From Smithella sp. PtaU1.Bin162 (GTDB lineage Bacteria > Desulfobacterota > Syntrophia > Syntrophales > Smithellaceae): a stretch of DNA of 64,000 nt. The notes under the pieces were generated by a model that saw nothing but the letters and a program-made list of their open reading frames with translations, was not told the origin of the DNA and made no database searches. The position numbers were made by a program, and so were the translations under genes. Shown here piece after piece: positions 1 to 64,000 of this stretch; position 1 is the stretch's first letter, and each line of letters begins with the position of its first letter. The DNA is taken from the NCBI GenBank assembly GCA_002068015.1, contig MVRV01000029.1, forward strand, positions 114,426 to 178,425. Direction: 5' to 3'.

Positions 1-65
1 ATAGCTCCGCTTTGAGGAATCAGCAGGCGATTATGGTCTATTCTTTCGAGCTTGATATCAGACAT
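1..65 (-). CDS. rtcB: RNA ligase RtcB, N-terminal fragment (runs off window edge)
   Basis: The ATG at 65-63 overlaps the archease stop (ATGTCTGA). The 21 codons to the edge read MSDIKLERIDHNRLLIPQSGA, which resembles RtcB N-termini. Archease-RtcB pairing is established. The fragment is too short for certainty. Confidence 0.45.
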   Translation of the reverse strand, partial: MSDIKLERIDHNRLLIPQSGA

Positions 66-480
66 CGAAAATCACCCTTGCCTTCCAGCCGGTCTTTATC
101 TTTTCCACATTTAAACCATGGTAAGTGACTGCTTTAAGCTCCGTTTTGATCACATGCTCTCTGTCATTGAACGGCTCAACAACCAACTGCACAACCAGTC
201 TTCTGGTCCTGCATTCGGCTACCGTACAATTCTTCATCACCAGACCTAAACCATTGAATAGATAAAGGAGCTCCCGCAAAAAATTAATCAGCAAATCCGC
301 CACATCCGCCCCTTCCACGGTTATTGTCTTGCGCCGTCCGGAGTTTGTGCATTGCTCACCGCGGGTTAATAAAACATTTTCCAGAGCCCAGGCGGCATTA
401 GAAAATAACTCGTGTTTCGTCCGCCCGAAAATTTCCATTCCAATATCAGCGGTATGGTCAAACAGTCTGTATTTTTCCAT
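58..480 (-). CDS. archease (RtcB activator/chaperone family)
   Basis: 140-aa ORF with an N-terminal FDHTADIG motif and the overall length typical of archease. It overlaps the putative rtcB start. Confidence 0.85.
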   Translation of the reverse strand: MEKYRLFDHTADIGMEIFGRTKHELFSNAAWALENVLLTRGEQCTNSGRRKTITVEGADVADLLINFLRELLYLFNGLGLVMKNCTVAECRTRRLVVQLVVEPFNDREHVIKTELKAVTYHGLNVEKIKTGWKARVIFDV

Positions 481-486
481 GGGGAA

Positions 487-515
487 AGTATAGCCGAATG
501 TTACAGGTTCAACAA
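487..515 (-). promoter_or_regulatory. candidate sigma-70 promoter giving a leaderless archease mRNA
   Basis: The minus strand reads TTGTTG (515-510), a 17-nt spacer, then TATACT (492-487). The archease ATG (480) lies 7 nt after the -10 element, and no Shine-Dalgarno sequence precedes it. Confidence 0.3.
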
Positions 516-555
516 GTAGGGAATCGGAAGATTTTATTTATCCTGGGCCTGGGTG

Positions 556-594
556 TAACAAAAACGGTGGGGCTGATTGATCAGCCCCACCGTT
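556..594 (-). terminator. rho-independent terminator of gyrA
   Basis: Perfect 14-bp stem AACGGTGGGGCTGA/TCAGCCCCACCGTT (563-594) with a 4-nt loop. On the minus strand it is followed by a T-rich run, about 20 nt after the gyrA stop. Confidence 0.7.
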
Positions 595-613
595 ATAACA
601 GAATTATAATTTT

Positions 614-3124
614 TTATTCTTCGGTTTCTTCCGGTGCCGGTTCAGAATCGGCTTCATCCATGCCGTTGCCGTTTGTACCTTCGTCTTTATCTTCGCCTTC
701 GGAGGTCGTGCGGGCGACGCCGACCAATTTTTCTTCCGGATCAAGTTCAATCAACTTGACGCCTTGAGTAACACGATGATTGACCGGCACTTCCTGGACC
801 TTAAGCCTGATGACTTTTCCGGCATTGCTGATCAGCATAATATTTTCTTCTCCGGTAACCTGGAGCACTCCGGAGACATTGCCCACTTTGGGAACCGTCT
901 TTAAATTCATCGTCCCTTTCCCGCCGCGGGTTTGTACGCGGTATTCTTCGATAGGTGTGCACTTGCCGAAGCCGTTTTCGGAAACGGTCAGCATAAACGT
1001 TCCGCTCGCGGGAATTTCCACGCCGATGACATCATCGCCTTCATCCAGATTGATGCCCCTCACACCGCGGGCTGTCCGGCCCATGTCACGGACGTCGTCT
1101 TCTTTGAAACGGATTGCCATGCCAAGTCTTGTGGCCAGGAATATATCCTGATTCCCCATCGTCAGATGAACATCAACCAGTTCATCGCCTTCATCAATCG
1201 ATAAGGCAATTATCCCGCCGGACCGTGGATTGGAATAAGCGGCAAGATCCGTTTTCTTGATTACGCCTTTTTTCGTCACCATCACCACAAACTTATCGGC
1301 GGCAAATTCACGCACCGGCAAGGTCGCGCTCACCCGCTCGCCCGGAGCCAAATTCAGCAGATTGACGATCGCCTTGCCTTTAGCGGCGCGGCCCGCCTGC
1401 GGCAGCTGATAAACCTTGAGCCAGTGAACCTTTCCCGTATTGGTAAAGACAAGCAGGTAATTATGTGTCGAGGCAATGAAGATTTTTTCCACAAAATCTT
1501 CTTCCTTTGTACCCATACCCATTTTGCCGCGTCCACCTCGATGTTGGCTTTTATAAAGACTTACGGCGTTTCTTTTAATGTAGCCGCCATGGGAAATAGT
1601 AACCATCATATCTTCTTCGACAATCATGTCTTCAATATCAATATCTTCACTGCTGGCGACAATTTCCGTCCGGCGCTCATCGCCGTAACGTTCTTTTATT
1701 TCCAGAAGTTCCTCCTTGATTACCTGCAGCACTTTTTGCGGATCCGCCAGAATACCGGCCAGCTTAGCAATAAGCTTGGTTACCTCAGCGTACTCTTCAT
1801 CAATCTTTGCCCGTTCCAGACCGGTCAGGCGTTGCAGTCGCATTTCCAGAATGGCCTTGGCCTGAATTTCCGATAATTTAAACTTTGCACACAAGGCTAC
1901 CGACGCATCGACAGCGTTTTTCGATGCCTTGATCACTTTAATAATTTCATCAATATTATTTAAGGCGATAATGTAGCCTTCCAAAATGTGCGCCCGTTCC
2001 TTGGCACGGGCCAGATCAAATTGCGTGCGTCGGACTACTACATCCTGCCGGAAGGCAACGAATTTCTCGAGAACCTCCTTGAGATTAAAAACCTGCGGAC
2101 GTCCTTCGGAAATTGCCAGCATGTTAATACCGAAGGAAACTTCCATTTGCGTAAATTTATAAAGCTGATTAAGAATGACCGCGGAATTCTCATCACGCTT
2201 GAGATCGATGACTACGCGGATACCTTCACGGTCCGACTCGTCACGAAGATCCGCAATACCACCGATTTTTTTATCGCGCACCAGTTCAGCTATTTTTTCG
2301 ATCAGCGATGCCTTGTTGACCTGATAAGGCAACTCGGTGACAACAATTGTTTCCCGGTCGTTGCGGGCATTCTTTTCAATCAGCGCCCGCGCCCGCACAC
2401 GGACAATGCCGCGACCTGTTTTATAAGCAGCTAAAATGCCTTCGCGGCCATTAATAAAACCGGCCGTTGGAAAATCCGGTCCGGGAATATGACGCATCAG
2501 TTGCTCGATGGTAATTTCCGGATTTTGAATGAGGGCAATGGTACCGTCAATGATTTCGGTAAGATTGTGGGGTGGAATATTGGTTGCCATACCGACGGCA
2601 ATACCTGATGTTCCGTTCAACAGTAATAGTGGCAGGCGCGTTGCGAGAATTGACGGCTCCGTCAAAGATTCATCATAATTAGGCACATAATCGACCGTAT
2701 TTTTCTCCAGGTCAGCCATTACCTCGTCGGCAATACGCGATAAGCGGCTTTCCGTATAACGCATGGCTGCAGGAGGATCACCATCAATCGAACCGAAATT
2801 ACCCTGTCCATCAATCAGCATGTAACGCAAAGAAAAATCCTGTGCCATGCGCACCATAGTGTCATAAATTGCTGCGTCGCCGTGCGGATGATATTTCCCC
2901 ATAATATCACCTACTACGCGGGCACATTTCTTATATGGTTTATTGTGACGGTAACCCATTTCATACATAGAATATAAAATGCGTCGATGGACCGGTTTGA
3001 GTCCGTCACGTACATCGGGCAGCGCCCGGCCGATGATAACACTCATGGAGTAATCCATGTATGATTTCTTCATTTCATCTTCTATATTCACCAGCGTTTG
3101 CTTATGGTGGATATCTCGTTCCAT
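614..3124 (-). CDS. gyrA: DNA gyrase subunit A
   Basis: Full-length GyrA homology, including the [21 protein letters not shown] region and the catalytic Tyr region AAMRYTE. I prefer the ATG at 3124, which is preceded by GAGAGGAAGG, over the GTG at 3175 used in the ORF track. The C-terminal tail is acidic (EGEDKDEG...EETEE). Confidence 0.97.
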
Positions 3125-3200
3125 TTTGTTCCTTCCTCTCTTCGGATTAACCAAGCCGGCAGTTTTTTCCGGCACAATCGTTATGTTTTCTCGGGCGTAG

Positions 3201-5621
<2,421 letters not shown>

Positions 5622-5644
5622 TTATTGTAATTGAACTTTCATAA

Positions 5645-6754
5645 CTAAATTTTAAGCGGCATGATAATGCACAAAAAATTATCATTATCCGCAGGCTTAA
5701 TTACAGATGGTTTTAATCCCTGACCAACCTCAAATAAAATACTGTCTCCATTTATTACAGATATTGCATCTATAAGATAATTGACATTAAATCCGACATC
5801 TAAATCATCGCCGCTGTATTTAATATCTATTTCCTCCATTGCTTCTCCGACATCAAGGTTTGTTGAATTCAGTGTCATCTTTCCTGTGGAAAAAGATAGA
5901 ATTACTCCACTGTAACGCTCTGAAGACACCACATTCATCCTTTTTAAAGCATGAAGGAAAGGCTCCTTCTCCAACACCACACCAATTCCTTTTTCCGCCG
6001 GAATTACTCTTTTATAGTCAGGGTAATCCGCATCCACCAAACTTACCTTTAAGACCGTATTTTCCGTTCTTAAGATCAACATATTCTTATGCATGCCGAT
6101 TCCCACATTTTCATTTTCATCAATTATTTTTTTTATTTCCATTAAACCCTTACGGGGAACAATAACACCTTTTGTTATTTCTTGAAAAATCTCCGATGCT
6201 TCACCTTTAGCCAAAGCCAACCTATGACCATCAGTAGCTACCATTCTAAAAAAACAATTATTTCCATCCGATCCATCCTCCAATAAAACTCCATTCAAAT
6301 TTTTTCTCATTTCATCTGTAGCCATAGCAAATGACGTCTTAGTAATTAAATCTTTAATCACACTACCGGAAATATTATAAAATTTAACATCACTATCATC
6401 ACTGATACTGGGAAAATCATCTGCCGGCAAACCGGGAATCTTATAAACAGCCCTCTGGCATGATATCTTTACAATATTATTAATCTTTGTAAAATTAATT
6501 ACTTCCCCTTGAATTTCTCTGACCATTTCATAGAGTTTTTTTGCCGAAAGAGTTATTTCTCCCTTTTCCGCCACCTCTGCATCATAATAGGAAATCAAAC
6601 TAATCTCCCTGTCCGTCGCGACAATTTTCAATTTACCTACTTCTCCGGTGAGAAGTATATTATTCAAAATAGGCATGGTTGTTTTTTTCTCAACAATTCC
6701 CAATGTTTTTTGAATACCATCCAGAAAGGTGTTTCTATTTATTTTAATCTCCAT
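5645..6754 (-). CDS. dnaN: DNA polymerase III beta sliding clamp
   Basis: 369 aa with a three-domain clamp-like sequence. It occupies the conserved position between dnaA and gyrB, and RBS GGGGGAAGG lies upstream. Confidence 0.95.
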   Translation of the reverse strand: MEIKINRNTFLDGIQKTLGIVEKKTTMPILNNILLTGEVGKLKIVATDREISLISYYDAEVAEKGEITLSAKKLYEMVREIQGEVINFTKINNIVKISCQRAVYKIPGLPADDFPSISDDSDVKFYNISGSVIKDLITKTSFAMATDEMRKNLNGVLLEDGSDGNNCFFRMVATDGHRLALAKGEASEIFQEITKGVIVPRKGLMEIKKIIDENENVGIGMHKNMLILRTENTVLKVSLVDADYPDYKRVIPAEKGIGVVLEKEPFLHALKRMNVVSSERYSGVILSFSTGKMTLNSTNLDVGEAMEEIDIKYSGDDLDVGFNVNYLIDAISVINGDSILFEVGQGLKPSVIKPADNDNFLCIIMPLKI

Positions 6755-6912
6755 ACCTTCCCCCTGTGTTTTATTATTTATTATTTTTTCTTTATATATA
6801 TAAAACTAGTATTAGTAATATATGCCTGTTTATATGTTGATTAAATATATTTTTGTAATAATTTCAGTATTATATTTTATATATAACTGTGGAGAACGAA
6901 TATATTAAAACT
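6755..6912. other. candidate oriC / DNA-unwinding region in the dnaA-dnaN spacer
   Basis: 158-bp spacer that is overwhelmingly A/T. It has a DnaA-box-like TGTGGAGAA (6888-6896, reverse complement TTCTCCACA, 1 mismatch to TTATCCACA) and TGTTGATTA (6835-6843). A run of NAN triplets TAG-TAT-TAG-TAA-TAT (6807-6821) sits next to a short GCC cluster. Confidence 0.5.
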
Positions 6913-8262
6913 TTAATTATTGTTGGTTAAATTGTTCTCAATTTCCTGAATTAAAAGTTTTAACTTATTATCCGACTCTATTCCTTTTAATATTTTATTA
7001 TTAGCATAAATAACTGTTGAATGATCACGATTTCCTATTTTTTGACCGATGTCAGGAAATGATTGATTGGTTATTTTTCTGGCCAAATACATAGTTATTT
7101 GTCTGGCTAATACCATATTTTTATTCTTATTATGTGATTTTATATCAGATATTTTTATATTTAATTTTCCTGCAACCAGTTTTATAATTTCATCAATACT
7201 TACTTCTCTCTTTTCATTATGTTTTAGTAATTTTCTTAAAACTTCTTTAACAAGATCAAGATTAATTTCTCTTCCTGTAAGAGAAGAATAGGCACATATT
7301 CTTACTAAAAATCCTTCCAGTTCACGGATATTTGATTCTACTTGGGAAGCAATATAATGAGCAACATTACCTGGTAGAGATATTTTATTTTCCTGCATTT
7401 TTTTTTCGATGATGGCTATTTTAGTTTCAATCTCCGGCGGTTGAATATCGGCAATTAATCCCCATTCAAACCTTGATCGTAATCTTCCCTCTAAATTAGG
7501 AATATCTTTTGGAAATTTATCACTGGTAACAACTATTTGCTTTCCTGAATCGTGTAAAGTGTTAAAAGTATGAAAAAATTCTTCCTGTGTACGTTCTTTA
7601 CCCGCCAGAAAATGAATATCATCAATTAATAAACAGCCGATATTTCGGTACCTTTCTCTAAACTTAGGCATCCGGTCGTAACGAATGGAATTGATCATTT
7701 CGTTCATAAATTCCTCAGCTGATAAGTATAATACATGCAAATCCGGATGAGTTGATACCGTCAATAACCCAATGGCATTCAGTAAGTGGGTTTTACCAAG
7801 TCCTGATCCACCGTAGATAAAAAGAGGGTTATAATTTTTTGCCGGTTGCTTGGAGACGGCGATGGAGGCGGCATGGGCAAATTGATTACAAGGACCAACG
7901 ACGAACCTTTCAAAAGTGTAATTACCGTTCAATGGAGATAAATATTTGGTTTTATTATCTATTACAGTTGAACTTTTTGTATGTTCGGATATTTTTTCAG
8001 TAGCTTGGGGCTTTTTTTCCTTCTCTTTGGAAAGTACGAATTCAACGTCAATTTCCAGCCCGACAATATGTTCCAGAGAATGCTTGATTGTAGAGAAATA
8101 ATTATCTAAAAGCCAGTCTTTAAAAAACTTATTGGGAACGGCAAGTTGAACACACCGGTCTTCCAGAGAAACAATCTTAATCGGTTTTATCCAGGTATCA
8201 AAATTTTGTTTACTTAATTTATCTTGAATAATTTTAGTAGTTTTATCCCAGAGAGCTTCCAC
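6913..8262 (-). CDS. dnaA: chromosomal replication initiator DnaA (GTG start)
   Basis: 449 aa with Walker A GGSGLGKTHL, the sensor region, and C-terminal DNA-binding domain motifs (HSTVIYA). The start codon is GTG at 8262. Confidence 0.97.
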   Translation of the reverse strand: MEALWDKTTKIIQDKLSKQNFDTWIKPIKIVSLEDRCVQLAVPNKFFKDWLLDNYFSTIKHSLEHIVGLEIDVEFVLSKEKEKKPQATEKISEHTKSSTVIDNKTKYLSPLNGNYTFERFVVGPCNQFAHAASIAVSKQPAKNYNPLFIYGGSGLGKTHLLNAIGLLTVSTHPDLHVLYLSAEEFMNEMINSIRYDRMPKFRERYRNIGCLLIDDIHFLAGKERTQEEFFHTFNTLHDSGKQIVVTSDKFPKDIPNLEGRLRSRFEWGLIADIQPPEIETKIAIIEKKMQENKISLPGNVAHYIASQVESNIRELEGFLVRICAYSSLTGREINLDLVKEVLRKLLKHNEKREVSIDEIIKLVAGKLNIKISDIKSHNKNKNMVLARQITMYLARKITNQSFPDIGQKIGNRDHSTVIYANNKILKGIESDNKLKLLIQEIENNLTNNN

Positions 8263-8285
8263 AAATCAACCTTTTATAAACAAAG

Positions 8286-8305
8286 TTATCAACATCTGTT
8301 GATAG
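8286..8305. promoter_or_regulatory. inverted pair of DnaA-box-like sites upstream of dnaA
   Basis: TTATCAACA (8286-8294) and TGTTGATAG (8297-8305) form the palindrome TATCAACA-TC-TGTTGATA, 24-43 nt upstream of the dnaA GTG. Each half has 1-2 mismatches to TTATCCACA. Confidence 0.45.
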
Positions 8306-8324
8306 AGTATTAAGGGAAATAATA

Positions 8325-9176
8325 TTATTTTAAATCGTCCAGAATGAGACCAGCCAGACGATTTAATTCATCCAAAGACGTAAAGCGAACCTCGATGGCT
8401 CCTTTTTTAGAGCTGCCTTTTATTTGAACTCTGGCCATGAATTTACGAGCCAGAGCCTTTTCCAGATCCGCCAGATAACGGTCTTTAAGAATAGCCTTTT
8501 TACCTGGTTGTTTTTTAAGTTTCTGTATTAACAACTCTGTTTCCCGGACATTCAATCCTTTTTTAAAAATCATCTCCAGCGTTTTGTTTTGTTCATCCAG
8601 GGAGGAAAGTGACAGCAGGCAGCGGGCGTGGCCGGAAGTGATTTTTTTTTCCACTAAAGAAGTTTTTGCCCGGGCCGGCAATTTTAAAAGCCGGATTGTA
8701 TTGGCTATTGTAGAGCGATCGCGGCCAACACGCGCAGAAATTTCTTCCTGAGACAGGCCGAATTTTTCGCTCAGTGTCAAATAGGCATTCGCTTCTTCCA
8801 GCGGATTTAATTCTTCCCGCTGAATGTTTTCGATGAGCGACATTTCCGCCGCTTCCATGTCTGTCGCTTCGCGAATAACAATGGGTACATCTTTTAAACC
8901 TGCGGCCTGAGCAGCACGCCAGCGGCGTTCACCCGCGATAATTTCATAACCATTGCCCTGCTTGCGCACAATTATCGGTTGAATAATGCCGTTTTTTTTA
9001 ATCGATGCAATAAGTTGTTTCTGGTCTTGATCGTTAAAGTTTTTCCGCGGCTGATAACGATTGGGCTGCAACTCTTCGATACCACACTTTACAAGAGGTG
9101 GTTGTCTGTCCGAGCCGGTAAGCAGATCGGGAAACATGGCACCCAGTCCTTTACCTAGTGCATTTTTTTGTGCCAT
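8325..9176 (-). CDS. parB: chromosome partitioning protein ParB/Spo0J
   Basis: 283 aa with the ParB box GERRWRAA and an HTH region. It directly abuts parA. Confidence 0.93.
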   Translation of the reverse strand: MAQKNALGKGLGAMFPDLLTGSDRQPPLVKCGIEELQPNRYQPRKNFNDQDQKQLIASIKKNGIIQPIIVRKQGNGYEIIAGERRWRAAQAAGLKDVPIVIREATDMEAAEMSLIENIQREELNPLEEANAYLTLSEKFGLSQEEISARVGRDRSTIANTIRLLKLPARAKTSLVEKKITSGHARCLLSLSSLDEQNKTLEMIFKKGLNVRETELLIQKLKKQPGKKAILKDRYLADLEKALARKFMARVQIKGSSKKGAIEVRFTSLDELNRLAGLILDDLK

Positions 9177-9944
9177 TTACAATCCTCGTTGAAGTATTTC
9201 CTGCGCCAGTTCCATATATGTGATGGCTCCGCGCGATTTAATGTCATAAAGTATTATGGGTAATCCATGACTGGGGCTTTCCGAAAGCCGGACATTGCGT
9301 GGTATTACCGTTTGGAATACCTTATTGCCGAAATGTTTACGCACATCTTCGCTGACCCGGTGAGAAAGCAAATTACGCGCATCAAACATGGTCAGCAATA
9401 TACCTCCTAAAGATAAGCGTGGATTTAATTGGGCTTGCACCAATTTTACGGTGTTCAACAAATAACCTAATCCCTCCATTGCAAAGTACTCGCACTGCAG
9501 GGGAACTATCAGATAGTCGGAAGCGACCAGGGCATTGATTGTCATCACTCCCAATGACGGTGGACAGTCAATTACTATAAATTCATAGCTCCTGTCCATT
9601 GATTTTAATAAATGCCGCAGCCGTACTTCCCGTTCTTCGACATTGACAAATTCAACTTCCAGGCCGATCAAATCCTGATTCGCCGGAATTACATCAAGGT
9701 GTGGTATCTCCGTAGAAAAAATAACTTTTTCCAGCGGTTCTTGACCGATCATGGCGGAATATAAATTTTTGGTCCGGGATGCGCTGCGATCTATTCCCAT
9801 GCCGCTTGACGTATTACCCTGGGAATCACCGTCAATAAGCAGCGTTTTTTTTTCGGCGGCAGCCAGAGAAGCAGATAAATTAATCGCGGTGGTCGTTTTA
9901 CCGACCCCACCTTTTTGATTCGCTATACATATAATATTATTCAT
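9177..9944 (-). CDS. parA: chromosome partitioning ATPase ParA/Soj
   Basis: Deviant Walker A motif KGGVGKTT. I prefer the ATG at 9944 (MNNIICIANQKGGVGKTT) over the TTG at 9983 in the ORF track. Confidence 0.93.
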   Translation of the reverse strand: MNNIICIANQKGGVGKTTTAINLSASLAAAEKKTLLIDGDSQGNTSSGMGIDRSASRTKNLYSAMIGQEPLEKVIFSTEIPHLDVIPANQDLIGLEVEFVNVEEREVRLRHLLKSMDRSYEFIVIDCPPSLGVMTINALVASDYLIVPLQCEYFAMEGLGYLLNTVKLVQAQLNPRLSLGGILLTMFDARNLLSHRVSEDVRKHFGNKVFQTVIPRNVRLSESPSHGLPIILYDIKSRGAITYMELAQEILQRGL

Positions 9945-10034
9945 TATTTTATAAGGAGCGGCCCGGAAAGATCCCCAAGCCAAACTGCCGTTACACCTAG
10001 CATAAAAAAGTTATTTTTAGAAGGTTTTTTTACC

Positions 10035-10697
10035 TTATTTTGTCTTTTTTCCGACAATAATTTTTCGCGGGGAGCCGGAGCTGCTTTGAATTGTATTATA
10101 TTGAAATAATTGATAATAATTATAAGGAAAGGCCGTGGCATTTTGCGGTGAAAATTCACATTTAATATCACTGCCTTTGAGCGCAATTAGAGTGCCTCCC
10201 GGGACGAGAAAATATGTCCCGTAAGACAGCATCTCCGGCAGCTTGAAAGCTGCCCGGGAAATCATAATATCGAAAAAAAATTGCCAATTTTCGGCTTGCT
10301 GCAAAATTTCTACACGGTTTGCTAAAACGAAAGCGTCCGTCAGATTCAGCAAGCGGAGAATGTGTTTCAGGAAAGAAACTTTTTTGCGGTTTATTTCCAC
10401 AAGATAAAGCTTAAGGGAAGGCAGGGCGATTTTTAAGGGAATACCGGGAAAACCAGCGCCGCACCCTATATCTATAAGACGGGCGTCTTTTTTTTCAATG
10501 AAGTGCAAAGCCGTCAGAGAATCCTGAAAATGTCTGCCCACGATTTCCCGGGCCGACTTTGCGGAAATCAAATTTATTTTTGCATTCCACCGTAATAATT
10601 CCTGCTGATAGAGGTCAAATTGCGTGAGTTGTCCGGTACTTAAATTCCAGCCCATTTTTTGTGCCGCTAATGCCAATTCTTGCAGTTGATTTTCCAT
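10035..10697 (-). CDS. rsmG: 16S rRNA (guanine527-N7)-methyltransferase RsmG/GidB
   Basis: 220 aa with the SAM-binding motif DIGCGAGFPGIPL. It sits in the conserved position upstream of parAB. Confidence 0.9.
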   Translation of the reverse strand: MENQLQELALAAQKMGWNLSTGQLTQFDLYQQELLRWNAKINLISAKSAREIVGRHFQDSLTALHFIEKKDARLIDIGCGAGFPGIPLKIALPSLKLYLVEINRKKVSFLKHILRLLNLTDAFVLANRVEILQQAENWQFFFDIMISRAAFKLPEMLSYGTYFLVPGGTLIALKGSDIKCEFSPQNATAFPYNYYQLFQYNTIQSSSGSPRKIIVGKKTK

Positions 10698-10797
10698 AAT
10701 GTATTAATAGCAAAAGGATATGGTGCAGGCAAATAAAAATTATCCGTGCATTTCTTTTCTTCCTGGAATAAAAAGAATTTTTTCGGGAGGCAGGAAA

Positions 10798-11535
10798 ATG
10801 CAGGGAAAATCTGTCACAAAAAACATCAGCATTGTTTTGTATAAACCAAAATATGCCGGAAATGTCGGGGCTGTCGCGCGCGCAGCAAAAAACATGGGCA
10901 TCGGGAATATCGTTGTTGTGGGAGCTGCCGAATTAAATCCTGCCGAGATGAAACAAAGATCAACACATCTGGCCGTCGATGTTCTGGATAAAATAAAATA
11001 TTTTGACGATATCGACACAGCGCTTGCTGATTTTCAATATATTGTGGGGACAACCGCCCGTGTTGGTAAAGCCCGCGGACCTTTTGGTACTCCGCGCAAC
11101 GTTGCGCAGAAAATCGTTCTTCTGGCCCGCAAAAACAAGGTGGCGTTACTTTTCGGGCCCGAAGATACGGGTCTGGCAAACAAAGAATTACATTATTGTC
11201 ATGCTGTCGTTACTATTCCTTCCACCAGAGATTTTAAATCGCTTAACCTTTCTCATGCGGTAATGATTCTCTGTTATGAAATTTTCACAGCGACACTGCC
11301 TCCGAATGATCCAGCACCGCTCAAGTGGGCGCGCTCGGCGGAACTGGAGGGAATGTACGCGCAAATTCAGGAGCTGCTCGCGGAAATCGGTTTTTTGAAT
11401 CCGGAAAATCCTGAGTATTGGATGATGCATCTACGCAGGTTTTTTGCCCGGGGTGGGTTATTGTCCCGGGAAGTAAAGATAATTCGTGGAATCTGCCGCC
11501 AACTGGCATGGGCGGCGCGCCACAAAACAACTTGA
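10798..11535 (+). CDS. SpoU/TrmH-class RNA 2'-O-methyltransferase, TrmJ-like
   Basis: N-terminus IVLYKPKYAGNVGAVARAAKNMG and the later LFGPEDTGL and SLNLSHAV motifs are typical of TrmJ/LasT. The ATG at 10798 follows GGGAGG, so the ORF-track start at 10720 looks over-extended. Confidence 0.8.
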   Translation: MQGKSVTKNISIVLYKPKYAGNVGAVARAAKNMGIGNIVVVGAAELNPAEMKQRSTHLAVDVLDKIKYFDDIDTALADFQYIVGTTARVGKARGPFGTPRNVAQKIVLLARKNKVALLFGPEDTGLANKELHYCHAVVTIPSTRDFKSLNLSHAVMILCYEIFTATLPPNDPAPLKWARSAELEGMYAQIQELLAEIGFLNPENPEYWMMHLRRFFARGGLLSREVKIIRGICRQLAWAARHKTT

Positions 11536-11660
11536 CTTTAGAGGACATCTCTCATAGGAAAAGCCGGTAAGTAAGAAATAAGCTGGCACGAATATTTTGT
11601 CTTCCTGCTGCAAAATAAAACATTAACTATTGCAGACAAGACCAATGGAGGGTTAATTTT

Positions 11661-12818
11661 ATGAGGAAAATATTTTCTTTTACCGGAGCGAAAAAAATTA
11701 TTTTCGGTAGCGGGTCTTTTCACGGTTTAGTAAATCATATTAAGGAACTGAATGCCAAAAATCCGTTGGTGGTTATTGATAAAAATCTGGCCCAGGCCGG
11801 TTTTCAGGAAAAAGTGGCCAATCTGCTTATTCCGGAAGGTATGAAATATACTGTTTATGACAAGGTCGAGCCGGAGCCCCGCATTGAACTTGCCGATGAA
11901 GGTGCCGCCCTTGCCGTTAAAAATAAATGCGACCTAGTTATCGGCATCGGAGGTGGCAGTGCCATGGATGTAGCCAAAGCGATAGCCGTTATTGCCACGA
12001 ATAAAGGAAGTGCGGTCGATTATCTGGGGTTGAATAAAGTTGTCCGGCCCGGTCTGCCGAAAATAATGATTCCCACAACGGCCGGGACCGGCAGCGAAGT
12101 TACTTTCACTGCTGTTTTTGTTCGTAAGAATCTAAAGAAAAAAGAAGGCATGAACAGTCCCTATCTTTATCCGGAGCTTGCGCTGCTGGATCCGGAACTG
12201 ACGCTTTCCCTGCCTCCCCGTCCCACAGCTGAAACAGGCATTGACGCACTGTGTCATGCCATTGAATCATACACATCCGTGAATGCCTCACCTATGAGCG
12301 AACTATTCTCTCTCGATGCAATAGCGATCATTGCCGGAAATCTGCGCACCTGTGTTCATGACGGTAAAAACTTGCAGGCGCGGGAAAATATGCTGCTGGC
12401 GAGTCTGTATGCCGGATTAGGCTTGGCTAATGCGGGAGTCACGGCTGTACATTCGCTTTCCTATCCGCTGGGCGGCAAATACGGCATTGGTCATGGGCTG
12501 GCCAATACCCTGATGCTGCCTTCGGTCATGGCTTTCAATCTGCCTGCCGCCCTCGATAAGTTTGCCGATATTGCCGATGCAATGGGAGAAGCTGTGGATG
12601 ATTTACCGGTACGCGAATCCGCCTATCTGGCGCTGGAAGCCGTGGAGGCCTTAATTGAAGATTGCGGCATCGCCAGTTCTCTGGCCGAGTTCGGTATTAA
12701 GGAAAAGGATTTTCCGGCGCTGGCCGATGTGGCGCTCACGGTGGCGCGGCCGCTGGAAAATAATCCCCGCAAAGTTACCAGAGAAAATGCAATCGAAATA
12801 TATACCGATGCCTATTGA
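11661..12818 (+). CDS. iron-containing (group III) alcohol dehydrogenase
   Basis: 385 aa with GIGGGSAMDVAK, PTTAGTGSE and metal-ligand His motifs (ALCHAIES, HSLSYPLGG...GHG). Confidence 0.85.
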   Translation: MRKIFSFTGAKKIIFGSGSFHGLVNHIKELNAKNPLVVIDKNLAQAGFQEKVANLLIPEGMKYTVYDKVEPEPRIELADEGAALAVKNKCDLVIGIGGGSAMDVAKAIAVIATNKGSAVDYLGLNKVVRPGLPKIMIPTTAGTGSEVTFTAVFVRKNLKKKEGMNSPYLYPELALLDPELTLSLPPRPTAETGIDALCHAIESYTSVNASPMSELFSLDAIAIIAGNLRTCVHDGKNLQARENMLLASLYAGLGLANAGVTAVHSLSYPLGGKYGIGHGLANTLMLPSVMAFNLPAALDKFADIADAMGEAVDDLPVRESAYLALEAVEALIEDCGIASSLAEFGIKEKDFPALADVALTVARPLENNPRKVTRENAIEIYTDAY

Positions 12819-12887
12819 TGATGACATTGCGCTGCAATGTGGAATGGTCACAGGACAGGTTTATTGAATTAATTCAAGGAGGAATAC

Positions 12888-14090
12888 ATGGCTGGTGCAG
12901 AAATGATCGGCAAAGAAGAAATCAGGGAAGTAATGGATGTGCTCGAAACAGGCATCCTGATGAGATATGGTTTTGATAAAGAAAGAAGAGGCATCTATAA
13001 AGTAAGACAATTTGAAGAAGAATTTGCCGGATATTGCAAAGCAGGTTATGCTTTGGGAGTAACTTCCGGTTCGGCGGCACTCAAGGTAGCGCTTACGGCA
13101 CTCGATGTCGGTCCCGGAGATGAAGTACTGGTACCGTGCTTCACGTTTTTGGCGACTTATGAAGCAGTTATGGAAGTGGGTGCCATTCCCGTTATGGTTG
13201 ATATTGACGACACGCTCAACCTTGATCCGCAGGAAATTGAAAGAAAAAAAACACCATACACCAAAGCCATAATTCCTGTACACATGTGTGGTTCAGCAGC
13301 CAGAATCGATAAAATTATGGAAGTGGCCCGCAAGAACAAACTGCTGGTCCTGGAAGATAACGCCCAAGGTTGCGGAGCAAGCTTTCAGGGTAAGAAACTG
13401 GGCAGCTTCGGTGAGATGGGCTGTTTCAGTTTTGACTATGTGAAAACCGTAACCACCGGTGAAGGCGGGATGATAATCACCGATAGTCTTGATTTGTATC
13501 ACCGTGCCGAATGGTATCACGACCACGGCCACGATCATAATCCCCAAGTCAGCCGTGCTCTGGAAGGCAGAACGATCCTCGGCTTCAATTACAGGATGAA
13601 TGAATTGCAAGGGGCGTTGGGGCTCGCGCAATTGCACAAGCTTGATTATATTGTAGCTGAACAAAAGAAAAATAAACAGATTATTAAAGATGCACTGGCC
13701 CAGGTTCCGGGTGTGAAGTTCCGTACACTTCCTGATCCGGCGGGAGATTCCGCCACCTTCTTGGCTTTCAATCTGCCGGAGGAAGGCCTGGCGCAAAGGT
13801 TTCAGAATATGCTTTCGGCCGAAGGCGTGGATACCGTCTGCTACAAAAGAAATTTATGGCATTATGTTCCGAACTGGGAACATTTTCTGGCGCGTTCCAC
13901 GGCCAGTTCCAAAAAATATCCGTTTACCGATCCGACTTACAAAGGTAAAGTGCAATATACGAGAGAGAGCATTCCCCAGGCGGAAGATATTTTAGGACGG
14001 ACTCTCGTGATGGGCATATCGGTAAAAATGAGTCCGGAAAAATTGAATTCCATTAAAAAAGGAATAGAACAGGCTGCGAAAAATATGTAG
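12888..14090 (+). CDS. DegT/DnrJ/EryC1/StrS-family PLP aminotransferase
   Basis: 400 aa with GDEVLVPCFTF and the PLP-lysine context FSFDYVKTVTTGEGG. Confidence 0.85.
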   Translation: MAGAEMIGKEEIREVMDVLETGILMRYGFDKERRGIYKVRQFEEEFAGYCKAGYALGVTSGSAALKVALTALDVGPGDEVLVPCFTFLATYEAVMEVGAIPVMVDIDDTLNLDPQEIERKKTPYTKAIIPVHMCGSAARIDKIMEVARKNKLLVLEDNAQGCGASFQGKKLGSFGEMGCFSFDYVKTVTTGEGGMIITDSLDLYHRAEWYHDHGHDHNPQVSRALEGRTILGFNYRMNELQGALGLAQLHKLDYIVAEQKKNKQIIKDALAQVPGVKFRTLPDPAGDSATFLAFNLPEEGLAQRFQNMLSAEGVDTVCYKRNLWHYVPNWEHFLARSTASSKKYPFTDPTYKGKVQYTRESIPQAEDILGRTLVMGISVKMSPEKLNSIKKGIEQAAKNM

Positions 14091-14111
14091 AATCAAATAT
14101 TATACATTATA

Positions 14112-14150
14112 AAAAAGCCGCACTTTGTAAAAGAATGTGCGGCTTTTTTA
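14112..14150 (+). terminator. rho-independent terminator
   Basis: AAAAAGCCGCAC (14112-14123) pairs with GTGCGGCTTTTT (14137-14148), followed by a T-run, 20 nt after the aminotransferase stop. Confidence 0.75.
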
Positions 14151-14400
14151 TGCTTAGAACATACAACAATAATGATCGGGCGGAGAAACTGTAACAGGTG
14201 TTTTGATCTAATGATAATAAAGAACTCTTCATTATCCCATAGTTATTATTGTTAAAATTCCTTTCCTGGCCGTCATGTTCGGAAATGTGTTGTTTTTTCC
14301 CACACTTTTTGCTAAGCAATTCTTACAATTCAATAAGTGTTATCGTGCAGACACATCATAGGTATCTATTAATAGTATATTATTCGAAAGAAGAAATAAC

Positions 14401-15786
14401 TTGAAAGAGACCTTAACAAGCAACGAAATTCATGATTTGATATTTGACAGCCTGTTTAAAATGACTGTCGCTATAGTAACGGATTCGCAAGACAGAATCG
14501 CTGCTGTCAACGACCACTATGCAAAAATATTGAATCGTGAAGCAAAAGAGATAATCGGCCGTCCTGTTGTTGAAATTGTTCCCAATACATACATTCCGAT
14601 AGTCCGACAAAAAGGAAATCCGGAGGTCCGGCTTTTTACCCTGTTTAACGGCGAAAAAGTTGTGGCCAGTTACGTTCCCTTTATCAAAGATAAGAAGGTA
14701 GTCGGTGTGTTTGCTTATTCTTCCGTAAACACCACGGAATGTCTGAATACGCTCTCGACAATGGATATAATAGCTCGTTTGAACGACGAGATGAATCAAT
14801 TTAAAAATGAATTGCAGAAATTAAGGGGATCCAAATACTCTTTAAATAACATCATCGGTTCTTCCGTGAAGATGCAGGGAACAAAAGAACTGGTCAAAAA
14901 AGTAGCGCAAACAAAATCAACCGTATTAATAACCGGCGAGACGGGGACGGGCAAGGAATTGTTTGCCCACGCCATTCATCAGGCGAGCCACCGCAGCCAT
15001 CATCCCTTTATCGCCTTGAATTGTGCCGCCATTCCCCGCGAACTGATCGAATCGGAATTATTCGGTTATGAAGAAGGCGCATTCAGCGGTGCAAAAAAGG
15101 GCGGTAAGCCCGGAAAATTCGAATTGGCGCACCAGGGGACATTATTTCTCGATGAAATAGATCAATTGCCGCTGCCTCTGCAATCCAAAATATTAAGGGC
15201 TATTCAGGAAAAAGAGTTTGAAAGGGTGGGCGGTACGAAAAACATTCGTCCGGATATCCGCCTGATATGCACCTCCAACAGGAACCTGAGAGAGCTGGTG
15301 GAGAAAGGAGAATTCCGGGAGGATTTATATTATCGTATTAATGTAGTGTCTTTATATGTACCGCCGCTTCGGGAGCGGTTGGACGACATTCCCGATCTGG
15401 TCAGGCATTTAATTAATAAAATAAACAGAGAGCTGGGCCTGAACATCACCGGAATTCACAAAGGTATCCTGGAATCTTTTCAGGGGTATCACTGGCCGGG
15501 CAATGTCCGGGAACTGGAACACATTTTGGAAAGAGCCGCCAATTTTGCTCTCTCCGGAGAGCTGCAGTCTTATCATTTTGAAAAATTTGTACCAAGATTA
15601 TTTGATGGCGTAATAAAAGAATCTATTGGAAAACCAATGAATTTAAACGAGCAAAAGGTCAGAATGGAGAGGGAAGCCATTATTAACGCTTTGAATGTTA
15701 CAAAAGGTAATAAAAAAAGAGCTTCCGAGATCCTGCAAATCGACAGAAGCATCCTTTATAAGAAAATTCAACGCTATAAAATTTAG
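14401..15786 (+). CDS. sigma-54-dependent transcriptional activator with N-terminal PAS domain
   Basis: 461 aa. It has a PAS-like N-terminus, an AAA+ core ([23 protein letters not shown] as the GAFTGA-type loop, TLFLDEI) and a C-terminal Fis-type HTH ([18 protein letters not shown]). The start is TTG and is uncertain. Confidence 0.9.
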
Positions 15787-15887
15787 ACATCAGAAAATCC
15801 CTGTAACAACCGGAGAAAAATGGGCAAAGCAGGGACGGGGAACATAACCTTGATTGGTCAAAGGAAGGAATGAAAAGAGGAGCATCA

Positions 15888-16814
15888 ATGATTCATAACT
15901 TCAGGGAGTTAATGGAAGCGGCAACCAAAAGCGGACCAAAAAGAATCGTTGTGGCGGCAGCAGACGAAAACGAAACGCTCAATGCAATTGTTCAGGCATC
16001 CCGGATGAAACTCGTTTTGCCTACTCTGGTCGGCAACAAGGAATGGATCGAGATCATGCTGGACAAAAAGGACATTCCTAAAGGGAGCTTTGAGATTATT
16101 CATGAGAAGGATTCGATAAAGGCAGCCGCCGTTGCTGCACAGATAGTCCGGGAGGGTAGCGCCGATATTCTTATGAAAGGCGATGTTGTCACCTCAAAGT
16201 TCCTGCAGGCGGCTCTGGGATCGCCCGGGAACCTCAAGAGCGGTCTTTTCAGCGATGTTGAAGTCTATGAAGATGTTAGAGAAGATGCCCGTCTGGTGTT
16301 GGTAAGCGATGGTGGAGTGAACATATCCCCCGGCATTAAACAGAAGCTGGAGATCATCAGGAATGCCGTTGCCGTTGTGCATCGCCTCGGTATCAAGAGT
16401 CCGAAGGTTGCGCTTCTGTCCGGATCGGAAAAGGTACATCCTGATTTTCAATCAACCATTGACGCAGTTGCCCTGGTGAAAATGTGCCAGGATGGAGCCG
16501 TGGATGATTGCGTGGTTGATGGTCCGTTTGCTCTGGATAATGCCATAGATCTTGCTTCCGCCCGTGCGAAAGGGGTGGAATCGCCTGTGGCAGGCAGTGC
16601 AAATATTCTCATCATGCCTAATCTGGAAGCCGGCAATATCTTCTGCAAATGCCTCCAGTACTACGCAGGAAGGATGCTCATCCATGTGGGCATGGGTGCC
16701 AAAGTTCCCATCCTGATTGATTCGCGCACAGCCAAAGCGGAAGAAAAGTTGCACTCTATCGCGCTGGCCAAACTCATCTGTGAGAGTTCCCGGCAGGAAA
16801 GAGAGGCGGAATAA
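15888..16814 (+). CDS. phosphate butyryl/acetyltransferase-family phosphotransacylase (Ptb-like)
   Basis: Collinear similarity to clostridial Ptb (VVAAADE..., MKGDV, VVDGPFALDNA, MPNLEAGNI). The ATG at 15888 follows GAGGAG; 15870 is an alternative start. Confidence 0.8.
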   Translation: MIHNFRELMEAATKSGPKRIVVAAADENETLNAIVQASRMKLVLPTLVGNKEWIEIMLDKKDIPKGSFEIIHEKDSIKAAAVAAQIVREGSADILMKGDVVTSKFLQAALGSPGNLKSGLFSDVEVYEDVREDARLVLVSDGGVNISPGIKQKLEIIRNAVAVVHRLGIKSPKVALLSGSEKVHPDFQSTIDAVALVKMCQDGAVDDCVVDGPFALDNAIDLASARAKGVESPVAGSANILIMPNLEAGNIFCKCLQYYAGRMLIHVGMGAKVPILIDSRTAKAEEKLHSIALAKLICESSRQEREAE

Positions 16815-16816
16815 AC

Positions 16817-17263
16817 ATGAAGGACAAAAACTACTTTATTCGGCAGATATCTGTCTTTATAGATAATAAACCGGCCACGCTGGCCGGGATGGCGCGCCGC
16901 TTGGCGGAAAAAAACATTAATCTGCGGGCCCTCTCTCTGGCGGAAACACGCGATTTCGGGACTGCCCGCATTATTGTCGCCGATCCTGATCAATGTGTCG
17001 AAGTGTTGAAAAAAAACGGGTACCATTTGATGGAAAACGATGTACTCGCTGTAGAAGTTGCCGACCGGCCCGGTGGCATGGCGGATGTTCTTGAATGTAT
17101 AGCCCGGGAGCATGTCAGCGTGGAATATGCTTATGCCATGATAGAAAAGCGGGAGGGCAAGGCAGTCATCATATTGCGGGTTGATAATATGGAGAGGGCG
17201 ATCATGGCTTTGCGGAATAACAATGTCCGTCTCCTCACCGGGAAGGATGTGGCGTTTATATAA
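16817..17263 (+). CDS. ACT-domain (small-molecule-binding) protein
   Basis: 148 aa with two ACT-like beta-alpha-beta-beta-alpha-beta halves (ISVFIDNKPATLAGMARRLAEKNINL..., AVEVADRPGGMADVLECIAREHVSV). It starts 2 nt after the Ptb-like stop. Confidence 0.7.
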   Translation: MKDKNYFIRQISVFIDNKPATLAGMARRLAEKNINLRALSLAETRDFGTARIIVADPDQCVEVLKKNGYHLMENDVLAVEVADRPGGMADVLECIAREHVSVEYAYAMIEKREGKAVIILRVDNMERAIMALRNNNVRLLTGKDVAFI

Positions 17264-17269
17264 TTGGTT

Positions 17270-17309
17270 TGTAGTCAATTGCTACACTTTGTTGTAGTTT
17301 TTAACTACA
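17270..17309. promoter_or_regulatory. tandem 17-bp palindromes TGTAG-N7-CTACA (candidate enhancer-binding-protein sites)
   Basis: TGTAGTCAATTGCTACA (17270-17286) and TGTAGTTTTTAACTACA (17293-17309). Their centres are 23 bp apart, about 58 and 81 bp upstream of the -24 element at 17359. Confidence 0.45.
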
Positions 17310-17357
17310 TTATCCATTTTACAAATGACAAACGGTCGAATTTATAAGGTATTATTT

Positions 17358-17373
17358 TGGCATATAAAATGCG
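17358..17373 (+). promoter_or_regulatory. sigma-54 (-24/-12) promoter
   Basis: TGGCATATAAAATGCG has GG-N10-GC with exact canonical spacing, against the consensus TGGCAC-N5-TTGCW. It lies 42 nt upstream of the BKACE ATG. Confidence 0.6.
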
Positions 17374-17414
17374 TACAGGGTTTAAGTTAAAAAAATGAAA
17401 AGGATAGAATAATT

Positions 17415-18350
17415 ATGGATAACAAAATTATTATTACAGCGGCAATCACCGGTTCTGTTCATATCCCCACCATGAGCGACTATCTTCCCATAACACCGGA
17501 TCAGATTGTAGAAGATGCTGTTGTGGCACATGAGGCAGGTGCTGCTATTGCCCACATTCATGTCAGGAATCCTGAAAACGGCCTGCCTACATCCAGTCCT
17601 GAACTTTTTATGGAAGTATGCAGCAGGATCAAAGCCAGATGCAATATTGTTCTGCTTCCCACCACCGGCGGCGGCATGAACCAGACCACGGAAGAAAAAC
17701 TGATCCCGATCAAACAATTGAAGCCGGAGATGTGCTCTTTTGATCCGGCGCCTTTTAATTTCGGCATATTTCAACTTGCCGGTCGTTTTGAAAAATATAA
17801 ATACGATTGGGAAAAAGATTACCTGGAGATGTGTAAAAATGTTACTTTCCGGCCGACTTTCAGTGATGACATGATCTACGCCAAGACCTTTCTGGAAATT
17901 GAGACGAAGCCGGAGCTGGAAATTTATGAACTGGGACATATCTCTTATGTCAAATGGCTTTTAGAAGAAAATCTTTTAAAAACCCCCGTTCATCTCCAGT
18001 TTGTTTTTGGTCCCATGGTCGGCTGGATGACTCCTTCCGTAAAACATCTGGTACTGATCCATGACGAAGCCATAGAAGTGCTTGGTGAAAATAATTTTAC
18101 CTGGTCGGTGGCAGCAGGCGGCCGTTTCCAGATACCTATAACAACAACTGCTATGGCTATGGGCGCTAAAAATGTCAGAGTTGGTCTGGAAGATTCCATC
18201 TATGCAGGAAAGAGTATTTTGGCCAAAACCAGCGCAGAACAGGTCAATATAGTAAAAAGAATTGCCAAAGAATTTAGTCTGGAACCGGCCAGCTCCGATG
18301 AAGCCAGACAGATTTTAGGATTAAAAGGGCTGGACAAGGTTAATTTTTAA
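17415..18350 (+). CDS. BKACE-family beta-keto acid cleavage enzyme (3-keto-5-aminohexanoate cleavage enzyme family, DUF849), paralog 1
   Basis: 311 aa with IIITAAITGSVHIPTMS, AAIAHIHVRNPENG and RVGLEDS motifs characteristic of the Kce/BKACE TIM-barrel Zn enzymes. Confidence 0.85.
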   Translation: MDNKIIITAAITGSVHIPTMSDYLPITPDQIVEDAVVAHEAGAAIAHIHVRNPENGLPTSSPELFMEVCSRIKARCNIVLLPTTGGGMNQTTEEKLIPIKQLKPEMCSFDPAPFNFGIFQLAGRFEKYKYDWEKDYLEMCKNVTFRPTFSDDMIYAKTFLEIETKPELEIYELGHISYVKWLLEENLLKTPVHLQFVFGPMVGWMTPSVKHLVLIHDEAIEVLGENNFTWSVAAGGRFQIPITTTAMAMGAKNVRVGLEDSIYAGKSILAKTSAEQVNIVKRIAKEFSLEPASSDEARQILGLKGLDKVNF

Positions 18351-18423
18351 CAGTGCCCGAATAACGACATTGACGGGAATCAATGAATTCCAGAAGTTTT
18401 AAGTAATAAAAATTGGGGGCATC

Positions 18424-20004
18424 ATGCACTACGGAGAAGATTTCTACAACGCAGCGGATTGGTTAATCGACCGTAACGTTCGCGAAGGCCGCGGCGATAA
18501 GATAGCCGTCTATTCGCAGCACAAAAATTTAACGTATAAAGAACTCCAGACCATGATTAACAAAACCGGTAATTTACTCAAAAAAATGGGAATCGGGATT
18601 GATGATCGTGTCATGATGCTTGTACTGGATATACCTATGTTTCTTGGTGTATTTTACGGCGCAATCAAAATCGGAGCTAATCCGATTCCCATCAATACTA
18701 TGATGATGCCGGACGATTATAAATATTATCTTAACGACAGCCGCGCCAAAGTTCTTTTTATCTCGGACGCGCTCGTTCCGCAGATAGAAGCAATCAAGGA
18801 AGACCTGCTCTATCTCAGAGATGTAGTAGTTATTAATGAAGTTACAGGATTGGATCTGCCTTACAATCATCTTTATAATATGGCCTCGGAAAACCTGGAA
18901 TGCGCCTATACGACAGCTGATGATAACTGTTTCTGGCTGTACAGTTCAGGATCAACAGGAGCGCCTAAAGGTGTAATCCATGCGCATAAAGACATGGAAA
19001 CAGTGGCCGTAAACTATGCCCGGGGCGTGCTGGGTATGAAAGAAAGCGATATAACCCTGTCGGCAGCCCGTCTGTTCTTTGCCTATGGTCTCGGTAATGC
19101 CGGATATTTCGCATTTTCCGTCGGCGGTTCTACAATTCTTCATTCAGCTGCGCCTAAGCCGGAAGGAATGTATGATCTGTTTAAAAAATTCAAACCAACT
19201 GTATATTTCGGTGTACCGACCCTTTATGGTGCAATGCTGGCTCTTCAGGAACAGAGAGACAAAGAAGCAGGCCTCAAGAATCCGGGACCATCGGATGCGC
19301 ATGCTTGCGGCTCCCTGCGCCTTTGCGTATCAGCCGGCGAAGCTCTGCCTGCTGAACTCTACAACAGATGGAAAGCCCGTTATGGTATAGATATTTTAGA
19401 CGGTATCGGATCAACGGAACTGCTGCACATATATATTTCCAACCGTCCTGATGATATCAGACCGGGGGCAAGCGGAAAAGCAACTCCGCATTACGAACTT
19501 AAGATCGTGAATGATGAAGGTAAGGAAGCGGAAGTCGACGAGCCGGGTACAATGATGGTAAGATGCGACAGCGCCGCCATGCTGTACTGGAAAAAACGTG
19601 CAAAAACACGCGCCACAATGCAAGGCGAATGGCTCAATACAGGCGATAAATACTACCGGGACAAGGACGGTTACTATTTTTGTGCCGGCCGCGGCGACGA
19701 TATGCTGAAAGTCGGCGGTATCTGGGTGTCTCCGGTGGAAGTAGAGGCATGCTTAATTGAGCATCCGGCAGTACTGGAAGCAGCCGTAACAGGTAAAGAA
19801 GACGAAGAAAAACTCGTCAAGCCCAAGGCATGGGTTGTACTGAAACAGGGGCAAAAGCCGTCGGAGGCACTGGCCAAAGAATTACAGCGGTGGTGTCTTG
19901 ATAAAATGGCCAAGTACAAATATCCGCGCTGGATTGAGTTTGTTGAAGCACTTCCCAAAACACCGACGGGAAAGATTCAGCGCTTTAAACTGCGCGCCAA
20001 GTAA
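18424..20004 (+). CDS. AMP-forming acyl-CoA ligase, benzoate-CoA-ligase-like subfamily
   Basis: 526 aa with the AMP-binding P-loop YSSGSTGAPKG, the TGD motif and a C-terminal PKTPTGKIQR. Confidence 0.85.
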   Translation: MHYGEDFYNAADWLIDRNVREGRGDKIAVYSQHKNLTYKELQTMINKTGNLLKKMGIGIDDRVMMLVLDIPMFLGVFYGAIKIGANPIPINTMMMPDDYKYYLNDSRAKVLFISDALVPQIEAIKEDLLYLRDVVVINEVTGLDLPYNHLYNMASENLECAYTTADDNCFWLYSSGSTGAPKGVIHAHKDMETVAVNYARGVLGMKESDITLSAARLFFAYGLGNAGYFAFSVGGSTILHSAAPKPEGMYDLFKKFKPTVYFGVPTLYGAMLALQEQRDKEAGLKNPGPSDAHACGSLRLCVSAGEALPAELYNRWKARYGIDILDGIGSTELLHIYISNRPDDIRPGASGKATPHYELKIVNDEGKEAEVDEPGTMMVRCDSAAMLYWKKRAKTRATMQGEWLNTGDKYYRDKDGYYFCAGRGDDMLKVGGIWVSPVEVEACLIEHPAVLEAAVTGKEDEEKLVKPKAWVVLKQGQKPSEALAKELQRWCLDKMAKYKYPRWIEFVEALPKTPTGKIQRFKLRAK

Positions 20005-20378
20005 ATTATAAGCCCGTTTTTTAGCACTGAATATACATGAAAAGTTGCAGTCAAGATGAACCGCTTTGTGCATAAGCGCAATAAAAAAGGGTGTCATTAA
20101 TAATAATGAGAGGACATTTTCTACCGGTTTAGATTTCGATTGTTGTTTATGTCTGTATCCGGTAGAGTGCCTTGTGGGCCGGCGGCTTGTTTTTTACTGA
20201 TGATACCCCCGCAGCTCATCCGGTTAGAGTATCCTTATTGTTCGCCTTCCGGGCGAGAGTTGCATGAACAGTGAAAAATTTCATGCAGCTTAAGCAGGAG
20301 GGGCAAGAGGATGTATTTTAGGCGTTTGAACGGTAAAACGCTTAAAACAATTTATTTCAGACAAGGAGGAAATCATTT

Positions 20379-21431
20379 ATGAAGAAAAAGCTGTTTGTTG
20401 GCGTAGCTGTAATGGCGCTTCTGATTGCCTTGGTGTCGTCGGCCATGGCACAGGACAAAGTCATCAAGTGGAAAGTACAGGGGTTTGTTCCGGCGGGAAT
20501 GCTTTTCCATGAGACACTGGTACGTACTGCTAATTTAGTCAAAGAAGTGACCGGGGGAAGGCTGATCTGGGAAGTATATCCGGCAGGCGCCCTGGTACCT
20601 CCGTTTGAAGGGCTCAAGGCCGTAAGCGACGGCGTATATGACGTCAATTACAGTTATACCGGGCAATGGGTGGGTAAAATCCCAGTCGCACCGCTCTTTA
20701 CCGCAGCTCCCGGCGGTCTGAATGTCGTGGATATGCAGATGTGGCTGGAATATGGCGGTGGAAAACAACTTTTCCAGGAAATGTATGATAAATACGGCTA
20801 CAACGTCAAAGTGTTTCTGGGTGCGCCGATCTCCATGGAAATTTTTCTCTGGTCCAAGAAACCTCTGCGTACACTTAAAGATTTTAAAGGACTCAAACTG
20901 CGCATGATGCCGGTTATGGGCGATGTTTTGACAAAGAACGGCCTTCCCGTTGTGTTCATGCCTGCCGGCGAAATCATTCCTAACCTGCAGCGCGGTGTTA
21001 TCGATGCCGCCGAATACAGTATTCCCGCCTTCGATAAAAGCCTGGGAATCTGGCAGGTCTGCAAATACCTTCAAGTTCCGGGGATTCACCAGCCCGCCTC
21101 CCAGACGGAATTTATCGTGAACAAAAAATCCTATGAAGCACTGCCGGCTGATCTGAAAGTTTTGTTGGATGCAGCCATATGGAAATCCCGTTTAGAAGAC
21201 TGGCTCTGGATGGAGGCTAAAAATCTGGAAGCAATGGACTTCTTCAAAGAAAAGGGTATCACTATAGTGCAGATGGATCCGGAAACCGTCAGGACCTTTA
21301 CCAAGTGGGCCCAGGATTATCTGGATGAACGAGGCGCCAAGGACGAATTTTTCGGTAAGGTCTGGAATTCGCAAAAAGCTTTCGGCAAGAAATGGTATCC
21401 TTACTCCAAAATGTTTACACTGCCCCATTGA
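20379..21431 (+). CDS. TRAP transporter substrate-binding protein (DctP family)
   Basis: 350 aa with a signal peptide (…ALVSSAMA/QD) and DctP-type fold motifs. It is followed by the Q and M subunits. Confidence 0.85.
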   Translation: MKKKLFVGVAVMALLIALVSSAMAQDKVIKWKVQGFVPAGMLFHETLVRTANLVKEVTGGRLIWEVYPAGALVPPFEGLKAVSDGVYDVNYSYTGQWVGKIPVAPLFTAAPGGLNVVDMQMWLEYGGGKQLFQEMYDKYGYNVKVFLGAPISMEIFLWSKKPLRTLKDFKGLKLRMMPVMGDVLTKNGLPVVFMPAGEIIPNLQRGVIDAAEYSIPAFDKSLGIWQVCKYLQVPGIHQPASQTEFIVNKKSYEALPADLKVLLDAAIWKSRLEDWLWMEAKNLEAMDFFKEKGITIVQMDPETVRTFTKWAQDYLDERGAKDEFFGKVWNSQKAFGKKWYPYSKMFTLPH

Positions 21432-21539
21432 TTAATGGAATAACATTATAATATCCGTCTGTAGGGCTTTCCGGCTTATCAACCGGGAAGCCCTGCAGGG
21501 CAGTTTCTCCGCAGAGGGCGGAGTGAGAAAGGAATTGTT

Positions 21540-22052
21540 ATGGAAAAGGTTTTAGGTGTCATTGACGCAATCAGCGAATGGACGGGGAAACTCAGCAGTT
21601 TTCTGATCGCCATCCTGACGCTGGTTATTTGTTATGATATTATAGTACGTTATGTCTTTAGCTCCCCTACCGCCTGGGGCTATGATGTCACCTATATGAT
21701 TTACGGTGTGTACGCCATGCTCGGTATGGCTTACTGTGACAAAATGAAGGGACATGTGCGGATGGATTTAATTTACAGCAACCTGTCGGAGCGGGGCAAA
21801 GCATGGATGGACGCCATCTGCTATCTGATTTTATTCTTTCCCGCACTGATCGTTATAACATACAAGTGCGGCGACCATTCCATATGGGCGCTGCTTGCGG
21901 GTGAGCGGTCATCCGGTAGTGTCTGGCGCCCGTATTTAGGTCCTTTTAAACTGCTTATCACTTTCGGATTTCTGTTGCTCATTTTGCAGGGGGTTGCGGG
22001 TTTTCTGCGTTCGCTCGCTACAGCCCTGAAAGAAGGAAGGAGGATCTCATGA
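21540..22052 (+). CDS. TRAP transporter small permease (DctQ)
   Basis: 170 aa with four hydrophobic helices. It overlaps dctM by 4 nt (ATGA). Confidence 0.8.
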   Translation: MEKVLGVIDAISEWTGKLSSFLIAILTLVICYDIIVRYVFSSPTAWGYDVTYMIYGVYAMLGMAYCDKMKGHVRMDLIYSNLSERGKAWMDAICYLILFFPALIVITYKCGDHSIWALLAGERSSGSVWRPYLGPFKLLITFGFLLLILQGVAGFLRSLATALKEGRRIS

Positions 22053-23371
22053 GTCCTGAACTTACTACAATATTAATGTTTCTGAGTTTGCTGGTTCTGC
22101 TCACGGGATTTCCCCTGGCCTTTGGTATTGCTTCCATGGGAATTTTATTCGGTTATCTGACCGGGGGCAATGCTTTTCTTTATATGATTCCGCAGCGCGT
22201 TATTAACGGTACCCTGTCCGAATATATCCTGGCAGCGGTCCCGCTGTTCATATTTATGGGAGTCAGCATCAGCTCCTCAGGTGTGGCGGAACGATCTTTT
22301 ATAGTGCTCCAGCGATGGATGAGCAGCATCAGGGGAGGATTGGCCATCGCCACAATTACTCTGGCCATTGTTTTTGCCGCCTGTGTCGGTGTTGTCGGTG
22401 CCTCGGTAACGGCCATCGGTATTCTGGCCATTCCGGCCATGCAGAAAGCACGCTACGCCGATTCACTGGCCACAGGAGTGGTCTGTGCGGGCGGTACACT
22501 GGGAATACTGATTCCGCCCAGTATCATGCTTATCCTTTATGCCCCTATTGCCGGAGTGTCGGTAGTGGACATGTATGCGGGAGCGGTTGTCCCCGGTTTG
22601 CTGCTGGGCATACTTTACATAGTTTATGTTATTTTGCGGACGAAGTTCAATCCGGAGATGGGTCCCAGCCTGCCTAAGGAAATGGGTCTGAAATTTTTCT
22701 CGCGGGAGTCCCTCGTACAGGGATTTAAATATCTGGCACCGCCGGTTTTGCTGGTGATATTGGTCATGGGTTCTCTTTTTCTGGGCATTGCCTCCCCTAC
22801 GGAGGCAGGCGCGGTAGGTTCCGTCGGAGCCATTGCCCTGGGATTCATTTACCGTACCATCACCTGGCAGTCCTTCAAGAATGACTGCTATCTGACTTTG
22901 CGCATTACCGCGATGATCATTTTCATCGCCATTGCCGCGAGTCTCTTTACGGGAGCATTTTTGAACGCCGGTTGCGGTCAGGTCATCACGGATGTTTTGC
23001 TGGGTCTGGGCCTGGGGCGCTGGGGTATATTCATTGCGGTGCTGATCATCGTGCTGATACTGGGGTGCTTTATTGACTGGATCGGCATACTTTTAATCAT
23101 GGTGCCGATTTTCGCACCTATCCTGACCACCCTGAAGTTTGATCCGCTTTGGGTAGGTTTGGTGGTTTGTACAAGCTTGCAGGTATCGTTCCTGTCGCCG
23201 CCTTTTGCCTACTCCATTTTTTATGCCAAGGCCATTACTCCGAAGACACCTCTGACGGATATTTATCGCGGAGTTATGCCGTTTGTCGCCATTCAACTGC
23301 TGGTTACTATGCTTTGCATTATTTTTCCGGCTTTGTGTCTCTGGTTGCCGAATCTTTTGTCGCAGGGCTGA
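22049..23371 (+). CDS. TRAP transporter large permease (DctM)
   Basis: 440 aa polytopic membrane protein with typical DctM sequence. Confidence 0.9.
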   Translation: MSPELTTILMFLSLLVLLTGFPLAFGIASMGILFGYLTGGNAFLYMIPQRVINGTLSEYILAAVPLFIFMGVSISSSGVAERSFIVLQRWMSSIRGGLAIATITLAIVFAACVGVVGASVTAIGILAIPAMQKARYADSLATGVVCAGGTLGILIPPSIMLILYAPIAGVSVVDMYAGAVVPGLLLGILYIVYVILRTKFNPEMGPSLPKEMGLKFFSRESLVQGFKYLAPPVLLVILVMGSLFLGIASPTEAGAVGSVGAIALGFIYRTITWQSFKNDCYLTLRITAMIIFIAIAASLFTGAFLNAGCGQVITDVLLGLGLGRWGIFIAVLIIVLILGCFIDWIGILLIMVPIFAPILTTLKFDPLWVGLVVCTSLQVSFLSPPFAYSIFYAKAITPKTPLTDIYRGVMPFVAIQLLVTMLCIIFPALCLWLPNLLSQG

Positions 23372-23386
23372 AGATAAACGATTTCC

Positions 23387-23426
23387 GTTCAGGCAGAGGT
23401 GGAGAATTTCTCGCCGCTGCCTGAAC
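23387..23426 (+). other. intercistronic stem-loop after dctM
   Basis: 10-bp perfect stem GTTCAGGCAG/CTGCCTGAAC with a 20-nt loop and no T-run. It is a possible mRNA-stability or processing element rather than a full terminator. Confidence 0.4.
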
Positions 23427-23482
23427 CGGCCTGACGGCACGTGGCGTTACTGCAATACGTTAATTTTAGAAAGGAGGAATAA

Positions 23483-24448
23483 ATGAGCATATTAATTACC
23501 GGAGGCACGGGATTTATTGGTGCCCATGTCGCCAGGCTGGAACTGGCAGCAGGAGAAAAAGATGTTTTTGTTTTTGATATTAATCCGTCCGCGAAGCTTT
23601 TGGATGACGTGGCGGACAAAGTTTCCATAGTCCGGGGTGATCTCGGTAATTTCAGCCATGTCATGAATATTGTAAAAACGGCCCGGCCGAAAAAAATCTT
23701 TCATATCGGCGGAATGCTTTCGGTTCCGTCGGATGCCGATCCGTTTGCTTCCTTCCGCGCCAACGCGCTGGGCACCTATCATATTCTGGAAGCGGCCAGA
23801 TTACTGGAAGTGCCGCAGGTAATCTTTACCAGTACCCTGGCTACTTATGGGCTGGATTTGGAAGAAGGTGCTGCCATCAGTGATTACTCCTTGCAGCGGC
23901 CGCAGCTTTTCTATGGAGTTACCAAGGTATTCGGCGAGCTGCTGGGCCAGTTTTATCGCAGAAAATATGGGCTGGATTTTCGCGGTGTGCGTTATCCTTC
24001 CATTGTGGGCCCCGGAGTCAAAACGCCCGGTGTCGTTCAATATACGAGCTGGATGATCGAAGAAAGCATCAAAGGTAATCCTTTTATTGTCAAGGTGCCA
24101 CCCGAAACCAGAACCCCCGTCATGTATTTCAAGGATGCCGCCCTGGCCGTGATCAATCTGGCTAATGCTCCCCGGGAAAATATTAAGATGGTTAATTATC
24201 TGATAGCCGGTGTTAAACCCATCGCAACGGCTGATGAGCTTGCTGATATCGTCAGAAAGAAAGTTCCGGGTGCCCGGATTGAGTTCCAAACTGATCCGGA
24301 ATTGCAGAAGATATTAAGCAAACTTTTGCATCCGATCGATGACAGTACCGCTCACAATGAATGGGGTTGGAAAGCAAAGTACGATCAGGCAATGATAGTG
24401 GATGACTTTATTGCGGAGATGAAAAATTTCCCGCAGAGATATGCATAA
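23483..24448 (+). CDS. extended-SDR NAD-dependent epimerase/dehydrogenase (L-threonine-3-dehydrogenase-like subgroup)
   Basis: 321 aa with the Rossmann motif ILITGGTGFIGAH and a YxxxK region (FYGVTKVFGE). Confidence 0.8.
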   Translation: MSILITGGTGFIGAHVARLELAAGEKDVFVFDINPSAKLLDDVADKVSIVRGDLGNFSHVMNIVKTARPKKIFHIGGMLSVPSDADPFASFRANALGTYHILEAARLLEVPQVIFTSTLATYGLDLEEGAAISDYSLQRPQLFYGVTKVFGELLGQFYRRKYGLDFRGVRYPSIVGPGVKTPGVVQYTSWMIEESIKGNPFIVKVPPETRTPVMYFKDAALAVINLANAPRENIKMVNYLIAGVKPIATADELADIVRKKVPGARIEFQTDPELQKILSKLLHPIDDSTAHNEWGWKAKYDQAMIVDDFIAEMKNFPQRYA

Positions 24449-24505
24449 ATTGCCGGGCTTGTTGCAACCGGCCAGGCGAAAGTAGTTGCAGGAAAGGAGT
24501 ATCAT

Positions 24506-25474
24506 ATGAAAGCAGCTGATATAAAGAAAATTTGTGCTTTGGGAGGAGGAGGCGTTATCGGCTCCAGCTGGTGTACTAATTTTTTATGGAAGGGCTATGC
24601 CGTAACGGTTTACGATGTAAATGATGAAGCTCTGGCGCTGGCCAAAAAACGCATAACCGCCAATCTGGAATATCTGGCGGAAAAAAAGATTATCACGCAA
24701 GAAGCATCCCGGCAGGCCCTGGCTCAGGCATCTTATACAACCGATCAACGGAAGGCCTTGCAGGATGTTCAGTATGTACAGGAATCAGGTCCGGAAAACT
24801 ATGATGTCAAAAAAGCAGTTCTGGCGATCCTGGACAAATACGGCAGTCCGGAAACCATCTTTGCCAGCAGCACTTCCGGGTTGCTGATTACGGAAATCGC
24901 CAAAGGTTCGCAACATCCGGAGCGCTGCATCGGGGCGCACCCTTATAATCCTCCTCATTTAATCCCGCTTGTGGAAATTACCAAAGGCGAGCAGACCAGC
25001 GATGCCGTCGTCAAAGTTGCCAATGATTTCTACCGGCTGCTGGGAAAAGAACCGATTGTCCTGCAAAAAGAGGCACTCGGTTTTATATCCAACCGGTTGC
25101 AGATTGCTCTGTACAGAGAAGCGGTAAACCTCGTGCTGACGGGAGTGTGTTCGGTTGAGGATGTGGACAAGGCCGTTTGTTACGGACCCGGGTTGCGGTA
25201 TGCCTTGCTGGGCCCGAATTTGATTTTTCACTTGGGTGGAGGTCAGGTCGGACTCAAAGGAGTTTTGGAACATATTGGTCCCTCGATGGAACTGTGGTTG
25301 AAGGATATGGCTGTTTGGAAGGAATTTCCCGCCGGCAGCAAAGATATACTGCAGAAGGGAGTGCTGCAGGAGATGCAGGGACGCAAACAGGAAGAGGGAA
25401 AAACAACAGAAGAAATTTCACGCTGGCGTGATGAAAAACTTCTGAATCTGCTGAAATTATTAAATCGGATTTAG
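24506..25474 (+). CDS. 3-hydroxyacyl-CoA-dehydrogenase-fold enzyme of the L-carnitine-dehydrogenase (LcdH) type
   Basis: 322 aa with GGGVIGSSW, QESGPE, SSTSGL, HPYNPPHLIPLVE, GFISNRLQ and GPGLRYALLGP motifs, which match the free-acid LcdH-like subgroup as I recall it. Confidence 0.75.
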   Translation: MKAADIKKICALGGGGVIGSSWCTNFLWKGYAVTVYDVNDEALALAKKRITANLEYLAEKKIITQEASRQALAQASYTTDQRKALQDVQYVQESGPENYDVKKAVLAILDKYGSPETIFASSTSGLLITEIAKGSQHPERCIGAHPYNPPHLIPLVEITKGEQTSDAVVKVANDFYRLLGKEPIVLQKEALGFISNRLQIALYREAVNLVLTGVCSVEDVDKAVCYGPGLRYALLGPNLIFHLGGGQVGLKGVLEHIGPSMELWLKDMAVWKEFPAGSKDILQKGVLQEMQGRKQEEGKTTEEISRWRDEKLLNLLKLLNRI

Positions 25475-25613
25475 AAATTTTTCCCACAGGAATTGTCGGC
25501 GAACCCAAGCAACGGAAAGTCGTTGTTTGGGTTCAGTACAAGAGGCTGGAAAATTGCGTTGTTTTCAGTCGATGTGAATTTTTGTATAAAAAATACAGAT
25601 GGGAGTATAATTT

Positions 25614-26537
25614 ATGAAGGAAAAAACAATTGTTACGGCAGCTATTACAGGAAGCATCCATACGCCGACCATGTCCAAATTTTTACCGATTACCCCTCAG
25701 CAAATAGCCGATGATGCCGTTCTGGCCTTTGAGGCGGGAGCAGCGGTCTGTCATATTCATGTTCGCGATCCCAAAACAGGGCAGCCGGTCTCCGATATGA
25801 ATCTTTTTAAGGAAACGATCTCCAGCATAAAAAAAAGATGTAATATGATCGTTTGCATCACAACCGGCGGCGGCCTGGGTATGACATCCGAACAGCGTCT
25901 TATACCTGTTTCCACATTCAGTCCCGAGCTGGCTTCTTTCAATGCCGGTTCGGTAAATTTCGCCCTCTTCCATGCTTTGAGTAAATTTAAGAATTTTCAG
26001 CATGAATGGGAAAGCAAGTACCTGGCCTTTACGGAAGATTTTACTCTTTCCAATACCTTTAAATCCATGAAGGAGTTTGCCGAAACGTTCAATAAAAATA
26101 AAACCAAACCGGAATTCGAGGTTTATGATGCCGGTATGCTTAACAATATTGCCTTTCTCATTGAACAGGGTTACGTAAAAAAACCGGTTTACATTCAGTT
26201 TGTGATGGGTGTGCTGGGCGGAATTACCCCGAGTTCCGCAAACCTGCTGTTCCTGGTGGATTATGCTCAAAAACTGATTGGTGATTTTGTTTTTTCCGTC
26301 TGTGTGGCGGGTCGTGCACAATTCCCCCTATGTACCCAGTCGCTTTTGATTGGCGGTAACGTAAGGGTTGGGCTGGAGGATAACCTTTATCTGAACAAAG
26401 GAATCATGGCGAAGAGCAGCGCCGAGCAGGTGGCTAAAATTGTCCGTATCGCCAAGGAATTGGGCATTGAGCCCGCGACCCCGGATGAAGCGAGAAAAAT
26501 CCTGGGGCTGAAAGGACTGGAGAAGGTTAAATTTTAA
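25614..26537 (+). CDS. BKACE-family beta-keto acid cleavage enzyme, paralog 2
   Basis: 307 aa with IVTAAITGSIHTPTMS, AAVCHIHVRDPKTG and RVGLEDN motifs. It is clearly paralogous to 17415-18350. Confidence 0.85.
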   Translation: MKEKTIVTAAITGSIHTPTMSKFLPITPQQIADDAVLAFEAGAAVCHIHVRDPKTGQPVSDMNLFKETISSIKKRCNMIVCITTGGGLGMTSEQRLIPVSTFSPELASFNAGSVNFALFHALSKFKNFQHEWESKYLAFTEDFTLSNTFKSMKEFAETFNKNKTKPEFEVYDAGMLNNIAFLIEQGYVKKPVYIQFVMGVLGGITPSSANLLFLVDYAQKLIGDFVFSVCVAGRAQFPLCTQSLLIGGNVRVGLEDNLYLNKGIMAKSSAEQVAKIVRIAKELGIEPATPDEARKILGLKGLEKVKF

Positions 26538-26569
26538 AAACAAGACATCTATAAAGCTTATACTAAAAA

Positions 26570-26602
26570 GCCGTGCATAGTTTAACGTATGCGCGGCTTT
26601 TT
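26570..26602 (+). terminator. rho-independent terminator closing the BKACE/TRAP operon
   Basis: GCCGTGCATA (26570-26579) pairs with TATGCGCGGC (26588-26597) with one G-U wobble, followed by TTTTT. Confidence 0.7.
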
Positions 26603-26773
26603 CCGTATCGCCCTTATGGTCGGTCGATTGGTATTGTTTCTTCTTACCGAATAAAAAATTCTTTTTACACAGGAAAATTCGTACAGCCAGAAAACAAAGC
26701 CACTTCTTCCATTCATGCGTAACTATTTAAAATAAAAAGCAATAATCATAATAGAATTTGTTTGTTCATTATA

Positions 26774-26789
26774 TGGCCTGTTTATTGCT
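26774..26789 (+). promoter_or_regulatory. sigma-54 (-24/-12) promoter upstream of the hybrid kinase
   Basis: TGGCCTGTTTATTGCT has GG-N10-GC spacing that is exact, with a TTGCT -12 element. Confidence 0.5.
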
Positions 26790-26838
26790 GCTATCTTTAA
26801 TGTTGGGTATTTTTCCCGTGCGGATAATGTAACTGCAT

Positions 26839-26907
26839 AAATCAATGACACTCGCTGAAAACGAGTGCAATGAAGTTTGCAGAGGAAGTGGAATTGATCC
26901 CGAAAGC
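26839..26907 (+). repeat. 69-bp dispersed repeat, copy A
   Basis: It aligns without gaps to 40556-40624. By my hand count 59 of 69 positions are identical. It contains the hairpin CACTCG-CTGAAAA-CGAGTG. Confidence 0.7.
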
Positions 26908-27007
26908 GAGCGAGTTTGGGCGAAGCTATTCGGGATCCCGGGGTCATATTTCCCGCAGTTTGCTGCGGGGTCGTTCATTTGATAAAAAATCAGGGTATTC
27001 AATATTT

Positions 27008-29725
27008 ATGACTGATAGGAAAAGAAGACATCATATGAGCGGACAAAATCAGAATGTTTTTAAAATGTCTGAAGAACAATTCCGTCTTCTCTTTGAAGAT
27101 TCCAGTATCAGCATGACAGTGATCGGAGAGGATATGACGATCCTTCTCACGAATAAGGCATTTGAAAAGCTGACCGGTTGCCTCCAATCCCAGGTGGAAG
27201 GCAAAATGTGCTGGACGGAATTGATTGCCGCAGAAGAAGATATGCTGCGCATGAAGGAGTTCCACCGGCTGCGCAGAATCAATCCTTCTATGGCGCCGGA
27301 AATGTATGACAGCCGGATCAGAACCCGGGACGGGAGTATCCGCGATGTGACGATTCGTGTGATAATGGTTCCGGGGTCAACGTATAGTCTCGCTTCTCTT
27401 ACCGATGTGACTGAGAAAAAACAGACGGAAGAAAAATTTTCCAATATATTCAAAATGTTGCCGGTTGGTATATCCGTTGCCCGGGTGCAGGACGGAGCAA
27501 TTGTTGATACGAATGCGGGCTTTAAGGAAATTTCGGGATGGGAGTACAATGAAGTTATCGGGCGTACATCTTTGGAATTGAATTTTTGGGCCGATCCGGC
27601 TGATCGGATGCATCTGATCAACGAATTGCAAAACGGCCGGGCTGTGCGGCAGCGTGAAATATCTTTCCGCCGCAAAAACGGCGAAGTACATTATGGAATG
27701 TATTCGGCCCAGACAATGATCCTTGCCGGTGAGGAGTGCATTGTCTTTGTCCTGCAGGATATTACCCAGAACAAAGAAAAGGATAATATGTTGCGGCAAA
27801 AGGAAGAACAACTGCGTACCATAACTGCTAATATACCGGGTGCCATTTGCCGTTTCTACGCTAAAGACAATGGAGACTGGGGGATGAGTTATGCAAGTGA
27901 GCGCCTGATGGAACTGTTCGGTATGCCCTCACCCATAAAAGGATTTTTCCCTGCCGCCACAGAGTTTATTTATGAAAAAGACAGGGAAGGATTTGTAGCG
28001 TCCGTCCGTAAATCGGTTGAAACCTGTACACCCTGGGATTTTGAAGGCAGGATTGTCAAGCCTTCCGGAGAAATAAAATGGTTTCATGGTTTGGCCACAC
28101 CGAAAAGGCTTCCGGACAGCATCATTTTTGACGGGATGTTGCTCGACATTACGGAACGCAAGCAGGCGGAGGAAAAATCCCGTCAGTCGGAAGAAAAATT
28201 TACAGAAGTCTTTATGATGTCGCCGGACATGGTTGCCATTACCAGAATGGAAGACGGCCATATTATTGATGTTAATATCGGATTTGAAGAGATGACGGGA
28301 TGGCAGCGTAGTGAAGTTATCGGGCGCACTTCTTTAAGTCTCGATTTCTGGGTGGAGACGGCACAACGGGATCTGATGGTGCAGGAATTAAAAGCAGGCC
28401 GGGAAGTGGTGCGCTACGAAATATCCTTCCGGCGCAAGGACGGGATGTTGCAGACCGGTGTCTATTCCGCCCGATCCCTGATTTTGGGAGGTGAAAAATG
28501 TCTTCTTTTTATAATGCAGAATATCACCGAAAAGAAACGGCTGGAGGAGGAGCGCCGCAAACTGGAGCAGCAATTGTATAAGTCGCAAAAAATGGATGCA
28601 ATCGGGCAACTGGCCGGCGGTGTAGCGCATGATTTCAACAATATCCTCACCGGCATTCAGGGTAATGTATCGCTGATGCAGATGGAAATTGCACAAGAAC
28701 ATCCTCATTATCAGCGTTTGAGCCGCATTGAGGAACAGGTAAAGCGCGGTGCAAACCTGACAAGGCAGCTTCTCGGGTTTGCCCGGGGAGGCAAATATGA
28801 TGTCCGGATTATATCCGTCAATGAACTGATCCGGAAAAGCTCCCAATTTTTTCTGGAAGCCAGGAAAGAGATTGAAGCGGATATGGAGTTGCAGGAAAAC
28901 CTTTATTCGGTGGAGGCTGATGCCGGGCAAATCGAACAGGTGCTGATCAATATTTATATCAATGCCGCACAGGCCATGCCGGGCGGTGGCAGGCTGCATA
29001 TTCAGACGACCAATATGCAATTAAGGGAAGAGGAAGCTTCCCATTATGGGCTGCGGCCGGGGAAATACATCAAAATTTCCATTACCGATTCCGGAAAGGG
29101 TATGGAACAAAACACGCTGGCCAGAATATTTGAGCCGTTTTTTACCACAAAAGCTCAGGAAGGCGGCACCGGTTTGGGACTTGCTTCATCCTATGGCATT
29201 GTCCGCAATCATGGAGGTATCATCAATGCCTACAGCGAACCGGAACGGGGTTCGACATTCAATATCTATCTTCCGGCAACAGGCGATGAACTGGAAGAGA
29301 TTAACCGGGCTTACCAGGACGCAATGGTCTCCGGAGGAGGAGGCATCCTGCTTATTGATGATGAAAACATGATCCGGGATGTCGCCGGCGAGATGCTGCA
29401 ACTGCTGGGGTACACGGTATATCAGGCAGCCGGCGGAAAAGAAGCGATTAACGTTTATCTGACAAATAAAGATAAGATTGATCTGGTTATCCTTGATATG
29501 ATTTTACCGGGCATGAGCGGCGCTCAGGTTTTGCAGGAATTAAAGCGAATCACTCCCGATGTGAAGGTCATTCTTTCCAGCGGTTACAGCATGCAGGGCG
29601 AGGTGCAAAAGGTGATGGAATCCGGCTGCCTTGGTTTTATCCAAAAGCCTTACCTCTTTACGGAGCTCTCCAGAATAGTTAAGCAGGTGCTATATCCTGC
29701 AAAAGAGCGGACTCAAGAAGTTTGA
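27008..29725 (+). CDS. hybrid sensor histidine kinase (4 PAS, HisKA, HATPase_c, C-terminal receiver)
   Basis: It has PAS S-box repeats, the H-box GGVAHDFNNIL, N/G boxes (INAAQAM, DSGKGM, GTGLGL) and a receiver (ILLIDDE...DMILPGMSG). The start is 27008 or 27035. The ORF-track start at 26870 reads through the repeat and is unlikely. Confidence 0.9.
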   Translation: MTDRKRRHHMSGQNQNVFKMSEEQFRLLFEDSSISMTVIGEDMTILLTNKAFEKLTGCLQSQVEGKMCWTELIAAEEDMLRMKEFHRLRRINPSMAPEMYDSRIRTRDGSIRDVTIRVIMVPGSTYSLASLTDVTEKKQTEEKFSNIFKMLPVGISVARVQDGAIVDTNAGFKEISGWEYNEVIGRTSLELNFWADPADRMHLINELQNGRAVRQREISFRRKNGEVHYGMYSAQTMILAGEECIVFVLQDITQNKEKDNMLRQKEEQLRTITANIPGAICRFYAKDNGDWGMSYASERLMELFGMPSPIKGFFPAATEFIYEKDREGFVASVRKSVETCTPWDFEGRIVKPSGEIKWFHGLATPKRLPDSIIFDGMLLDITERKQAEEKSRQSEEKFTEVFMMSPDMVAITRMEDGHIIDVNIGFEEMTGWQRSEVIGRTSLSLDFWVETAQRDLMVQELKAGREVVRYEISFRRKDGMLQTGVYSARSLILGGEKCLLFIMQNITEKKRLEEERRKLEQQLYKSQKMDAIGQLAGGVAHDFNNILTGIQGNVSLMQMEIAQEHPHYQRLSRIEEQVKRGANLTRQLLGFARGGKYDVRIISVNELIRKSSQFFLEARKEIEADMELQENLYSVEADAGQIEQVLINIYINAAQAMPGGGRLHIQTTNMQLREEEASHYGLRPGKYIKISITDSGKGMEQNTLARIFEPFFTTKAQEGGTGLGLASSYGIVRNHGGIINAYSEPERGSTFNIYLPATGDELEEINRAYQDAMVSGGGGILLIDDENMIRDVAGEMLQLLGYTVYQAAGGKEAINVYLTNKDKIDLVILDMILPGMSGAQVLQELKRITPDVKVILSSGYSMQGEVQKVMESGCLGFIQKPYLFTELSRIVKQVLYPAKERTQEV

Positions 29726-29822
29726 CGGTAATCCATCTTTTATTTTCCCGGCGGGTTATCTTGTTCTTGACCATCCCCCGTGTTTACGTGTAATTACAAC
29801 ATGTAATCATCAGGGGAGAAGT

Positions 29823-31082
29823 ATGGAAAAAGCACTTTTAATTTTATTCATCGTTTTATTTGCGGGTCGGATCATTTGCCGTTATGTTTTAGAACGGCTG
29901 AATATCCGCCATCTGCAGCATCACGGCAAGGAAATCCCTTCCGTATTTCAGGGCATGCTTGATGAAGAGATGCTCACCAAAATGGCCGACTACACGGTGG
30001 CTAATAACCGGTTGGCTTCCCGGGAAAATTTAGTGAATGATGCCGTCGAATTTGTCGTGATCTTTCTGGTCTTGCCTTTGCTTGTCGGTGTACTTGTAAC
30101 TTGGAAAATTCACTTTATCTTCCAGGCACTGATTTTTTTCGGTGTGTTGGCAGCGGCAGGTGGAATCGCCGGTCTGCCTTTTGATCTCTACCATACATTT
30201 GTCCTCGAAAAGCGCTATGGCTTTTCGACCATTACCTGGCGGTTGTGGTTTACCGACTTTCTTAAATCGCTCATACTTTCCGCTGTTCTCATGGGTATTC
30301 TGGTCGGTGCTCTGATGGCATTTATTCTTTATCTGCCCGCAAGCTGGTGGTTTGCGGCCTGGTTGTTTTTTACGGCGTTCGAAGTTTTACTCCTCTGGCT
30401 TTATCCGGTAGTGATAGCCCCGCTGTTTAACAAATACGAACCTGTCCGGGATGAAAAGCTGGCCGAAAGGATTACCGCACTTATGGCCAAAGTCGGTCTG
30501 CAAACGCAGGGGATTTACCAGGTGGATGAAGGGAAGCGTTCCCGGCATACAAACGCCTATTTTACCGGTATCGGCAAAACCAAGCGCATTGTTTTATTTG
30601 ACACGCTTCTTGCTTCTCATTCTCCGGAAGAAATACTGGCGGTGCTCGCGCATGAAGTCGGTCACTGGAAAAAGAAACATATTTTAAAACAATTAATTTT
30701 TATGATTATCCTGTCATTTTTAGTGCTGTATATTGCCGATCAATTAATTTCCAGCCCGGTTTTATATAATGCTTTCAGTGTGCCGCCGCAGGCGCTTTAC
30801 GCCGGCCTGTTTCTGCTTTCCGTCTATGGCAGCTGCATCGGCTTTTTCGTAAGCCCCGCCGGCTCGGCCCTGATGCGCCGCTATGAAAGAGAAGCCGATA
30901 AAATTGCGGTGGAACTGACCGGGACATCCGAACATATGATTAATGCTTTAAAGCGTTTGGCCAAAGATAATCTGGCCAACCTCCATCCGCATCCCTTATA
31001 TGTCTGGTTTTATTATTCTCATCCGCCGCTTGTGGAGAGAATTGCCGCGCTGCATTCTATGAGCACAAAAAACGAGGCTTGA
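29823..31082 (+). CDS. M48-family (Ste24/HtpX-like) membrane zinc metalloprotease
   Basis: 419 aa with multiple N-terminal TM helices and a HEVGHWKKKH (HExxH) motif. Confidence 0.85.
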   Translation: MEKALLILFIVLFAGRIICRYVLERLNIRHLQHHGKEIPSVFQGMLDEEMLTKMADYTVANNRLASRENLVNDAVEFVVIFLVLPLLVGVLVTWKIHFIFQALIFFGVLAAAGGIAGLPFDLYHTFVLEKRYGFSTITWRLWFTDFLKSLILSAVLMGILVGALMAFILYLPASWWFAAWLFFTAFEVLLLWLYPVVIAPLFNKYEPVRDEKLAERITALMAKVGLQTQGIYQVDEGKRSRHTNAYFTGIGKTKRIVLFDTLLASHSPEEILAVLAHEVGHWKKKHILKQLIFMIILSFLVLYIADQLISSPVLYNAFSVPPQALYAGLFLLSVYGSCIGFFVSPAGSALMRRYEREADKIAVELTGTSEHMINALKRLAKDNLANLHPHPLYVWFYYSHPPLVERIAALHSMSTKNEA

Positions 31083-31136
31083 TTTTTTTATAAAACCCCT
31101 TTAAACAATTCGAAACAGATACGAAACAGGTGACTT

Positions 31137-32243
31137 ATGAAGGTATTTAAATCCGCAGTAATAAATGGAATGTCCCTGGCCAACCGCTTTGTTCGTTCGG
31201 CAACCTGGGAAGGGATGGCCACGGATGACGGATATTGTTCTCCGGAGCTGACTCAATTACTGGTACGGCTCGCCCGCGGCAATGTAGGGCTCATTATTTC
31301 CAGTCATTCCAACATAAGCCCCACAGGACTGGCCGGTATCCGGCAGGTGGGTGTCTGGAGCGATGATTTTATCCCGCAACTTACGGAGCTGACAAGACAG
31401 ATTCATGAAGCTTCCGGCAAAATAGTCATGCAGCTCAACCATGCAGGAAACAGGACGGCAACGGAGCTTACCAACACAATCCCCATGGGTCCCACGGCTT
31501 TTAAAAATTCCGACGGAACTGTTTCCCGCACCATGGAAAAACAGGACATCGATACGGTAGTCGAACAATTCACCGCCGCGGCGCGCCGCGTTCAGCAGGC
31601 GGGGTTTGACGGCGTTCAGATCCATGCCGCCCACGGTTATTTGTTGAGCTCCTTTTTATCTCCATATTTCAATAAACGTACGGATGAATATGGCGGGAAT
31701 GCGGTAAATCGTGCCCGCTTTTTACTCGAGGTATTACAGGCCGTGCGCGCCGCAGTCGGGAATAATTTCCCCGTGCTGGTTAAAATGAATGCCGCGGATT
31801 TTCTTCCGGGCGGATTGACTGCGGAAGATATGGTCACAACGGCGCTGCTGCTGGAGAAAGCGAGTGTGGATGCCATTGAACTTTCCGGGGGCACTCCTTT
31901 ATCGGAAAAATGTATTCCCTTCCGCAGTGGAAAACATTTACCGGAAAGGGAAGGTTATTATCGGGAAGAAGCCCGGCAATACAAGGAAAAAGTTACCGTA
32001 CCATTGATTCTTGTGGGTGGTTTCCGTTCTCTGGCCGTATCGGAAAAATTTTTACAGGAAGGCATTTGTGATTTTATAGCGCTCTGCCGTCCGCTGATTC
32101 GTGAACCGGAACTCATCCGCCGCTGGCAGGAAGGAAATACCGCCCCGTCGGAGTGTATATCGGATAACCGCTGTTTCGTGCCTATCCGCAATGGTCAGGG
32201 ATTATATTGTTTCACCAAGGAGCGACACCATGAAGAAAGATAA
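31137..32243 (+). CDS. Old Yellow Enzyme-family NADH:flavin oxidoreductase
   Basis: 368 aa with the HAAHGYLLSSFLSPYFNKRTDEYGG signature. Confidence 0.9.
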   Translation: MKVFKSAVINGMSLANRFVRSATWEGMATDDGYCSPELTQLLVRLARGNVGLIISSHSNISPTGLAGIRQVGVWSDDFIPQLTELTRQIHEASGKIVMQLNHAGNRTATELTNTIPMGPTAFKNSDGTVSRTMEKQDIDTVVEQFTAAARRVQQAGFDGVQIHAAHGYLLSSFLSPYFNKRTDEYGGNAVNRARFLLEVLQAVRAAVGNNFPVLVKMNAADFLPGGLTAEDMVTTALLLEKASVDAIELSGGTPLSEKCIPFRSGKHLPEREGYYREEARQYKEKVTVPLILVGGFRSLAVSEKFLQEGICDFIALCRPLIREPELIRRWQEGNTAPSECISDNRCFVPIRNGQGLYCFTKERHHEER

Positions 32244-33447
32244 AAATTTTTCCAGGAAAATCTTATTTTATCCGGTTCTCCTTATTGCAGCTTATTACCT
32301 TTGCTCCTGTTCGCTTGCGCAGGTAAAAATGAATCCTCTTCCCCCCCCGCCGCCAACGGCCAAACTGCGGGTTCATGTTGTGGCGGTTACTACCGGTACC
32401 CCTCCGCAGGGCTTCTGGGATATGACTCCGGAAAAATATGATGCCTGGATGACCGGAAATACTACAAAGATGCTAAGCAAGCTGGGTATGTATGACGTAG
32501 TTCCCGCCGCCGATGTTAAAAAAGTTTTAGGGGAGAGCCGCTTTGCCGGATGGGAATGGAAACGCGACAACTGGGCATTGGCCAAAGATGTAGCGCAAGC
32601 GGTGCACGCCGATTACGTGCTTTGTCTGGAACGCAGCTGGAAACTAAGTTTGCAACAAGAGATGACCCTGTTTAATATGCATACCGGTATGCAGTTTTCT
32701 ACTTCCGGCTATCTTACTCAATCCAGAACCAATGATGAGCGGGCACGTGCCGAAATTGTCCGGATTAATTACCAGACATTATTCCGTGAAGCGAAAGGGG
32801 ATTTTTTGCGGATAGCCCTGCAAAAGGGCAGACTGCTGTCCGGCGAAAAACAACCTGAGGCAACCGCCCGGGCGCCGAAACCGGTGCAGGAGCCGTCCAC
32901 AGTTGCGGAAAAACCGGCGGAAAACGTTACCCAAGGTGAAGTGAAGCCGAAAGAAAAGCAATTGACCATCGCAGAAAAGCAACAGGCTTTTGAAAAAGAG
33001 TTGGAAAAAGCAATATCGGAGAAAGATAAAAAACATACGGGATCGCGTCTTGTCGTTTATGATTTTGACACGCTGGAGCACTTAAAGGTTGTAGGAATGA
33101 TCCTGACTGAATCATTGCGGGAAGAGCTGCATAAACTGGGCGGTTTTGTCCTGATCAGCAGAGAAAATATGTCTCAGTTCATGGAAGAAAGGAAGTTGCA
33201 GGAATCCGGTCTGGTCAATGAAAAACAAGCGATAAAACTCGGGGAATGGATGGCGGCCAACGAAGCGGTGACAGGTAAGGTAGCGGTTATAGGATCTGTG
33301 AGTATTGTCCAGGCCAAGCGAATTGATTTGACAACGCTGGGCACGATAGCGCTCGGTTCGCTCAAATGCAAAACCGGCGAAGAAGATTCATTACTCGAAA
33401 ATATGCCGGAACTGGCGCGCCTGCTTACTCCGGGGAAAAACAGGTAA
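32230..33447 (+). CDS. lipoprotein of unknown function with C-terminal CsgG/LpoB-like domain
   Basis: The ATG at 32230 gives MKKDKNFSRKILFYPVLLIAAYYLCSC, a lipobox-like signal, and overlaps the OYE gene by 14 nt. It has a Pro/Glu/Lys-rich linker, and the C-terminal segment resembles the periplasmic CsgG/LpoB fold family (weak call). Confidence 0.6.
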   Translation: MKKDKNFSRKILFYPVLLIAAYYLCSCSLAQVKMNPLPPPPPTAKLRVHVVAVTTGTPPQGFWDMTPEKYDAWMTGNTTKMLSKLGMYDVVPAADVKKVLGESRFAGWEWKRDNWALAKDVAQAVHADYVLCLERSWKLSLQQEMTLFNMHTGMQFSTSGYLTQSRTNDERARAEIVRINYQTLFREAKGDFLRIALQKGRLLSGEKQPEATARAPKPVQEPSTVAEKPAENVTQGEVKPKEKQLTIAEKQQAFEKELEKAISEKDKKHTGSRLVVYDFDTLEHLKVVGMILTESLREELHKLGGFVLISRENMSQFMEERKLQESGLVNEKQAIKLGEWMAANEAVTGKVAVIGSVSIVQAKRIDLTTLGTIALGSLKCKTGEEDSLLENMPELARLLTPGKNR

Positions 33448-33466
33448 TTTTCCGCCCCAAAATAAT

Positions 33467-33751
33467 CTATTTTTTAAACAGGGCTTCCAGTTTATTCCGG
33501 TTGCCCTGTTTTTCTTTTGCGGGATTCTTGCCTGTTTCCTGCCGGAATTGGAAAAAATCGCAAAAATTGGAACGGGTTTTGTCCAGTACACGCTCCGCCT
33601 GCGGCTCCCGGCAGTCATTGTAGGCGCCTTGTTCGTAAAAAGCACAGTTCAGGCAGCAGCGCAAATCAGTTCCGCAAAATGGGCATTGCTCCCCTCTTCC
33701 CGGACGGCCGTCGATACGAATTTCTTTTTGACACCGGCTGCATATCTTCAT
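33467..33751 (-). CDS. small cysteine-rich zinc-ribbon protein
   Basis: 94 aa with CxxC...CPFC...CLNC cysteine pairs and a basic C-terminal tail. Confidence 0.6.
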   Translation of the reverse strand: MKICSRCQKEIRIDGRPGRGEQCPFCGTDLRCCLNCAFYEQGAYNDCREPQAERVLDKTRSNFCDFFQFRQETGKNPAKEKQGNRNKLEALFKK

Positions 33752-33873
33752 GGCCTCAAAATATTAAGATAATACCGAATAGTCAACACAAAATATCGTT
33801 AATACCGGCTGCATAATTAGGGCGTGCAATTTCTCCGGGAAATGTGTTATTTTATTTCCCGAAGGAGGTGACT

Positions 33874-34347
33874 ATGGCCGACAAATCCAAACTTGGTTAT
33901 GAATTTCCCGTCCGTATCCTGGCAGTGGAAAAAGGCAAAATTGCCGAATTTGCCATGGCCGTTTCCCAAAAGGATTCTCCGGAAAAATTGAACCCCATTT
34001 ATGCCGATGCCGGGGCGGCCAAGAAAGCCGGTTATCCGGGTATCGTTATTCCGCCGACTTTTCCGACCTGCCTTATGTTCTGGACTCAAGGCGGGCTGAT
34101 GGGAGTCGTCAACAGTCTGGGAATCAACCTGGGCCGACTTTTGCACGGGGAAGAAGAATACGAATATTTCGGCAGTGTGTGTGCGGATGATGTTCTTACC
34201 GGAAAGATGAGAGTTGCGGATATGTACGATAAGGAGAAGAAGGACAAACCCGGCAAGTTCATGAAATTTACCGTGCTGGAAACGGAAATGCGCAATCAAC
34301 GGGGGGAGCTGGTGCTTAAAGCCCGCTCAACGTTGCTAGAAAGATAG
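33874..34347 (+). CDS. MaoC-like (hot-dog) dehydratase, N-terminal-type subunit
   Basis: The ATG at 33874 follows GAAGGAGG. It is a hot-dog fold sequence paired with the downstream MaoC subunit, a HadA/HadB-like arrangement. Confidence 0.8.
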   Translation: MADKSKLGYEFPVRILAVEKGKIAEFAMAVSQKDSPEKLNPIYADAGAAKKAGYPGIVIPPTFPTCLMFWTQGGLMGVVNSLGINLGRLLHGEEEYEYFGSVCADDVLTGKMRVADMYDKEKKDKPGKFMKFTVLETEMRNQRGELVLKARSTLLER

Positions 34348-34357
34348 GAGGATATTT

Positions 34358-34807
34358 ATGACCGTGAAATTTGCCGACGTTAAAACCGGAGACGCCTTGC
34401 CTCCCTACACGACCCTTCCTCTTACCCGGACTGATCTTGTCCGTTATGCCGGAGCTTCCGGTGATTTCAATCCCCTGCATCATGACAATACTTTTGTAAA
34501 TGTTTTCGGCATGGAACGAGTCATTGCCCACGGCATGCTGATTATGGGTATTGCCGGTGAGGCTATTACCGCCTGGATAGAAAACAAGAACCTGCGGAAA
34601 TTCAATGTCCGCTTTGCCGGGATGACGGAGCCGGCCGATTTCAACGACCTGGAAGGGACCAGCAAACGGGCGACGATTACCGTTACCGGCCGGGTAACCG
34701 AAAAATTTGAAGAAAACGGCGAGAAGAAAATCCGCTGCGAAATTATAGCGAAAGATGCTTTAGACAGCGTCAAGCTTACGGGATTTTTCATCGCCGCACT
34801 GTCGTAA
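34358..34807 (+). CDS. MaoC-domain (R)-specific enoyl-CoA hydratase/dehydratase subunit
   Basis: 149 aa with the hydratase motif YAGASGDFNPLHHD...IAHGM. Confidence 0.85.
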   Translation: MTVKFADVKTGDALPPYTTLPLTRTDLVRYAGASGDFNPLHHDNTFVNVFGMERVIAHGMLIMGIAGEAITAWIENKNLRKFNVRFAGMTEPADFNDLEGTSKRATITVTGRVTEKFEENGEKKIRCEIIAKDALDSVKLTGFFIAALS

Positions 34808-34829
34808 TTACGATTGTAGATTATTATAA

Positions 34830-34866
34830 GCCTTTGCACGATAACTCGCTGCAGAGGCCTTTTTTA
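34830..34866 (+). terminator. rho-independent terminator
   Basis: GCCTTTGCA (34830-34838) pairs with TGCAGAGGC (34850-34858) with one wobble, then CTTTTTT. Confidence 0.65.
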
Positions 34867-34986
34867 TCTTTCTAGGCAAGAACTGGCTTCGCCCTGAGAA
34901 TTGCATTGACTTTACGTTTGAGCGGGGTAAAATTCGGGTAAAAGATTCTTATTGAATAATTCCTTGATTTTCAATGGAGTTTATCC

Positions 34987-37107
34987 ATGCCGGTTTCTAC
35001 TAAAGATAATACCGTTCCGGGTAAAAATTCCGCCGCTTCATCTCTGCCTGTTCCGTTTCGTGCGCTTCCGGCATGGCTGATGCGCCGTTCCACTATCGTT
35101 GCGCTGGCTTTTGGTTTATTTTTTCTGCTGGTTTTTATTTTTCTTTATTTAGCAGCAAGGCATCTGGAAACAGCTAAAAACAATGCCTTCAAGACAGATG
35201 CAGTGTCAATAAATCTTATCTCCGGTTTAATTACCAATCATGAAAACGCAGTCCGCGAATTTTTGCTCTCTTATGCTTGGCGGACCGGTTTCGTTCAGGC
35301 AGTGAAAAAGAAAGATCCGGAAAAACTAAGCCCTTATTTCAAAGAAATGAAAAAAAATCCGTATGTGGACGGGCTGTTTATAGCTGATAAAGATGGTATC
35401 CTGTGGTTTAACGAACCCTGCTTTCCGGAATCCATCGGGCGGAACTTTTCTTATCGCGACTGGTTTAAAGGAGTTCGTGGACAATGGCAACCTTATGTAT
35501 CTGCTGTTTTTCAGCGGATTGTCGGGGAGAAATCACTGGCGATCGTCAACGCCGTTCCCGTATTCGATGAGCAAGGCAAGCCCATAGGCATTCTCGGCAA
35601 TTCCCATAATCTGCTGTTTATAAATGATATAATTGCTCCGGTTCCGTTGAGTGCTGCAGCCAGAGTGGATATCGTCGACCGTGCCGGACAGATTGTATAC
35701 AGCAATCACATAATTTATAAGGAGGCAGGAACGTTTTATCCGGCGTTGCCGCTCATCGGAAAAGCCCTTCACGAAAAACGGATACAATTGACCATTGACG
35801 ATCAAAAGAATTACTGGGCGCGGAAGTATGTTTCGATCGCATCTGTCGATATTATAGGCGGAGCGGTTATCGTCGAGAGAACCTTAAAGAATATTCTGCA
35901 GGAAGAATTAATTCATTTGTCGGATTTGGCGATTGTTTTATTTCTGTTTTTTTTAGTTGTTGTTTTACTCCTCTTTTTTCTGCGGCATAATTTTATTCTG
36001 CAGGGAGCAGAAAGTAGCTTGCAGGCCGAAACAAGATTACGGGCAAGTGAAGTCAAGTTTAAAGATATGTTTGAGAGCTCCATGGTGGGCAAGTCCATTA
36101 CCAGCCCGGACGGTCGGATTAACGTCAATTCCGCCCTGTGCGAATTACTGGGCTATTCACGGGACGAACTCAATCGACTGCAATGGCAGGATATTACGCA
36201 TCCCGATGATATCGCCTTGACGGCGAAAGCGCTGGAACCTTTATATTCAGGCGCAGCCGATGCAACGCGGCTGATCAAACGTTACCGGAGAAAGGATGGC
36301 GGGGTTATTTGGGCGGATGTCGGCATTACGGTCCGAAGGGACAAGGAAGGCAAACCCGTTTATTTTATGACCAATATGATGGATATAACCGATCGCCGGT
36401 TGCTGGAAGAAAAATCCATCCGGAAAAGCAAGATGTTACAGGCTATCAATAATATTTTTTACGCAACTATGATGGCGGAGACGGAAGCGGCGGTTGCCCA
36501 AAGCTGTCTTGCCGAGGCCGTGGAACTCACGGGCAGCCGCTTCGGTTTTATCGGTAAAGTTATGCCCGATGGTCTTTTTTCGACGATTGCACTCAGCGAT
36601 CCGGGAGGGAAAGATTGCCGTATTGCCGAAGGTGTAGCCGTGAAAATGATAGATAATATGTCGATACGCGGGATCTGGGGGGATGTGATTCTCCGGGAGC
36701 AGGCGTTGATCATCAATGATCCCCCGGCCTATCCGGGCGACGTCGGCCTGCCGCCGGGTCACCCGCCGCTGATTTCGTTTTTGGGTGCACCTCTGAAAGA
36801 TAAAGGGCGGACGATCGGTATGATTGCCGTGGCCAACAGTTCACCCGGTTACACGGAAGTTCACAGGCAGCAATTGGAAGCACTGTGCGTTGCTTTTGTG
36901 GAAGCCATCCGCCGCAAACAGGCGGAAGAAGCGGTGCAGAGAGCCAATGCCGAGCTGGAGGAGCGGATAGCTCAGAGAACAAAGGAATTGGCTGATAAAA
37001 ATGAGGAATTGCTGAGACTCAATAATGTCTTTGTGGGCAGGGAGCTGCGCATGCGGGAACTGAAGGCGAAGATTGCCGAACGCGAAGGAGCAAAAGAGCA
37101 GGAATGA
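34987..37107 (+). CDS. membrane sensor protein: Cache-like periplasmic domain, TM, PAS, GAF, C-terminal coiled coil; no kinase or other known output
   Basis: 706 aa. There are two TM segments flanking a domain of about 270 aa with Cache-like features, then a PAS S-box, a GAF-like region, and the terminal helix ...RTKELADKNEELLRLNNVFVGRELRMRELKAKIAE. Confidence 0.85.
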   Translation: MPVSTKDNTVPGKNSAASSLPVPFRALPAWLMRRSTIVALAFGLFFLLVFIFLYLAARHLETAKNNAFKTDAVSINLISGLITNHENAVREFLLSYAWRTGFVQAVKKKDPEKLSPYFKEMKKNPYVDGLFIADKDGILWFNEPCFPESIGRNFSYRDWFKGVRGQWQPYVSAVFQRIVGEKSLAIVNAVPVFDEQGKPIGILGNSHNLLFINDIIAPVPLSAAARVDIVDRAGQIVYSNHIIYKEAGTFYPALPLIGKALHEKRIQLTIDDQKNYWARKYVSIASVDIIGGAVIVERTLKNILQEELIHLSDLAIVLFLFFLVVVLLLFFLRHNFILQGAESSLQAETRLRASEVKFKDMFESSMVGKSITSPDGRINVNSALCELLGYSRDELNRLQWQDITHPDDIALTAKALEPLYSGAADATRLIKRYRRKDGGVIWADVGITVRRDKEGKPVYFMTNMMDITDRRLLEEKSIRKSKMLQAINNIFYATMMAETEAAVAQSCLAEAVELTGSRFGFIGKVMPDGLFSTIALSDPGGKDCRIAEGVAVKMIDNMSIRGIWGDVILREQALIINDPPAYPGDVGLPPGHPPLISFLGAPLKDKGRTIGMIAVANSSPGYTEVHRQQLEALCVAFVEAIRRKQAEEAVQRANAELEERIAQRTKELADKNEELLRLNNVFVGRELRMRELKAKIAEREGAKEQE

Positions 37108-37123
37108 ATTTCAGGAGAAGGTC

Positions 37124-38179
37124 ATGAAAAGGGTTTTAATTGTCGATGATAATGACGATAATCTTTATTTTCTGCGCGTGTTGCTGGAAGGACATGCCTA
37201 TGAAGTGGATGAGGCGCATAACGGCAGCGAAGCTCTGGTGAAAGTGCTGACGAATATACCGCTCATGATCATATCGGATATCCTGATGCCGGTTATCGAC
37301 GGCTTTACCCTCTGCAAGATTTTGAAAGCGGATGATCGGTTGAAAAATATCCCTTTCATATTCTATACGGCAACATATACCGACCCCAGGGATGAAAGGC
37401 TTGCTCTGGATATCGGCGCGGATGCTTTCATCTGCAAACCGGCGCAAGCGGAAAATTTTCTCGGACAGATGGAAAAGGTATTGGCCGAATACGAGAAAGG
37501 AAAGCTGCCCGTTGTTCGACAAACGGCGGTCGGAGAGACGATGGTGTTGAAGGAGTACAATGAAGCATTGATTCGTAAACTCGAAGAAAAGATGCAGGCG
37601 CTGGAGGCACAAATTGTTTTGAGAAAAAAAGCGGAAGACTCCCGGAAGGAAAGTGAGGAACAGTATCGCTTTTTGTTTGAAAACAGCATGGATGGAATTT
37701 TGCTTACCGAGCCTTCCGGCAAAATACTGCAGGCCAACCCGGCCGCCTGCCGTATGTTGGACAGGACTGAAGAAGAAATATGCCGGGCAGGCCGCAACGG
37801 TATTCTGGCTGCCGACGATCCACGATTGCCCGCAGCGCTTGCCAAACGAGCCCGGACCGGAAAATTCTTCGGCGAGCTGACCATGATCCGCAAGGACGGC
37901 ACAAGATTTCCTGTGGAGCTGTCCACAGCAGTCTTTACGGCTAAAGACGGGCACCTGCAAACCAGCATGATAGTTCGCGATATTACAGAACGCAAGCTGG
38001 CGGAAGAAAGCATCAACAAACTCAATTGCGAGTTGGAACAAAGAGTGCAGGAAAGGACTGTCGAATTGCAGCAGACAATAGCCCGACTGGAGGAACTGAA
38101 CCGGGTGTTCGTTGGCCGGGAACTGAAGATGGCGGAACTGAAAAAAAGAATAGCTGAACTGGACAAAGGTGAAGGATGA
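37124..38179 (+). CDS. response regulator: receiver, PAS, C-terminal coiled coil (no DNA-binding or enzymatic output)
   Basis: The ATG at 37124 follows CAGGAGAAGG. It has a receiver (VLIVDDN...SDILMPVIDG...KP) and a PAS S-box, and ends ...RTVELQQTIARLEELNRVFVGRELKMAELKKRIAEL. Confidence 0.85.
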   Translation: MKRVLIVDDNDDNLYFLRVLLEGHAYEVDEAHNGSEALVKVLTNIPLMIISDILMPVIDGFTLCKILKADDRLKNIPFIFYTATYTDPRDERLALDIGADAFICKPAQAENFLGQMEKVLAEYEKGKLPVVRQTAVGETMVLKEYNEALIRKLEEKMQALEAQIVLRKKAEDSRKESEEQYRFLFENSMDGILLTEPSGKILQANPAACRMLDRTEEEICRAGRNGILAADDPRLPAALAKRARTGKFFGELTMIRKDGTRFPVELSTAVFTAKDGHLQTSMIVRDITERKLAEESINKLNCELEQRVQERTVELQQTIARLEELNRVFVGRELKMAELKKRIAELDKGEG

Positions 38180-38255
38180 AAATGTCGTTGCGAAGAGACG
38201 AAGCGCAAAACAATTTTTCCGGCGGTAATAGAGACAGAATGCGGAAAGAAACCAT

Positions 38256-40511
38256 ATGAACGGATTGGATATACGGACGATATTTTTTTGCGCTTTATTA
38301 ACCGGTATCATTTGCACGGGGGTAATTGTAATCCTTTGGCGGCAGAACCATGAGCGGTTTAATGGAATAGGCTTGTTGGTTTTAGGTTACGCCTTGCAGA
38401 CTTTGGGATTATTGCTGATGACATTACGAGGCGCCTTACCGGAATGGGCATCCATTTTGATGGCCAGTGCACTGATCGTTACCGGGACGCTTTTTATATA
38501 TAAGTCCCTGGAACGGTTTACAGCATTAAACGGTATGCAAATTCATAACGTTATTCTTGTTTTGTTTTTTATCGGAACCACCGTATATTTTACCTATTTG
38601 AAACCGGATTTGACGGCCAGGATCATCAGTGTTTCCCTGACCATGTTGATTCTTTGGGCACAATGCGCCTGGCTCCTGCTGGTCCGTGTTACTCCACACC
38701 AACGCACGTGGACCCGAGCCGTCGGTCTGGTTTTTTCCGGTTTCTGTCTGCTGACGGTGATCCGTTTTATTAAGTATGCCGTATTCGGAGGTAATGAATA
38801 CGATTTTTTTCAGACCCGTATCTTTGATGCCCTGATTATTATTTCCTATCTGATGTTGTTTATTCTTCAGACGTTTCTTTTGACTTTAGTAGTTAATAAG
38901 CGACTTTTGCTGGAGGTAGGAACAACGGAAGAAAAATTCTCCCGGGCGTTTTATTTATCGCCTTATGCCGCCGCACTTGTCAGTATGGAGGAAGGGCGCA
39001 TTACGGAAGCCAATAAAAAATTCCTGGATGCTATTGATTATAAAGAGGAAGAGGTAATCGGGGCAACGGTGATGGACCTGCATCTATGGGAGAGGCAAGA
39101 AGATCGTCTGGCCGTTTTTCATGAATTGTCCGAGATGGGCGGTATTTCCGGGCGGGAATACAAATTCCGGAAAAAGACAGGAGAAATTCTAACCGGTGTT
39201 TTTTCGGCGGCAGTCATCTCTGTTGAAGGCGTAAAGTATTTCTTGTCCACCATCGATGATGTTACAAAAACAATGCGGATACAGGAAGATTTGAAAAAAT
39301 CAGAAAAGTTTCTGCAAAGTATAATCGAACAAAGCCCTTATCCGATGTGGATTGCCGATAAGGGTGGGACGCTTATTCAGATAAATCAAGCCTGCCTGAA
39401 GACGTTTAATCTGGTTGAGGAGGAAGTGCTGGGTAAATATAATATCTTGCAGGATAATATTGTTGCCGAACAGGGGTTCATGCCTTTGGTGAAGGAAGTA
39501 TTGGAAAAGGGATCGACCGCCCGGTTCGATCTTCATTATGATACTTCTCGCTTAAAAAGTCTGCAACTGCAAAAAAGGTCGATTCTCGTTGTCGATACGA
39601 CAATTTTTCCGGTTAAGGATCAACACGGCAACATCACTAATGCCGTTATTCAATTTATTGACATTACTGCCCGTAGGAAGATGGAGGATGCAAATAAGCT
39701 ATTGCACACGGAGCTTCAGCAAAAAGTCGAAGATCGAACCAGAGCATTGCATGATACCCAATTGGCGTTATTGAATCTGGTTGATGATTTGGAACAGACG
39801 GCAAAAAATCTGGCTGATTCCAATAATCAACTGTCGTCAGCCAATAAGGAGCTGACGGCGTTCAGCTATTCGGTATCGCACGATTTGCGTGCTCCTCTGC
39901 GGAGTATGGAAGGATTCAGCCAGGCTTTACTCGAAGATTATTCCGATAAGCTGGATGATCATGGCCAGGATTATCTTAAAAGGATTTGTAATGGCGCAAA
40001 AAAGATGAATGGACTGATCAGCGATTTATTAAAACTTGCCCGGGTCAATCAAGCCGATATCATCCTGCAGGAAGTAAATCTAAGCGCAATCGCGGAAGAA
40101 ATTATACGGGAAAAGCGGATGAACGATTCCGGAGACAATCGAATAGTAACCATTCGGGACAATATAATCGTCAAAGGCGACAGCAATTTACTGAAAATCG
40201 CACTAACCAATCTGCTGGATAATGCCTGGAAATTTACAAGCCTTTCCGCCCAGCCGCAAATTGAATTGGGTGTAAAAAATGAAGCGGGGCAAAGAGTCTT
40301 TTTTGTCAGGGACAATGGTGTAGGCTTCGACATGGAACAGTCGGGCAGGCTTTTCGGCGTATTCCAGCGTATGCACAAGGATGATGATTTTCCGGGAACG
40401 GGAATAGGGTTGGCGACCGTGCAGAGGATTATTCACCGTTCCGGGGGACAAATCTGGGCGGAGGCGGAAGTGGGAAGGGGTGCAACATTTTTTTTTACAC
40501 TGCCCGTATGA
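38256..40511 (+). CDS. 7-TM sensor histidine kinase (7 TM helices, 2 PAS, HisKA, HATPase_c)
   Basis: 751 aa with seven hydrophobic helices in the first ~215 aa, the H-box SYSVSHDLRAPL, and N/G boxes (LLDNAWKF, DNGVGF, GTGIGL). Confidence 0.9.
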   Translation: MNGLDIRTIFFCALLTGIICTGVIVILWRQNHERFNGIGLLVLGYALQTLGLLLMTLRGALPEWASILMASALIVTGTLFIYKSLERFTALNGMQIHNVILVLFFIGTTVYFTYLKPDLTARIISVSLTMLILWAQCAWLLLVRVTPHQRTWTRAVGLVFSGFCLLTVIRFIKYAVFGGNEYDFFQTRIFDALIIISYLMLFILQTFLLTLVVNKRLLLEVGTTEEKFSRAFYLSPYAAALVSMEEGRITEANKKFLDAIDYKEEEVIGATVMDLHLWERQEDRLAVFHELSEMGGISGREYKFRKKTGEILTGVFSAAVISVEGVKYFLSTIDDVTKTMRIQEDLKKSEKFLQSIIEQSPYPMWIADKGGTLIQINQACLKTFNLVEEEVLGKYNILQDNIVAEQGFMPLVKEVLEKGSTARFDLHYDTSRLKSLQLQKRSILVVDTTIFPVKDQHGNITNAVIQFIDITARRKMEDANKLLHTELQQKVEDRTRALHDTQLALLNLVDDLEQTAKNLADSNNQLSSANKELTAFSYSVSHDLRAPLRSMEGFSQALLEDYSDKLDDHGQDYLKRICNGAKKMNGLISDLLKLARVNQADIILQEVNLSAIAEEIIREKRMNDSGDNRIVTIRDNIIVKGDSNLLKIALTNLLDNAWKFTSLSAQPQIELGVKNEAGQRVFFVRDNGVGFDMEQSGRLFGVFQRMHKDDDFPGTGIGLATVQRIIHRSGGQIWAEAEVGRGATFFFTLPV

Positions 40512-40555
40512 GGAAGCGTAACACTATTCGTCGGATTGACATTGTCCGAAAATTG

Positions 40556-40624
40556 AAATCAATGACACTTGCTGAAAACAAGCGAAGTGCGGTTTGAAGC
40601 GAAAGTGGAATTGATCCCGAAAGC
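40556..40624 (+). repeat. 69-bp dispersed repeat, copy B
   Basis: Gap-free alignment to 26839-26907. The hairpin arm carries a C-to-T change paired with a G-to-A change relative to copy A. Confidence 0.7.
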
Positions 40625-40640
40625 AGAGCCCGGCGAATGA

Positions 40641-40768
40641 GGCTGTGTCGCAATGTCATTCTGGAGGCTTTAGCCGAAGAATCTTTTTGTTCCAATGTTT
40701 TGTTTTTATTAGATTCTTCACTTCGTTCAGGATGACAAACATGTACATTTAACTATTGCGACACAGTC
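40641..40768. repeat. ~125-bp nested imperfect inverted repeat (REP/MITE-like or structured RNA)
   Basis: Outer arms are CTGTGTCGCAAT (40643-40654) and ATTGCGACACAG (40755-40766). Middle arms are GTCATTCTG (40655-63) and CAGGATGAC (40728-36). Inner arms are GAAGAATCT (40677-85) and AGATTCTTC (40711-19). Confidence 0.6.
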
Positions 40769-40939
40769 TCAAATGTGGGGTAAAACCCGGCTGATGCAGG
40801 GCGAAGCGGGAGCAGGCTGAGCTATCCGGTATCCAGTGGGTCATATTCTCCGCCCCTTGTGACGAATAGATTGAGGCAGAATCGGTATAATACCCCGCTG
40901 CTTGCGGCGGAATCGTCCATTTTGTAATGTTGAGAAACC

Positions 40940-41593
40940 ATGAAAGCTGAAAAGGAAAACAGTAATGAAGATAATGCCTTTTGCCGGAATATCTGCGGCA
41001 AAAGCATGAAATTGCTCATCGGCAATCTTATTGCTGAAGGTGTGCCCAAAGAAAAGCTGGTCCGTGCGTTGAAAAAGACCGATCCGGAACTGGAAACAAT
41101 TGTTGCAGCCATTCATGAGGAATGCAGGCGCAGTAGGCGAAAAGAAGATCAACATAAAACCTTCGAAGCAATGCGAAAAGATTATCTGACGAGAATTCTT
41201 ATTTACTATCTTAAAGAAAGCGATTCCATTGCCCATGCCGTTTATTTTCCCCGGCAATCATTCAAGATATTTGCCGATGCTGTCCGGAAACTGCTTGGGG
41301 AAAACATTCTGGAAGAGAAACAGCTCCAGTGTTATGTTGTTGTCAAGGACCACCAGGACGAAAGCGGCCGCATAAACTGGGACAAAATCTATGTGGATGA
41401 CCGGGCAAAACAGATTGCCTGGGATGTGCTTTTCCGCATCAGCATGGCTATGGCAGGATTGAGCGGCGAATGGTTCAAGGAATATATTGCCGATTATGCG
41501 AAAACTCACGGTGATTTTTACGGAGAGGGTATGGCGCATTATGTCCAGGAAAGGCTGGAGGGCATTGCCAAAACGTTCCGGCTGGATCGCTGA
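40940..41593 (+). CDS. hypothetical protein
   Basis: 217-aa ORF with ordinary composition and no motif I recognise. The start is uncertain (40940 or 41006). It is co-oriented with the downstream signalling genes. Confidence 0.5.
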   Translation: MKAEKENSNEDNAFCRNICGKSMKLLIGNLIAEGVPKEKLVRALKKTDPELETIVAAIHEECRRSRRKEDQHKTFEAMRKDYLTRILIYYLKESDSIAHAVYFPRQSFKIFADAVRKLLGENILEEKQLQCYVVVKDHQDESGRINWDKIYVDDRAKQIAWDVLFRISMAMAGLSGEWFKEYIADYAKTHGDFYGEGMAHYVQERLEGIAKTFRLDR

Positions 41594-41677
41594 TCTATGT
41601 ATTGGAGAAGAGAATTTCAGTTTATACCGCTCAATATTGCATTTTGAGTACGTTCTGCCAATGGAGGCTGTTTTTGT

Positions 41678-42067
41678 ATGAGCGAACCGGTACGAATTCT
41701 TATTATTGATGATGAAGAATCATTTACATTCTTTGTGAAATTGAATCTGGAAACAGACCCGCGTTTTGCAGTTGTTACAGCCAACCGCGGAGAAGAAGGA
41801 TTGAAACTTGCGAAATCCATGAAACCGGATTTGATTCTCCTCGATATAATGATGCCCGGCATGTTCGGAACGGAGGTGGCCCAGAGTCTGCTCGCTGATG
41901 ATCATACTAAAGATATTCCCGTCATTTTTCTTTCTGCTGCCATCAGAAAAGAACAGGCTGAAAAAGATGGTGGTATGATCGGCGGACGGGATTTGATAGT
42001 CAAACCGGTTACGAAAGAGGAATTGACGAGCCGGATCGAAACGGCTCTGCGCTTGAAAAAGAAATAA
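41678..42067 (+). CDS. single-domain CheY-like response regulator (paralog 1)
   Basis: 129 aa with ILIIDDE, DLILLDIMMPGMFG and VKP motifs. Confidence 0.9.
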   Translation: MSEPVRILIIDDEESFTFFVKLNLETDPRFAVVTANRGEEGLKLAKSMKPDLILLDIMMPGMFGTEVAQSLLADDHTKDIPVIFLSAAIRKEQAEKDGGMIGGRDLIVKPVTKEELTSRIETALRLKKK

Positions 42068-42116
42068 AAAAATATCAGATCAGGTGTTACGCGCGGTAAG
42101 TATTGCAGGAGGTAAT

Positions 42117-45100
42117 ATGGGCAAGCTGCTTCGGGTATTGGTTGTTGAAGATTCGGAAGATGATTTTTTATTATTGCTGCGCGTTTTGAAAAAGGGCGGG
42201 TATGATGTCCAGGCTTGCCGTGTGGACACTGCCGGCGCTTTGTCCGATGCAATTCGGGAGAAAAAATGGGATGTTTTGCTTTGCGATTACAAGATGCCGA
42301 CATTCAGTGGACGCGCCGCTATAACTCTTCTGCATGAAAAGAATCTAGATATTCCCTGCATCATTGTTTCCGGCGCCATCGGTGAAGAAACGGCCGTGGA
42401 ATGCATGCGCCTGGGCGCGCATGACTATGTTATGAAGGGCAACCTTTCCTGTCTTGTTCCGGCTATAGAAAGAGAGATCGCAGAAGCAAAAACCAGAGAG
42501 GAAAAACGGCGCACCGAAGAAACTCTCAAAAAAAGCGAAGAGAAATTCAGGTTTCTGGCCGAAAATATGGCCGATATCTTATGGTCGGCCGGTCTTGATT
42601 TGCGCACAACCTATGTTACCCCATCGGTAAAAAAATTGCTGGGATTTACCCCGGAAGAAAGGGTTTTACAGACACTAGAACAACAGCTGACACCGGATTC
42701 ATTGGCCCGGGCGCTGGATACTTTATCCCGGGAACTCGCAGTCGAAAATCAAGGCGATCAAGACCCGCAAAGAACAGCGGAACTGGAGCTGGAATTCTAT
42801 CATAAAGACGGATCCACCCGTTGGTTGGATGTCATTGCAAAAGGGACGAGAAACGAGGAGGGTGTTTTAACAGGCATTCAAGCTGTGGCCAGAGATGTCA
42901 CTGCACGCAGATTTGCAGAAGAGGCACTCAGAGAAAGCGAAGCCCGTTTCCGCACGCTTGCTGATTCCGGGCAGGCATTGATCTGGACTTCGGATGTAGA
43001 TAAGAAATGCAATTACTTTAATCAGACCTGGCTTAATTTTACCGGCCGGACCATGGAGCAGGAACTGGGTGACGGCTGGGCCGAAGGGGTGCATCCCGAT
43101 GATCTGGAAAGATGCCTGAAACTCTATACCACTGCTTTTGACCGCCGGGAAAGTTTCAGTATGACCTACCGGTTAAGGCGTTACAACGGAGAGTATCGCT
43201 GGATTCAGGATGACGGAACTCCGCGGTACAACTCCAAAGGAGAGTTCATAGGATATATCGGCCATTGCCTGGATGTTACGGAGCGTATACTGACCGAGGA
43301 ATCGCTCCGCATGAGCGAATTCCGTTATAAAGAAATGTTCGAAAACATGAGTACTTGTGTGGCTGTATATGAATCAGCAAACAACGGAGAAGACTTTGTT
43401 ATCAGACATTTCAACCGGGCGGCGGAAAAAGCGGAAAAAATCGACAGACGAAAACTTATCGGCAAATCAATACTCAAGGTGTTTCCCGGAGCCGCGGAGA
43501 TGGGTATCGTTGAAGTTTTGCAAAGAGTGTGGAAAAGCGGACAGGCGGAACATGTTCCTGCATCATTCTACCGGGATGGACGCATTTCCGGATGGCGGGA
43601 AAACTATATTTACAAGCTGCCCACCGGGGAAATTGTAGCATTATATAATGATATTACCGAGCGTAAAAAAGCGGAAATAAGAATATTTGAAAGTGAAGAA
43701 AAATACCGCCTGCTCGTGGAAAACAGCAGCGAAGCAATTTTTATAACCCAGAATAATATGCTGCAGTTCGTCAACCGGGCGTCATTGACATTGTTCGATA
43801 CTGCTTATGAGGTTTTGATTTCGACTCCCTTTATGGAATTTATTCATCCGGAAGATCGTGAAAAAGTGATCTCATTGCATTTAAGCAGACTTAAAGGGGA
43901 AAAAGTATCTCCCAATCATACTTTCCGAATTGTTACAAAAGAAGGGATTGTTAAATGGGTGGAAATGCATTCCAGCCTTGTCTCCTGGCAGGGGAAACCA
44001 GCCACCCTGGATTTCTTGAGTGATGTTACCAAACGCGCGCAGGCGGAAAAAGCAGTCCGTGATATCAGTGCAATACAAAACCTTATTCTGGAAAACAGTT
44101 CTCTGGGAATTGTCTTCGTTCGCAACCGTATTTTTGAATGGGTAAATAAACGCTTCGCCGAGATATTAAAGATGCCCATCGAAAAAGTGCAGGGTACCAC
44201 CGCGCGCATTATGTATCCTTCCGACGAAGCTTATGAAGAAGTGGCCAATACGGCTTACCGGGATCTGGCTGAAGGGAAACGTGCAGATCGTGTCTTTCAG
44301 CTTGTCCGTGGTGATGGAAATTCTTTCTGGTGCCGTTTCTTAGGCAAAGCCCTGAATCCGGCCAAGCCTCATGATGGTTCCATCTGGATGTTTGAGGATA
44401 TTACCGAACGCAGACAGATGGAGGAGGCGCTGCAGGAAGCTCAAAAGCAATTGCAGGATGCCTATCATCTGGCCAAGATAGGAAGCTGGATTTGGAACTG
44501 CAATAAAAAGACAGTAACCTGGTCGGATGAGATCAGTTCTATGGCTGGTCTGGACAAACAATCAATGGTTTTTCCTGATAATAAACATCCTCGCATTTAT
44601 ACGCAGGAAAGCTGGGATCTTCTGAAAGAGGCGGTTGTGGTTTCTCTCTCCACAAGCCGCCAGCAACAGCTGGAACTGGAGGTCGTGCAACCGGACGGTA
44701 ATCATCGCTGGGTTAACTGGATATGCAACGTAATGCGGGATAAAAAAGGCAAGATTATCGGTTTGCACGGTACGATCCAGGATATCACCGACCGCAGACA
44801 GGCGGAAGAAGCAGTGCGGGAAAGCGAAGAGCGCTTCAGAAAACTGTTTGAAAATCACTCGGCAGTCAAACTTCTGATTGATGCCGATACGGGAAAAATT
44901 GTCGATGCCAATAACGCGGCCGTAAAATTTTACGGCTGGCCGAAGAATCAGCTTCTCCAAATGAGGATAAGTGATATCAATATACTTCCTGTCGGGCAGA
45001 TAAAAGAAGCCATAGAAAAAGTCAAAAATGAAAAAAGGGTTCAGTTTGAATTTCAGCACCGGCTGGCCGACGGTTCCATCCGGGATGTGGAAGTGTTCAG

Positions 45101-46319
45101 CAGCTGTATAGAAATAAAAGGGAAAACAATGCTCCATTCCGTGATTCATGATATTACCGAACGCAAAAAGACGGAAGAACTCCTGAAGATAAGTGAAAAA
45201 AAGTACCGTAATATATTTGAAAATGCCATGGAAGGGATTTTTCAAAGTACTGTCGATGGGCGGTATATAAGCCTTAATCCCGCTTTTGCCCGAATCAGGG
45301 GTTATGATTCGCCGGACGAGATGATTCGCATGACCGGTGATGTTCAGCGGCAGACTTACGTTCATATTGAAGAGCGGACCAGAATGATCGAAATACTCGA
45401 TCAACAGGGATTTGTTAATAATTTTGAAATTGAGGCCAAACGCAAGGATGGCAGCAAAATCTGGGTGTCCATGAACGCGATACCCGTCCGTGACGAAAAC
45501 GGTAAAATCATCATGATTGAAGGTACTATCATGGACATTACCGAACGTAAAAAAATGCATTTGGAATTACAGAAAAAGAATCTGGAATTGGCCCGGGCTT
45601 ATGAGGAACTGAAAGCCCGGCAGGATATGATTATCGATCGGGAAAAGATGGCATCAATCGGGATGCTCTCCGCCGGAGTTGCCCACGAAATCAAAAATCC
45701 CCTGGCGATTATGCTGCAGGGGATCAACTATCTGCAGTCGCCGGCCAGAGACGATTCCATGCAGCAGGAAGTGCTCGCAAGGCTCTACGATGCGGTGCGC
45801 AGGGCAGACGTAATTGTCAAGGGATTACTTAGTTACGCCCGTCAGACCCCGCTTTCTTTACGAGCATATAACATTCGGAAATTGATTGATGACTGCCTGG
45901 CGCTTACGGAACATGAATTGCACAAAAAAAATATTCGTATCGTCAAAAATTATTGGCTGGATTTGCCCGATGTTATTGTCGACATGAACCAGATTCAACA
46001 GGTGTGCATTAATTTGATTATTAACGCTATAGAGGCAATGTCCAAAGACGGTGTATTGACCATCAGCGCCAAACGAATTACGGATAATGCCGGCAAAGAA
46101 TTTCTCGAAATCACGGTTTCCGACACGGGGCATGGAATTCCTGCAGATAAACTTGTGAAAATATTCGATCCGTTTTATACTACTAAAACTATCGGAAGCA
46201 CGGGGCTCGGTCTTTCCATTTCCCGGGGAATTATCGAGAAGCATGGCGGAACACTTAAGGCGGAAAGTGAAGAAGGGCATGGTGCCAGCATGATCTTTAC
46301 ACTGCCTGTAACATTATAA
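42117..46319 (+). CDS. giant signalling protein: N-terminal receiver, about 8 PAS domains, HisKA, HATPase_c
   Basis: The ATG at 42117 follows GCAGGAGG. It has a receiver (VLVVEDSEDD...LCDYKMPTFSG), eight S-box-type PAS units each ending in DITERK-like linkers, the H-box AGVAHEIKNPL, and G-boxes (DTGHGI, GLGLSI). Confidence 0.92.
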   Translation: MGKLLRVLVVEDSEDDFLLLLRVLKKGGYDVQACRVDTAGALSDAIREKKWDVLLCDYKMPTFSGRAAITLLHEKNLDIPCIIVSGAIGEETAVECMRLGAHDYVMKGNLSCLVPAIEREIAEAKTREEKRRTEETLKKSEEKFRFLAENMADILWSAGLDLRTTYVTPSVKKLLGFTPEERVLQTLEQQLTPDSLARALDTLSRELAVENQGDQDPQRTAELELEFYHKDGSTRWLDVIAKGTRNEEGVLTGIQAVARDVTARRFAEEALRESEARFRTLADSGQALIWTSDVDKKCNYFNQTWLNFTGRTMEQELGDGWAEGVHPDDLERCLKLYTTAFDRRESFSMTYRLRRYNGEYRWIQDDGTPRYNSKGEFIGYIGHCLDVTERILTEESLRMSEFRYKEMFENMSTCVAVYESANNGEDFVIRHFNRAAEKAEKIDRRKLIGKSILKVFPGAAEMGIVEVLQRVWKSGQAEHVPASFYRDGRISGWRENYIYKLPTGEIVALYNDITERKKAEIRIFESEEKYRLLVENSSEAIFITQNNMLQFVNRASLTLFDTAYEVLISTPFMEFIHPEDREKVISLHLSRLKGEKVSPNHTFRIVTKEGIVKWVEMHSSLVSWQGKPATLDFLSDVTKRAQAEKAVRDISAIQNLILENSSLGIVFVRNRIFEWVNKRFAEILKMPIEKVQGTTARIMYPSDEAYEEVANTAYRDLAEGKRADRVFQLVRGDGNSFWCRFLGKALNPAKPHDGSIWMFEDITERRQMEEALQEAQKQLQDAYHLAKIGSWIWNCNKKTVTWSDEISSMAGLDKQSMVFPDNKHPRIYTQESWDLLKEAVVVSLSTSRQQQLELEVVQPDGNHRWVNWICNVMRDKKGKIIGLHGTIQDITDRRQAEEAVRESEERFRKLFENHSAVKLLIDADTGKIVDANNAAVKFYGWPKNQLLQMRISDINILPVGQIKEAIEKVKNEKRVQFEFQHRLADGSIRDVEVFSSCIEIKGKTMLHSVIHDITERKKTEELLKISEKKYRNIFENAMEGIFQSTVDGRYISLNPAFARIRGYDSPDEMIRMTGDVQRQTYVHIEERTRMIEILDQQGFVNNFEIEAKRKDGSKIWVSMNAIPVRDENGKIIMIEGTIMDITERKKMHLELQKKNLELARAYEELKARQDMIIDREKMASIGMLSAGVAHEIKNPLAIMLQGINYLQSPARDDSMQQEVLARLYDAVRRADVIVKGLLSYARQTPLSLRAYNIRKLIDDCLALTEHELHKKNIRIVKNYWLDLPDVIVDMNQIQQVCINLIINAIEAMSKDGVLTISAKRITDNAGKEFLEITVSDTGHGIPADKLVKIFDPFYTTKTIGSTGLGLSISRGIIEKHGGTLKAESEEGHGASMIFTLPVTL

Positions 46320-46337
46320 TGTCAAGGAGGGTGGATT

Positions 46338-46730
46338 GTGGGAAAACCTATCAATATCCTGGCTGTAGATGACGAAGAATCATTTACCTTTTTTGTAAAG
46401 CTGAATCTGCAAAATGATTCACGCTATGAATTCAACGTCACAACGGCCAACGGCGGAGAAGCAGGATTGAAACTGGCCAGGAAAATCAAACCGGATTTGA
46501 TTCTGCTTGACATAATGATGCCCGATATGAGCGGCACGGAGGTTGCCGAAAAGCTCCTGGAAGATCCCCGTACAAAAAGTATTCCCATCATTTTCATGAC
46601 TGCTGTAGTGCAAAAAGATGAAGTTGCGGAAGAAGGTGGCATCATGGGCGGTCGCGAATTTATCGCCAAACCGGTCGAAAAGGACGAGCTCATCGATCGG
46701 ATTGCCGCAACCCTGAATTTGCCGCGCTAG
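46338..46730 (+). CDS. single-domain CheY-like response regulator (paralog 2, GTG start)
   Basis: 130 aa, roughly 60% identical by eye to 41678-42067, with a shared DDEESFTFFVKLNL and KPDLILLDIMMP. RBS AAGGAGGG lies upstream. Confidence 0.9.
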   Translation: MGKPINILAVDDEESFTFFVKLNLQNDSRYEFNVTTANGGEAGLKLARKIKPDLILLDIMMPDMSGTEVAEKLLEDPRTKSIPIIFMTAVVQKDEVAEEGGIMGGREFIAKPVEKDELIDRIAATLNLPR

Positions 46731-46864
46731 TTTGCTGTTGACCGCAGCCGCAACTCCAGGAGGAATTTTCGGGCAATTTTAACCGCCGAGCGATGACATT
46801 TGCCTGGTCAGATTCCCGTTGACGAATATCTTTACTCAAGATAGAAATAATACCAGGTGTTTTT

Positions 46865-48214
46865 ATGCAATCCCGTATTCTGGTTATAGATGATGATGCC
46901 GTTGCCTGCGAGTTTCTGCAGGAGGCACTCTCCCGTGAAGGTTATGACGTAGTCACTTATACCTCTGCCCTGGAAGCGCTGGGGCAGGATCTCTCCCGCT
47001 ATGATTTGCTGATGTCTGATATCCGGATGCCCGGTATGGACGGGTTGCAGCTGCTGGGAGAGGTGCAGAAAAATTGGCCGAATCTGCCGGTAATTCTCAT
47101 GACCGCCTACGGATCGCTCGAAACCACAATGGAAGCGATCAGCCTTGGTGCCTGGGATTACATCAGCAAGCCGTTTTCTCCGGATGACTGCCGGGCGATC
47201 GTTAAAAAAGTGCTGGAAGTGCGGGAATTGCGGGAAAAACGCCTGAATCTGCAGCCGGAAGAGTCGGCAGGTCCGAAATTCATCGGTTCTTCGGCGACGA
47301 TGGTTGATTTTTATAAGCAGATTGCCCGGGTCGCGGATTCGCCGGCCAGTGTATTGATTGAAGGCGAAAGCGGTACCGGCAAGGAGCTCACCGCCCGCTC
47401 TCTGCACAACATGTCTTCCCGCCGTACCAAACAGTTTGTCGTTGTCCATTGCGGTGCCATTCCCGACAACCTTCTGGAATCAGAATTATTTGGTTATGAA
47501 AAGGGCTCGTTTACCGGAGCCGACCATCAGCATATCGGCCTTTTGGAGTCGGCGCAGGGCGGCACAATTTTTCTGGATGAAATCACCGAGATGTCCACCG
47601 CTCTGCAGGGGAAATTGCTGCGGTTCATGCAAAACGGCGAAGTGCGAAGAATCGGCGGCCATGAAGTAAGGTATGTCGCCGTAAGAGTGCTGGCGGCGGC
47701 CAATAAAAATATTGATGAGGAAGTGCGGCAAAACCGTTTCCGCCTGGATCTGCTCTACCGCTTTATCGTGCGGCTGCGTATTCCGTCGCTGCGCGAACAT
47801 AAGGAAGACATACCGCTTTTGATCGAAGCCATGCTGAAAAAATTCGGTTACCCCGGTGTGCGTATTTCCGTTGAAGCCATGGAACTTTTGATGGCCTACG
47901 AATGGCCCGGAAATGTCCGGGAATTGGAAAACATCTTGCAGCAGACACTGCTTCTTTCGCCTTTTGTAGTAATTTTACCGGAAAATCTGCCGCAGCGTTT
48001 TCAGCGGCAACAGGAGAGCAGAGAAAACGGCGGCCTCATGGACATGACTCCTCTGGAGGAAGCGGAAAAGAACAAGATACTGCAAATCCTGCAGGAAACT
48101 TCCTGGAACCAATCCAAAGCAGCGCAGATTTTGGGTATTGACCGCAAAACCCTGCGCCTGAAAATAAGACGTTATGGACTGCTTGATGGAAAAATACCCG
48201 GCATTAATCTTTAA
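46865..48214 (+). CDS. NtrC-family sigma-54-dependent response regulator
   Basis: 449 aa with a receiver (ILVIDDD...SDIRMPGMDG), AAA+ ([23 protein letters not shown]) and a Fis-type HTH (KAAQILGIDRKTLRLKI). Confidence 0.93.
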   Translation: MQSRILVIDDDAVACEFLQEALSREGYDVVTYTSALEALGQDLSRYDLLMSDIRMPGMDGLQLLGEVQKNWPNLPVILMTAYGSLETTMEAISLGAWDYISKPFSPDDCRAIVKKVLEVRELREKRLNLQPEESAGPKFIGSSATMVDFYKQIARVADSPASVLIEGESGTGKELTARSLHNMSSRRTKQFVVVHCGAIPDNLLESELFGYEKGSFTGADHQHIGLLESAQGGTIFLDEITEMSTALQGKLLRFMQNGEVRRIGGHEVRYVAVRVLAAANKNIDEEVRQNRFRLDLLYRFIVRLRIPSLREHKEDIPLLIEAMLKKFGYPGVRISVEAMELLMAYEWPGNVRELENILQQTLLLSPFVVILPENLPQRFQRQQESRENGGLMDMTPLEEAEKNKILQILQETSWNQSKAAQILGIDRKTLRLKIRRYGLLDGKIPGINL

Positions 48215-49655
48215 TGCCGGCAATATCTTTGGCCAGTTTCTTTTTCTGTTCCAGATTTCCCTGCCGGGCGATCATGATCCGCTGCGCCTGAGGCGAACCT
48301 GCGCCGTGCATGGATTCCGTGCGGTATCCGACAGCGGCCGTGCCCAGGGTAATATTTTCGATAAGACGCATAATCCGGCAGCGGTGTTCCGTGGACACCG
48401 AAGCCACACCCCGGAAATATTTCTTCACAACAGGGCCTATTTCCGGATGACGCAAATCACGCTCTGAAGCCAGTGTTACCATCAAACCTCCGGCGAGATC
48501 TTCCGCGAGCCTCGCGATTTCATAGGGCAGCCGGGTGACGTTCTGCTTACAGACGTTCGCAAGCAACAGGTTGATCAGATAAGTTCCGGAAGCGGTTTTA
48601 TTTCCTTCCGCCGAGCAGGCAATCCCGCAGGCGTAAAGTGTTTCATTGAGATGCATCATTTCAATCAGTTTGTCTTTAACATGGGAGGCTTTAGCCGCGC
48701 CGTTGTAATCGGCGGCGAGAGCCGCCGCACCGATGAGTACATCTCCTACGCCGACTTTGCAGCCGCCGTAGCTCTGGCGGTGATAGCCGGCAAAACGTTC
48801 CACCAAAAGACCACTGAATTCGTACTCGCCGCACATGAATACATTCTCCCAGGGCACAAATACATTGTCGAAAACCATCAGGGCTTCGTGACCGCCGAAG
48901 TTGTAATTGCCGACATCAATATTCCCGCCTTCCAGTTTCCGCGTATCACAGGATTGGCGTCCGTAGATATAGGAAATACCTTCCGCATCGGCCGGAGCAA
49001 CAAAAGAAAGAGCATAGTCGCTGTCTTCTTTAGTCATGGCGATAGTCGGCATTACTAAAATCCAGTGGGAGTTGATCGCTCCCGTTTGATGGGCTTTGGC
49101 GCCCCGGACGACAATGCCGTCTTTCCTTCTTTCCACGATGTGGGTAAATAAGTCGGGATCGGCCTGGCGGCTGGGGGGCAGGCCGCGGTCTCCTTTGGGA
49201 TCGGTCATGGCGCCGTCTACGGTCATGTCTTCATCCTGCATACGGCGCAAAAACTTCAGGAATCTTTCATGATAGGAAGTGCCTAGTTTCTTATCCATTT
49301 CAAAGGTGACACTGTCCACGGCATTGACGGCATCCATCCCGACGCAGCGCTGGAAACAGGCCCCGGTTTTCTGTCCCAAAAGCCGCTGCATCTTGACTTT
49401 TTTGACCAGATCCGTTGTGCTTTGATGCAGATGGCAAAAACGATTGATTTTTTGTCCCGTAAGATGCGATGTCGCCGTCATCAAATCTTCATGCTCCGGG
49501 TCGTGGGCAAGTGCATAAGTCATTTTTACCGAATTCATGGAGGGACGGATAATGGGATGATCCACCGGATTAACAATCCTCTCACCCATCAAATAGACTT
49601 TAAGCTTTAATTTACGTAAACTTTCTTCATACTGGGCGGCGGTTTGAAGTGCCAT
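48204..49655 (-). CDS. abfD: 4-hydroxybutyryl-CoA dehydratase / vinylacetyl-CoA delta-isomerase
   Basis: 483 aa, collinear with my recollection of Clostridium aminobutyricum AbfD. Matching segments include KVKMQRLLGQKTGACFQRCVGMD, FAGYHRQSYGGCKVGVGD and MHGAGSPQAQRIMI. The [4Fe-4S] ligand context C..C / H..C is present. Confidence 0.9.
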   Translation of the reverse strand: MALQTAAQYEESLRKLKLKVYLMGERIVNPVDHPIIRPSMNSVKMTYALAHDPEHEDLMTATSHLTGQKINRFCHLHQSTTDLVKKVKMQRLLGQKTGACFQRCVGMDAVNAVDSVTFEMDKKLGTSYHERFLKFLRRMQDEDMTVDGAMTDPKGDRGLPPSRQADPDLFTHIVERRKDGIVVRGAKAHQTGAINSHWILVMPTIAMTKEDSDYALSFVAPADAEGISYIYGRQSCDTRKLEGGNIDVGNYNFGGHEALMVFDNVFVPWENVFMCGEYEFSGLLVERFAGYHRQSYGGCKVGVGDVLIGAAALAADYNGAAKASHVKDKLIEMMHLNETLYACGIACSAEGNKTASGTYLINLLLANVCKQNVTRLPYEIARLAEDLAGGLMVTLASERDLRHPEIGPVVKKYFRGVASVSTEHRCRIMRLIENITLGTAAVGYRTESMHGAGSPQAQRIMIARQGNLEQKKKLAKDIAGIKD

Positions 49656-49753
49656 TGAGGGAAGCCTCCTTTATGCAATTATTTTTATTTCAGATTTTTC
49701 CATTCAAATTTTTATATTGTTTTCCAATGCTCAACGCTATGAGCAGTTCTTTG

Positions 49754-51298
49754 CTATGCAATTCTCGCTCCTTCATCCGAGACAGGTAAAAACAGAGTGA
49801 CGGAAGTTCCCCGATGAGGCGTGCTTTGGATTTCCATTCTACCGCCGTGAGTTTTGACGATATCCCGGACAATGGCCAGGCCCAAGCCGCGCATACCTTC
49901 ATCCTTGTGGGAGCTATAAAATGGTTCGCATGCTTTGTCCAGCATTTCCTGGGTCATCCCCTGGCCGGTATCGCTGACGGTGATTGCCGCCATCCTCTCC
50001 GCAGGCATAGCCCGGGCCGTAACTGTTATTTTTCCTCCAGCGGGCATAGCTTCCAGAGAATTTTGAATAATATTGAACAGTGCTGTTTGGATGCGGTAGC
50101 GATCAAGATATAGATGCGGGATAGCGGGATCAATATCTACGTTTATGGAAACGGCTGTTTTCTGCATCACCGGTTCCACAAGCGGTAATGTTTCGTTTAA
50201 GATGTTCTGAATAGTCAGCATTTCAAAATGTGGTTCCGGCATTCTTGTGGCCCGGCGGACATTTTGGATAACATTATCCAGACGTTGAGTCTGCTGAACG
50301 ATTAACTGCAGCTTGTGGGATACATCAGGCGGCCAGCCTTCACGCTCCAGAAGAAGTTTGGCGAGCCCCGCAATGGAGTGCAGCGGTGTGCCTAAGTCAT
50401 GGGCAAGATTGGCGGTTAAATGTCCCAGGGCCGTTAATTGCTGTAAATCGTCAACCTGTTTTTGCAAATGGACCACCTTGAGAGTTTCTTCTTTGACGCG
50501 GTCTTCCAGATGCCTTGTCAAATCCAGATTTCTGGCCATTACCTGCTGAATTTCGGCGGCCATCATATTGAAATGGTCAGCGAGCTGCCCCCATTCATCC
50601 TGCCTGACGATTGGAATATGTTTAATGTATTGTCCCTTTTGGGATTCATCAATTGTAGCGATGATAAGTTTTAACGGGTGGCCGATGATCCAGCCGTAAC
50701 TTATGCCCAGGACGAGCAGAATAACCAGTAATAACCCGGCACTGCTTAAAATTAACAGGCGGTTGGCACGTGTCATGATTTCGGCATTGGTGCGGGAAAA
50801 ACCGATGATGGCGACAATAGTCCGGGAATCTTTAGGCTCCCCCGGCACCGGATAGATAAGACCCAGAGCCGGGCCGCTTTCCATATCGATTCGGATGTAA
50901 TCAGGATCATTGCTTTTCATAGCCTTGGCGATAATGTTATCCGGCCATTCGTATTGAACACGGCTCGCGCCGGCAATATAATCAATGTTGCCACGGCTGG
51001 TGTGAAAAATATCTATCCGCGCCAGACGCATATCCGCTTGAACGATGTCTTTCATGGCCGTGTCGAGGGCAGTCAGGCCTCGTTTTGTGGGAAAATTCTG
51101 ATAAAAAGTGCCGACTGTTTCGGCGACTCCTTCCAGCCTTTTTACCTGCATGTCAACAAGGATGCGGTCGAGGGCAGTAAGCTGAATGAATCCCCAAATG
51201 GCCATGGTTAGAGCAAGGCCGGCGACGGTCAGGATAATCAGCTTGGCTTTGACGGTGGAATTATAGGAAATTATTTTCTGCAATAATTTATTAAACAT
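49754..51298 (-). CDS. sensor histidine kinase (periplasmic domain, HAMP, HisKA, HATPase_c)
   Basis: 514 aa with two TM helices, a HAMP-like linker, the H-box LAHDLGTPLHSI, and N/G boxes (IIQNSLEAM, DTGQGM, GLGLAI). Confidence 0.9.
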   Translation of the reverse strand: MFNKLLQKIISYNSTVKAKLIILTVAGLALTMAIWGFIQLTALDRILVDMQVKRLEGVAETVGTFYQNFPTKRGLTALDTAMKDIVQADMRLARIDIFHTSRGNIDYIAGASRVQYEWPDNIIAKAMKSNDPDYIRIDMESGPALGLIYPVPGEPKDSRTIVAIIGFSRTNAEIMTRANRLLILSSAGLLLVILLVLGISYGWIIGHPLKLIIATIDESQKGQYIKHIPIVRQDEWGQLADHFNMMAAEIQQVMARNLDLTRHLEDRVKEETLKVVHLQKQVDDLQQLTALGHLTANLAHDLGTPLHSIAGLAKLLLEREGWPPDVSHKLQLIVQQTQRLDNVIQNVRRATRMPEPHFEMLTIQNILNETLPLVEPVMQKTAVSINVDIDPAIPHLYLDRYRIQTALFNIIQNSLEAMPAGGKITVTARAMPAERMAAITVSDTGQGMTQEMLDKACEPFYSSHKDEGMRGLGLAIVRDIVKTHGGRMEIQSTPHRGTSVTLFLPVSDEGARIA

Positions 51299-51343
51299 AG
51301 GCGGAACTTATATAGCAGAAAGATTAAAAATTAACCAGAAGGG

Positions 51344-51380
51344 TAAAAAAAAGAAAGGACAGGGAAAACCTGTCCTTTCT
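51344..51380 (-). terminator. rho-independent terminator after the Ala/Lys-rich gene
   Basis: 12-bp stem AGAAAGGACAGG/CCTGTCCTTTCT (51352-51380) with a 5-nt loop, followed on the minus strand by an 8-T run. Confidence 0.75.
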
Positions 51381-51407
51381 TCAATTTTCTTTAAAACAAA
51401 GATAAAA

Positions 51408-51644
51408 TTATTTTGCGGCCGGAGCTGCTGCTTCAGCTTTCTTCTCTTCAACGGCTTTCTTTGCTTTCTTTGCTTTTTTGGCTTTCTTTGCCGGAGCTTT
51501 CTTCTCTTCAGCAGCCGGAGCCTTTACTTCTTCTTTAGCAGCGGGAGCGGCGGCAGCGGGAGCGGCAGCAGGTTTATCAGCGGCCATAACGGTGGTGCAG
51601 AATGCAAAAACCAATGCGACTACGAACAATACTAAACGTTTCAT
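51408..51644 (-). CDS. small secreted Ala/Lys/Pro/Glu-rich low-complexity protein
   Basis: 78 aa. It has a signal peptide MKRLVLFVVALVFAFCTTVMA/AD, then AAPAAAAPAAKEE...KKAKKAKKAKKA. A strong RBS GAAGGAGG lies 8 nt upstream and a terminator lies downstream. Confidence 0.65.
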   Translation of the reverse strand: MKRLVLFVVALVFAFCTTVMAADKPAAAPAAAAPAAKEEVKAPAAEEKKAPAKKAKKAKKAKKAVEEKKAEAAAPAAK

Positions 51645-51738
51645 CTTAAAATCCTCCTTCTAAATTTTTGTTTTTTTAAATACCACCCTTATAAAATTAA
51701 GGGATTCTCAATAAGTATCGGGCCGGCCGGGTTTTCAG

Positions 51739-52089
51739 CTATTTTTTCCCGGACTGTTTCGGTACAATCTTGGCTATCCGGGAAGCCACCAAGTTGCCGT
51801 TTTTTTCAACATACGCTATCTTTACGGCATCATTTACGGCGATATTTCCCACAGGCTTATCAAGAATGAACGTCATGGTTTCAACATTGTTTTTTACTGT
51901 GCGTTCAATCTTGATTGACGTATTCGTAATTTCGATGACTTTACCCGTGGCATTCATCTTTGCCGTTCTGGCAGGGATCACTTTTCCCGGGTCGGCTTTA
52001 GGAGCATTGGCAGTCGGTTTATCAGCGGCAAATGCTATTGCTGATAATAAAAAAACCGCACCGATTACATATATCAAAGTCTTTTTCAT
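51739..52089 (-). CDS. small secreted protein of unknown function
   Basis: The ATG at 52089 (RBS GGAGG at 52104-52100) gives MKKTLIYVIGAVFLLSAIAFA/ADKP, followed by a beta-rich mature domain of about 95 aa. The ORF-track start at 52143 is over-extended. Confidence 0.65.
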   Translation of the reverse strand: MKKTLIYVIGAVFLLSAIAFAADKPTANAPKADPGKVIPARTAKMNATGKVIEITNTSIKIERTVKNNVETMTFILDKPVGNIAVNDAVKIAYVEKNGNLVASRIAKIVPKQSGKK

Positions 52090-52126
52090 ATCCGTACTGC
52101 CTCCGTAAAGATTCACGGAGACTATT

Positions 52127-52142
52127 AGCAGTTTATGTGCCA
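52127..52142 (-). promoter_or_regulatory. sigma-54 (-24/-12) promoter
   Basis: The minus strand reads TGGCACATAAACTGCT. This is a perfect TGGCAC with exact GG-N10-GC spacing and one mismatch to TTGCW, about 38 nt upstream of the 52089 ATG. Confidence 0.65.
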
Positions 52143-52232
52143 AAAGAATAAAACTTTGTAATTTTTATAAACAATTGAATTTATTTAGTATAATATTAAA
52201 AATTGATTTTTTGAGTTTTTTTTAGAGCGAGC

Positions 52233-52275
52233 GATGGGGAATAATTCCCCATCAGATGGGAGATTATTCAACGAT
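52233..52275. promoter_or_regulatory. 21-bp palindrome plus adjacent half-degenerate copy (candidate enhancer site)
   Basis: GATGGGGAAT-A-ATTCCCCATC (52233-52253) is a perfect 10-1-10 palindrome about 90-110 bp upstream of the sigma-54 -24 element. It is followed by GATGGGAGATTATTCAACGAT (52255-52275). Confidence 0.45.
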
Positions 52276-52424
52276 AGGATAACATTGATGGATTGACCGG
52301 AGTAGTCTTTTTGTGTTACGCCGCAGGAACGAAAGATCCAGAACACACCGGGCCCCGGACAAAAGGACTATTTCCGCGGCGCCGGATCATTAGATGTTTT
52401 AATTCTTGAAACTGTAAAGGCTAC

Positions 52425-53795
52425 ATGACGCAGGATAAGAAAACAATTTTTGATGTTCTTGTAATTGGCGGTGGCGCTGCGGGGCTTATGGCGGCAGGCC
52501 GGGCCGGAGAGCTCGGAGCGAAAGTATTGCTTCTCGAGAAAATGGATAGCTGCGGTAAAAAAATTCTGGTCAGCGGCAAAACACGCTGCAATTTGACGAA
52601 TGCCGCAGGTCTGAAGGAATTTCTTACCATGTACGGTGTAAACGGAAGCTTTCTCCATAATGCTTTTCATTCATTCTTTCGTCCCGAGTTGCTGAACTTT
52701 TTTGAACGATACGGTGTCGCTACCAAGGAGGAAAGAGGCGGGAGAATATTTCCCGTTTCCGATGATGCCCGTGACGTCGTAAAAGCTTTAGGGAATTACC
52801 TGAAAAATTGTCATGTAAGGCTGGAATTAAACACCAAAGTAATTGCCGTCGAAAAAACTAAGGGCGCATTATTTGCGATCCGGACTGAGCAAGGTAATTA
52901 TCAGGCGCATGCTGTGATTCTGGCCACCGGGGGAGCCACCTGGCCGGAAACAGGTTCTACCGGCGACGGATATAAGATAGGCTCAGCCCTGGGGCACAAG
53001 ATAGTGGCACTCAAGCCGGCTCTGGTGCCGCTCATTGTTGAGGAAACGGATATTGTGCGGGCCATGCAGGATGTTTCTCTGCGCAATGTCCGGGCTACGG
53101 CATTTCGGGGAAAGGCCCGGGAAATTGATGCGACCTTGATTCCCGGAATCAACTATGGACGCGGTGAAAAAAAAATTCCGCGTCCGCCGGTTATCGAAAG
53201 CCGTTTCGGAGAAATGCTCTTTACTCATTTTGGTCTTGCCGGGCCGATCATTTTGCTCATGAGTCTCGCTGTCGGTGAAGCGCTCGGGAGCGGTCCCGTG
53301 GCGATATTAATTGATCTGAAGCCGGCGCTCTCCCGTGCTCAACTCCGTCTTAGACTGCAAAAAGATTTTGACGCGTCCGGGAAAAAAAATATTGCGGATA
53401 TTCTTAAAGATTATCTGCCCGGCAAAATGATTACATCGTTTGTTGCGCTTGCCGGTATTGATCCGGAAAAGCAGGCACATCAGATTAATGCCCGGGAAAA
53501 AGAAAACATTGTCGAACTTTTGAAGGCATTGCGGTTTAATATCAAGTCGCCGCTGCCCCTGCCGCGCGCCATAGTTACGGCAGGCGGAGTATCCTTAAAA
53601 GAGATCGATCCACGGACGATGGCCTCCCGGTTGATTCCGGGGCTTTACTTTTGCGGCGAGATCATGGATATTGATGCCGATACCGGTGGATACAATCTGC
53701 AGGCTGCATTTTCGACGGGGTATATAGCCGGCGAAAGCGCAGCCTGCTATAAGGCAGTTCCTCTGCTAAAAGGGAAATGCAGAAATCAGTCCTAA
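52425..53795 (+). CDS. HI0933/YhiN-family NAD(FAD)-utilizing flavoprotein
   Basis: 456 aa with FDVLVIGGGAAGLMAA, GKKILVSGKTRCNLTN and a C-terminal GEIMDIDADTGGYNLQ. Confidence 0.88.
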   Translation: MTQDKKTIFDVLVIGGGAAGLMAAGRAGELGAKVLLLEKMDSCGKKILVSGKTRCNLTNAAGLKEFLTMYGVNGSFLHNAFHSFFRPELLNFFERYGVATKEERGGRIFPVSDDARDVVKALGNYLKNCHVRLELNTKVIAVEKTKGALFAIRTEQGNYQAHAVILATGGATWPETGSTGDGYKIGSALGHKIVALKPALVPLIVEETDIVRAMQDVSLRNVRATAFRGKAREIDATLIPGINYGRGEKKIPRPPVIESRFGEMLFTHFGLAGPIILLMSLAVGEALGSGPVAILIDLKPALSRAQLRLRLQKDFDASGKKNIADILKDYLPGKMITSFVALAGIDPEKQAHQINAREKENIVELLKALRFNIKSPLPLPRAIVTAGGVSLKEIDPRTMASRLIPGLYFCGEIMDIDADTGGYNLQAAFSTGYIAGESAACYKAVPLLKGKCRNQS

Positions 53796-53841
53796 GGTTG
53801 GTATCACCGGGGATGTCCAAAAATTTTTGAAGGAGGGTTTA

Positions 53842-54504
53842 ATGGATTTTTTTCAGGCTTTAGAAAGCAGATCAAGCATGAGGGCTTTTTTACCCCGGGA
53901 AGTGGAAAGGGAACTTTTGGAAAAGATATTCCACGCGGTAAGGAAAAGTCCTTCTTACATGGATACCCAACCATGGGAAGTATACGTCGTGACAGGCAGA
54001 AAAAAAGAAGAACTTTCCGCCGAATTGCTGCAAACAGCTGAACAGAATGTGCCGGCGCGACCGGATTTTCCTTTTCCCAAAGTCTGGCCGGAAGCTCTGG
54101 AGGCGCGGGCAACCGCAAACCGGCTGAAAAGATTTGCGTTTCAGGGCATCGATACTGCCGATAAGGCGAAGATTCGCGCCAGCTATTTGCGTAATTTTGT
54201 TTTTTTTGACGCTCCCTGCTGTATTTTCGTGGGGCTCGATCAAGTTCTAACTCCCTGGTCGATGTTTGACCTGGGAGTTTTCGTCCACGGCTTGTTGTTG
54301 GCCCTTCATGCGGAGGGGCTGGGCGGCTGTCCGCAGGCCTTGGTTACGGCTTATCCCGATATAATCCGCAGACACCTGAATATCCCGGACAATATAAAAA
54401 TTGCTCTCTGTGTTTCGCTGGGTTATCCCGATCCCGCGGCGACGATTAATCAATACAGAGCGCTGAGAAAGGATGTCCGGGACTTCGTGCACTGGTGCGG
54501 CTGA
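53842..54504 (+). CDS. nitroreductase-family protein
   Basis: The ATG at 53842 follows AAGGAGGG. The sequence MDFFQALESRSSMRAFL...PSYMDTQPW is typical of the FMN nitroreductase fold. Confidence 0.85.
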   Translation: MDFFQALESRSSMRAFLPREVERELLEKIFHAVRKSPSYMDTQPWEVYVVTGRKKEELSAELLQTAEQNVPARPDFPFPKVWPEALEARATANRLKRFAFQGIDTADKAKIRASYLRNFVFFDAPCCIFVGLDQVLTPWSMFDLGVFVHGLLLALHAEGLGGCPQALVTAYPDIIRRHLNIPDNIKIALCVSLGYPDPAATINQYRALRKDVRDFVHWCG

Positions 54505-54536
54505 ATCCGCGGGACCGAACGCGAGCAATTGTTTTT

Positions 54537-54887
54537 CTATAATTCCGGAGCGCCTGCAGGAATGAGGCAGGCGAAAATAAAAAGTTCTTGGCCCGTATTG
54601 CGCATTTGATGTTCTTCATTGGGCGGAACGAACACAACAGTCCCCGCCTCAATGGGATTCCATTTGCCGTTGCCGTATACTTCAGCTTTACCGGAATGAA
54701 CGAAGATTTCATGTTCCCAGGCGTGGGCATGTTTCGGCGTATGTCCTCCGGGAGCGACCTCAAATATCCGCATGCAAAAATTATTTGCACCGTCCTTCTT
54801 GCCGATCATCACGCGTCCGGCAATACCCTTGGCGTGGTCATTATCAATCAAAGTCGGTGTAACGGAAGTGTATTTGGTAATTTTCAT
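54537..54887 (-). CDS. cupin-domain protein
   Basis: The ATG at 54887 follows TAAGGAGGAA. The cupin motifs are GGHTPKHAHAWEHEIFVHSG and GTVVFVPPNEEH. Confidence 0.8.
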   Translation of the reverse strand: MKITKYTSVTPTLIDNDHAKGIAGRVMIGKKDGANNFCMRIFEVAPGGHTPKHAHAWEHEIFVHSGKAEVYGNGKWNPIEAGTVVFVPPNEEHQMRNTGQELFIFACLIPAGAPEL

Positions 54888-54903
54888 CTTTTCCTCCTTA
54901 TAT

Positions 54904-56259
54904 TTATAACAGTGTTGTAAATATTTCACTCAACGTCGGATGGGGAATCACCCAGGAGCGCAGCTGTTTTCTGGTCATTGCCTGGGATACGGCAAGTGCC
55001 AGCGGAGCAATAAGATCGGCGGCATGTTCGCCGACTAAGGTAGCGCCGATGATCTTGTCCTGATAAAAAAGGGCTTGCGCAAAACCCTGTCCCAAAAGTT
55101 CCGTACGGGCGATAATGTTGGCTCCGTAACCGGATTGCAATACTTCGATGTTTATACCCAGGGCATAAGCCGAGTGTTTTGTAAATCCCACATGCGCTAC
55201 CTGCGGATGGCTGTAAACGACGGAAGGAATGAAGTTTTCATTATACTGCGGCGGGACCAGACCGCAGACGGTACAAGCGGCGACTTTTCCCTGTTCGGCC
55301 GCCCGGTGGGCGAGCATCATGCCGCCGGTTACGTCTCCTACCGCATAAATGCCCGCAACGCTGGTCATCATCTGTTCGTTAACCTTTATTCCTTTCTTGT
55401 CATAGGAGATCCCGCTCCTTTCCAGTTCGTTTATTCTCAGGGATGGTTTCCGGCCGGTGCAAAGCAGTGCATAATCGGCAGAAAGTTCCACTTGTCCTGA
55501 GTTTTTCCGGGCCGTGATGAAGACGCGGTTGTTTTTTTCCGTAACTGCGGTAAGTTGTGCCCCGGTATGCACGGCAATACCAGCGCGCGTCATTTCCTGC
55601 GTTAACAAAACGGCCGCCTCTTCGTCTTTCTGGGGTAAAATGCGTTCCAGCATTTCCAGAAGAGTTACTTCTACGCCCAGTTCCGCAAGAAAAGTCGCCA
55701 GTTCAATGCCGATGAAACTGCCGCCGATGATGACGATGCTTCCCGGCAGAAAGTCTAAATTCAATATACTGTCGGAAGTCAATATCCGTTCGGAAAGATT
55801 TATTCCGGGTAGTATCTGCGTCTCTGAGCCCCAGGCAATAACAATATTGTCCGTCGTTACATTTTCAATTTCTCCTGCCGGATCAACGGTTAGTATTTCC
55901 CGGGCGGAGAGAATTTCCGCCTCTCCCGTTTTCATGGTCACATTAGCGCCGGCGAGAATCTTTTGCGCACCGAGCGCCGCCGTTTTTACCATTTGCTGCT
56001 GATGTTTTTTTATGGCGGCAAAGTCAAAACCGGCGGAAGCAACGTTTATTCCGAGCCTTTTGAGTTTTTTCAGATCGGCGTAATGTTTGCTGCAGGCGAG
56101 CAGTGCTTTCGTGGGAATACATCCGCGGTGGGTGCACGTTCCGCCCCAGCCGCTCTTTTCAATGATAAGTACACGTTTTCCGGCTGTGCCTGCGCACTTT
56201 GCCGCCTCAATCCCTCCGGGTCCACCGCCCACCACAACCAGATCATATTTGTCAGCCAT
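54904..56259 (-). CDS. lpd: dihydrolipoyl dehydrogenase (L protein) / pyridine nucleotide-disulfide oxidoreductase
   Basis: 451 aa with DLVVVGGGPGG, the redox disulfide GGTCTHRGCIPTK, a second Rossmann motif IIGGSFIGIE and a C-terminal HPTLSE. Confidence 0.88.
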   Translation of the reverse strand: MADKYDLVVVGGGPGGIEAAKCAGTAGKRVLIIEKSGWGGTCTHRGCIPTKALLACSKHYADLKKLKRLGINVASAGFDFAAIKKHQQQMVKTAALGAQKILAGANVTMKTGEAEILSAREILTVDPAGEIENVTTDNIVIAWGSETQILPGINLSERILTSDSILNLDFLPGSIVIIGGSFIGIELATFLAELGVEVTLLEMLERILPQKDEEAAVLLTQEMTRAGIAVHTGAQLTAVTEKNNRVFITARKNSGQVELSADYALLCTGRKPSLRINELERSGISYDKKGIKVNEQMMTSVAGIYAVGDVTGGMMLAHRAAEQGKVAACTVCGLVPPQYNENFIPSVVYSHPQVAHVGFTKHSAYALGINIEVLQSGYGANIIARTELLGQGFAQALFYQDKIIGATLVGEHAADLIAPLALAVSQAMTRKQLRSWVIPHPTLSEIFTTLL

Positions 56260-56389
56260 TTTTTATTCCATTATTGAAGAATCAGATTTGTTGACGATAC
56301 TACATTCTTGACAAAGAAACAATACGCGGCAATTACAGCAAAAAGGAAAAAAGAGGTGTTCCGGATATGGCTTTTGCGGCAATCGTTTA

Positions 56390-56953
56390 TTATGACAAGA
56401 AGGCTACAGCCAGATGCTGGGGGCCGTCTGCTCCCCGGGAGTGCCATAGGCGGACGATTCTGGCATGCTGTTCGTATCGTCCGGTGCTGTTGTGAATAGT
56501 AAGCAGTATTGTTTCGTCCACCCGGAGAGTTGGCTTTGTTCCGGTAGAGCGGACAAGATGAGCGCCGCCGGAAGATATATCAACGATCTCCAGTAAATCG
56601 TTACCGAGCAGAATTTTCATATCCGGTTCGGGCCTGTGCCGCTCATGAACCCTGAGATCGCAGACTTTGCTTGATTCCAGAGGTTCGGCAATTATAACCG
56701 GAAATCCTCTTCCAACGGTGACATATCCTTCGTGAATATCAACAATCCTTGCCTGGAAACAACGGCGGATGTGACGGTCTTCCCGGAGCAAATATGTTAC
56801 GAGAATTGTCTTATTGACATGCTCGGCGGAAAGCGGCGGTGCAATCTGCAGCAAAACAATTCTGCCCTCCACAATATCCTGAACGGAGGAGGCGCGAATT
56901 ACTCCGTGTTCTATGACGATATCAACAGTCTGTCCGATTTGTATTTCCGGCAA
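56390..56953 (-). CDS. PilZ-domain (c-di-GMP-binding) protein, YcgR-like two-domain architecture
   Basis: 187 aa with a TTG start. It has RVHERHR (RxxxR) followed by VDISSGGA (DxSxxG). Confidence 0.65.
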   Translation of the reverse strand: MPEIQIGQTVDIVIEHGVIRASSVQDIVEGRIVLLQIAPPLSAEHVNKTILVTYLLREDRHIRRCFQARIVDIHEGYVTVGRGFPVIIAEPLESSKVCDLRVHERHRPEPDMKILLGNDLLEIVDISSGGAHLVRSTGTKPTLRVDETILLTIHNSTGRYEQHARIVRLWHSRGADGPQHLAVAFLS

Positions 56954-57076
56954 AATTCCTATTCCTTTCTACTCTCAGAAAACAGGATCAATTTTTGCAA
57001 CACAGAAATTGCCCAAGCGGATATTCCTGTTACATAATCCAAAAATCTTTTTCCGGCAATATAAATACGTCGCGGT

Positions 57077-57811
57077 TTACATCATCTTGCGGATGCGCAC
57101 TTCGATATTTTTCTCGCTTTTGAGCAGCTCTATCAGTTTTTGTGCATCCGTATTGCCGTAATGGTAGGGATAAAGAATCCCCGGTTGGAAGGCTCTGGTG
57201 GCATCGGCGACCATTTCCGGCGTCATAGTATAGGGTATATTCATCGGCAGAAAAGCGATATCGATATTGCGCAGGTTCTTCATTTCCGGAACGTTTTCCG
57301 TATCTCCCGCAACATAGATGTGTTTATCCGCGCAGGTGATCACATAACCGTTTCCCGTGCCCCTGGGATGAAAGGGAGTGCCGGGAGAGCGCATATGGAC
57401 TATATTGTAAGCGGGTACCGCTTCAATCTTTATTCCCTGCACGGTTTTTTCATCGCCGTTTTTAAGAATGAAACTGCCCGGAATTTTTCGGGCGACGATT
57501 TCCGTCGTTAAGAATACGGTTTTCTCCGTTTTAACGGCGGCAAGTGCCTGGATGTCGAAATGATCGGAGTGTTCGTGAGTTATGAGGATCAAATCGGCCT
57601 TTGGCAATTTGCCGTAATCGGCGTACTGGCTTACGGGGTCGATATAAATAGTTTTCCGGTCGAAAGATATCATCAGAGTTCCGTGACCGATAAAAGTTAT
57701 GGCAAGATCGCCCTGATTTGTCTTAAAAATATCGGTTGCGAAATTATTGTCTGCGGCCATAGTTGTTCCTCCCAGAAAGAAAATGCATACAATAAGGAAA
57801 AGTTTTTTCAT
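57077..57811 (-). CDS. secreted MBL-fold metallo-hydrolase
   Basis: 244 aa with a signal peptide and the HxHxDH motif ITHEHSDHFD. Confidence 0.8.
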   Translation of the reverse strand: MKKLFLIVCIFFLGGTTMAADNNFATDIFKTNQGDLAITFIGHGTLMISFDRKTIYIDPVSQYADYGKLPKADLILITHEHSDHFDIQALAAVKTEKTVFLTTEIVARKIPGSFILKNGDEKTVQGIKIEAVPAYNIVHMRSPGTPFHPRGTGNGYVITCADKHIYVAGDTENVPEMKNLRNIDIAFLPMNIPYTMTPEMVADATRAFQPGILYPYHYGNTDAQKLIELLKSEKNIEVRIRKMM

Positions 57812-57838
57812 ACTACTCTCCTTTTGTTTTTCTCCGTT

Positions 57839-58708
57839 TTACAGCCCCGCCTGTGCCGCATGATAAGAGCTGCGCACCAACGGGCCTGCTTCCACATAGC
57901 GGATGCCTTTTTGCCGGGCAATGCTTTTTAGCTCGGCAAATTCATCGGGATGATAATAGCGGGCAACCGGCCAGTGCTTTAAAGTCGGCTGCTGATATTG
58001 TCCGATGGTCAGGCGCTCGCAGGAAACATCGGCTAAATCATCCATTAAATGTAAAATATCATCCCTGTCTTCACCCAGTCCCACCATAAAACCGCTTTTG
58101 GAGACAAGAGCCGATGCCACTACCCTTTGCAGAAGTTCCAGAGATACGGTGTAATTGCCCTGGGGGCGCAGCCGGGAAAATAATGACGGGACGGTCTCCA
58201 TGTTATGGTTGACTACATCAGGGCCGGCGGCAATGACTTTTGCCAGTGCCGCCTCTCCGCCCTGAAAATCGGGAATCAAGACTTCGATTTGGCAGCCGGG
58301 TACAGCCACCCGCAGCGCTTCAATCGAGCGGGCAAAAATTCCGGCGCCGCCGTCCGGCAAATCGTCACGGGTGACCGATGTCAGGACAACGTATTTAAGG
58401 TGCATCTTTTGTACGGCGGATATAAGATATTCCGTTTCTGCCTCGTCCGGCGGCCGGGGTATCCCATGTTCTACATTACAATAAAGGCAATGGCGGGTGC
58501 AGATATTGCCGAGAAGTAAAAAAGTCGCCGTGCCGCAGGCAAAACATTCGGCGATATTGGGGCAGGCCGCTTCCTGGCATATGGTATGGAGTTTAAGATC
58601 CGCAAGAGTTGTTTTCATCTTCCGGCACTCGGGCGCTATAGGTGGTCGAACCTTCAGCCAGGGCGGCTTACGGAGAAGGCGAGGTTTTCCTTGCAGATCG
58701 TTATTCAT
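57839..58708 (-). CDS. lipA: lipoyl synthase
   Basis: 289 aa with CPNIAEC and the radical-SAM CTRHCLYC cluster motifs, plus a C-terminal RSSYHA. Confidence 0.93.
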   Translation of the reverse strand: MNNDLQGKPRLLRKPPWLKVRPPIAPECRKMKTTLADLKLHTICQEAACPNIAECFACGTATFLLLGNICTRHCLYCNVEHGIPRPPDEAETEYLISAVQKMHLKYVVLTSVTRDDLPDGGAGIFARSIEALRVAVPGCQIEVLIPDFQGGEAALAKVIAAGPDVVNHNMETVPSLFSRLRPQGNYTVSLELLQRVVASALVSKSGFMVGLGEDRDDILHLMDDLADVSCERLTIGQYQQPTLKHWPVARYYHPDEFAELKSIARQKGIRYVEAGPLVRSSYHAAQAGL

Positions 58709-58790
58709 AAATCAATTTATCAAAGTAAAAGCGGTAAACATAAGCGTTACGATTAACACATCTGCCGGGATGTTTTAAGACCGATTATAT

Positions 58791-60233
58791 TTAAGCCCTT
58801 TTCCAGCAGACATCCGGCTTGCGGGCGGCCAGCACTTCGTCGAGCCGGCAGACCGGTGTTGTCAAAGGGGCATCCTTGAGTTTTTGCGGGTTTGCTTTGG
58901 CCTCGCCGGCGATGATGATCATGGCCTCACAAAATGCATCGAGCGTTTCCCTGCTTTCTGTCTCCGTGGGTTCAATCATTATGGCTTCGGGGACGATAAG
59001 CGGAAAATAGATTGTCGGAGGATGATAACCAAAGTCAATAAGTCTTTTGGCAATATCCGTTGTGTGTACGCCGTTTTCCGCCACCTGCCGGGAACCGGAA
59101 AAAACGCATTCGTGCATGCAGACGCGGTCATAAGGCAAATCAAAGTGCGGTTTTAATTTTTCCTTGACGTAGTTGGCGTTGAGGACGGCCATTTCCGTGG
59201 CGTGCCGGAGACCGTGGGCTCCGAGCGAGCGGATATAAGTGTAGGCTTTGACGATGACATTAAAATTGCCGTAAAACGTCCGCACCCGGCCGATCGTATC
59301 GGGAAAATCCCCCGACCATTGAAAACCCTTCCCGGTATGTACAATACGCGGTATGGGGAGAAAATCGACCAGGGCTTTGCTTACGCCTACCGGACCGCTG
59401 CCCGGGCCGCCTCCGCCGTGCGGTGTGGAAAAGGTTTTATGCAGGTTAAGCTGGATGACATCAAATCCTATATCGCCGGGCCGGGCAATACCGAGGAAGG
59501 CGTTGGAGTTGGCGCCGTCGCCGTAGAGCAGGCCGCCTTGAGCATGGATGATACGGGCGACTTCTTCGATGTTGCGTTCAAAAAAACCCAGCGTGTTGGG
59601 ATTGGTGAGCATCAGAGCTGCAACATCGCGAGTCATAAGAGAGCGCAGATGATTAATATCAACGCCACCGTCCGGGTTGGAGCGCAGGGTTACGACTTCA
59701 AATCCGCAAAGCGCACTGGAAGCCGGATTGGTGCCGTGCGCGGCATCGGGGATGATGATGCGTCGGCGTTTTTCACCTTTTTTTTCAAAATATTTTTTAA
59801 TCATCATAACGCCGGTGAGTTCACCGTGCGCGCCGGCTGCCGGCTGCAGGGTAAATGCGGCCATGCCGAAAATATTGCACAAATAGCGCTGCATTTCGTC
59901 AAGCAACTGCAGGTTGCCCTGGGCCGCGTCATCGTCGGCATAAGGATGCAACCCGGTGAACCCCGGCAGGGCCGCGGCATTTTCATTGGCTTTGGGATTA
60001 TATTTCATAGTGCAGGAACCGAGCGGATAAAAACCTAAGTCAACGCCGAAATTACGCCGCGACAGATTGGTGTAATGGCGGATTAAATCGATTTCGGCCA
60101 CTTCCGGCAAATCAAGTTCCGTGCGTAAATATTTATTGCCGATCGCTTCATGGAGGGTTACCTCCGGGACGTCGCTTTGGGGAACCGTGACGGCGCAGCG
60201 CCCCGGTTTGCTTTTTTCAAATATCAATTCCAT
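58791..60233 (-). CDS. gcvPB: glycine dehydrogenase (decarboxylating) subunit 2
   Basis: 480 aa with the PLP-lysine context [17 protein letters not shown]. Confidence 0.95.
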
Positions 60234-60248
60234 GTTGCAACTCCATCA

Positions 60249-61574
60249 TCACTTTAAAATCGCAATCACGCGATCAATATCATTTTTGGAGACTAGTTCC
60301 GTGGCGCAGAAAAGCAAGCTGTTTTCCAATTCAGGATAGTCTTTCTGCATTTCATAGGCGCCGGAAATCCCTTCTTTCTTCAGTTTTTCGTTAATCACGC
60401 GTGGATTGGGGCAACGCAGGGCAAATTCATTATAGACTGGTGCTGAAAAAACTTCTTCCCAGCCGGGAATGCACAAAAGCTGCTTTTTTAAATACTGTGT
60501 CTTTTGAACATTCAGAACAGCCAGTTTGGCCAGGTTGGGGCCTAAGGCAGCAAGGTATACTCCGGCGGCCAGAGCGCACAGCGCTTCATTGGAGCAGATA
60601 TTGGAAGTTGCTTTTTCGCGGCGGATGTGCTGTTCACGGGTCTGGAGGGTTAAAACAAATCCGCGCCTACCGTTTTTGTCGACGGTGGCTCCAACAAGCC
60701 TTCCGGGAATCCGGCGCAGAAATTTCTCCCGGGCGGCGAAAATTCCCAGATAGGGGCCGCCATAGTTGAGAGGATTGCCAAAGCTCTGGCCTTCTCCCAC
60801 GACAAAATCCGCGCCCGCCTCCCCTGCCGGTTTTAAAATGCCCAGAGCAGTGCCGTCGGTAAATCCGGCGATCAGCAGGGCGCCGCTTTCATGCACTGCA
60901 TCGGCAAGGGGTGCAATATCTTCAATGACACCGAAGAAATTGGGACTTTGCACCAGAACCGCCGCGACATTGTCAGAAAGTTCCTGCTTCAGTATGTCCG
61001 GATCGATCTGACCGGACCGCTGATAAGGTATTTCACAAACATCGTAGCCGTTGGCCCACGCATAGGTGCGTACAACAGACCGGTATTCGGGATGAACGGA
61101 GCGGGCAAACAAAATTCTGGGACGCGCAAGTGTTTTGGCTGCAAGAATCGCGGCCTCCGCCATAGCCGTAGCTCCGTCATACATGGAGGCGTTGGCGACT
61201 TCCATACCGGTGAGGCGGGCGATCATGGTCTGATATTCGTAAATGGCCTGCAGGATTCCCTGACTTATTTCCGCCTGATAAGGGGTATAAGCCGTGTAAA
61301 ATTCAGCCCGGTTCACCATATGACCGACAACCGCGGGGATAAAATGACGGTAGGCTCCGGCGCCGGTCAGGGTCAAACTCGGCAGTTTATTTTTTTCGCT
61401 GATAGAGCTTAGCAGGGCCGTTGTTTCCTGCTCGGAGATAGCCCCAGGAATTTCCGGCAGGGAATTCAATCGAAATTTTTGCGGAATGTCGGCAAATAAT
61501 TCTTCGAGATCGCCGATTCCGATTTCCGCTTTCATCCGGACTATGTCTTCGGAAGTGTGGGGCGTGTAATCCAT
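60249..61574 (-). CDS. gcvPA: glycine dehydrogenase (decarboxylating) subunit 1
   Basis: 441 aa with typical GcvPA sequence (YTPYQAEISQG). The start overlaps the gcvH stop. Confidence 0.95.
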   Translation of the reverse strand: MDYTPHTSEDIVRMKAEIGIGDLEELFADIPQKFRLNSLPEIPGAISEQETTALLSSISEKNKLPSLTLTGAGAYRHFIPAVVGHMVNRAEFYTAYTPYQAEISQGILQAIYEYQTMIARLTGMEVANASMYDGATAMAEAAILAAKTLARPRILFARSVHPEYRSVVRTYAWANGYDVCEIPYQRSGQIDPDILKQELSDNVAAVLVQSPNFFGVIEDIAPLADAVHESGALLIAGFTDGTALGILKPAGEAGADFVVGEGQSFGNPLNYGGPYLGIFAAREKFLRRIPGRLVGATVDKNGRRGFVLTLQTREQHIRREKATSNICSNEALCALAAGVYLAALGPNLAKLAVLNVQKTQYLKKQLLCIPGWEEVFSAPVYNEFALRCPNPRVINEKLKKEGISGAYEMQKDYPELENSLLFCATELVSKNDIDRVIAILK

Positions 61575-61972
61575 CAGTGTTTTTCCTCGCTGATAAGTAA
61601 TTCGTATGCAGCGGCGTCAAGCAGAGCGCCGAATTCGGCAGGTTTTTCCAGACGCATCCGTACAATCCAGCCGTCGCCGAAAGCATCCTGATTGACGAGA
61701 GCCGGGTCATCTTCCAGTTGAGAATTGACGGCGATTACTTCACCGCTGACCGGGGAGTAAACATCGGATACGGACTTAACCGATTCCACAACGGCCACAG
61801 GCGCGCCCTGCGCTACTTTTTTCCCCACCGGCGGCAGTTCGACAAAAACGATGTCGGTAAGCATCTCCTGCGCGTAGTCGGTAATGCCGATTGTAGCCGT
61901 GCCGTCATTCTCATCCCTGGCCCATTCATGGTCACGGGAATATTTTCTGTCTTGCGGATTGGGTTTGGACAT
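61574..61972 (-). CDS. gcvH: glycine cleavage system H protein
   Basis: 132 aa with the lipoyl-lysine motif VESVKSVSDVYSPVSG. Confidence 0.95.
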   Translation of the reverse strand: MSKPNPQDRKYSRDHEWARDENDGTATIGITDYAQEMLTDIVFVELPPVGKKVAQGAPVAVVESVKSVSDVYSPVSGEVIAVNSQLEDDPALVNQDAFGDGWIVRMRLEKPAEFGALLDAAAYELLISEEKH

Positions 61973-62016
61973 TTTTTTTCTCCTGGATTTTAATATATAA
62001 CAAGGGCCGTTAATCT

Positions 62017-63123
62017 TCAGCCCTCGGTCTTCAGCCTGTTTCTTTTATAAAACGGAAGTTTTACTATTTTTGCCGGAGCCCGGGAATCGCGGATGGCAAT
62101 CGTAATTTCAGTATCCGGAGCACTGCAGTCGATATCGACAAAAGCAAGCCCAATGGCCTTATTTAAGGTTGGTGCAAATGTTCCTGAAGTGACAATACCG
62201 ATTTCTCTATCGCCTAAAAATACTTTATACCCGTGCCGGGCAATACCCCGGCCGGTCACTTCCAGACCGACCATTTTTTTCTTCAGACCGGAGAGCTTCA
62301 GCGCTTTCAAAGTTTCTGCACCGATAAATTCTTTATCCAAGTCGATCAGCCAGCCGTAGGGGACTTCGAGCGGAGTTACGTCTTCCATCATGTCCTGACC
62401 GTTGAGCAGCATGCCCGCTTCGAGTCGCAGTGTATCACGGGCGCCCAGTCCCGCCGGTTTCAACCCGAAAATTATTCCTTCCGTCAGAATTCTGTCCCAG
62501 ATATCACCGATTATTGCAGCCGGAGCATAAATTTCAAATCCATCCTCGCCGGTGTAACCGCTGCGCGAGATGATTGCCGGTTTGCCCAGCAAAGTCAGTT
62601 CTGTAAAATGGTAATACTGTAAATTGTTTAAATCGCAATTGGTCAGCGTCCGGAGAATTTTGCAAGCGGAAGGACCCTGTAAATCAAGTTTGCCGGTTTT
62701 GTCACTGATATTCTCCAGCGTGCAGTCAAATTCCCTGGCTTTGCGCAGAGCGTTGATCCATTGCCAGTCACGGTCGCAGGTTGTTGCGTTGGTAACGAGC
62801 ATATAATAATCCGGCGCCAGCTTATAGACGGTTAAATCGTCGATGATACCGCCGTTTTCCGTGAGCAGGGCGGAGAGCTTGATCTGTCCTGTTTCCTGTG
62901 TCTGTAAATTTCTGGTGAGAGCGAGTTGCAGCAAATCGAGCGCCTGCGACCCTCTTACTGTAATTTCTCCCATGTGACAAATATCGAAAAGAGTGGCGGC
63001 GGTGCGGGTTGTTTTGTGCTCATCAATGACATTGGTATATTGAACGGGCATGGCCCAGCCGCCAAAATCAATTATTTTGGCGTTTAGGGCGACATGTTTT
63101 TCATATAACGGCGTTTTTTTCAT
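62017..63123 (-). CDS. gcvT: glycine cleavage system aminomethyltransferase T
   Basis: 368 aa with typical GcvT sequence (KKTPLYEKH...GWAMPVQY, SRSGYTGEDGFEI). Confidence 0.95.
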   Translation of the reverse strand: MKKTPLYEKHVALNAKIIDFGGWAMPVQYTNVIDEHKTTRTAATLFDICHMGEITVRGSQALDLLQLALTRNLQTQETGQIKLSALLTENGGIIDDLTVYKLAPDYYMLVTNATTCDRDWQWINALRKAREFDCTLENISDKTGKLDLQGPSACKILRTLTNCDLNNLQYYHFTELTLLGKPAIISRSGYTGEDGFEIYAPAAIIGDIWDRILTEGIIFGLKPAGLGARDTLRLEAGMLLNGQDMMEDVTPLEVPYGWLIDLDKEFIGAETLKALKLSGLKKKMVGLEVTGRGIARHGYKVFLGDREIGIVTSGTFAPTLNKAIGLAFVDIDCSAPDTEITIAIRDSRAPAKIVKLPFYKRNRLKTEG

Positions 63124-63125
63124 TT

Positions 63126-63458
63126 TTATTTAACCAGGTATTTAAAAACGAGCGATAATCCAATTAAAATAATACACACCGCCACAAAAAAATAACTTTT
63201 TTTAAATATTTTATTGCCCAGCACTATGTTAGTGCAATGCGGACAGACGGTAAACCGGGCGGTAATTTCCCCTCCGCAGGCAGGGCAGAGCAAATCCTTT
63301 TTTTCTGCTGTGCCCGTATGTCTTGTGATATTTTGTTTTAATGCAGAATGAATATCATAAGTCCATTCACAATCTTTGTTCGGGCATTTGCCCCGGGCCG
63401 GCATGTCGTCAGTCCAGAGAAAAAATTGCTTGCACTCTGGACAGTGGATTTTCAGCAT
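63126..63458 (-). CDS. double zinc-ribbon protein with C-terminal transmembrane anchor
   Basis: 110 aa with CPEC...CPNKDC and CPAC...CPHC pairs, and a hydrophobic tail YFFVAVCIILIGLSLVF. Its stop lies 2 nt before the gcvT start. Confidence 0.6.
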   Translation of the reverse strand: MLKIHCPECKQFFLWTDDMPARGKCPNKDCEWTYDIHSALKQNITRHTGTAEKKDLLCPACGGEITARFTVCPHCTNIVLGNKIFKKSYFFVAVCIILIGLSLVFKYLVK

Positions 63459-63649
63459 GCAACTTCTCCGGGGAAAATTAATCGTGAAATACCAATTGCG
63501 CTTCTGGTATAGTGGGAGAAAAGCTACTACAACTTCAGGCAGATTTCAAGATTTAATCAAAAGAATATTCTTTAGGTAGTTTCTGTTGTATCTGCTGGGA
63601 AAAATAAGAAATTTTACGGCTCTCGGAAAAGAGGGGAAAGTTTTTCTAA

Positions 63650-64000
63650 TCAGTGTTCCTGAAAGATTTTCCGGAAAAGCAACTCTTTGTTCTTGGGGTA
63701 ATAAAGGTTACCTTCGTAGTCGACAATCAGCTTGCCGTCAAGATGGTCAATTTCGTGCTGAACAACTCGAGCTACATAATCCAGGTATCTTTTGCTTATT
63801 TTTTCTCCCTGAGCGTTGAGCGCGCGTATTTTAATTTCCGGGAAACGGCTGACTTCCACCTGAATTTCCGGACAGGATAAACAGCCTTCCGTCATGGTCA
63901 CTTTTTCTCCGCGGGTTTGGGTAATCCGCGGGTTGACCAGAACATCAAAATCTTCAGGCCTTAATTTACCTTTTTCCCGGCAATCTTTATTACGAAAGAT
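63650..64000 (-). CDS. def: peptide deformylase (C-terminal ~116 codons; 5' end outside window)
   Basis: EGCLS and HEIDH motifs. My manual translation shows the frame stays open upstream of the ORF-track start, reading ...IFRNKDCREKGKLRPEDFDVLVNPRITQTRGEKV, through to the window edge. Confidence 0.85.
   Translation of the reverse strand: MFRNKDCREKGKLRPEDFDVLVNPRITQTRGEKVTMTEGCLSCPEIQVEVSRFPEIKIRALNAQGEKISKRYLDYVARVVQHEIDHLDGKLIVDYEGNLYYPKNKELLFRKIFQEH

Follow-up and report, generated by a model that had tools for sequence, protein, structure and literature searches.

The chemistry of the BKACE family, whose members cleave beta-keto acids with acetyl-CoA, is already established. The roles of its catalytic residues have been described, with Glu171 and Arg254 discussed for BKACE15 (PMC11961710), and in Kce, the enzyme of lysine fermentation, Glu14 is the amine-binding residue (PMC10470551). 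In Hbd, Lys56 and Asn221 are CoA contacts, and both are absent also from the free-acid enzyme TfD (PMC10470551). Here we analysed a window of Smithella sp. PtaU1.Bin162 (the whole stretch of DNA examined, 64 kb) with two BKACE genes in a block of 11 genes. We favour, with somewhat better than even confidence, the reading that this block is a composite operon under the control of sigma-54 and its activator and that it would degrade imported beta-hydroxy monocarboxylic acids without prior CoA ligation. Judged from its gene content, it would most likely import beta-hydroxy acids, oxidise them and then split them via two different BKACEs.

A Pfam profile search recovered all 11 genes of the initial annotation in the same order, on the + strand and at the coordinates where they had first been placed (Table 1). 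Strong terminator hairpins lie on both sides of the block; the left one closes the upstream DegT/Fe-ADH genes, and the right one is the terminator that had been noted near position 26570.

Table 1. Features of the 11-gene block and its boundaries (window coordinates)
Feature	Coordinates	Strand	Evidence
Intrinsic terminator, left boundary	14110..14152	+	hairpin -20.8 kcal/mol, z -6.3, then T-run
Sigma-54 enhancer-binding activator	14401..15786	+	PAS_4 + Sigma54_activat (238 bits) + HTH_8 (Pfam)
Ptb-like phosphotransacylase	15870..16814	+	PTA_PTB, PF01515, 156 bits
ACT-domain-pair protein	16817..17263	+	PF19571 ACT_8, 87 bits
Two tandem palindromes (putative UAS)	17270..17309	+	TGTAG-N7-CTACA, 17270-17286 and 17293-17309
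Sigma-54 -24/-12 promoter	17358..17372	+	TGGCAT-N5-ATGC(G)
BKACE-1	17415..18350	+	PF05853, 287 bits
AMP-forming aryl-CoA ligase	18424..20004	+	AMP-binding; TIGR02262, 635 bits vs cut-off 375
374-nt spacer, structured leader	20005..20378	+	20100-20378 folds with z -3.6
TRAP solute-binding protein DctP	20379..21431	+	PF03480; TakP/lactate-binding subgroup
TRAP small membrane subunit DctQ	21540..22052	+	PF04290
TRAP large membrane subunit DctM	22049..23371	+	PF06808, 261 bits
Extended SDR, L-threonine-3-dehydrogenase-like	23483..24448	+	Epimerase family
Free-acid-type HAD (lambda-crystallin/LcdH/TfD-like)	24506..25474	+	3HCDH_N + 3HCDH
BKACE-2	25614..26537	+	PF05853, 337 bits
Intrinsic terminator, right boundary of operon	26565..26602	+	hairpin -22.2 kcal/mol, z -6.0, then T-run

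The activator gene starts with TTG and encodes a PAS sensor, an AAA+ domain and a Fis-type HTH; its product aligns over the full length and free of gaps, at 72% identity, with the activator from a Syntrophales cluster in which SDR, HAD and BKACE-2 also occur. The two tandem palindromes, probably the binding sites of the activator, are the only matches to their pattern in the window (0.01 expected). The promoter proposed earlier in front of BKACE-1 is real but non-canonical; it lies 65 nt downstream of the proximal palindrome and 43 nt upstream of the ATG. It escapes a 1-mismatch consensus scan, and taken alone the -24/-12 element does not exceed chance expectation (0.82 matches); palindromes and element recur with identical spacing upstream of operons adjoining activator orthologues (70-72% identical) in L003, L013 and L027. 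They also precede BKACE-1 in L001 and L095, the latter with an activator of 99% identity and the former with a sequence that begins at Ptb, the activator region falling outside its coverage. In all five aligned promoter regions the TTGGCA...TGC columns are invariant. The spacer before dctP has no Rfam match. In L001, the same spacer has the TGTAG-N7-CTACA palindrome twice, along with a degenerate -24/-12 element, a sign of insertion, and the spacer of the window is apparently the relic of a second activator-dependent promoter.

The Ptb and ACT genes lie upstream of the sigma-54 promoter and not behind it. No + strand terminator was predicted between the activator and Ptb genes, the Ptb stop is followed 3 nt later by the ACT gene, and L001, L002 and L095 retain the two genes together; both probably share a transcript with the activator gene. 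Ptb matches the NCBIfam model of phosphate butyryltransferase best (291 bits, cut-off 399), and its scores stay under the equivalog cut-offs. As noted earlier, the annotated ORFs of the window include no acyl kinase; the annotation covers all but a few left-side ORFs. Speculatively, Ptb may turn an acyl-CoA product into an acyl phosphate, with ATP formed via a kinase encoded elsewhere.

Synteny of the whole block, proposed as a check in the initial annotation, extends only to very close relatives (L001, L002 and L095), but its sub-modules are widely conserved. One module comprises the activator, tandem palindromes, -24/-12 promoter, TRAP, SDR, HAD and BKACE-2, and overlapping subsets of it recur in Syntrophales and relatives. 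Two loci (L003 and L013) combine the activator (71-72% identity) with a GntP-like permease, an HAD-like gene, BKACE-2 (80-81%), SDR (79%) and HAD (68%). Three others (L103 to L105) have DctPQM (74/57/72%), a BKACE (64%), an HAD-family gene (36%) and AtoE, followed in L103 and L104 by an SDR (64-65%) and an ACS-like ligase, the L105 contig ending within AtoE; in L106 and L107, DctPQM occurs with an HAD-family gene (34%) and an SDR (70%). Thus, elsewhere the SDR recurs with an orthologous TRAP system, an HAD-family gene and usually BKACE-2, and the HAD type of the window recurs with BKACE-2, whereas BKACE-1 comes from another lineage and has other partners. The block therefore looks like separately conserved parts fused together and not like a symmetrical set of the two dehydrogenase/BKACE pairs suggested earlier.

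BKACE-1 has a distinct motif set (SFDPAPFNFG, GPMVGWM and YELGH) and is 83-89% identical to Desulfobacteraceae BKACEs found in clusters with an MIO enzyme and a beta-transaminase. As far as the contigs reach, the gene order in L086 to L089, L091 and L092 is MIO enzyme, class-III aminotransferase, AsnC, BKACE, ligase and DctPQM; the L090 contig is cut just upstream of an aminotransferase-sized gene. For the MIO enzyme, phenylalanine aminomutase (TIGR04475, 664 bits) is the best model and AdmH the best PDB match; the best PDB matches of the aminotransferase include beta-transaminases. This context suggests that BKACE-1 would act on an aryl beta-keto acid of the 3-oxo-3-phenylpropanoate type, yielding benzoyl-CoA and acetoacetate. 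By its family assignment, the adjoining ligase is a second, independent aromatic link: it belongs to the benzoate-CoA ligase family, and its best PDB matches are anthranilate-CoA ligase 4WV3 (499 bits) and benzoate-CoA ligases (414 bits). However, BKACE-1-type homologues at 68-76% identity occur in unrelated gene contexts, so the subfamily is not uniformly tied to aromatic compounds, and the ligase and TRAP system of the Desulfobacteraceae clusters are not orthologous to those of the window (26% identity for the ligase; no match to the window DctP). A further point against the aryl beta-keto acid is that the MIO enzyme of D. toluolica is reportedly a phenylalanine ammonia-lyase feeding a cinnamate route.

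The remaining genes fit the BKACE-2 module. The best PDB matches of DctP are TRAP solute-binding proteins for lactate, pyruvate and keto acids, and its orthologues (67-74% identity) adjoin an extended SDR and an HAD-family gene; three of the five loci also include a BKACE. The SDR has the GxxGxxG and YxxxK motifs, and its closest solved relatives are L-threonine 3-dehydrogenases, in agreement with the initial annotation; its orthologues (64-79% identity) travel with TRAP, HAD and BKACE-2, and it is probably a 3-hydroxy-acid dehydrogenase. In the HAD, whose best PDB match is lambda-crystallin, the catalytic Ser124, His145 and Asn196 are kept and the CoA contacts of Hbd are replaced (Lys56 by Ile62, Asn221 by Gly229), a loss shared with TfD.

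Taken together, comparative genomics supports an operon composed of two older gene modules. The ancestral unit would have consisted of the activator, UAS, sigma-54 promoter, transporter, SDR/HAD and BKACE-2, probably for neutral short-chain acids such as C5-C6 3-hydroxyalkanoates or acids of the 3-hydroxy-5-oxo- or 3,5-dihydroxyhexanoate type. BKACE-1, whose lineage is associated with beta-phenylalanine-type genes, and the aryl-CoA ligase would have been inserted later behind the promoter; if true, this extends the range of the operon to aromatic beta-hydroxy acids. The TRAP system would import the acid, two NAD-dependent dehydrogenases (the Tdh-like SDR and the free-acid HAD, possibly of opposite stereospecificity) would oxidise the 3-hydroxyl to a 3-oxo group, and a BKACE, with acetyl-CoA as co-substrate, would transfer the acyl moiety to CoA and release acetoacetate.

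The two BKACEs are only 48% identical. An alignment with 14 relatives showed His47, His49, Glu169 and Arg255 to be invariant throughout, matching the zinc histidines His46/His48 of Kce and Glu171/Arg254 of BKACE15; Glu259/Asp260 are likewise invariant. With the HAD of the free-acid type, these residues uphold the general logic of the initial annotation, namely carboxylate import, oxidation of a beta-hydroxyl and cleavage by a BKACE. Its possibly amino- or ammonio-substituted substrate is unsupported because Kce Glu14 is replaced, in a gap-free alignment, by Ile15 in BKACE-2 and Val15 in BKACE-1, and for the same reason neither enzyme is Kce. It is extremely improbable that the block is an unusually arranged pathway for lysine fermentation (Kce) or for carnitine (LcdH and dehydrocarnitine cleavage). 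The protein families are identical, but the BKACEs score 208 and 274 bits against a Kce equivalog cut-off of 382, and the HAD scores 199 bits with the L-carnitine dehydrogenase model NF005471 (cut-off 414) and 207 bits with a second such model (cut-off 592). Moreover, lysine aminomutases, 3,5-diaminohexanoate dehydrogenase and 3-aminobutyryl-CoA lyase are absent, and the transporter is a carboxylate TRAP system; the mismatch with the textbook clusters seen earlier was real. A 2-deoxy sugar acid such as 2-deoxyribonate, which in Pseudomonas simiae passes via a dehydrogenase to a 3-keto acid and via a BKACE to glyceryl-CoA and acetoacetate, is very unlikely. This known pathway also joins dehydrogenase, BKACE and transporter, L-gulonate 3-dehydrogenase is the closest solved relative of the HAD, the SDR weakly matches D-erythronate dehydrogenase (108 bits), and sister clusters have the GntP-like transporter; however, lactonase and glycerate kinase are absent from the block, the P. 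simiae dehydrogenase is characterised no further than as a member of the SDR superfamily, the host is a syntrophic fatty-acid or aromatic-acid degrader, and the gene context of BKACE-1 is left unexplained.

Among NCBIfam models, both BKACEs score highest with the 3,5-dioxohexanoate enzyme (NF053538; 412.6 bits for BKACE-2, 339.4 bits for BKACE-1), which is in line with polyphenol breakdown as the source of one C6 polyketide-type substrate, such as 3-hydroxy-5-oxohexanoate or 3,5-dihydroxyhexanoate of the lower phloroglucinol pathway. After import it would be oxidised to 3,5-dioxohexanoate or 5-hydroxy-3-oxohexanoate and split into acetoacetate and acetoacetyl- or 3-hydroxybutyryl-CoA; successive oxidation states would be handled by the two dehydrogenases and the two BKACEs. 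In C. scatologenes, TfD and TAL pair a free-acid HAD with a BKACE, permease-HAD-BKACE is immediately preceded by a tannase-family gene in L053 and L067 and by a classical SDR in L066, and fens and peat are the source of many MAGs with the BKACE-2 clade. Nevertheless, we consider such a substrate rather unlikely: neither score reaches the cut-off of 430, a profile search of the block found neither phloroglucinol reductase nor a cyclase-family dihydrophloroglucinol cyclohydrolase, in CsTAL, reportedly a close homologue of Kce, Glu14 is replaced by Trp and not, as in the window enzymes, by Ile or Val, and neither the relatives of BKACE-1 nor the aryl-CoA ligase are accounted for. We also regard as unlikely that the substrates are purely aliphatic 3-hydroxyalkanoates, e.g., both enantiomers of the PHA monomers 3-hydroxyvalerate and 3-hydroxyhexanoate, with BKACEs that differ only in chain-length preference and a ligase that activates the released acetoacetate. 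BKACE15 accepts C5-C6 beta-keto acids, BKACE-2 relatives adjoin AtoE short-chain fatty-acid transporters, ACS-like ligases, CoA-transferases and beta-oxidation genes, and AMP-forming ligases from at least four unrelated families recur beside BKACE genes. That diversity, however, argues against one common substrate such as acetoacetate; the window ligase is clearly of the benzoate-CoA ligase family and not of the acetoacetyl-CoA synthetase type, and the nearest relatives of BKACE-1 are tied to aromatic amino-acid enzymes.

The composite operon for beta-hydroxy acids has points against it as well: the ligase has no necessary step in it, DctP, judged from its nearest solved relatives, groups with proteins that bind small 2-hydroxy or 2-oxo acids and not aromatic acids, and the window contains no kinase to partner Ptb. 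The obvious substrate, 3-hydroxybutyrate, fails to explain the BKACEs, since a BKACE acting on its product acetoacetate regenerates its own substrates. BKACE-2 is of a Syntrophales-type lineage and would act on neutral aliphatic beta-keto acids with acetyl-CoA. Its relatives are strongly expanded in Syntrophales and related groups, with 442 confirmed in the genome collection, the best 80 of which are 71-82% identical. In summary, the operon is a variant of the already known scheme in which a dehydrogenase is followed by a BKACE, with the catalytic residues of the family present in both paralogues.

The 11-gene block, which the initial annotation had described as a catabolic island built around two dehydrogenase/BKACE (beta-keto acid cleavage enzyme) pairs, was recovered gene for gene by ORF calling and Pfam/NCBIfam scans, with every gene on the + strand and where it had been placed. 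Exact-sequence look-up matched the eight genes that run from BKACE-1 through BKACE-2 to proteins OPY88701 to OPY88708, and DctP, DctQ and DctM are encoded together, as expected of a TRAP transporter. A search for conserved synteny located the complete arrangement only in near-identical Smithella contigs (L001, L002 and L095). Rfam gave no match anywhere in the window, including the 374-nt spacer between the ligase gene and dctP.

Features of the catabolic block, with positions in the window
Feature	Position	Strand	Domains, scores or motifs
Left terminator hairpin, strong	14110-14152		z -6.3
Activator	14401-15786	+	PAS_4, Sigma54_activat, HTH_8
Ptb-like protein	15870-16814	+	PTA_PTB
ACT protein	16817-17263	+	ACT_8
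BKACE-1	17415-18350	+	PF05853, 286.7 bits, model positions 1-274 of 274
AMP-forming ligase	18424-20004	+	TIGR02262, 635.2 bits
DctP, DctQ, DctM	20379-23371	+	PF03480, PF04290, PF06808 in consecutive genes
Extended SDR	23483-24448	+	GxxGxxG and YxxxK motifs intact
HAD (3-hydroxyacyl-CoA-dehydrogenase-fold enzyme of the free-acid type)	24506-25474	+	3HCDH fold
BKACE-2	25614-26537	+	PF05853, 336.9 bits, model positions 1-274 of 274
Right terminator hairpin, strong	26565-26602		z -6.0

Several features of the flanks are of note. The genes preceding the activator gene in the window encode an Fe-alcohol dehydrogenase (11661-12818) and a DegT aminotransferase (12888-14090); in L095, a second extended SDR copy (1250-2212), 74% identical, lies just upstream of the activator gene. 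Positions 1-10700 resemble a chromosome origin region, with gyrB at 3201-5603 (-), parB/parA-like genes at 8325-9983 (-) and a sign change in GC skew at about 8-10 kb. Just downstream of the block, PAS-rich signalling proteins are unusually dense (26870-29725 and 34987-46319): a hybrid histidine kinase of 951 aa and a hybrid kinase of 1411 aa, the latter with repeated PAS-family matches, a phytochrome-like protein of 751 aa, a 706-aa protein that the public record calls a diguanylate cyclase, and a PAS-domain response regulator. Within 46865-51298, an AbfD/HpaB-family gene at 48204-49655 (-), of the 4-hydroxybutyryl-CoA dehydratase type, has a response-regulator-type sigma-54 activator (46865-48214) on one side and a histidine kinase (49754-51298, -) on the other. 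In other Syntrophales, AbfD-like genes often occur next to BKACE-2 paralogues as well.

The promoter of the operon, TGGCAT-N5-ATGCG at 17358-17372, lies 43 nt 5' of the BKACE-1 start and has the correct GG-N10-GC spacing. It was recognized by inspection of the sequence and from its conservation in other loci, being too non-canonical for a 1-mismatch consensus search, and a scan with TGGCAC-N5-TTGCW at that stringency gave no match in the block. Two TGTAG-N7-CTACA palindromes, the candidate activator sites, precede it at 17270 and 17293 and are the only matches in the 64-kb window, compared with 0.01 expected by chance. The same layout is found upstream of BKACE-1 in L001 and L095, the latter with an activator 99% identical to that of the window. 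In three Syntrophales MAGs (L003, L013 and L027) whose activator orthologues are 70-72% identical, a tandem palindrome is followed, after about 65-68 nt, by TTGGCA-N7-TGC upstream of activator-adjacent operons. Moreover, the activators of the window and locus L004 align ungapped over their full length at 72% identity, N-terminal sensor region included. Taken together, the palindrome/promoter layout and the activator conservation provide good computational support for control of the operon by this activator, and with an AAA+/HTH activator, a -24 GG/-12 GC element and upstream sites all present, the operon is predicted to be sigma-54 dependent; rpoN is located outside the window. Between the activator sites and the -24/-12 element, L003, L013 and L027 share an additional conserved inverted repeat (GGCTCAATG...CATTGAGCC; about 7470-7505 in L003), missing from the window, which may be a site for IHF or for a second regulator.

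The Ptb and ACT genes follow the activator gene and come before the palindromes, and hence before the sigma-54 promoter. Terminator prediction on the + strand gave none between the activator and Ptb genes or after the ACT gene, and the two genes are probably transcribed together with the activator gene. The description of this phosphotransacylase as an orphan holds: it falls short of a phosphate butyryltransferase, with its best model, NF004472, at 291 bits (cut-off, 399) and PF01515 as its only membership, and there is no acyl kinase among the annotated ORFs of the window.

The two BKACEs are 48% identical, and both belong to PF05853 (gathering cut-off, 24.8 bits). His47, His49, Glu169, Arg255, Glu259 and Asp260 are invariant in the BKACE alignment; of these, the Glu/Arg pair was mapped onto Glu171 and Arg254 of BKACE15, which are catalytic (PMC11961710), and the zinc-binding His-x-His onto His46/His48 of Kce, the BKACE of lysine fermentation. 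With these residues kept, both proteins appear to be competent BKACEs and not inactive family members. In the comparison with the Kce active site that the initial annotation had proposed, an ungapped alignment (Kce N-terminal sequence verified against PDB 2Y7D) placed Val15 of BKACE-1 and Ile15 of BKACE-2 at the position of Glu14, the residue that binds the 5-amino group of the substrate in Kce (PMC10470551). Scores against the Kce equivalog NF052387 were 207.6 bits for BKACE-1 and 274.2 bits for BKACE-2, below the cut-off of 382, and on these scores and the Glu14 position the lysine reading was rejected. Carnitine was rejected likewise, with the L-carnitine dehydrogenase model NF005471 at 199 bits (cut-off, 414) and NF005716 at 207.3 bits (cut-off, 592). 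The suspected mismatch with the textbook lysine and carnitine clusters is thus borne out, for carnitine on the dehydrogenase side. The top NCBIfam model for both BKACEs is NF053538, 3,5-dioxohexanoate:acetyl-CoA acetone transferase, whose cut-off of 430 bits is approached closely by BKACE-2 (412.6 bits), with BKACE-1 at 339.4 bits. The nearest solved structures are 3LOT, 3E02, 3E49 and BKACE15 (8RIO), at 213-336 bits. The two types can be told apart by SFDPAPFNFG, GPMVGWM and YELGH in BKACE-1 versus SFNAGSVNFA, G-VLGGI and YDAGM in BKACE-2, and the BKACE-1 motif set occurs neither in the BKACE-2 clade nor in the four nearest solved homologues, which were included in the alignment.

A genome scan with BKACE-2 as a single-protein query returned no matches; when repeated with an alignment, the profile-guided scan of one genome per species yielded 442 confirmed relatives. 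The best 80 of the 442 are 71-82% identical to BKACE-2 and come nearly all from MAGs of Syntrophales, Syntrophaceae and other Desulfobacterota. Fens and peat are the source of many MAGs carrying BKACE-2-type genes. There are often several copies per genome and in some cases at least three paralogues, as in OY970063.1 (L022, L032 and L051) and CAVYEB010000002.1 (L045, L054 and L067). Gene contexts were obtained for loci L006-L085 by calling and clustering ORFs and annotating the cluster representatives, and four of them recur. In one, a permease with a borderline GntP-family match is followed by a HAD (58-68% identity to that of the window), sometimes a CoA-transferase, a second HAD-like gene and the BKACE; another has an AtoE-type short-chain fatty-acid transporter followed by the BKACE. 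In the third, the BKACE stands between an acyl-CoA dehydrogenase and an AbfD-like protein on one side and an OYE/dienoyl-CoA-reductase-like protein on the other, and in the fourth it follows a histidine kinase and an activator and precedes an acyl-CoA dehydrogenase, MaoC, an SCP-x thiolase, DUF35 and a CoA-transferase. L003 and L013 also hold, besides the activator orthologue, palindromes and promoter, an SDR 79% identical to that of the window. In two Syntrophales/Syntrophobacteraceae loci, L053 (5492-7225) and L067 (cluster c78), a tannase/feruloyl-esterase-family gene (PF07519) lies directly 5' of the permease-HAD-BKACE genes, a position taken by a classical SDR in a third locus (L066, 6239-7036); these neighbours may point to a connection with the breakdown of polyphenols or esters.

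Orthologues of the TRAP binding protein DctP provided an independent starting point. Those at 74% identity stand in clusters of DctPQM, a BKACE 64% identical to BKACE-2, a HAD-family gene 36% identical to the HAD of the window, and AtoE. Beyond AtoE, within which the L105 contig stops, an extended SDR (64-65%) and an ACS-like ligase are encoded in L103 and L104. Two loci with DctP orthologues at 67% (L106 and L107) combine DctPQM with a HAD-family gene (34%) and an extended SDR (70%). From both directions, therefore, TRAP transporter, SDR, HAD-fold dehydrogenase and BKACE-2 recur in overlapping combinations; the HAD type of the window (58-68%) accompanies BKACE-2 in Syntrophales loci and not in the TRAP loci. 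The nearest solved relatives of the SDR are L-threonine 3-dehydrogenases, and that of the HAD is lambda-crystallin (L-gulonate 3-dehydrogenase), a free-acid enzyme. The HAD was aligned with a Clostridium acetobutylicum Hbd sequence whose numbering fits all the residues named in PMC10470551. Ser124, His145 and Asn196 are retained in the HAD, and the CoA-contact residues Lys56 and Asn221 of Hbd are replaced by Ile62 and Gly229; the same loss of CoA-contact residues is known from TfD (PMC10470551).

The nearest relatives of BKACE-1, at 83-89% identity, belong to Desulfobacula toluolica Tol2, Desulfotignum and other Desulfobacteraceae. All seven loci in this range (L086-L092) share the order AsnC regulator, BKACE, AMP-forming ligase, DctP and DctQ, with DctM next wherever the contig continues (L092 ends inside DctM). 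Six of the seven contigs extend further in the 5' direction and there encode a MIO enzyme of 540 aa and a class-III aminotransferase ahead of AsnC; L090 starts at an aminotransferase-sized gene. In D. toluolica Tol2, the cluster occupies 6262-16002 of L086, at about 2.119-2.129 Mb of FO203503.1. Homologues of the BKACE-1 type at 68-76% identity have unrelated gene contexts, so that only the group at 83% or more is usable for inference from context. The MIO enzyme is matched best by TIGR04475, phenylalanine aminomutase (D-beta-phenylalanine forming), at 664 bits (below the cut-off of 800), well ahead of histidine ammonia-lyase at 487 bits and of tyrosine aminomutase at 445 bits, and in the PDB by the phenylalanine aminomutase AdmH. 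For the aminotransferase, the PDB search ranked highest 6K8H, glutamate-1-semialdehyde aminomutases, and 2YKU and 4AO9, both beta-transaminases. From beta-phenylalanine, a beta-transaminase forms 3-oxo-3-phenylpropanoate (benzoylacetate), a beta-keto acid, which, judging from the gene context, the BKACE would convert to benzoyl-CoA and acetoacetate. The cluster thus suggests an undescribed route from phenylalanine via beta-phenylalanine and benzoylacetate to benzoyl-CoA; the D. toluolica genome/proteome paper reportedly describes a phenylalanine ammonia-lyase.

The ligase and TRAP genes of these Desulfobacteraceae are not orthologous to those of the window (ligase, 26% identity; DctP, no match; DctM, 28-32%). 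The window ligase lies 73 nt 3' of BKACE-1 and has anthranilate- and benzoate-CoA ligases as its PDB matches; its designation as a benzoate-CoA-ligase-like enzyme is confirmed by a score well above the TIGR02262 cut-off of 375.25 bits, while the substrate-specific equivalogs lie out of reach (HbdA, 373 versus 1000). An aryl-type ligase beside BKACE-1 is a second, independent link of this lineage to aromatic acids. A metagenome scan with the ligase found one near-identical locus and three at about 60% identity, and there was no synteny in the two of these whose neighbours were checked (L096 and L098), so that the scan gave no clue to what the ligase does. The AMP-forming CoA ligases that directly adjoin BKACE genes come from at least four families unrelated to one another (L034, L067, L084, L086 and L103), and this recurrence across lineages suggests a general functional coupling.

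The 89% identity of BKACE-1 between Smithella and Desulfobacteraceae, members of different orders, suggests horizontal transfer. In L001, the ligase-dctP spacer (4306-4702) contains a second TGTAG-N7-CTACA pair and a degenerate -24/-12 element (CGGCAT-N5-ATGCG), a segment lost or decayed in the window and in L095. The 3' part of the window spacer (20005-20378) is highly conserved, and 20100-20378 folds better than shuffles (z -3.6). On the simplest reading, an ancestral operon would have consisted of activator, palindromes/promoter, transporter, SDR/HAD and BKACE-2. It would then have received two insertions: BKACE-1 with the ligase, downstream of a duplicated promoter region, and Ptb-ACT, which separates the activator gene from the palindromes.

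As to function, we propose that the TRAP system would import a beta-hydroxy monocarboxylate, that the SDR and HAD would oxidize it to the beta-keto acid and that a BKACE would convert this with acetyl-CoA to an acyl-CoA and acetoacetate, neutral aliphatic substrates falling to BKACE-2 and aryl substrates to BKACE-1. The acetoacetate would need re-activation, for which sister clusters encode ACS-like ligases or CoA-transferases, none being obvious in the window. By analogy with Bal of Aromatoleum, the aryl-CoA ligase might activate benzoylacetate, or else the corresponding aromatic acid, and Ptb might supply an acyl phosphate to a kinase whose gene lies elsewhere. Two other ideas were considered and set aside. 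With 3-hydroxybutyrate alone, oxidation would lead to acetoacetate, from which the BKACE reaction gives back its own substrates. A link to the unknown C6 intermediate of Smithella propionate dismutation has no support, as that pathway is written with CoA esters and the block is an inducible import operon.

It is conceivable, if on balance doubtful, that the BKACE-1 lineage represents a benzoylacetate-type (aryl beta-keto acid):acetyl-CoA enzyme that yields benzoyl-CoA and acetoacetate without ATP. In Desulfobacteraceae, the aryl beta-keto acid would arise from phenylalanine through the MIO aminomutase and the beta-transaminase; in Smithella, it would come instead from 3-hydroxy-3-aryl-propanoates oxidized by SDR and HAD. 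No BKACE producing benzoyl-CoA is described in the titles and abstracts of papers returned by full-text searches. If true, this would constitute an undescribed, ligase-independent anaerobic entry into the central benzoyl-CoA pathway and would give a function to a conserved Desulfobacteraceae cluster present in D. toluolica Tol2, a cultured and genetically characterized strain in which the idea is directly testable. BKACE enzymes convert beta-keto acids to CoA esters without ATP, which is valuable to energy-limited syntrophs such as Smithella, and on the same reading the BKACE expansion in Syntrophales would reflect such energy saving. The 442 confirmed BKACE-2-type relatives in a one-genome-per-species collection, with their several recurrent contexts, suggest that BKACE chemistry is much wider in this order than the lysine, carnitine, deoxyribonate and phloroglucinol cases indicate.

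The scheme of a dehydrogenase followed by a BKACE is known for lysine (Kdd/Kce) and carnitine (LcdH and the dehydrocarnitine cleavage enzyme), with which the block shares the two steps and the HAD-fold and BKACE families; it differs in the equivalog scores below cut-off, in the missing amine-binding residue and accessory genes and in its carboxylate TRAP transporter. The scheme is also known for phloroglucinol (PMC10470551) and 2-deoxyribonate (PMC6365646). In the lower phloroglucinol pathway of Clostridium scatologenes, TfD is an (S)-3-hydroxy-5-oxohexanoate dehydrogenase and TAL, triacetate acetoacetate-lyase, is a BKACE (PMC10470551). Similar to this pair, the block belongs to an anaerobe's catabolic cluster and has a free-acid dehydrogenase lacking the CoA-contact residues that would feed a BKACE without the amine-binding Glu, yielding acetoacetate and an acyl-CoA. 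However, its BKACEs are longer (~310 aa), of the 3LOT/8RIO type, with Ile/Val and not Trp at the Glu14 position, and it adds a TRAP importer, a second BKACE, an extended SDR, an aryl-CoA ligase and sigma-54 control. Of the phloroglucinol cluster (PGR, DPGC, TfD and TAL), the phloroglucinol reductase PGR and the cyclohydrolase DPGC have no counterpart, as neither a classical-SDR reductase nor a cyclase-family cyclohydrolase is encoded in 14401-26602 or its flanks.

The oxidative 2-deoxyribonate pathway of Pseudomonas simiae and Paraburkholderia (PMC6365646), compared with the block by gene content only, likewise combines a transporter, an SDR dehydrogenase and a BKACE acting on a free beta-hydroxy acid, with acetoacetate to be re-activated. 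It has an MFS transporter, a lactonase, a glycerate kinase and an aerobic proteobacterial host, whereas the window encodes two BKACEs and a pair of dehydrogenases that are of other types. Neutral C5-C6 beta-keto acids are the preferred substrates of BKACE15 from Paracoccus denitrificans (PDB 8RIO/8RIP/9HNF; PMC11961710), whose Glu171/Arg254 are conserved in both window BKACEs. BKACE-1 departs from it and from the uncharacterized structures 3LOT, 3E02 and 3E49 by its SFDPAPFNFG, GPMVGWM and YELGH substitutions. Finally, in Aromatoleum aromaticum the benzoylacetate-CoA ligase Bal and a thiolase convert 3-oxo-3-phenylpropanoate to benzoyl-CoA via benzoylacetyl-CoA and thiolysis, at the cost of ATP (PMC4729919). 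The conversion proposed here is the same, and the window too encodes an AMP-forming ligase, but here a BKACE would act together with acetyl-CoA, and acetoacetate would be set free. In summary, as far as its sequence goes, the block appears to follow a known scheme and to be new in its control by sigma-54 and an activator with a defined binding site, in its import by a TRAP system, in its pairing of an extended SDR with a HAD and in having two divergent BKACEs that differ in evolutionary origin.

Follow-up and report, generated by a model that had tools for sequence, protein, structure and literature searches.

A predicted sigma-54 control cassette that accompanies a one-component activator gene upstream of a BKACE operon

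The 151-bp gap upstream of BKACE-1 (positions 17264–17414) in the 64 kb stretch of DNA analysed here (the window) is very probably an enhancer-dependent sigma-54 promoter with two sites for the activator encoded at 14401–15786, serving the BKACE-1 operon. The gap contains two palindromes and a -24/-12 element; these elements are conserved in other lineages at a fixed geometry, upstream of genes for beta-keto acid breakdown, and are linked to homologues of the activator gene.

Sequence elements upstream of BKACE-1

Two 17-bp palindromes with identical 5-bp arms lie in the gap, at the coordinates given for them in the initial annotation: a predicted distal upstream activating site, UAS-1 (17270–17286; TGTAGTCAATTGCTACA), and a predicted proximal site, UAS-2 (17293–17309; TGTAGTTTTTAACTACA), neither assigned to a strand. 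Both match TGTAG-N7-CTACA exactly. Their centres are 23 bp apart, and the sites lie ~81 and ~58 bp, respectively, from the -24 element. The exact pattern occurs twice in the 64 kb window, both times in the gap, against an expectation of ~0.07 copies from base composition; on the same basis, the chance of two exact palindromes no more than 40 bp apart in the window is ~6e-6. The motif had been described as missing from the other intergenic regions scanned, and the exact pattern is indeed unique to the gap within the 64 kb, but a related site at 14288–14304, described below, had been overlooked.

The predicted sigma-54 promoter lies on the plus strand at 17358–17373 (TGGCATATAAAATGCG). The GG-N10-GC element that had been claimed for this position is present, with the -24 GG at 17359–17360 and the -12 GC at 17371–17372, exactly 10 bases apart, a spacing shared by 12 of 12 modules from other genomes. 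The element lies 42 bp before the BKACE-1 ATG (17415), on the same strand, and the transcription start is predicted at ~17384, which would place the centres of UAS-1 and UAS-2 at about -106 and -83. UAS-2 and the promoter are separated by an AT-rich spacer (17310–17357, plus strand, ~74% A+T), in which a pattern search for the IHF consensus found nothing with fewer than two mismatches.

The weight of the promoter call rests on position and conservation, since the core by itself is not significant: TGGCA-N7-TGC was observed three times in the window, with 2.5 occurrences expected. One form of the extended sigma-54 consensus is YTGGCACGrNNNTTGCW. The -24 half of the predicted promoter, TTGGCAT, matches another extended form, TTGGCAT-N5-TTGCT (Nie et al., 2019, PMC6615313), and the -12 half reads ATGCG as opposed to TTGCW, with two mismatches to TTGCT. 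The relatives likewise read NTGCN at this position in the alignment, and the predicted promoters of the activator family depart from the extended consensus at the positions flanking the -12 element. The promoter had been called a textbook example, and its GG, GC and TTGGCAT fit that description, but its -12 half makes it a good promoter rather than a textbook one. A weak sigma-70-like match overlaps it at 17341–17370; 14 such matches were found, with 21.7 expected. No RpoN-box ORF was found in the 64 kb window, and sigma-54 in the host is an assumption. Indirect support for it comes from the pair of EBP genes in the window, together with another good -24/-12 site.

Linkage of the cassette to the activator gene

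The gene at 14401–15786 (plus strand) encodes a predicted sigma-54 activator (EBP) of the one-component type, in which a PAS-like N-terminus is combined with an AAA+ sigma-54 interaction domain and a Fis-type HTH. The initial annotation had described it as a sigma-54 activator with a PAS domain. The AAA+ and HTH domains were confirmed by Pfam matches to Sigma54_activat (PF00158, 238.5 bits), AAA_lid_14 and HTH_8 (PF02954, 41.8 bits, residues 422–459). The PAS assignment is marginal, as PAS_4 reaches 22.7 bits and its cut-off is 23.1; precomputed matches to PAS_9 or PAS exist for several of the homologues. In the alignment of the activator, the Walker motifs GETGTGKE and LFLDEI are present, and the sigma-54-contact loop reads GAFSGA, not GAFTGA. 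GAFSGA is found in all aligned Desulfobacterota-type orthologues and GAFTGA in the Bacillota homologue, and the change from one to the other appears conservative. The TTG start codon aligns with the Met of the orthologues. The protein ends in RYKI, without the ~11-residue C-terminal tail of most Desulfobacterota-type homologues.

We reached homologue loci by protein search and exact-sequence look-ups, and read nine loci in which the activator is 59–75% identical to that of the window. In the protein search, homologues of 62–75% identity were found in Desulfobacterota-type contigs and homologues of 50–59% identity in Bacillota; when metagenomes were scanned with the activator, nearly all matches were distant EBPs (36–51% identity), apart from one 99% identical twin (L086). 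The cassette was present in all nine foreign homologue loci, as 12 modules, of which the L177 locus has two and the Bacillota genome L171 has three, giving 13 modules in 10 lineages when the window is included. Each module has two TGT[A/T/G]G-N7-C[T/A]ACA palindromes with starts 22–26 bp apart. The distance from the start of the proximal palindrome to the TGG..TGC promoter is 65 bp in the window and 66–69 bp in the 12 foreign modules. The geometry of the window (23 + 65 bp) is therefore at the short edge of the family, for which the mode is 24 + 67–68 bp; together with module a of L177 (23 + 66 bp), the window has the shortest spacings.

The genes behind the foreign modules were always of the BKACE, 3HCDH-type dehydrogenase and permease/TRAP kinds. 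They include a GntP-like permease or TRAP transporter, a 3HCDH protein and a 307-aa BKACE, sometimes with an ApbA-type reductase, a CoA-transferase or an SDR, and the same kinds of target lie behind the three modules of the Bacillota genome. In an alignment of seven lineages, the palindrome arms, TTGGCA and TGC are invariant and the spacers and flanks vary, and the TTGGCA/TGC promoter was also found in modules beyond this alignment. Invariant arms with drifting spacers are the pattern expected of protein-binding sites, consistent with the predicted role of the palindromes. Two loci with more distant activators differ from this pattern. An Anaerosporomusa locus (activator 53% identical) has similar targets and a TGGCATGGTTTGTGC promoter with different upstream repeats, and a Peptococcaceae locus (activator 55% identical) has unrelated targets, suggesting that the motif family ends between 53% and 59% activator identity.

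As a negative control, we inspected 80 genome loci (Desulfobacula, Desulfotignum, Desulfospira and others) that contain BKACE-1 orthologues of 71–90% identity and do not share the activator. A TGTAG-type palindrome was found in none of the 80 BKACE-1 loci, and a conserved -24/-12 element was likewise found in none of the 80. In the loci inspected, the BKACE-1 orthologues are preceded by an Lrp/AsnC-type gene at a distance of ~30 bp. Since palindrome and promoter are both missing from 80 of 80 loci, the control region is not a property of BKACE-1; by all appearances, the cassette follows the activator gene instead.

We also scanned the whole 64 kb window with a weight matrix built from 15 foreign sites only, for which the null distribution has a mean maximum of 13.2 bits and a 95th percentile of 16.9 bits. 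The three highest-scoring positions in the window, all above this percentile, were UAS-1 (17270, 23.2 bits), UAS-2 (17293, 19.4 bits) and a third site at 14288–14304 (17.3 bits). The third site is a degenerate palindrome (TGTTGTTTTTTCCCACA, no strand assigned) located ~100 bp 5' of the activator gene, inside a conserved block, GTGTTG-N7-CAACAC-TTTTTGNTAA. L086 and eight of the nine foreign homologue loci have a counterpart at the same relative position, the exception being the Bacillota locus L171, for which none was reported. The presence upstream of the activator gene of a site weaker than those in the gap suggests autoregulation, with 14288–14304 as the candidate operator.

A single residue just before the recognition helix of the HTH covaries with the fourth base of the half-site, in the pairs Q/A, H/T and K/G. 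The window protein and six others, with EILQIDRS in the HTH, have TGTAG/CTACA as the dominant half-site; two proteins with LH(L/V)(D/N)R(T/S) have TGTTG/CAACA; and the Bacillota protein, with LLKIDRS, has TGTGG/CTACA. This covariation, which comprises three states only, ties the putative binding sites to the 14401 protein over another regulator. A different protein, either a repressor or the activator encoded at 46823–48211, might in principle bind the palindromes, given that TGT-N11-ACA is a generic shape associated with many Fis-type HTH proteins (PMC6615313). We regard this as highly improbable: the sites accompany homologues of the 14401 protein in two phyla and frequently overlap the activator stop codon; they change in step with the 14401-type HTH; and they are missing where the target gene alone is shared. 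Moreover, the product of 46823–48211, the second EBP gene of the window, is a response regulator encoded 30 kb away with a candidate promoter of its own. The initial proposal of a dedicated regulator–operator pair is supported by the linkage to the activator in nine of nine loci as opposed to none of the 80 that share only BKACE-1, by the matrix recovery and by the HTH covariation, and it is qualified by the third related site upstream of the activator gene.

Operon context, embedded terminators and rearrangement

The activator gene is preceded by a strong terminator (14117–14149). It is separated from the gap by a phosphate butyryltransferase-like (PTA-like) gene (15870–16814) and an ACT-pair protein gene (16817–17263), both on the plus strand and assigned with Pfam and NCBIfam. 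Downstream of the gap, and again on the plus strand, are BKACE-1 (17415–18350; Pfam BKACE, 286.7 bits) and a benzoate-CoA-ligase-family acyl-CoA synthetase gene (18424–20004; NCBIfam TIGR02262, 635 bits against a cut-off of 375). These are followed by a structured gap of 374 bp (20005–20378) with a weak terminator-like site inside, and then by a stretch of plus-strand genes assigned with Pfam (20379–26537), comprising, in order, genes for a TRAP transporter (DctPQM), an SDR/epimerase (23483–24448), a 3HCDH-type dehydrogenase (24506–25474) and BKACE-2 (25614–26537). The gene string is closed by a strong intrinsic terminator on the plus strand (26570–26602; -23.4 kcal/mol, z -5.9) with a T-run behind it. 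Pattern and matrix scans of 20379–26537 detected neither an additional UAS nor another -24/-12 element ahead of the TRAP genes or BKACE-2, and a search for Rfam families across 14–27 kb found nothing credible. The SDR, 3HCDH and BKACE-2 genes are of the types controlled by the activator family elsewhere. The 374-bp structured gap, with its weak terminator-like site, may be a place where the transcript halts before these ancestral target genes.

From these features we infer binding, signal, transcription start, operon length and chemistry as follows. Sigma-54 RNA polymerase would occupy 17358–17373 as a closed complex that is unable to start alone. Dimers of the 14401 protein would bind both 17-bp palindromes through the C-terminal Fis-type HTH, and the paired sites would nucleate an active AAA+ oligomer or ring. 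The signal, most likely a pathway metabolite, would be received by the PAS-like N-terminal domain. The GAFSGA loop of the oligomer would then contact sigma-54 across the short AT-rich spacer, and ATP hydrolysis would open the promoter, with transcription starting near 17384. The transcript would include BKACE-1 and the acyl-CoA synthetase gene, and would probably continue through the TRAP, SDR, 3HCDH and BKACE-2 genes to the terminator at 26570–26602. The gene products would take up an organic acid, oxidise a 3-hydroxy acid to a 3-keto acid, and cleave the latter with acetyl-CoA.

The interval between UAS-2 and the promoter differs between the window and its relatives. In eight of the nine foreign loci, this interval of 50 bp forms a strong hairpin (-16 to -34 kcal/mol, z -4 to -7.9) with a T-run on its 3' side. 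The hairpin is present in both plus-strand modules of L171, and in L167 a wholly different stem occupies the same position with pairing kept. By contrast, the spacer of the window has no hairpin (folding -3 kcal/mol, z +0.45), and module a of L177 also lacks one. The hairpin of the relatives corresponds to the upstream gene's terminator, which sits in the interval between UAS and promoter. With no embedded terminator, the window may allow read-through from the activator–PTA–ACT transcript, and thus basal, sigma-54-independent expression of BKACE-1.

These folding data also bear on whether the repeats might act as an RNA hairpin by which the upstream ACT transcript is terminated or made more stable, rather than as protein-binding DNA. 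The region 17255–17330 folds to -15.2 kcal/mol (z -2.6) and is followed by T-rich sequence, in favour of such a hairpin; however, a fold of this kind arises automatically from two palindromes with identical arms, and the canonical U-run is absent. The relatives have a separate, far stronger terminator 3' of the palindromes, and the palindromes are thus not the terminator in those loci. The arm sequence, moreover, is conserved beyond what pairing demands, whereas the stem of the true terminator in L167 has been swapped and still pairs. We consider an RNA role for the repeats extremely improbable, and retain the reading of the palindromes as predicted activator sites.

Comparison of the loci indicates that the lineage of the window has been rearranged, based on the insertion of the PTA and ACT genes, the lost activator tail, the BKACE-2-like ancestral target and the synteny with L169. 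Among all loci fetched, PTA-like and ACT genes separate the activator gene from the UAS only in the window and its twin L086; in the Desulfobacterota-type loci where the activator gene adjoins the sites, the activator stop codon is inside UAS-1 or just upstream. The BKACE proteins of Desulfobacterota-type homologue loci are 74–80% identical to BKACE-2 and 45–49% identical to BKACE-1, and the ancestral, conserved target of the activator family would thus be of the BKACE-2 type, not the BKACE-1 type. The closest syntenic relative, L169, has the activator gene, two UAS, terminator, promoter and a BKACE-2-like gene immediately after ParA-GidB-SpoU-FeADH-DegT, a gene order common to the window and L169. 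L169 and the window are 99.9% identical up to the DegT stop codon, beyond which L169 carries a cassette allele of 65% identity; L086 is 99.5% identical to the window from 14135 on and has a different left flank. The allele switch in L169 and the different left flank of L086 suggest that the cassette behaves as an exchangeable unit, which in the window appears to have acquired the BKACE-1, CoA-ligase and TRAP module. Chimeric assembly of the window from two metagenome contigs was rejected as the simple explanation, since neither contig is an exact match to the 45 bp at the junction.

Such a history raises the question of whether the cassette in the window is a relic, inherited with the activator gene and deprived of its function after the PTA/ACT insertion and the attachment of BKACE-1, with expression now due to read-through or sigma-70. 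This would fit the shortest spacings of the family, the missing terminator hairpin and the loss of the activator's C-terminal tail, as well as the sigma-70-like match that overlaps the promoter and the location of BKACE-1 orthologues elsewhere behind an Lrp/AsnC-type gene without a sigma-54 element. Decay, however, does not predict two perfect palindromes that outscore every other position of the window with the family matrix. The independent module a of L177 has nearly the same geometry, also without a hairpin, and canonical targets behind it; the region is preserved at 99.5% identity in the second contig, L086, despite the different left flank; and the sigma-70-like matches are within chance. 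Loss of function is thus very unlikely in our estimation, and a working activator-dependent promoter remains the preferred reading.

Relation to known systems and significance

TGT-N10-12-ACA is the commonest class of UAS, including those of NifA, FhlA and 15 groups of Clostridiales EBPs (Nie et al., 2019, PMC6615313). The predicted sites of the window resemble the UAS of NifA, FhlA and Clostridiales EBPs in being inverted TGT/ACA repeats of the kind read by a C-terminal Fis-type HTH, in being multiple and upstream of a -24/-12 promoter, and in that the regulator is usually encoded beside its target. Unlike the NifA UAS, TGT-N10-ACA, the sites of the window have a spacing of N11 and extended TGTAG/CTACA arms, and are not the NifA motif. 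They also differ from the Clostridiales systems, where none of the 39 named groups has a BKACE operon as its target, and where most UAS are 100–250 bp from the promoter (PMC6615313), as compared with ~58 and ~81 bp from the -24 element in the window.

Distances similar to those of the window are found in sulfate reducers: the EBP sites of Desulfovibrio vulgaris are palindromes mostly within ~100 nt of the sigma-54 promoter (Kazakov et al., 2015, PMC4641369). The regulons described there are alike in further respects, with one-component, metabolite-sensing regulators co-located with catabolic operons; however, they belong to another organism group, and the motif of the window is absent from that paper. 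Among named families, the best-scoring match to the activator is PrdR (NF041552), the proline reductase activator of Clostridia, which shares the PAS-AAA+-HTH layout and is a member of a UAS group of the TGT/ACA type, but has different targets. We rejected identification of the activator as PrdR, with a score of 412.4 bits against a cut-off of 795 and alignment to no more than the C-terminal three quarters of the model.

The pairing of 3HCDH and BKACE matches the last two steps of anaerobic phloroglucinol degradation, catalysed by (S)-3-hydroxy-5-oxohexanoate dehydrogenase and triacetate acetoacetate-lyase (PMC10470551). Against the model for 3,5-dioxohexanoate:acetyl-CoA transferase/TAL (NF053538, cut-off 430), BKACE-1 (339.4 bits) and BKACE-2 (412.6 bits) score below the cut-off, as does the L175 orthologue (417.4 bits), whereas the BKACE orthologue of L082 passes (432.4 bits). 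A search for the cyclase-family (DPGC) domain found none in the genes annotated at 8.3–31.1 kb or in the called genes of the homologue loci. The loci described here have organic-acid permeases instead, and an SDR gene is present. With no cyclase-family domain gene in this search, which covered the cyclase domain only, and with BKACE scores that straddle the cut-off, we did not adopt assignment to the phloroglucinol pathway.

A literature search for BKACE or DUF849 together with sigma-54 returned nothing relevant. The switch belongs to a well-known class of control elements, as a member that is so far uncharacterised. A broader reading, which we consider about equally likely to prove right or wrong, is that the activator is the first member to be recognised of an undescribed family of one-component EBPs (PAS-like domain, GAFSGA AAA+ domain and Fis-type HTH) in Desulfobacterota and Bacillota, dedicated to pathways with TAL-like BKACE and 3-hydroxy-acid dehydrogenase enzymes. 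The family would use a compact, portable cassette with the stop codon in UAS-1 and a terminator between UAS and promoter, and a single HTH residue (Q, H or K) would set base 4 of the half-site (A, T or G). Co-occurring strains would exchange the cassette as a unit, and it could take over new operons, in this case that of BKACE-1, the CoA ligase and TRAP.

General understanding of sigma-54 regulation would be unchanged by these findings. If such a family exists, knowing what the PAS-like domain binds would reveal the substrate on which an orphan BKACE family acts. The cassette also offers a testable regulon for the orphan BKACE enzymes of anaerobes, in that the sensor should bind the inducer and the true substrate should induce the operon. 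The variants, with or without an embedded terminator and with an operon that has been newly captured, would represent small steps in the rewiring of a sigma-54 control cassette. Lastly, a defined family of 17-bp operators with a candidate specificity residue would permit prediction of regulons in sulfate-reducer and Firmicutes metagenomes.

Palindrome upstream of the activator gene and putative operator recognition

We identified a third palindrome of the family formed by candidate activator sites UAS-1 (window 17270–17286) and UAS-2 (17293–17309), TGTTGTTTTTTCCCACA (14288–14304), located ~100 bp upstream of the gene for the predicted sigma-54 activator (14401–15786, plus strand). A counterpart was present at the equivalent relative position in eight of nine foreign loci with an activator homologue, and in L086, a near-identical twin of the window region. 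The palindrome sits within the block GTGTTG-N7-CAACAC-TTTTTGNTAA, which may overlap the promoter of the activator gene itself, and its presence points to autoregulation of the activator. Scanning the whole window with a weight matrix built from 15 foreign palindrome sites gave as its fourth-best match TGCTGCTATTGCCCACA (17540–17556), within the BKACE-1 coding region; this match is probably due to chance, scoring 15.2 bits against a null 95th percentile of 16.9 bits.

We also compared the helix-turn-helix at the activator C-terminus (window ~15700–15786) with those of homologues P0025, P0031 and P0035. The residue preceding the recognition helix (Q/H/K) covaried with base 4 of the half-site (A/T/G), and is a candidate specificity determinant.

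Terminators and sigma-54 elements

Most relatives carry, between UAS-2 and the -24 element, a hairpin and T-run typical of a strong terminator, as observed for the activator-homologue loci L082 (7456–7505), L085 (7396–7445), L167 (6456–6506) and, in Bacillota, L171 (4031–4082 and 7462–7513). Where the activator gene adjoins the sites, its stop codon falls within UAS-1 or just 5' of it. No hairpin was found in the interval between UAS-2 and the promoter in the window (17310–17357) or in module a of the foreign locus L177, the two cases with the shortest spacings.

The window contains a second good sigma-54 element, TGGCACATAAACTGCT (52128–52142, minus strand). On the same strand, ~40 bp 3' of it, begins a small gene (ATG near 52087) whose predicted N-terminus resembles a signal peptide. 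Another activator gene, 4 kb from this element (46823–48211), encodes a response-regulator-type protein with a GSFTGA loop.

Gene content and possible exchange of the putative sigma-54 operon

In Desulfobacula-type genomes, represented by the BKACE-1 orthologue locus L001 (2459–6936), the BKACE-1, benzoate-CoA-ligase-family and TRAP genes lie 3' of three further genes: an aromatic amino acid lyase/aminomutase-family gene, a class-III aminotransferase gene and an Lrp/AsnC regulator gene. We speculate that this set serves to convert a beta-aryl amino acid to an aryl-CoA by way of a 3-keto acid. Of these genes, the window holds only the enzyme-transporter part, which would now be under sigma-54 control. 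The gap between its CoA ligase and TRAP genes (20005–20378) is unusually long, at 374 bp compared with ~170 bp in L001. Within it lie inverted repeats (CTACCGG...CCGGTAG) and, at 20174–20196, a weak terminator-like sequence. The gap has no Rfam match and may limit the reach of the sigma-54 transcript.

At a more distant locus from Anaerosporomusa subterranea (L174, 6380–6700), the activator is 53% identical and the target genes are of similar kinds (3HCDH, permease, ApbA, BKACE). The promoter there is TGGCATGGTTTGTGC; the upstream repeats, two copies of GGATTGGTTG and one CCGACAGTTGTCGG palindrome, are unlike the UAS family. The regulon appears to have been retained and the operator replaced.

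Two contigs from a single metagenome are 99.5–99.9% identical to the window, L169 over window 9273–14089 and L086 over 14135–19783; each agrees with the window on one side only and differs wholly on the other. Identity switches at the terminator 3' of the DegT gene, and 45 bp at the window junction match neither contig. A regulator-plus-operon cassette thus seems to have been swapped among co-occurring strains.

Follow-up and report, generated by a model that had tools for sequence, protein, structure and literature searches.

A dispersed 69-bp repeat of Smithella as the structured head of a probable non-autonomous IS200-group element

PATEs are MITEs derived from IS200/IS605 elements and are known from haloarchaea and cyanobacteria. 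The term PATE follows PMC3119063. In IS608, guide bases pair with the cleavage site (A+16:T-3 and A+17:T-4; PMC5934647), and an orientation that places the element on the lagging-strand template has been reported for the IS200/IS605 family (PMC5027513). A literature search gave no specific match for IS200/IS605 MITEs with a TTAA(A/G)T target. Here we analyze a repeat that occurs twice in a 64-kb stretch of Smithella DNA (hereafter, the window). We conclude, with a probability of about 0.8, that this repeat is the 5' head of an ORF-less, non-autonomous derivative of an IS200-group element, in other words an IS200/IS605-family MITE or PATE.

The first-pass annotation of the window reported a 69-bp repeat with copies at 26839-26907 (copy A) and 40556-40624 (copy B). 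Both are where they were said to be; they align without gaps and are identical at 59 of 69 positions (86%). The window contains exactly two instances of each invariant block, AAATCAATGACACTYGCTGAAAAC and GTGGAATTGATCCCGAAAGC, all on the plus strand, and neither block is found in 100 dinucleotide-preserving shuffles with up to three mismatches allowed, in line with a chance expectation of none. The extent of the repeat, however, changes at both ends. Its first three bases, AAA (26839-26841 and 40556-40558), are flanking sequence and part of the insertion target, and the repeat proper begins at T26842 in copy A and at T40559 in copy B. At the other end, 69 bp falls short of the full unit: homology resumes past variable modules and extends to ...GGGGTCGTTCAT at 26978 in copy A and to ...GGAATCGTCCAT at 40920 in copy B. 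In a gap-tolerant local alignment, 26918-26950 of copy A corresponds to about 40799-40847 of copy B, and 26952-26986 corresponds to about 40894-40928. Hence, what had been described as different hairpin modules following the core are the same modules in both copies, with indels. The 69-mer is the conserved hairpin-forming 5' part of a longer mobile unit, not a private leader of two signalling operons. Copy A and its surroundings are laid out as follows.

26774..26789, plus strand: predicted sigma-54-like motif TGGCCTGTTTATTGCT (GG-N10-GC), a reading of the sequence; context, outside the element
26837..26841, plus strand: left flank ATAAA, the insertion target, kept in the empty sites of loci L007 and L009
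26842..26978, plus strand: copy A, complete mobile unit of 137 bp, TCAATGAC...GGGGTCGTTCAT; the segment missing in L007 and L009
26842..26937, plus strand: structured head (P1 and P2); covariance model R1, 83.5 bits, E = 1e-15
26849..26890, plus strand: P1, a long hairpin with 96.9% of cells paired and compensatory pairs
26849-26862, 26863-26874 and 26875-26890, plus strand: P1 of copy A as 5' strand CACTCGCTGAAAAC, loop and 3' strand GTTTGCAGAGGAAGTG, respectively
26849..26867, plus strand: hairpin CACTCG-CTGAAAA-CGAGTG of the first-pass annotation, with 64.5% of cells paired, equal to shuffle level
26896..26937, plus strand: P2 hairpin, GATCCCGAAAGC / GCTATTCGGGATC, 95% paired
26938..26978, plus strand: IS200-type end module, which aligns to the left-end region of tnpA-carrying ISs
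27008..29725, plus strand: hybrid PAS histidine kinase/receiver gene (Pfam PAS, HisKA, HATPase_c, Response_reg); context

The original 69-mer makes up the first two thirds of the copy A head, and the tip of P2 in this copy is a variable insert (26908-26924). The end module consists of CC-GGGGTCATATT, a hairpin TCCCGCAG-TTTG-CTGCGGGG, and a tail TCGTTCAT, with the hairpin and tail matching the IS right end; copy A is a shorter form of the element in which the left-end and right-end hairpins are merged into one. The ends of copy A recur in 24 other copies, and its boundary is ambiguous by one nucleotide (one T), with 26843-26979 equally possible.

A BKACE protein is encoded just upstream of copy A and also on several public contigs, and we used it to find orthologous spacers. 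In L007 and L009, which come from a diverged strain, the BKACE-kinase spacer aligns over its full length to the window minus exactly 137 bp. The empty site reads GCATAAA|TTGATAAAA, and the window reads GCATAAA-TCAATGAC...GTCGTTCAT-TTGATAAAA. No bases are duplicated at the copy A junction when empty and filled sites are compared, this being a single pair (two assemblies, same allele) in which precise deletion is formally inseparable from insertion. Models that invoke TA or TTAA duplication at this junction were rejected as incompatible with the empty site. The alleles with and without the element share the sigma-54-like motif, 52 nt upstream of copy A, and the kinase start codon, 30 nt downstream. 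Copy A had been assigned to the leader transcribed from the sigma-54 promoter, but it is not intrinsic to that leader: both the promoter-like motif and the kinase gene are retained in L007 and L009, where the element is missing. The two signalling-operon "leaders" are mobile-element insertions, and any regulatory reading of the sigma-54 kinase leader must allow for ∼137 extra structured bases that are absent in sister strains. The element is also a ready marker of strain-level polymorphism in uncultured syntrophs.

The second copy in the window is longer and is interrupted.

40559..40920, plus strand: copy B, decayed, 362 bp; local alignment with copy A, R1 score 59.7 bits
40559-40624, plus strand: 5' part of the copy B head
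40635..40790, no strand given: foreign insertion inside P2 of copy B, absent in the same subfamily elsewhere (L014)
40821-40833, plus strand: P2 3' strand
40834-40864, plus strand: left-end-like region
40890-40920, plus strand: right end

The right end of copy B is mutated, with AATA...GGAA...CCAT in place of the family's GATA...GGGG...TCAT. Given these deviating guide and cleavage bases and the stem change from GGGG to GGAA, copy B looks decayed. The "125-bp nested hairpin" that had been described as a module of the repeat in this copy is the foreign insertion, which members of the same subfamily lack at L014. Its ends are inverted (CTGTGTCGCAAT / ATTGCGACACAG), a CCCGGC repeat flanks it, and a 74%-identical copy is present at L045:4720-4856. 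Short-read contigs break within it.

Searches of public data bear out the earlier claim of a genuine dispersed repeat and place both copies in a multi-copy family. We scanned public metagenome contigs for exact matches to the 20-mer GTGGAATTGATCCCGAAAGC, and 37 of the 38 matches proved to be family members carrying the whole 5' region. One metagenome, 3300022181, contains at least 18 copies on 12 large contigs (∼1.9 Mb), as well as a near-identical copy of the window. DnaA, GyrB and BKACE from the window share full sequence identity with their counterparts in the MAG Smithella sp. PtaU1.Bin162. We also scanned one genome per species for an exact 18-mer taken from P2. Here 36 of 89 matches are members, the remainder being chance matches in coding sequence. 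These 36 are distributed over 11 MAGs, nine of which are labelled Smithella, Syntrophaceae or 'delta proteobacterium' (with up to eight copies per MAG) and two Bacteroidales. In viral contigs, the 18-mer scan returned only chance coding matches, and blastn against phages gave no match. Finally, a covariance model (R1) was built from 19 minimal copies. Within the window it detects copies A and B only (83.5 and 59.7 bits), and in the retrieved loci it detects ∼12 further diverged copies that lack the exact 18-mer; hence, the exact-match counts underestimate the family.

Complete copies measure 122-227 bp (∼200 bp when full), start with TCAATGAC and end with GGGGTYGTTCAT or GGGGT(C/T)GTTCAT. Their modules follow a constant order: P1, GAATT, P2 with optional tip hairpins, GGGTCATATTCCCC, a short hairpin, an optional GGAG/GAGG plus ATG, and the right end. 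In full copies, the right end comprises GATA, a GC-rich hairpin (CCCCGCTGC-TT-GCGGCGGGG) and then the eight bases TYGTTCAT. On the left, the consensus flank reads TTAA(A/G) and then T, the latter being either part of the target or the element's first base. Across 70 flanks, the counts per position are T52, T50, A52, A61, A48/G15 and T66, and no conservation is seen in these flanks further upstream. The right flank mostly begins with T, and the two flanks of the 24 complete copies share no repeat. Units stand alone or follow one another in direct tandem, and none form inverted pairs. Some diverged heads are joined to a different tail, and in ∼0.5 Mb of family loci we found no right-end module without a head.

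The origin of these ends became apparent from plasmid sequences. When a 204-nt copy was compared to plasmids by blastn, only its last 32-38 nt matched, with 90-97% identity, in Xenorhabdus, Pantoea, Citrobacter, Edwardsiella and Pseudanabaena. The match in plasmid pDSJ05 of Pantoea stewartii directly follows an IS200/IS605 family tnpA that is on the same strand, and the encoded TnpA belongs to Pfam Y1_Tnp (E = 7e-36). Right-end homology 3' of tnpA is also seen in Edwardsiella, Pseudanabaena, Megaera and Kovacikia. Using the Pantoea TnpA as a tblastn query, we obtained complete relatives in Megaera, Pseudanabaena and Kovacikia. On the left, these consist of TTTAAT|C, 5-6 bases, GGGTxxAATTCCCC, a short TT-loop hairpin, an RBS and the ATG of tnpA; on the right, all three end in GATACCCCGCTGCTTGCGGCGGGGTxGTTCAT. 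The Edwardsiella relative shares tnpA and the right end, and no left end is recognizable upstream of its tnpA. One relative in this clade carries the PGAP label 'ISMac7 family'. Positions 26938-26970 of the window align to the IS left end (alignment A6), with GGGTxATATTCCCCGC followed by the hairpin, and this left-end hairpin occurs in compensatory variants (GCCGC/GCGGC, GCCCC/GGGGC, GCAG/CTGC and GCGGC/GCCGC). A head-less, tnpA-less fusion of left and right ends, ∼105 nt in length, follows TTAAAT in Xenorhabdus bovienii (L146:1440-1536). The covariance model found no head in seven canonical IS/MITE loci.

Comparison of the guide bases at the right end with the end of the element reveals two states, GATA/TCAT in 12 copies and AATA/TTAT in 3. 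These fit the G1:C-3, G2:C-4 and G4:C-1 pairs of the IS608 rule, with the proviso that there are only two states and that the guide was assigned at the right end only. Fused short forms, including copy A, combine TATT before the hairpin with TCAT and fall outside the IS608 guide rule. Such forms may be immobile themselves.

The first-pass annotation had offered two options, a small RNA or leader element and a REP/MITE-type repeat family, and the second is the correct one. It had also held that many copies in random orientation with target-site duplications would point to an ordinary MITE. The copies are indeed many, but their orientation is biased (see below) and target-site duplications are absent, a combination that is the signature of IS200/IS605-type elements and not of an ordinary DDE MITE. 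Ordinary MITEs mobilized by a DDE transposase, and REP/BIME-type repeats mobilized by a RAYT, resemble this family in being multi-copy, intergenic, hairpin-rich and modular or mosaic. The ends do show weak inverted similarity (AATGAC.AC versus GT.GTTCATT); however, they are asymmetric and match IS200 left and right ends, the one comparison of an empty with a filled site shows no duplication, and the two flanks differ in the 24 complete copies. Likewise, JGI auto-annotation calls some of the TnpA relatives 'RayT', yet the related TnpAs lie inside bounded multi-copy ISs (e.g. at six places on one Megaera plasmid), no rayT is present in the window or the retrieved loci, inverted pairs are missing, the units lack a GTAG-type tetranucleotide, and they are 120-230 bp long rather than 20-40 bp. 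We therefore regard the DDE MITE and the literal REP reading as largely refuted and highly improbable. IS110/bridge-RNA and TnpB/IscB omega-RNA systems were also considered and rejected: the target measures only 5-6 nt, genes of these systems are missing, and both ends correspond to those of the tnpA-only IS200 clade.

A Pfam search of 50 ORFs confirmed the earlier statement that the window contains no transposase. More specifically, neither tblastn (with IS200 and clade TnpAs) nor Pfam detected a Y1 transposase gene in the window or in ∼1 Mb of retrieved loci, and none of the exact-match loci has a tnpA-carrying copy with the head. Because of this, a trans-acting TnpA partner is assumed. A homologue search with the Kovacikia TnpA returned >7,600 matches, with cyanobacterial sequences on top, and did not single out a partner in Smithella.

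An IS200-group origin suggests the following scenario. The gene tnpA would have been deleted from an IS200-group element, with the left and right ends kept. A Y1 (HUH) TnpA, supplied in trans, would cut out the top strand as a single-stranded circle, and the circle would be re-inserted 3' of TTAAAT in single-stranded DNA of the lagging-strand template. Such a single-strand mechanism would explain the precise indel, the lack of duplication and the strand bias. The position of the head, after the target and ahead of the first base of the resident element, is exactly the landing site expected for an IS200/IS605-type insertion. The head may have come from an insertion or from capture of flanking DNA, or it may be native to an unsampled Smithella IS. 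Our best guess is that the stems of the head are kept because a compact fold would bring the 5' cleavage site within reach of the transposase-binding hairpin. Folding would leave ∼14-19 linker bases unpaired, not far from the 19 nt of IS608 (PMC3201880).

To what extent is the head structured? In P1, CACT-CGCT-GA-AAAC forms a long-range pairing with GTTT-GA-AGCG-xx-AGTG. In the MAFFT alignment A4 (19 minimal copies), 96.9% of P1 cells are paired, and 6 of the 12 pairs show double-sided changes. These values are reached in 0 of 500 shuffles, and sliding the partner columns makes the scores collapse. P1 variants include CAAATAAAAC/GTTTTATTTG, TGATTAAAAC/GTTTTAATCA and CACC/GGTG, and a tandem G.A/A.G pair is found midway along the stem in most copies. 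In the larger alignment A5, which contains the diverged copies, compensatory changes are found at 12/12 P1 pairs and 8/12 P2 pairs, although this alignment was fitted to the model and so leans towards it. The insert hairpins of P2 covary as well (CCCTGC/GCAGGG, TCCTGT/ACAGGA, TCCGGC/GCCGGA). Conserved elements of the head that are unpaired include TCAATGA, GAATT and the P1 loop, AAGCGAAGYG.

The smaller hairpin highlighted in the first-pass annotation, CACTCG/CGAGTG, does not behave as a conserved structure. Only 64.5% of its cells are paired in the 19 members, and 447 of 500 shuffles do as well. Variants with CGAATG in close relatives break the hairpin without compensation. It shares its 5' strand with P1, making the two mutually exclusive. 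The compensatory double change cited in its favor (C-to-T with G-to-A) is real, but the stem is not kept intact, since copy B has a further T-to-C change two bases on that creates an A.C mismatch. In the P1 frame, C15-to-T gives a G.U wobble, and G25-to-A sits in the loop. Selection on secondary structure, which this double change had been taken to indicate, is real in the family; the covariation supports P1 and P2 and not the small hairpin.

A protein-coding explanation for the conservation was also considered. In copy A, a 47-codon ORF (26845-26985) starts ATG ACA CTC and remains open to a TGA, and codon 12, TGC (Cys) in copy A, is TGA in copy B, which raises the idea of a small protein gene, possibly one with selenocysteine. 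We give this almost no credence and reject it, because the copies differ by indels whose lengths are not divisible by three and which break the frame, and because most copies stop after 11 codons, at codon 12. Furthermore, no ribosome-binding site is present, and stems with compensatory changes account for the conserved part.

Could the head (P1-P2) instead be a functional RNA, such as a cis leader, 3'-UTR element or small RNA, that is spread by an IS200-type vehicle? If so, the covariation would reflect RNA function rather than transposition. Covariation of P1 and P2 is strong, as this idea would predict, but G.U cells (43) are only slightly in excess of A.C cells (27), and hence covariation alone cannot tell RNA from single-stranded DNA folding. 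Two features are typical of RNA, namely the tandem G.A pairs and, on the 3' hairpin, a G(CUUG)C tetraloop; however, a search of Rfam 15 over the 64 kb gave no match at the gathering threshold, and only noise was seen around both copies up to E = 10. Unpaired motifs are kept in copies that are only ∼55% identical, yet the P2 18-mer was the route by which every copy was ascertained, which biases any apparent retention of the head. Head copies have also been kept upstream of yicC (five MAG species) and thiD (two) after loss of the IS ends. Changes in the yicC orthologues, though, are mostly wobbles or mismatches, with two A.C mismatches in P1 of L055, and consequently there is no clear purifying selection once the copy is immobile. 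Downstream genes are unrelated (kinase, yicC, thiD, glnA, nuoA, lspA), and L007 and L009 show that the kinase locus can do without the element. With no constant gene family or pathway and no fixed presence at the kinase locus, we find no sign of a riboswitch or gene-specific leader.

Orientation relative to genes and replication provides another view of the family. Between co-directional genes, the element is on the same strand in 27 cases and on the opposite strand in 7. GC skew is positive at 42 of 58 element-oriented loci (p = 9e-4); this measure and the gene-strand measure depend on each other and on gene orientation. In the window, gyrA, gyrB, dnaN, dnaA, parB, parA and rsmG occupy the minus strand up to 10.7 kb, after which there is a long run of plus-strand genes, and GC skew changes sign at 8-10 kb. 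Copies A and B lie to the right of this dnaA/GC-skew origin in plus orientation, placing their top strand on the lagging-strand template. Selection against antisense insertions predicts the strand bias equally well.

A further pattern is seen at the ends of genes. Of 61 copies, 27 adjoin the 3' end of a same-strand ORF. Counting same-strand ORFs of at least 100 codons, 16 of the 61 have the TAA stop of such an ORF within their target, and in another 11 such an ORF runs into the element and stops at the element's TGA. By comparison, stop-codon sites represent only 2% of the available non-coding target-like sites. The element is a candidate cause of changed C-termini and changed operon coupling. 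Abutting the 3' ends of same-strand ORFs in 27 of 61 copies is a point in favor of a functional RNA. A mini-ORF in the head (ATG ... TGA, 11 codons) begins 5-6 nt past the stop of the upstream ORF, and the head has stops in all three frames within 40 nt, making insulation against read-through a candidate role. Weighing these observations together with the variety of downstream genes and the dispensability at the kinase locus, we consider the functional-RNA explanation unlikely.

The preference for stop codons (27/61 versus 2%), the two different tails, and the presence in two phyla point beyond a plain deletion derivative. The head itself, with its conserved unpaired motifs and, in diverged copies, a different tail, is left unaccounted for by the IS200 model. 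Tentatively, the head could be a previously undescribed structured module of an IS200-type element, placed between cleavage site and transposase-binding hairpin, either a functional RNA or a new left-end architecture of single-stranded DNA, a possibility that we think worth raising though improbable on present data. In its functional-RNA version, the module would be carried to the 3' ends of genes, where it might act as a regulatory module, as an insulator or in translational coupling. The family represents a natural case of an IS200-type left end that tolerates, or needs, a folded insert of 100 nt. As such, it bears on the limits of the distance between the cleavage site and the guide or hairpin, and is relevant to the re-engineering of IS608-type transposons.

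How does the family compare with known systems? Its closest relatives are the IS200-group elements of the clade represented on plasmids of Pantoea (pDSJ05), Edwardsiella, Ca. Megaera, Pseudanabaena and Kovacikia. Common to both are a TTTAAT/TTAAAT target 5' of the left end, the left motif GGGTxATATTCCCC with a short hairpin, and a near-identical right end, GATACCCCGCTGCTTGCGGCGGGGTTGTTCAT. Both are likewise free of inverted terminal repeats and insert without duplication. In contrast to the clade, the Smithella family has no tnpA, with an RBS-like motif and ATG left behind; has a structured head of 80-120 nt between the target and the left end; and includes short forms with one fused hairpin. 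Like PATEs, it joins a left and a right end without an ORF, inserts at a specific target, causes no duplication and is multi-copy. It differs in that the Smithella family always carries the head, the MITE of Xenorhabdus bovienii being a head-less example.

REP/BIME, ERIC and Correia-type repeats are similarly structured, mosaic, intergenic, co-transcribed with their neighbors and often located at the 3' ends of genes. However, the ends and target of the Smithella family are of the IS200 type, its units are much longer than REPs, and it shows no Correia-like TA/TSD. IS608 and ISDra2 (PMC3201880, PMC5934647, PMC5027513) resemble it in inserting 3' of a short specific sequence with a bias for the lagging-strand template, in the 8-10 nt that separate the right hairpin from the cleavage site 3' of it, and possibly in the covariation of the four nucleotides before the hairpin with the cleavage site. 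Their target and hairpin sequences are different, and the Smithella family has no tnpB or omega-RNA. The left cleavage site of IS608 is 19 nt from the hairpin (PMC3201880), whereas in the Smithella family this distance is ∼105-140 nt and is bridged by two hairpins. Collectively, these comparisons identify a known kind of mobile element, an IS200/IS605-derived MITE, with an unusual and well-supported structured extension.

In 27 of 61 loci (e.g. the public loci L015, L037, L053, L090, L055, L071 and L085), the family copy adjoins a same-strand ORF at that ORF's 3' end, compared to a baseline of 2% of available sites. For 16 of the 61 copies, the TAA stop codon of the same-strand ORF lies inside the target, TTAAAT. 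For 11 of the 61, the same-strand ORF runs into the element and ends at the element's own TGA (+3 or +35), thereby giving the protein a new C-terminal tail.

Heads, the structured 5' part of the element (hairpins P1 and P2), are also seen in direct tandem, and diverged heads are seen with a different tail, at the following positions of the public loci.

L087:448-616 and downstream; heads in direct tandem
L120:1574-1746; heads in direct tandem
L128:3755-3921; heads in direct tandem
L128:3755-4000; diverged head with different tail
L028:7515-7680; diverged head with different tail
L065:4456-4529, reverse; diverged head with different tail
L120:1668-1746, reverse; diverged head with different tail

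In L087, four copies of GTAACCTAAAGGTCACA(A/G), likewise in tandem, come after the tandem heads. The diverged heads of L128, L028, L065 and L120 are ∼55% identical, and their P1 stems are fully Watson–Crick paired. The tail to which they are joined consists of a long GGGTAT...ATACCC hairpin and then GTG(G/A)TT, which suggests that heads are joined to ends of more than one kind.

The window, in which copy B spans 40559-40920, also has the following features.

40635-40790; second and unrelated repeat, nested in copy B, with inverted ends CTGTGTCGCAAT / ATTGCGACACAG
40940-41593; ORF of 217 aa, immediately 3' of copy B
41678-42067 and 46338-46730; paralogous pair of single-domain response regulators
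17415-18350 and 25614-26537; paralogous pair of BKACE (beta-keto acid cleavage) genes
614-10697, minus; gyrA, gyrB, dnaN, dnaA, parB, parA and rsmG/gidB

The nested repeat is flanked by a CCCGGC(G/T) repeat, possibly a duplication. L045:4720-4856 holds a copy of the nested repeat with 74% identity, and in the short-read loci L002, L003 and L006 the contig breaks within the nested repeat. The 217-aa ORF, for which no Pfam match was found, is identical in sequence on six public contigs, where the response-regulator gene always comes next. The two response regulators of the window share 73–77% DNA identity. The minus-strand genes at 614-10697 mark the chromosomal replication-origin region; the sign of the GC skew flips at about 8–10 kb, and at about 10.7 kb the strand switches to a long series of plus-strand genes.

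In Pantoea stewartii pDSJ05 (L145:1054-1060), an IS200-family tnpA begins 6 nt beyond a DNA adenine methylase gene. No left end is recognisable there, and this IS copy looks 5'-truncated. A Xenorhabdus bovienii megaplasmid carries a MITE of ∼105 nt (L146:1440-1536), unannotated in its record, that lacks the head and consists of a left end and a right end after TTAAAT, the same layout as in the IS200 clade.

Follow-up and report, generated by a model that had tools for sequence, protein, structure and literature searches.

A shared C-terminal coiled-coil tail of two output-less sensory proteins in Smithella and its probable connection to the adjacent histidine kinase

The locus discussed here raises the question of how two sensory proteins that end in the same helix and carry no output domain could pass on their signals, and whether the histidine kinase encoded after them is their target. 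The three genes lie in a 64,000-nucleotide stretch of contig MVRV01000029.1 (hereafter the window), in which all features described below are on the plus strand.

Two sensory proteins with a common tail

The distal tail protein, P1 (34987-37107; 706 aa), has the architecture TM-dCache-TM-PAS-GAF-S-helix-terminal motif according to its open reading frame and Pfam, with two hydrophobic segments flanking the dCache domain and the PAS and GAF domains following, and is a 100% match to OPY88715.1 (Smithella sp. PtaU1.Bin162). The kinase-proximal tail protein, P2 (37124-38179; 351 aa), is preceded by the ribosome-binding site AGGAGAAGG 6 nt 5' of its ATG and is composed of REC, PAS, S-helix and terminal motif (open reading frame, Pfam). 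Its REC domain (Pfam Response_reg, E=8.6e-20) has the residues of a receiver, namely the acidic pocket D8/D9, a predicted phospho-acceptor D52, T82, and K104. The reading frames and domains agree with those given in the original prediction, as does the C-terminal helix common to both proteins, which is identical at 31/56 positions without a gap (BLASTP E=9e-14). The underlying DNA is only 57% identical, its longest identical run is 10 nt, and different codons are used at 17 of the 31 identical residues; the likeness is therefore kept at the protein level, as had been proposed. No output domain was detected in P1 or P2 at E≤0.1 (Pfam, NCBIfam), and a translation of the window in all six frames contains the tail motif at just two places.

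Sensory proteins of this build could in principle be truncated or frameshifted remnants of kinases, or the result of mis-assembly. We found no point in support of this. The next gene begins just 16 nt after P1 and 76 nt after P2, the contig is present in identical form in JGI (L071) and the proteins in NCBI, and the stop falls at the same position in hundreds of independent assemblies of relatives from several phyla. Because the stop position is conserved, we regard the remnant reading as refuted, with a probability close to nil.

Build and distribution of the tail

Judged by its sequence, the tail is a known S-helix followed by a previously undescribed extension of ~25 residues. The S-helix is defined by an ERT signature at heptad positions c, d, and e (Anantharaman, Balaji and Aravind 2006; PMC1592074). 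From this definition, translation and column conservation, the S-helix core of P1 is LEERIAQRTKEL (36955-36990), with QRT as a variant of the signature, and that of P2, from translation and column conservation, is LEQRVQERTVEL (38033-38068), with the ERT triplet itself; across 98 aligned tails the Arg is conserved in 100%, the Thr in 99%, and the Glu in 69%. The extension has the consensus LN-x-VFVGRE-L-[KR]-M-x-ELK-x-x-I-x-x-LE, and nothing that matches it turned up in Pfam, NCBIfam, the PDB or the literature that was searched. Motif search and tail alignment place it in P1 at LNNVFVGRELRMRELKAKIAE (37018-37080; sub-type 'RMRELKA'), with eight variable residues before the stop, and in P2, where AlphaFold2 was also used, at LNRVFVGRELKMAELKKRIAEL (38096-38161), with five residues before the stop. 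Its G-R-E lies at c, d, and e exactly three heptads past E-R-T and is followed by two ordinary heptads and the protein end. An Arg thus occupies heptad position d in both triplets, the invariant one of G-R-E being R685 in P1 and R332 in P2, and the hydrophobic a/d columns are unbroken over 43 residues in 100 tails. The P2 tail is predicted by AlphaFold2 as a single unbroken helix (residues 2-76, pLDDT 94).

All database matches of the tail (6k4e, 8w26, NF053512, SiaA, NahK, TorS) fall on the S-helix half, and the NCBIfam match of the P2 tail to the NF053512 linker is likewise confined to it. In a regex-selected alignment (A3) conservation is higher in the distal motif than in the S-helix. A generic S-helix without a conserved terminal position had been named beforehand as an outcome that would speak against a dedicated module. 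The proximal half is indeed a bona fide S-helix, but the distal half and the terminal position are conserved, and for this reason the tail is not a generic S-helix. Motif and HMM surveys instead support a real, conserved module whose place at the terminus is fixed, as opposed to a generic linker. The stop follows within 29 aa of the module in 159 of 160 HMM-defined tails (70 loci and the window), the tail lies at most ~20 aa from the C-terminus in 147 of the 150 best matches from a search of 1.84 billion representatives, and 231 of 232 occurrences of a looser pattern are within 45 aa of the protein end. The same search of 1.84 billion representatives returned 2,086 clusters at E≤1e-10, spread over Desulfobacterota, Nitrospirota, Spirochaetes, and ANME archaea.

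The tail takes the slot of an output domain and is fused to nothing but input domains, in line with what the two Smithella proteins had suggested. Among 91 tail proteins we counted PAS (71), REC (27), GAF (18), and 5TMR-LYT (11), together with SBP_bac_3, HAMP, PocR, Cache, and MASE3, and no kinase, cyclase, phosphodiesterase, HTH or AAA+ domain; the kinase-proximal tail protein carries a REC domain in 24/72 related operons. We place P1 and P2 in a large, unnamed class of signalling proteins whose sole "output" is a C-terminal coiled-coil helix of ~60 residues.

The adjacent kinase and its stalk motif

The kinase encoded at 38256-40511 (751 aa; open reading frame, Pfam, NCBIfam) has seven hydrophobic segments, two PAS domains, an S-helix, an ALLNLVDDL motif, HisKA with H542, and HATPase. 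The Pfam matches to HisKA (E=2.2e-13) and HATPase_c (E=2.3e-21) identify it as a sensor histidine kinase, and no receiver domain was found in it with Pfam or NCBIfam. Between its S-helix, ELQQKVEDRTRAL (39711-39749, from the translation), and the DHp lies a motif of the form SQ-x-ALLN-x-V-[DE]-DL, which the original prediction had missed. In this kinase it reads TQLALLNLVDDLEQ (39756-39797), ~30 residues upstream of the genuine H-box, FSYSVSHDLRAPLR (39861-39902; His542 at 39879-39881; Pfam and translation). In 57 related motif-bearing kinases A504, L505, V509, D511, and L512 are invariant, as are T495 and L498 of the S-helix, an invariance equal to that of the catalytic His and the G-boxes, and this although their sensor domains differ (5TMR-LYT, PocR, GAF, Cache, CHASE, MASE3, VUPS). 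The ALLNxV[DE]DL motif is found in none of 160 tail proteins and 204 other ORFs. On this invariance and on the gene neighbourhood described below we propose the stalk motif as the partner of the tails. With the S-helices in parallel register, the kinase motif stands at two offsets, seven residues apart, in two kinase sub-classes, so a simple in-register tail-kinase heterodimer does not fit both.

The idea that started this analysis was a different one: the tail was read as a truncated HisKA, or pseudo-DHp, in which the phospho-accepting His of helix 1 is replaced by Arg and which would pair with the kinase DHp; such a heterodimer would be comparable to that of RetS with GacS. An alignment by eye of ELERMNRLFVG---RELRMVEL with ELDRLKSMFIASMSHELRTPL, with a three-residue gap, and a tail length past the Arg similar to that of DHp helix 1 past the His agree with it. 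Several alignments that are incompatible with one another look equally good by eye, however, as is typical for coiled-coil sequence, and the profile comparisons do not bear out the likeness: an HMM of the motif alone scored positive on none of 164 real H-boxes in the same loci, hhalign gave a probability of only 0.7% when the motif was compared with an alignment of 142 DHp sequences, and Pfam HisKA matched none of 100 tails even at E≤10. AlphaFold2 gives one helix, with neither a hairpin nor a second DHp helix. The kinase element that varies together with the tail is the stalk motif and not the H-box, which is of two different types among the partner kinases. We therefore find the pseudo-DHp very improbable; if there is a contact with the kinase, the stalk would be a more likely site for it than the DHp.

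The defining features of HisKA/DHp are absent as well. A two-helix hairpin that forms a four-helix bundle ahead of HATPase_c is at odds with the one continuous helix of the AlphaFold2 model, with a protein end 5-25 aa past it, and with the lack of any HATPase domain, and an H-box with a phospho-accepting histidine is at odds with the lack of His in the tails of both P1 and P2. The N-terminus of a sigma-54 activator AAA+ domain (PF00158) was considered on the likeness of VGRELRMxELKxxI to IGxSxxMxxLxxxI; it gave no Pfam match at E≤10 in 100 tails, no Walker A follows, and the motif HMM did not match any of the 11 AAA+ activators that these loci encode.

That the tail is tied to the adjacent kinase, as had been suspected, is borne out by the gene neighbourhood, in which the two are strongly associated whether the search starts from the tail or from the kinase. 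The partner kinases are non-hybrid histidine kinases encoded directly downstream of the tail genes in operons, with a median gap of 41.5 nt and many pairs overlapping by 1-4 nt. In loci found through the tail, the stalk motif is present in 32/42 kinases directly downstream of tail genes vs 4/39 other kinases (Fisher p=1.4e-9). A reverse scan of metagenomes, started from the kinase motif alone, yielded 54 kinases with upstream sequence; for 43 of them a tail gene is encoded one or two genes upstream (directly in 39, two genes away in 4), for two the tail gene is only elsewhere in the locus, and for nine there is none in the stretch examined. Since kinship is common among the loci (Smithellaceae, Geobacteraceae), the counts overstate the number of independent events. 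No clean covariation was found between the residues of the tail and those of the kinase motif. In two strongly diverged pairs, from Vitreoscilla filiformis (tail ...MLDREDRILELKGEVNVL..., then a kinase with GALSMMEDQ) and Aeromonas caviae (tail ...VMVDRELAMLALKHQINGL..., then a kinase with AALNLMDDA), both motifs and the gene order are kept.

Approximately half of the tail clusters in the tail-ascertained loci have no adjoining motif-bearing kinase (28 no kinase, 20 a motif-less one), and one recurrent Geobacteraceae locus has the order hybrid kinase, REC-PAS-tail, MCP; the tail therefore cannot work through this kinase class alone. Such clusters would suit a tail that is a mere homodimer zipper, or a zipper between tail paralogues such as P1 and P2, the kinase being signalled otherwise (REC phosphotransfer, PAS-PAS contacts) and its motif being an unrelated lineage feature. 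The occurrence of tail genes in tandem sets of 2-4 in 44/98 clusters, the two conserved tail sub-types in fixed gene order (distal 'VFVDRELRMRELKARI', then kinase-proximal 'VFVGRELKMAELKKRI'), and the regular a/d pattern, which suits a dimeric coiled coil, point in the same direction. A zipper, however, needs neither an invariant F-x-G-R-E-x-x-M-x-x-L-K that outdoes the conservation of the S-helix nor a buried Arg at d, and it leaves unexplained both the equally invariant stalk motif of downstream kinases with unrelated sensors and the joint persistence of the two motifs in the diverged proteobacterial pairs. We consider it unlikely, while giving it some weight.

The genes around the kinase suggest further candidates. 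In the window a single-domain receiver (41678-42067; 129 aa; Pfam) is encoded downstream and is the likely phospho-acceptor of the kinase. Between them is a 217-aa ORF (40940-41593) with no Pfam match and no assigned function, which has a 67% identical homologue in the same slot of another locus (L019) and whose membership in the tail-kinase system is uncertain. The tail could dock on such a single-domain receiver, on a REC-PAS-HD-GYP phosphodiesterase, on a four-helix-bundle protein (PF05635) or on an MCP, and the kinase would then adjoin merely through a common pathway. A REC domain is indeed encoded in the gene after the kinase in 44/60 related loci, genes for HD-GYP regulators and for PF05635 proteins are found repeatedly after that of the kinase, and in five Geobacteraceae loci the REC-PAS-tail genes are followed by one for an MCP. 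All of these neighbours, however, are less constant than the motif-bearing kinase, no conserved short motif like ALLNxVDDL was seen in them, the linker of the HD-GYP regulators is unrelated, and the window cluster contains no HD-GYP or MCP gene. Docking on one of these partners thus appears rather improbable to us.

A proposed connector and its relation to known systems

Since the helix is common to the ends of thousands of sensors, with genes mostly placed before a kinase with the matching motif, it probably connects free-standing sensors to the motif-bearing kinase, and we infer from these sequence patterns that it may bind the kinase directly. The reading we prefer, to which we assign a probability of about 0.5, is that the coiled-coil tail acts on the kinase stalk and that the sensors converge on one kinase. 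Each tail protein would be a parallel dimer, in which a ligand at P1 (dCache/PAS/GAF) or phosphorylation of D52 in P2 would shift its terminal coiled coil in packing or in register. Such a shift would control how the tail associates with the kinase stalk, on or close to the ALLNLVDDL heptads, and this association would in turn set the balance between kinase and phosphatase activity in the DHp directly beneath. The single kinase at 38256-40511 would thereby gather the signals of several separate sensors and would pass them to the receiver at 41678-42067; kinases of related loci may also address REC-PAS-HD-GYP phosphodiesterases. We further suggest, tentatively and at somewhat less than even odds, that a dedicated coiled-coil connector acting in trans is made up of the terminal helix as one half and the kinase stalk motif as the other, with the extended S-helix of sensors and receiver proteins docking on a shared kinase. 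If true, inputs are integrated here by assembling separate proteins rather than by domain fusion, and this would be an unrecognised and widespread principle of two-component wiring, from ANME archaea to Aeromonas.

The closest known element is the S-helix, which the proximal half of the tail resembles in its ERT at c, d, and e, in the flanking L/E/V pattern, and in a five-heptad periodicity; the tail is helical with an a/d periodicity over ~40 residues. An S-helix lies between two signalling domains and joins a sensor to a downstream domain, whereas the S-helix of the tail is followed by no domain, only by the conserved 25-residue extension and the stop, and this extension repeats the polar core as G-R-E without a library match of its own. 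To HisKA/DHp (PF00512) the likeness is limited to a helix after an S-helix with an E-L-[RK] triplet, and the tail differs in that it lacks the His, the second helix, and the catalytic domain; profile similarity between the two was not detectable either.

PpSB1-LOV, a short LOV/PAS protein with only a C-terminal J-alpha coiled coil, and FrzS, a REC-plus-coiled-coil regulator, are similar to the tail proteins in that a sensor or receiver is followed by a helical extension only, with no enzymatic or DNA-binding output. We know of no motif in helices of this type that is common to many sensor types and phyla, nor, to our knowledge, do they have a fixed genomic partner with a matching motif. In the RetS-GacS system a histidine kinase is under the control of another signalling protein, whose helices form a heteromer with it directly, and our proposal is alike in that a protein which does not phosphorylate the output regulator would modulate a bona fide kinase via helix-helix contact. 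RetS, however, is a full hybrid kinase that acts through its own DHp, whereas the tail proteins have neither a DHp nor a catalytic domain, and their candidate contact on the kinase lies upstream of the DHp.

Three adjacent signaling genes, two with a common C-terminus

The three genes were all found as the original prediction described them. The first (34987-37107, + strand) encodes P1, a protein of 706 aa in which a dCache domain lies between two strongly hydrophobic segments and is followed by PAS and GAF domains. The second (37124-38179, +) starts at an ATG with AGGAGAAGG ahead of it and encodes P2, a protein of 351 aa consisting of a receiver domain (REC) with complete catalytic residues (D8/D9, D52, T82, and K104) and one PAS domain. 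The third (38256-40511, +) encodes a kinase of 751 aa with seven hydrophobic segments, two PAS domains, HisKA (H542), and HATPase. The proteins correspond to OPY88715-OPY88717 of Smithella sp. PtaU1.Bin162, with JGI Ga0228535_1000732 as the contig match, and carry generic or wrong database names (YegE, TmoS, Cph1). An antisense ORF of 393 aa (37136-38317, - strand) spans the entire P2 gene and exceeds it in length, so that choosing the longest ORF loses the genuine gene; automatic calls of other coiled-coil-rich genes probably suffer from the same problem.

Searched against Pfam and NCBIfam, P1 and P2 show no output domain, and their common C-terminus, hereafter the tail, aligns gap-free with 31 of 56 residues identical (E=9e-14). 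The DNA encoding it is just 57% identical, with a longest common run of 10 nt, and the codons differ at 17 of the 31 conserved residues, which together indicate that the likeness is kept by selection on the protein, as had been proposed. The possibility that either gene is a frameshifted remnant of a full kinase is countered by the gaps to the next gene (16 nt after P1 and 76 nt after P2), which leave too little space for such a remnant.

A signaling helix with a conserved terminal extension

In its proximal half (ELEQRVQERTVEL in P2) the tail is a classic signaling helix (S-helix), with E-R-T at heptad positions c, d, and e, the signature by which this element was defined (Anantharaman et al. 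2006, PMC1592074). All matches of the tail to known families or structures (PDB 6k4e and 8w26; NCBIfam NosR, SiaA, NahK, and TorS) fall on this half, and testing the two halves as split peptides again confined them to it. The distal half, with the consensus LN-[RK]-[VL]-F-V-[GD]-R-E-L-[KR]-M-x-E-L-K-x-[RK]-I-x-E-L-E, gave no match when searched alone against Pfam, NCBIfam, and PDB. It is more conserved than the S-helix in an alignment of 100 sequences picked by a pattern requiring FVGRE, and later HMM searches also pick up FVDRE, FTGRE, and more distant forms. The a/d hydrophobic pattern continues unbroken through both halves of the tail (a = V, L, L, F, M, I; d = L, R, K, L, R, L, L). The Arg of G-R-E, which is invariant, lies at d, exactly 21 residues past the E-R-T Arg; the tail is thus an S-helix lengthened first by another polar-core heptad and then by two heptads of the ordinary kind.

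The tail had originally been read as a His-less H-box belonging to a pseudo-DHp domain. By eye it can indeed be aligned to ...FIASMSHELRTPL..., in several mutually exclusive and equally good ways, as coiled-coil sequences will allow. When 164 real H-box regions of the same loci were scored by a motif-only HMM with filters off, none came out positive; hhalign returned a probability of 0.7% against an alignment of 142 DHp sequences, and Pfam HisKA is missing even among the weakest matches. AlphaFold2 models the tail as a single unbroken helix (pLDDT 94) with no hairpin, and we abandon the H-box reading.

Four other candidate identities were also rejected. The NCBIfam model NF053512 (NosR, REC-HD-GYP) matches 97 of 100 tails, for which, once the tail is split, the S-helix half alone is responsible; the HD-GYP neighbors have a linker that is unrelated. 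Mimicry of the start of a sigma-54 AAA+ domain is unsupported by Pfam search or by the motif HMM. For bZIP-like DNA binding we saw weak generic coiled-coil matches only, and no basic region N-terminal to the zipper. A C-terminal degradation or secretion tag does not fit the 5-25 variable residues that follow the motif and place it off the extreme terminus.

Searched as a profile against 1.84 billion representative proteins, the tail matched 21,524 clusters at E<=1e-3, of which 2,086 reach E<=1e-10. Among the best 150 matches, 147 end within about 20 residues of the C-terminus, and the other three are two S-helix-repeat proteins and one apparent read-through. Scanning one genome per species brought up 272 relatives, and the 70 loci retrieved are from Smithellaceae, Syntrophaceae, Geobacterales, Desulfuromonadales, Desulfobulbia, Nitrospirota, and Treponema among bacteria and from ANME-2 and Methanosarcinales among archaea. 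In these loci a stop codon lies within 29 residues past the module in 159 of 160 HMM-defined tails, and a looser pattern is terminal in 231 of 232 occurrences. The domains fused to the tail in 91 full-length members are inputs only (PAS, REC, GAF, 5TMR-LYT, periplasmic binding domains, HAMP, PocR, Cache, and MASE3), which is the profile expected for an output module. A tblastn search of plasmids with a Geobacter-type tail gave no match, and homologous-protein searches with short tail queries returned short fragments for the most part, or nothing in the case of a Vitreoscilla-type query.

We also noticed a divergent C-terminal form, [GD]RE-[ED]-R-[VI]-x-ELK-x-EVN-x-L...G-x-P-x-Y, without a clear ERT heptad, in four retrieved loci (L032:4175-5722, L103:3659-4855, L149:5843-7150, and L150:3976-6165) from ANME archaea and Beta-/Gammaproteobacteria; the family is accordingly wider than the VFVGRE pattern.

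Pairing of tail genes with kinases that carry a stalk motif

Directly after the S-helix of most neighboring kinases lies a second conserved segment, SQ-x-A-L-[LM]-N-[LIV]-V-[DE]-D-L-N, which we call the stalk motif; in the window it is TQLALLNLVDDLEQ (39756-39797, +), with the H-box about 30 residues downstream. Among the loci found by the tail, many of which are phylogenetically related, the stalk motif is present in 32 of 42 kinases immediately 3' of tail genes versus 4 of 39 other kinases (Fisher p=1.4e-9), and in none of 160 tail proteins or 204 other ORFs. Searching metagenome contigs by the kinase motif alone gave 54 kinases with upstream sequence; a same-strand tail gene is directly upstream in 39 of them, two genes upstream in 4, elsewhere in the locus in 2, and not present in 9. 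Both motifs are rare (335 and 469 raw matches in two collection scans, each with a short degenerate pattern for one motif), making chance adjacency negligible. The gap between tail gene and kinase gene has a median of 41.5 nt, and overlaps of 1-4 nt are common. The sensor domains vary among 57 partner kinases (5TMR-LYT, PocR, GAF, Cache, CHASE, MASE3, and VUPS), yet their stalk motif matches the catalytic His and the G-boxes in invariance. Covariation between tail and kinase residues of paired proteins gave no clean signal, with lineage as a confounder. About half of the tail-gene clusters lack an adjacent motif-bearing kinase, and tails probably have further partners or act at a distance.

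Strongly diverged pairs retain both motifs and the gene order. On plasmid pVF1 of Vitreoscilla filiformis, the gene of a PAS protein ending in ...MLDREDRILELKGEVNVLLARLGEPSRY overlaps by 4 nt that of a PocR-PAS hybrid kinase with GALSMMEDQRRA. In Aeromonas caviae KAM479, downstream of a REC-HD-GYP gene, the gene of a 729-aa Cache/PAS protein ending in ...FNKVMVDRELAMLALKHQINGLSRRLGVPPPY overlaps that of a 1323-aa hybrid kinase with LAALNLMDDAISAR. In both kinases the stalk-type motif lies between PAS domains, away from the DHp, an argument for linking the tail to the motif itself and not to its spacing from the H-box.

One protein from the profile search, P0009 (808 aa), combines a terminal tail with an internal kinase-type motif, ALLSIVEDE (RRALLSIVEDEKRA), which is preceded by an S-helix, showing that a single chain can hold both. 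Two others, P0012 and P0016, considered as natural two-motif fusions, turned out to have S-helix repeats only.

The tail genes follow a regular layout. The distal tail proteins sense ligands (REC in 4 of 47), REC occurs in 24 of 72 kinase-proximal tail proteins and in 0 of 72 kinases, and the gene after the kinase encodes a receiver in 44 of 60 cases, often with a REC-PAS-HD-GYP gene next. The window has exactly this order, with the sensor P1 (RMRELKA sub-type), the REC protein P2 (KMAELKK sub-type), and the kinase, followed on its 3' side by a 217-aa ORF with no Pfam match (40940-41593, +) and a 129-aa receiver. A homolog of the 217-aa ORF, 67% identical, occupies the same post-kinase slot in an uncultured Smithella (L019:8529-9179). 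Signaling genes continue through 41678-48214 (+), with the 129-aa REC, a 1411-aa REC-multi-PAS-HisKA-HATPase kinase that lacks the stalk motif, a 130-aa REC, and a 449-aa REC-sigma54 AAA+-HTH activator, giving with P1, P2, and the kinase a 13-kb two-component block. It is directly preceded by MaoC/FAS1-type dehydratase genes (33844-34807) and directly followed by an HpaB-family (4-hydroxyphenylacetate 3-hydroxylase-like) gene (48204-49655, -), which are possible metabolic targets of the regulators. At 6001-8000 the GC content is 0.318, versus about 0.45-0.50 elsewhere in the window.

Other neighbors recur in the retrieved loci. A four-helix-bundle protein of 123-131 aa (PF05635, '23S rRNA intervening sequence'), an odd neighbor for a kinase, often follows the motif-bearing kinase and replaces or precedes the receiver (L005:8572-8943, L018:8901-9293, and similar cases). 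Five Geobacteraceae loci (L025, L030, L034, L042, and L050) have a hybrid kinase without the stalk motif, then a REC-PAS-tail protein (340-510 aa), an MCP, and a B12-binding protein with a URO-D-like protein; the partner of the tail may differ in this context. In Nitrospirota and Geobacter loci (L039, L044, L049, L052, L063, and L068), genes for periplasmic Phosphonate-bd proteins (PF12974, about 300 aa) lie in between the tail genes, and some tail proteins carry this domain as a fusion, which hints at the kind of ligand sensed.

Proposed mechanism and relation to known signaling helices

Input-only proteins share a conserved terminal coiled-coil module that is strongly operon-associated, in both search directions, with stalk-motif kinases, and receivers are encoded downstream. 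We put at about 0.8 the probability that the tail serves as a module for output or docking and has a functional tie to kinases of this class. The earlier idea that output-less sensors signal by helical heteromerization with the adjacent kinase is considerably strengthened by the neighborhood, with the likely contact moved from the DHp to the stalk motif.

The complete explanation, which we hold at even odds, is that tail proteins would be parallel dimers in which a signal alters the polar-core coiled coil and thereby gates docking on the kinase stalk, biasing the DHp below. The Arg at d may destabilize the tail homodimer, as proposed for ERT. With the S-helices of tail and kinase in parallel register, the tail end would fall where the H-box region of Smithella-type kinases starts, which would suit a helix packed along the stalk; a second kinase sub-class is longer by one heptad than the Smithella-type. 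P2 would be a phosphorylation-controlled input and, speculatively, could give feedback from the same kinase.

Docking of the tail on the stalk, if it occurs, would let one kinase read several unrelated signals through separate polypeptides, and the role of the S-helix would exceed that of an intramolecular linker. For thousands of entries that are misnamed or called only 'PAS domain S-box protein', an output would be defined and a partner predicted. Both short motifs are easily searched, so the partner prediction is testable, and versions are present in cultured Aeromonas caviae, Vitreoscilla filiformis, and Geobacter sp. OR-1. Another possible use of the tail-stalk pair is as a portable connector in engineered sensor-kinase circuits.

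Nothing relevant came up in literature searches, either for the motif strings or for S-helix proteins that lack an output. The S-helix half of the tail is already known; as far as the available libraries and literature show, the terminal extension, its confinement to the C-termini of input-only proteins, the stalk motif, and their pairing are undescribed. The input-only partners contradict the published rule that places the S-helix between two signaling domains, and we infer that an S-helix-based coiled-coil element is here used as a terminal output acting in trans.
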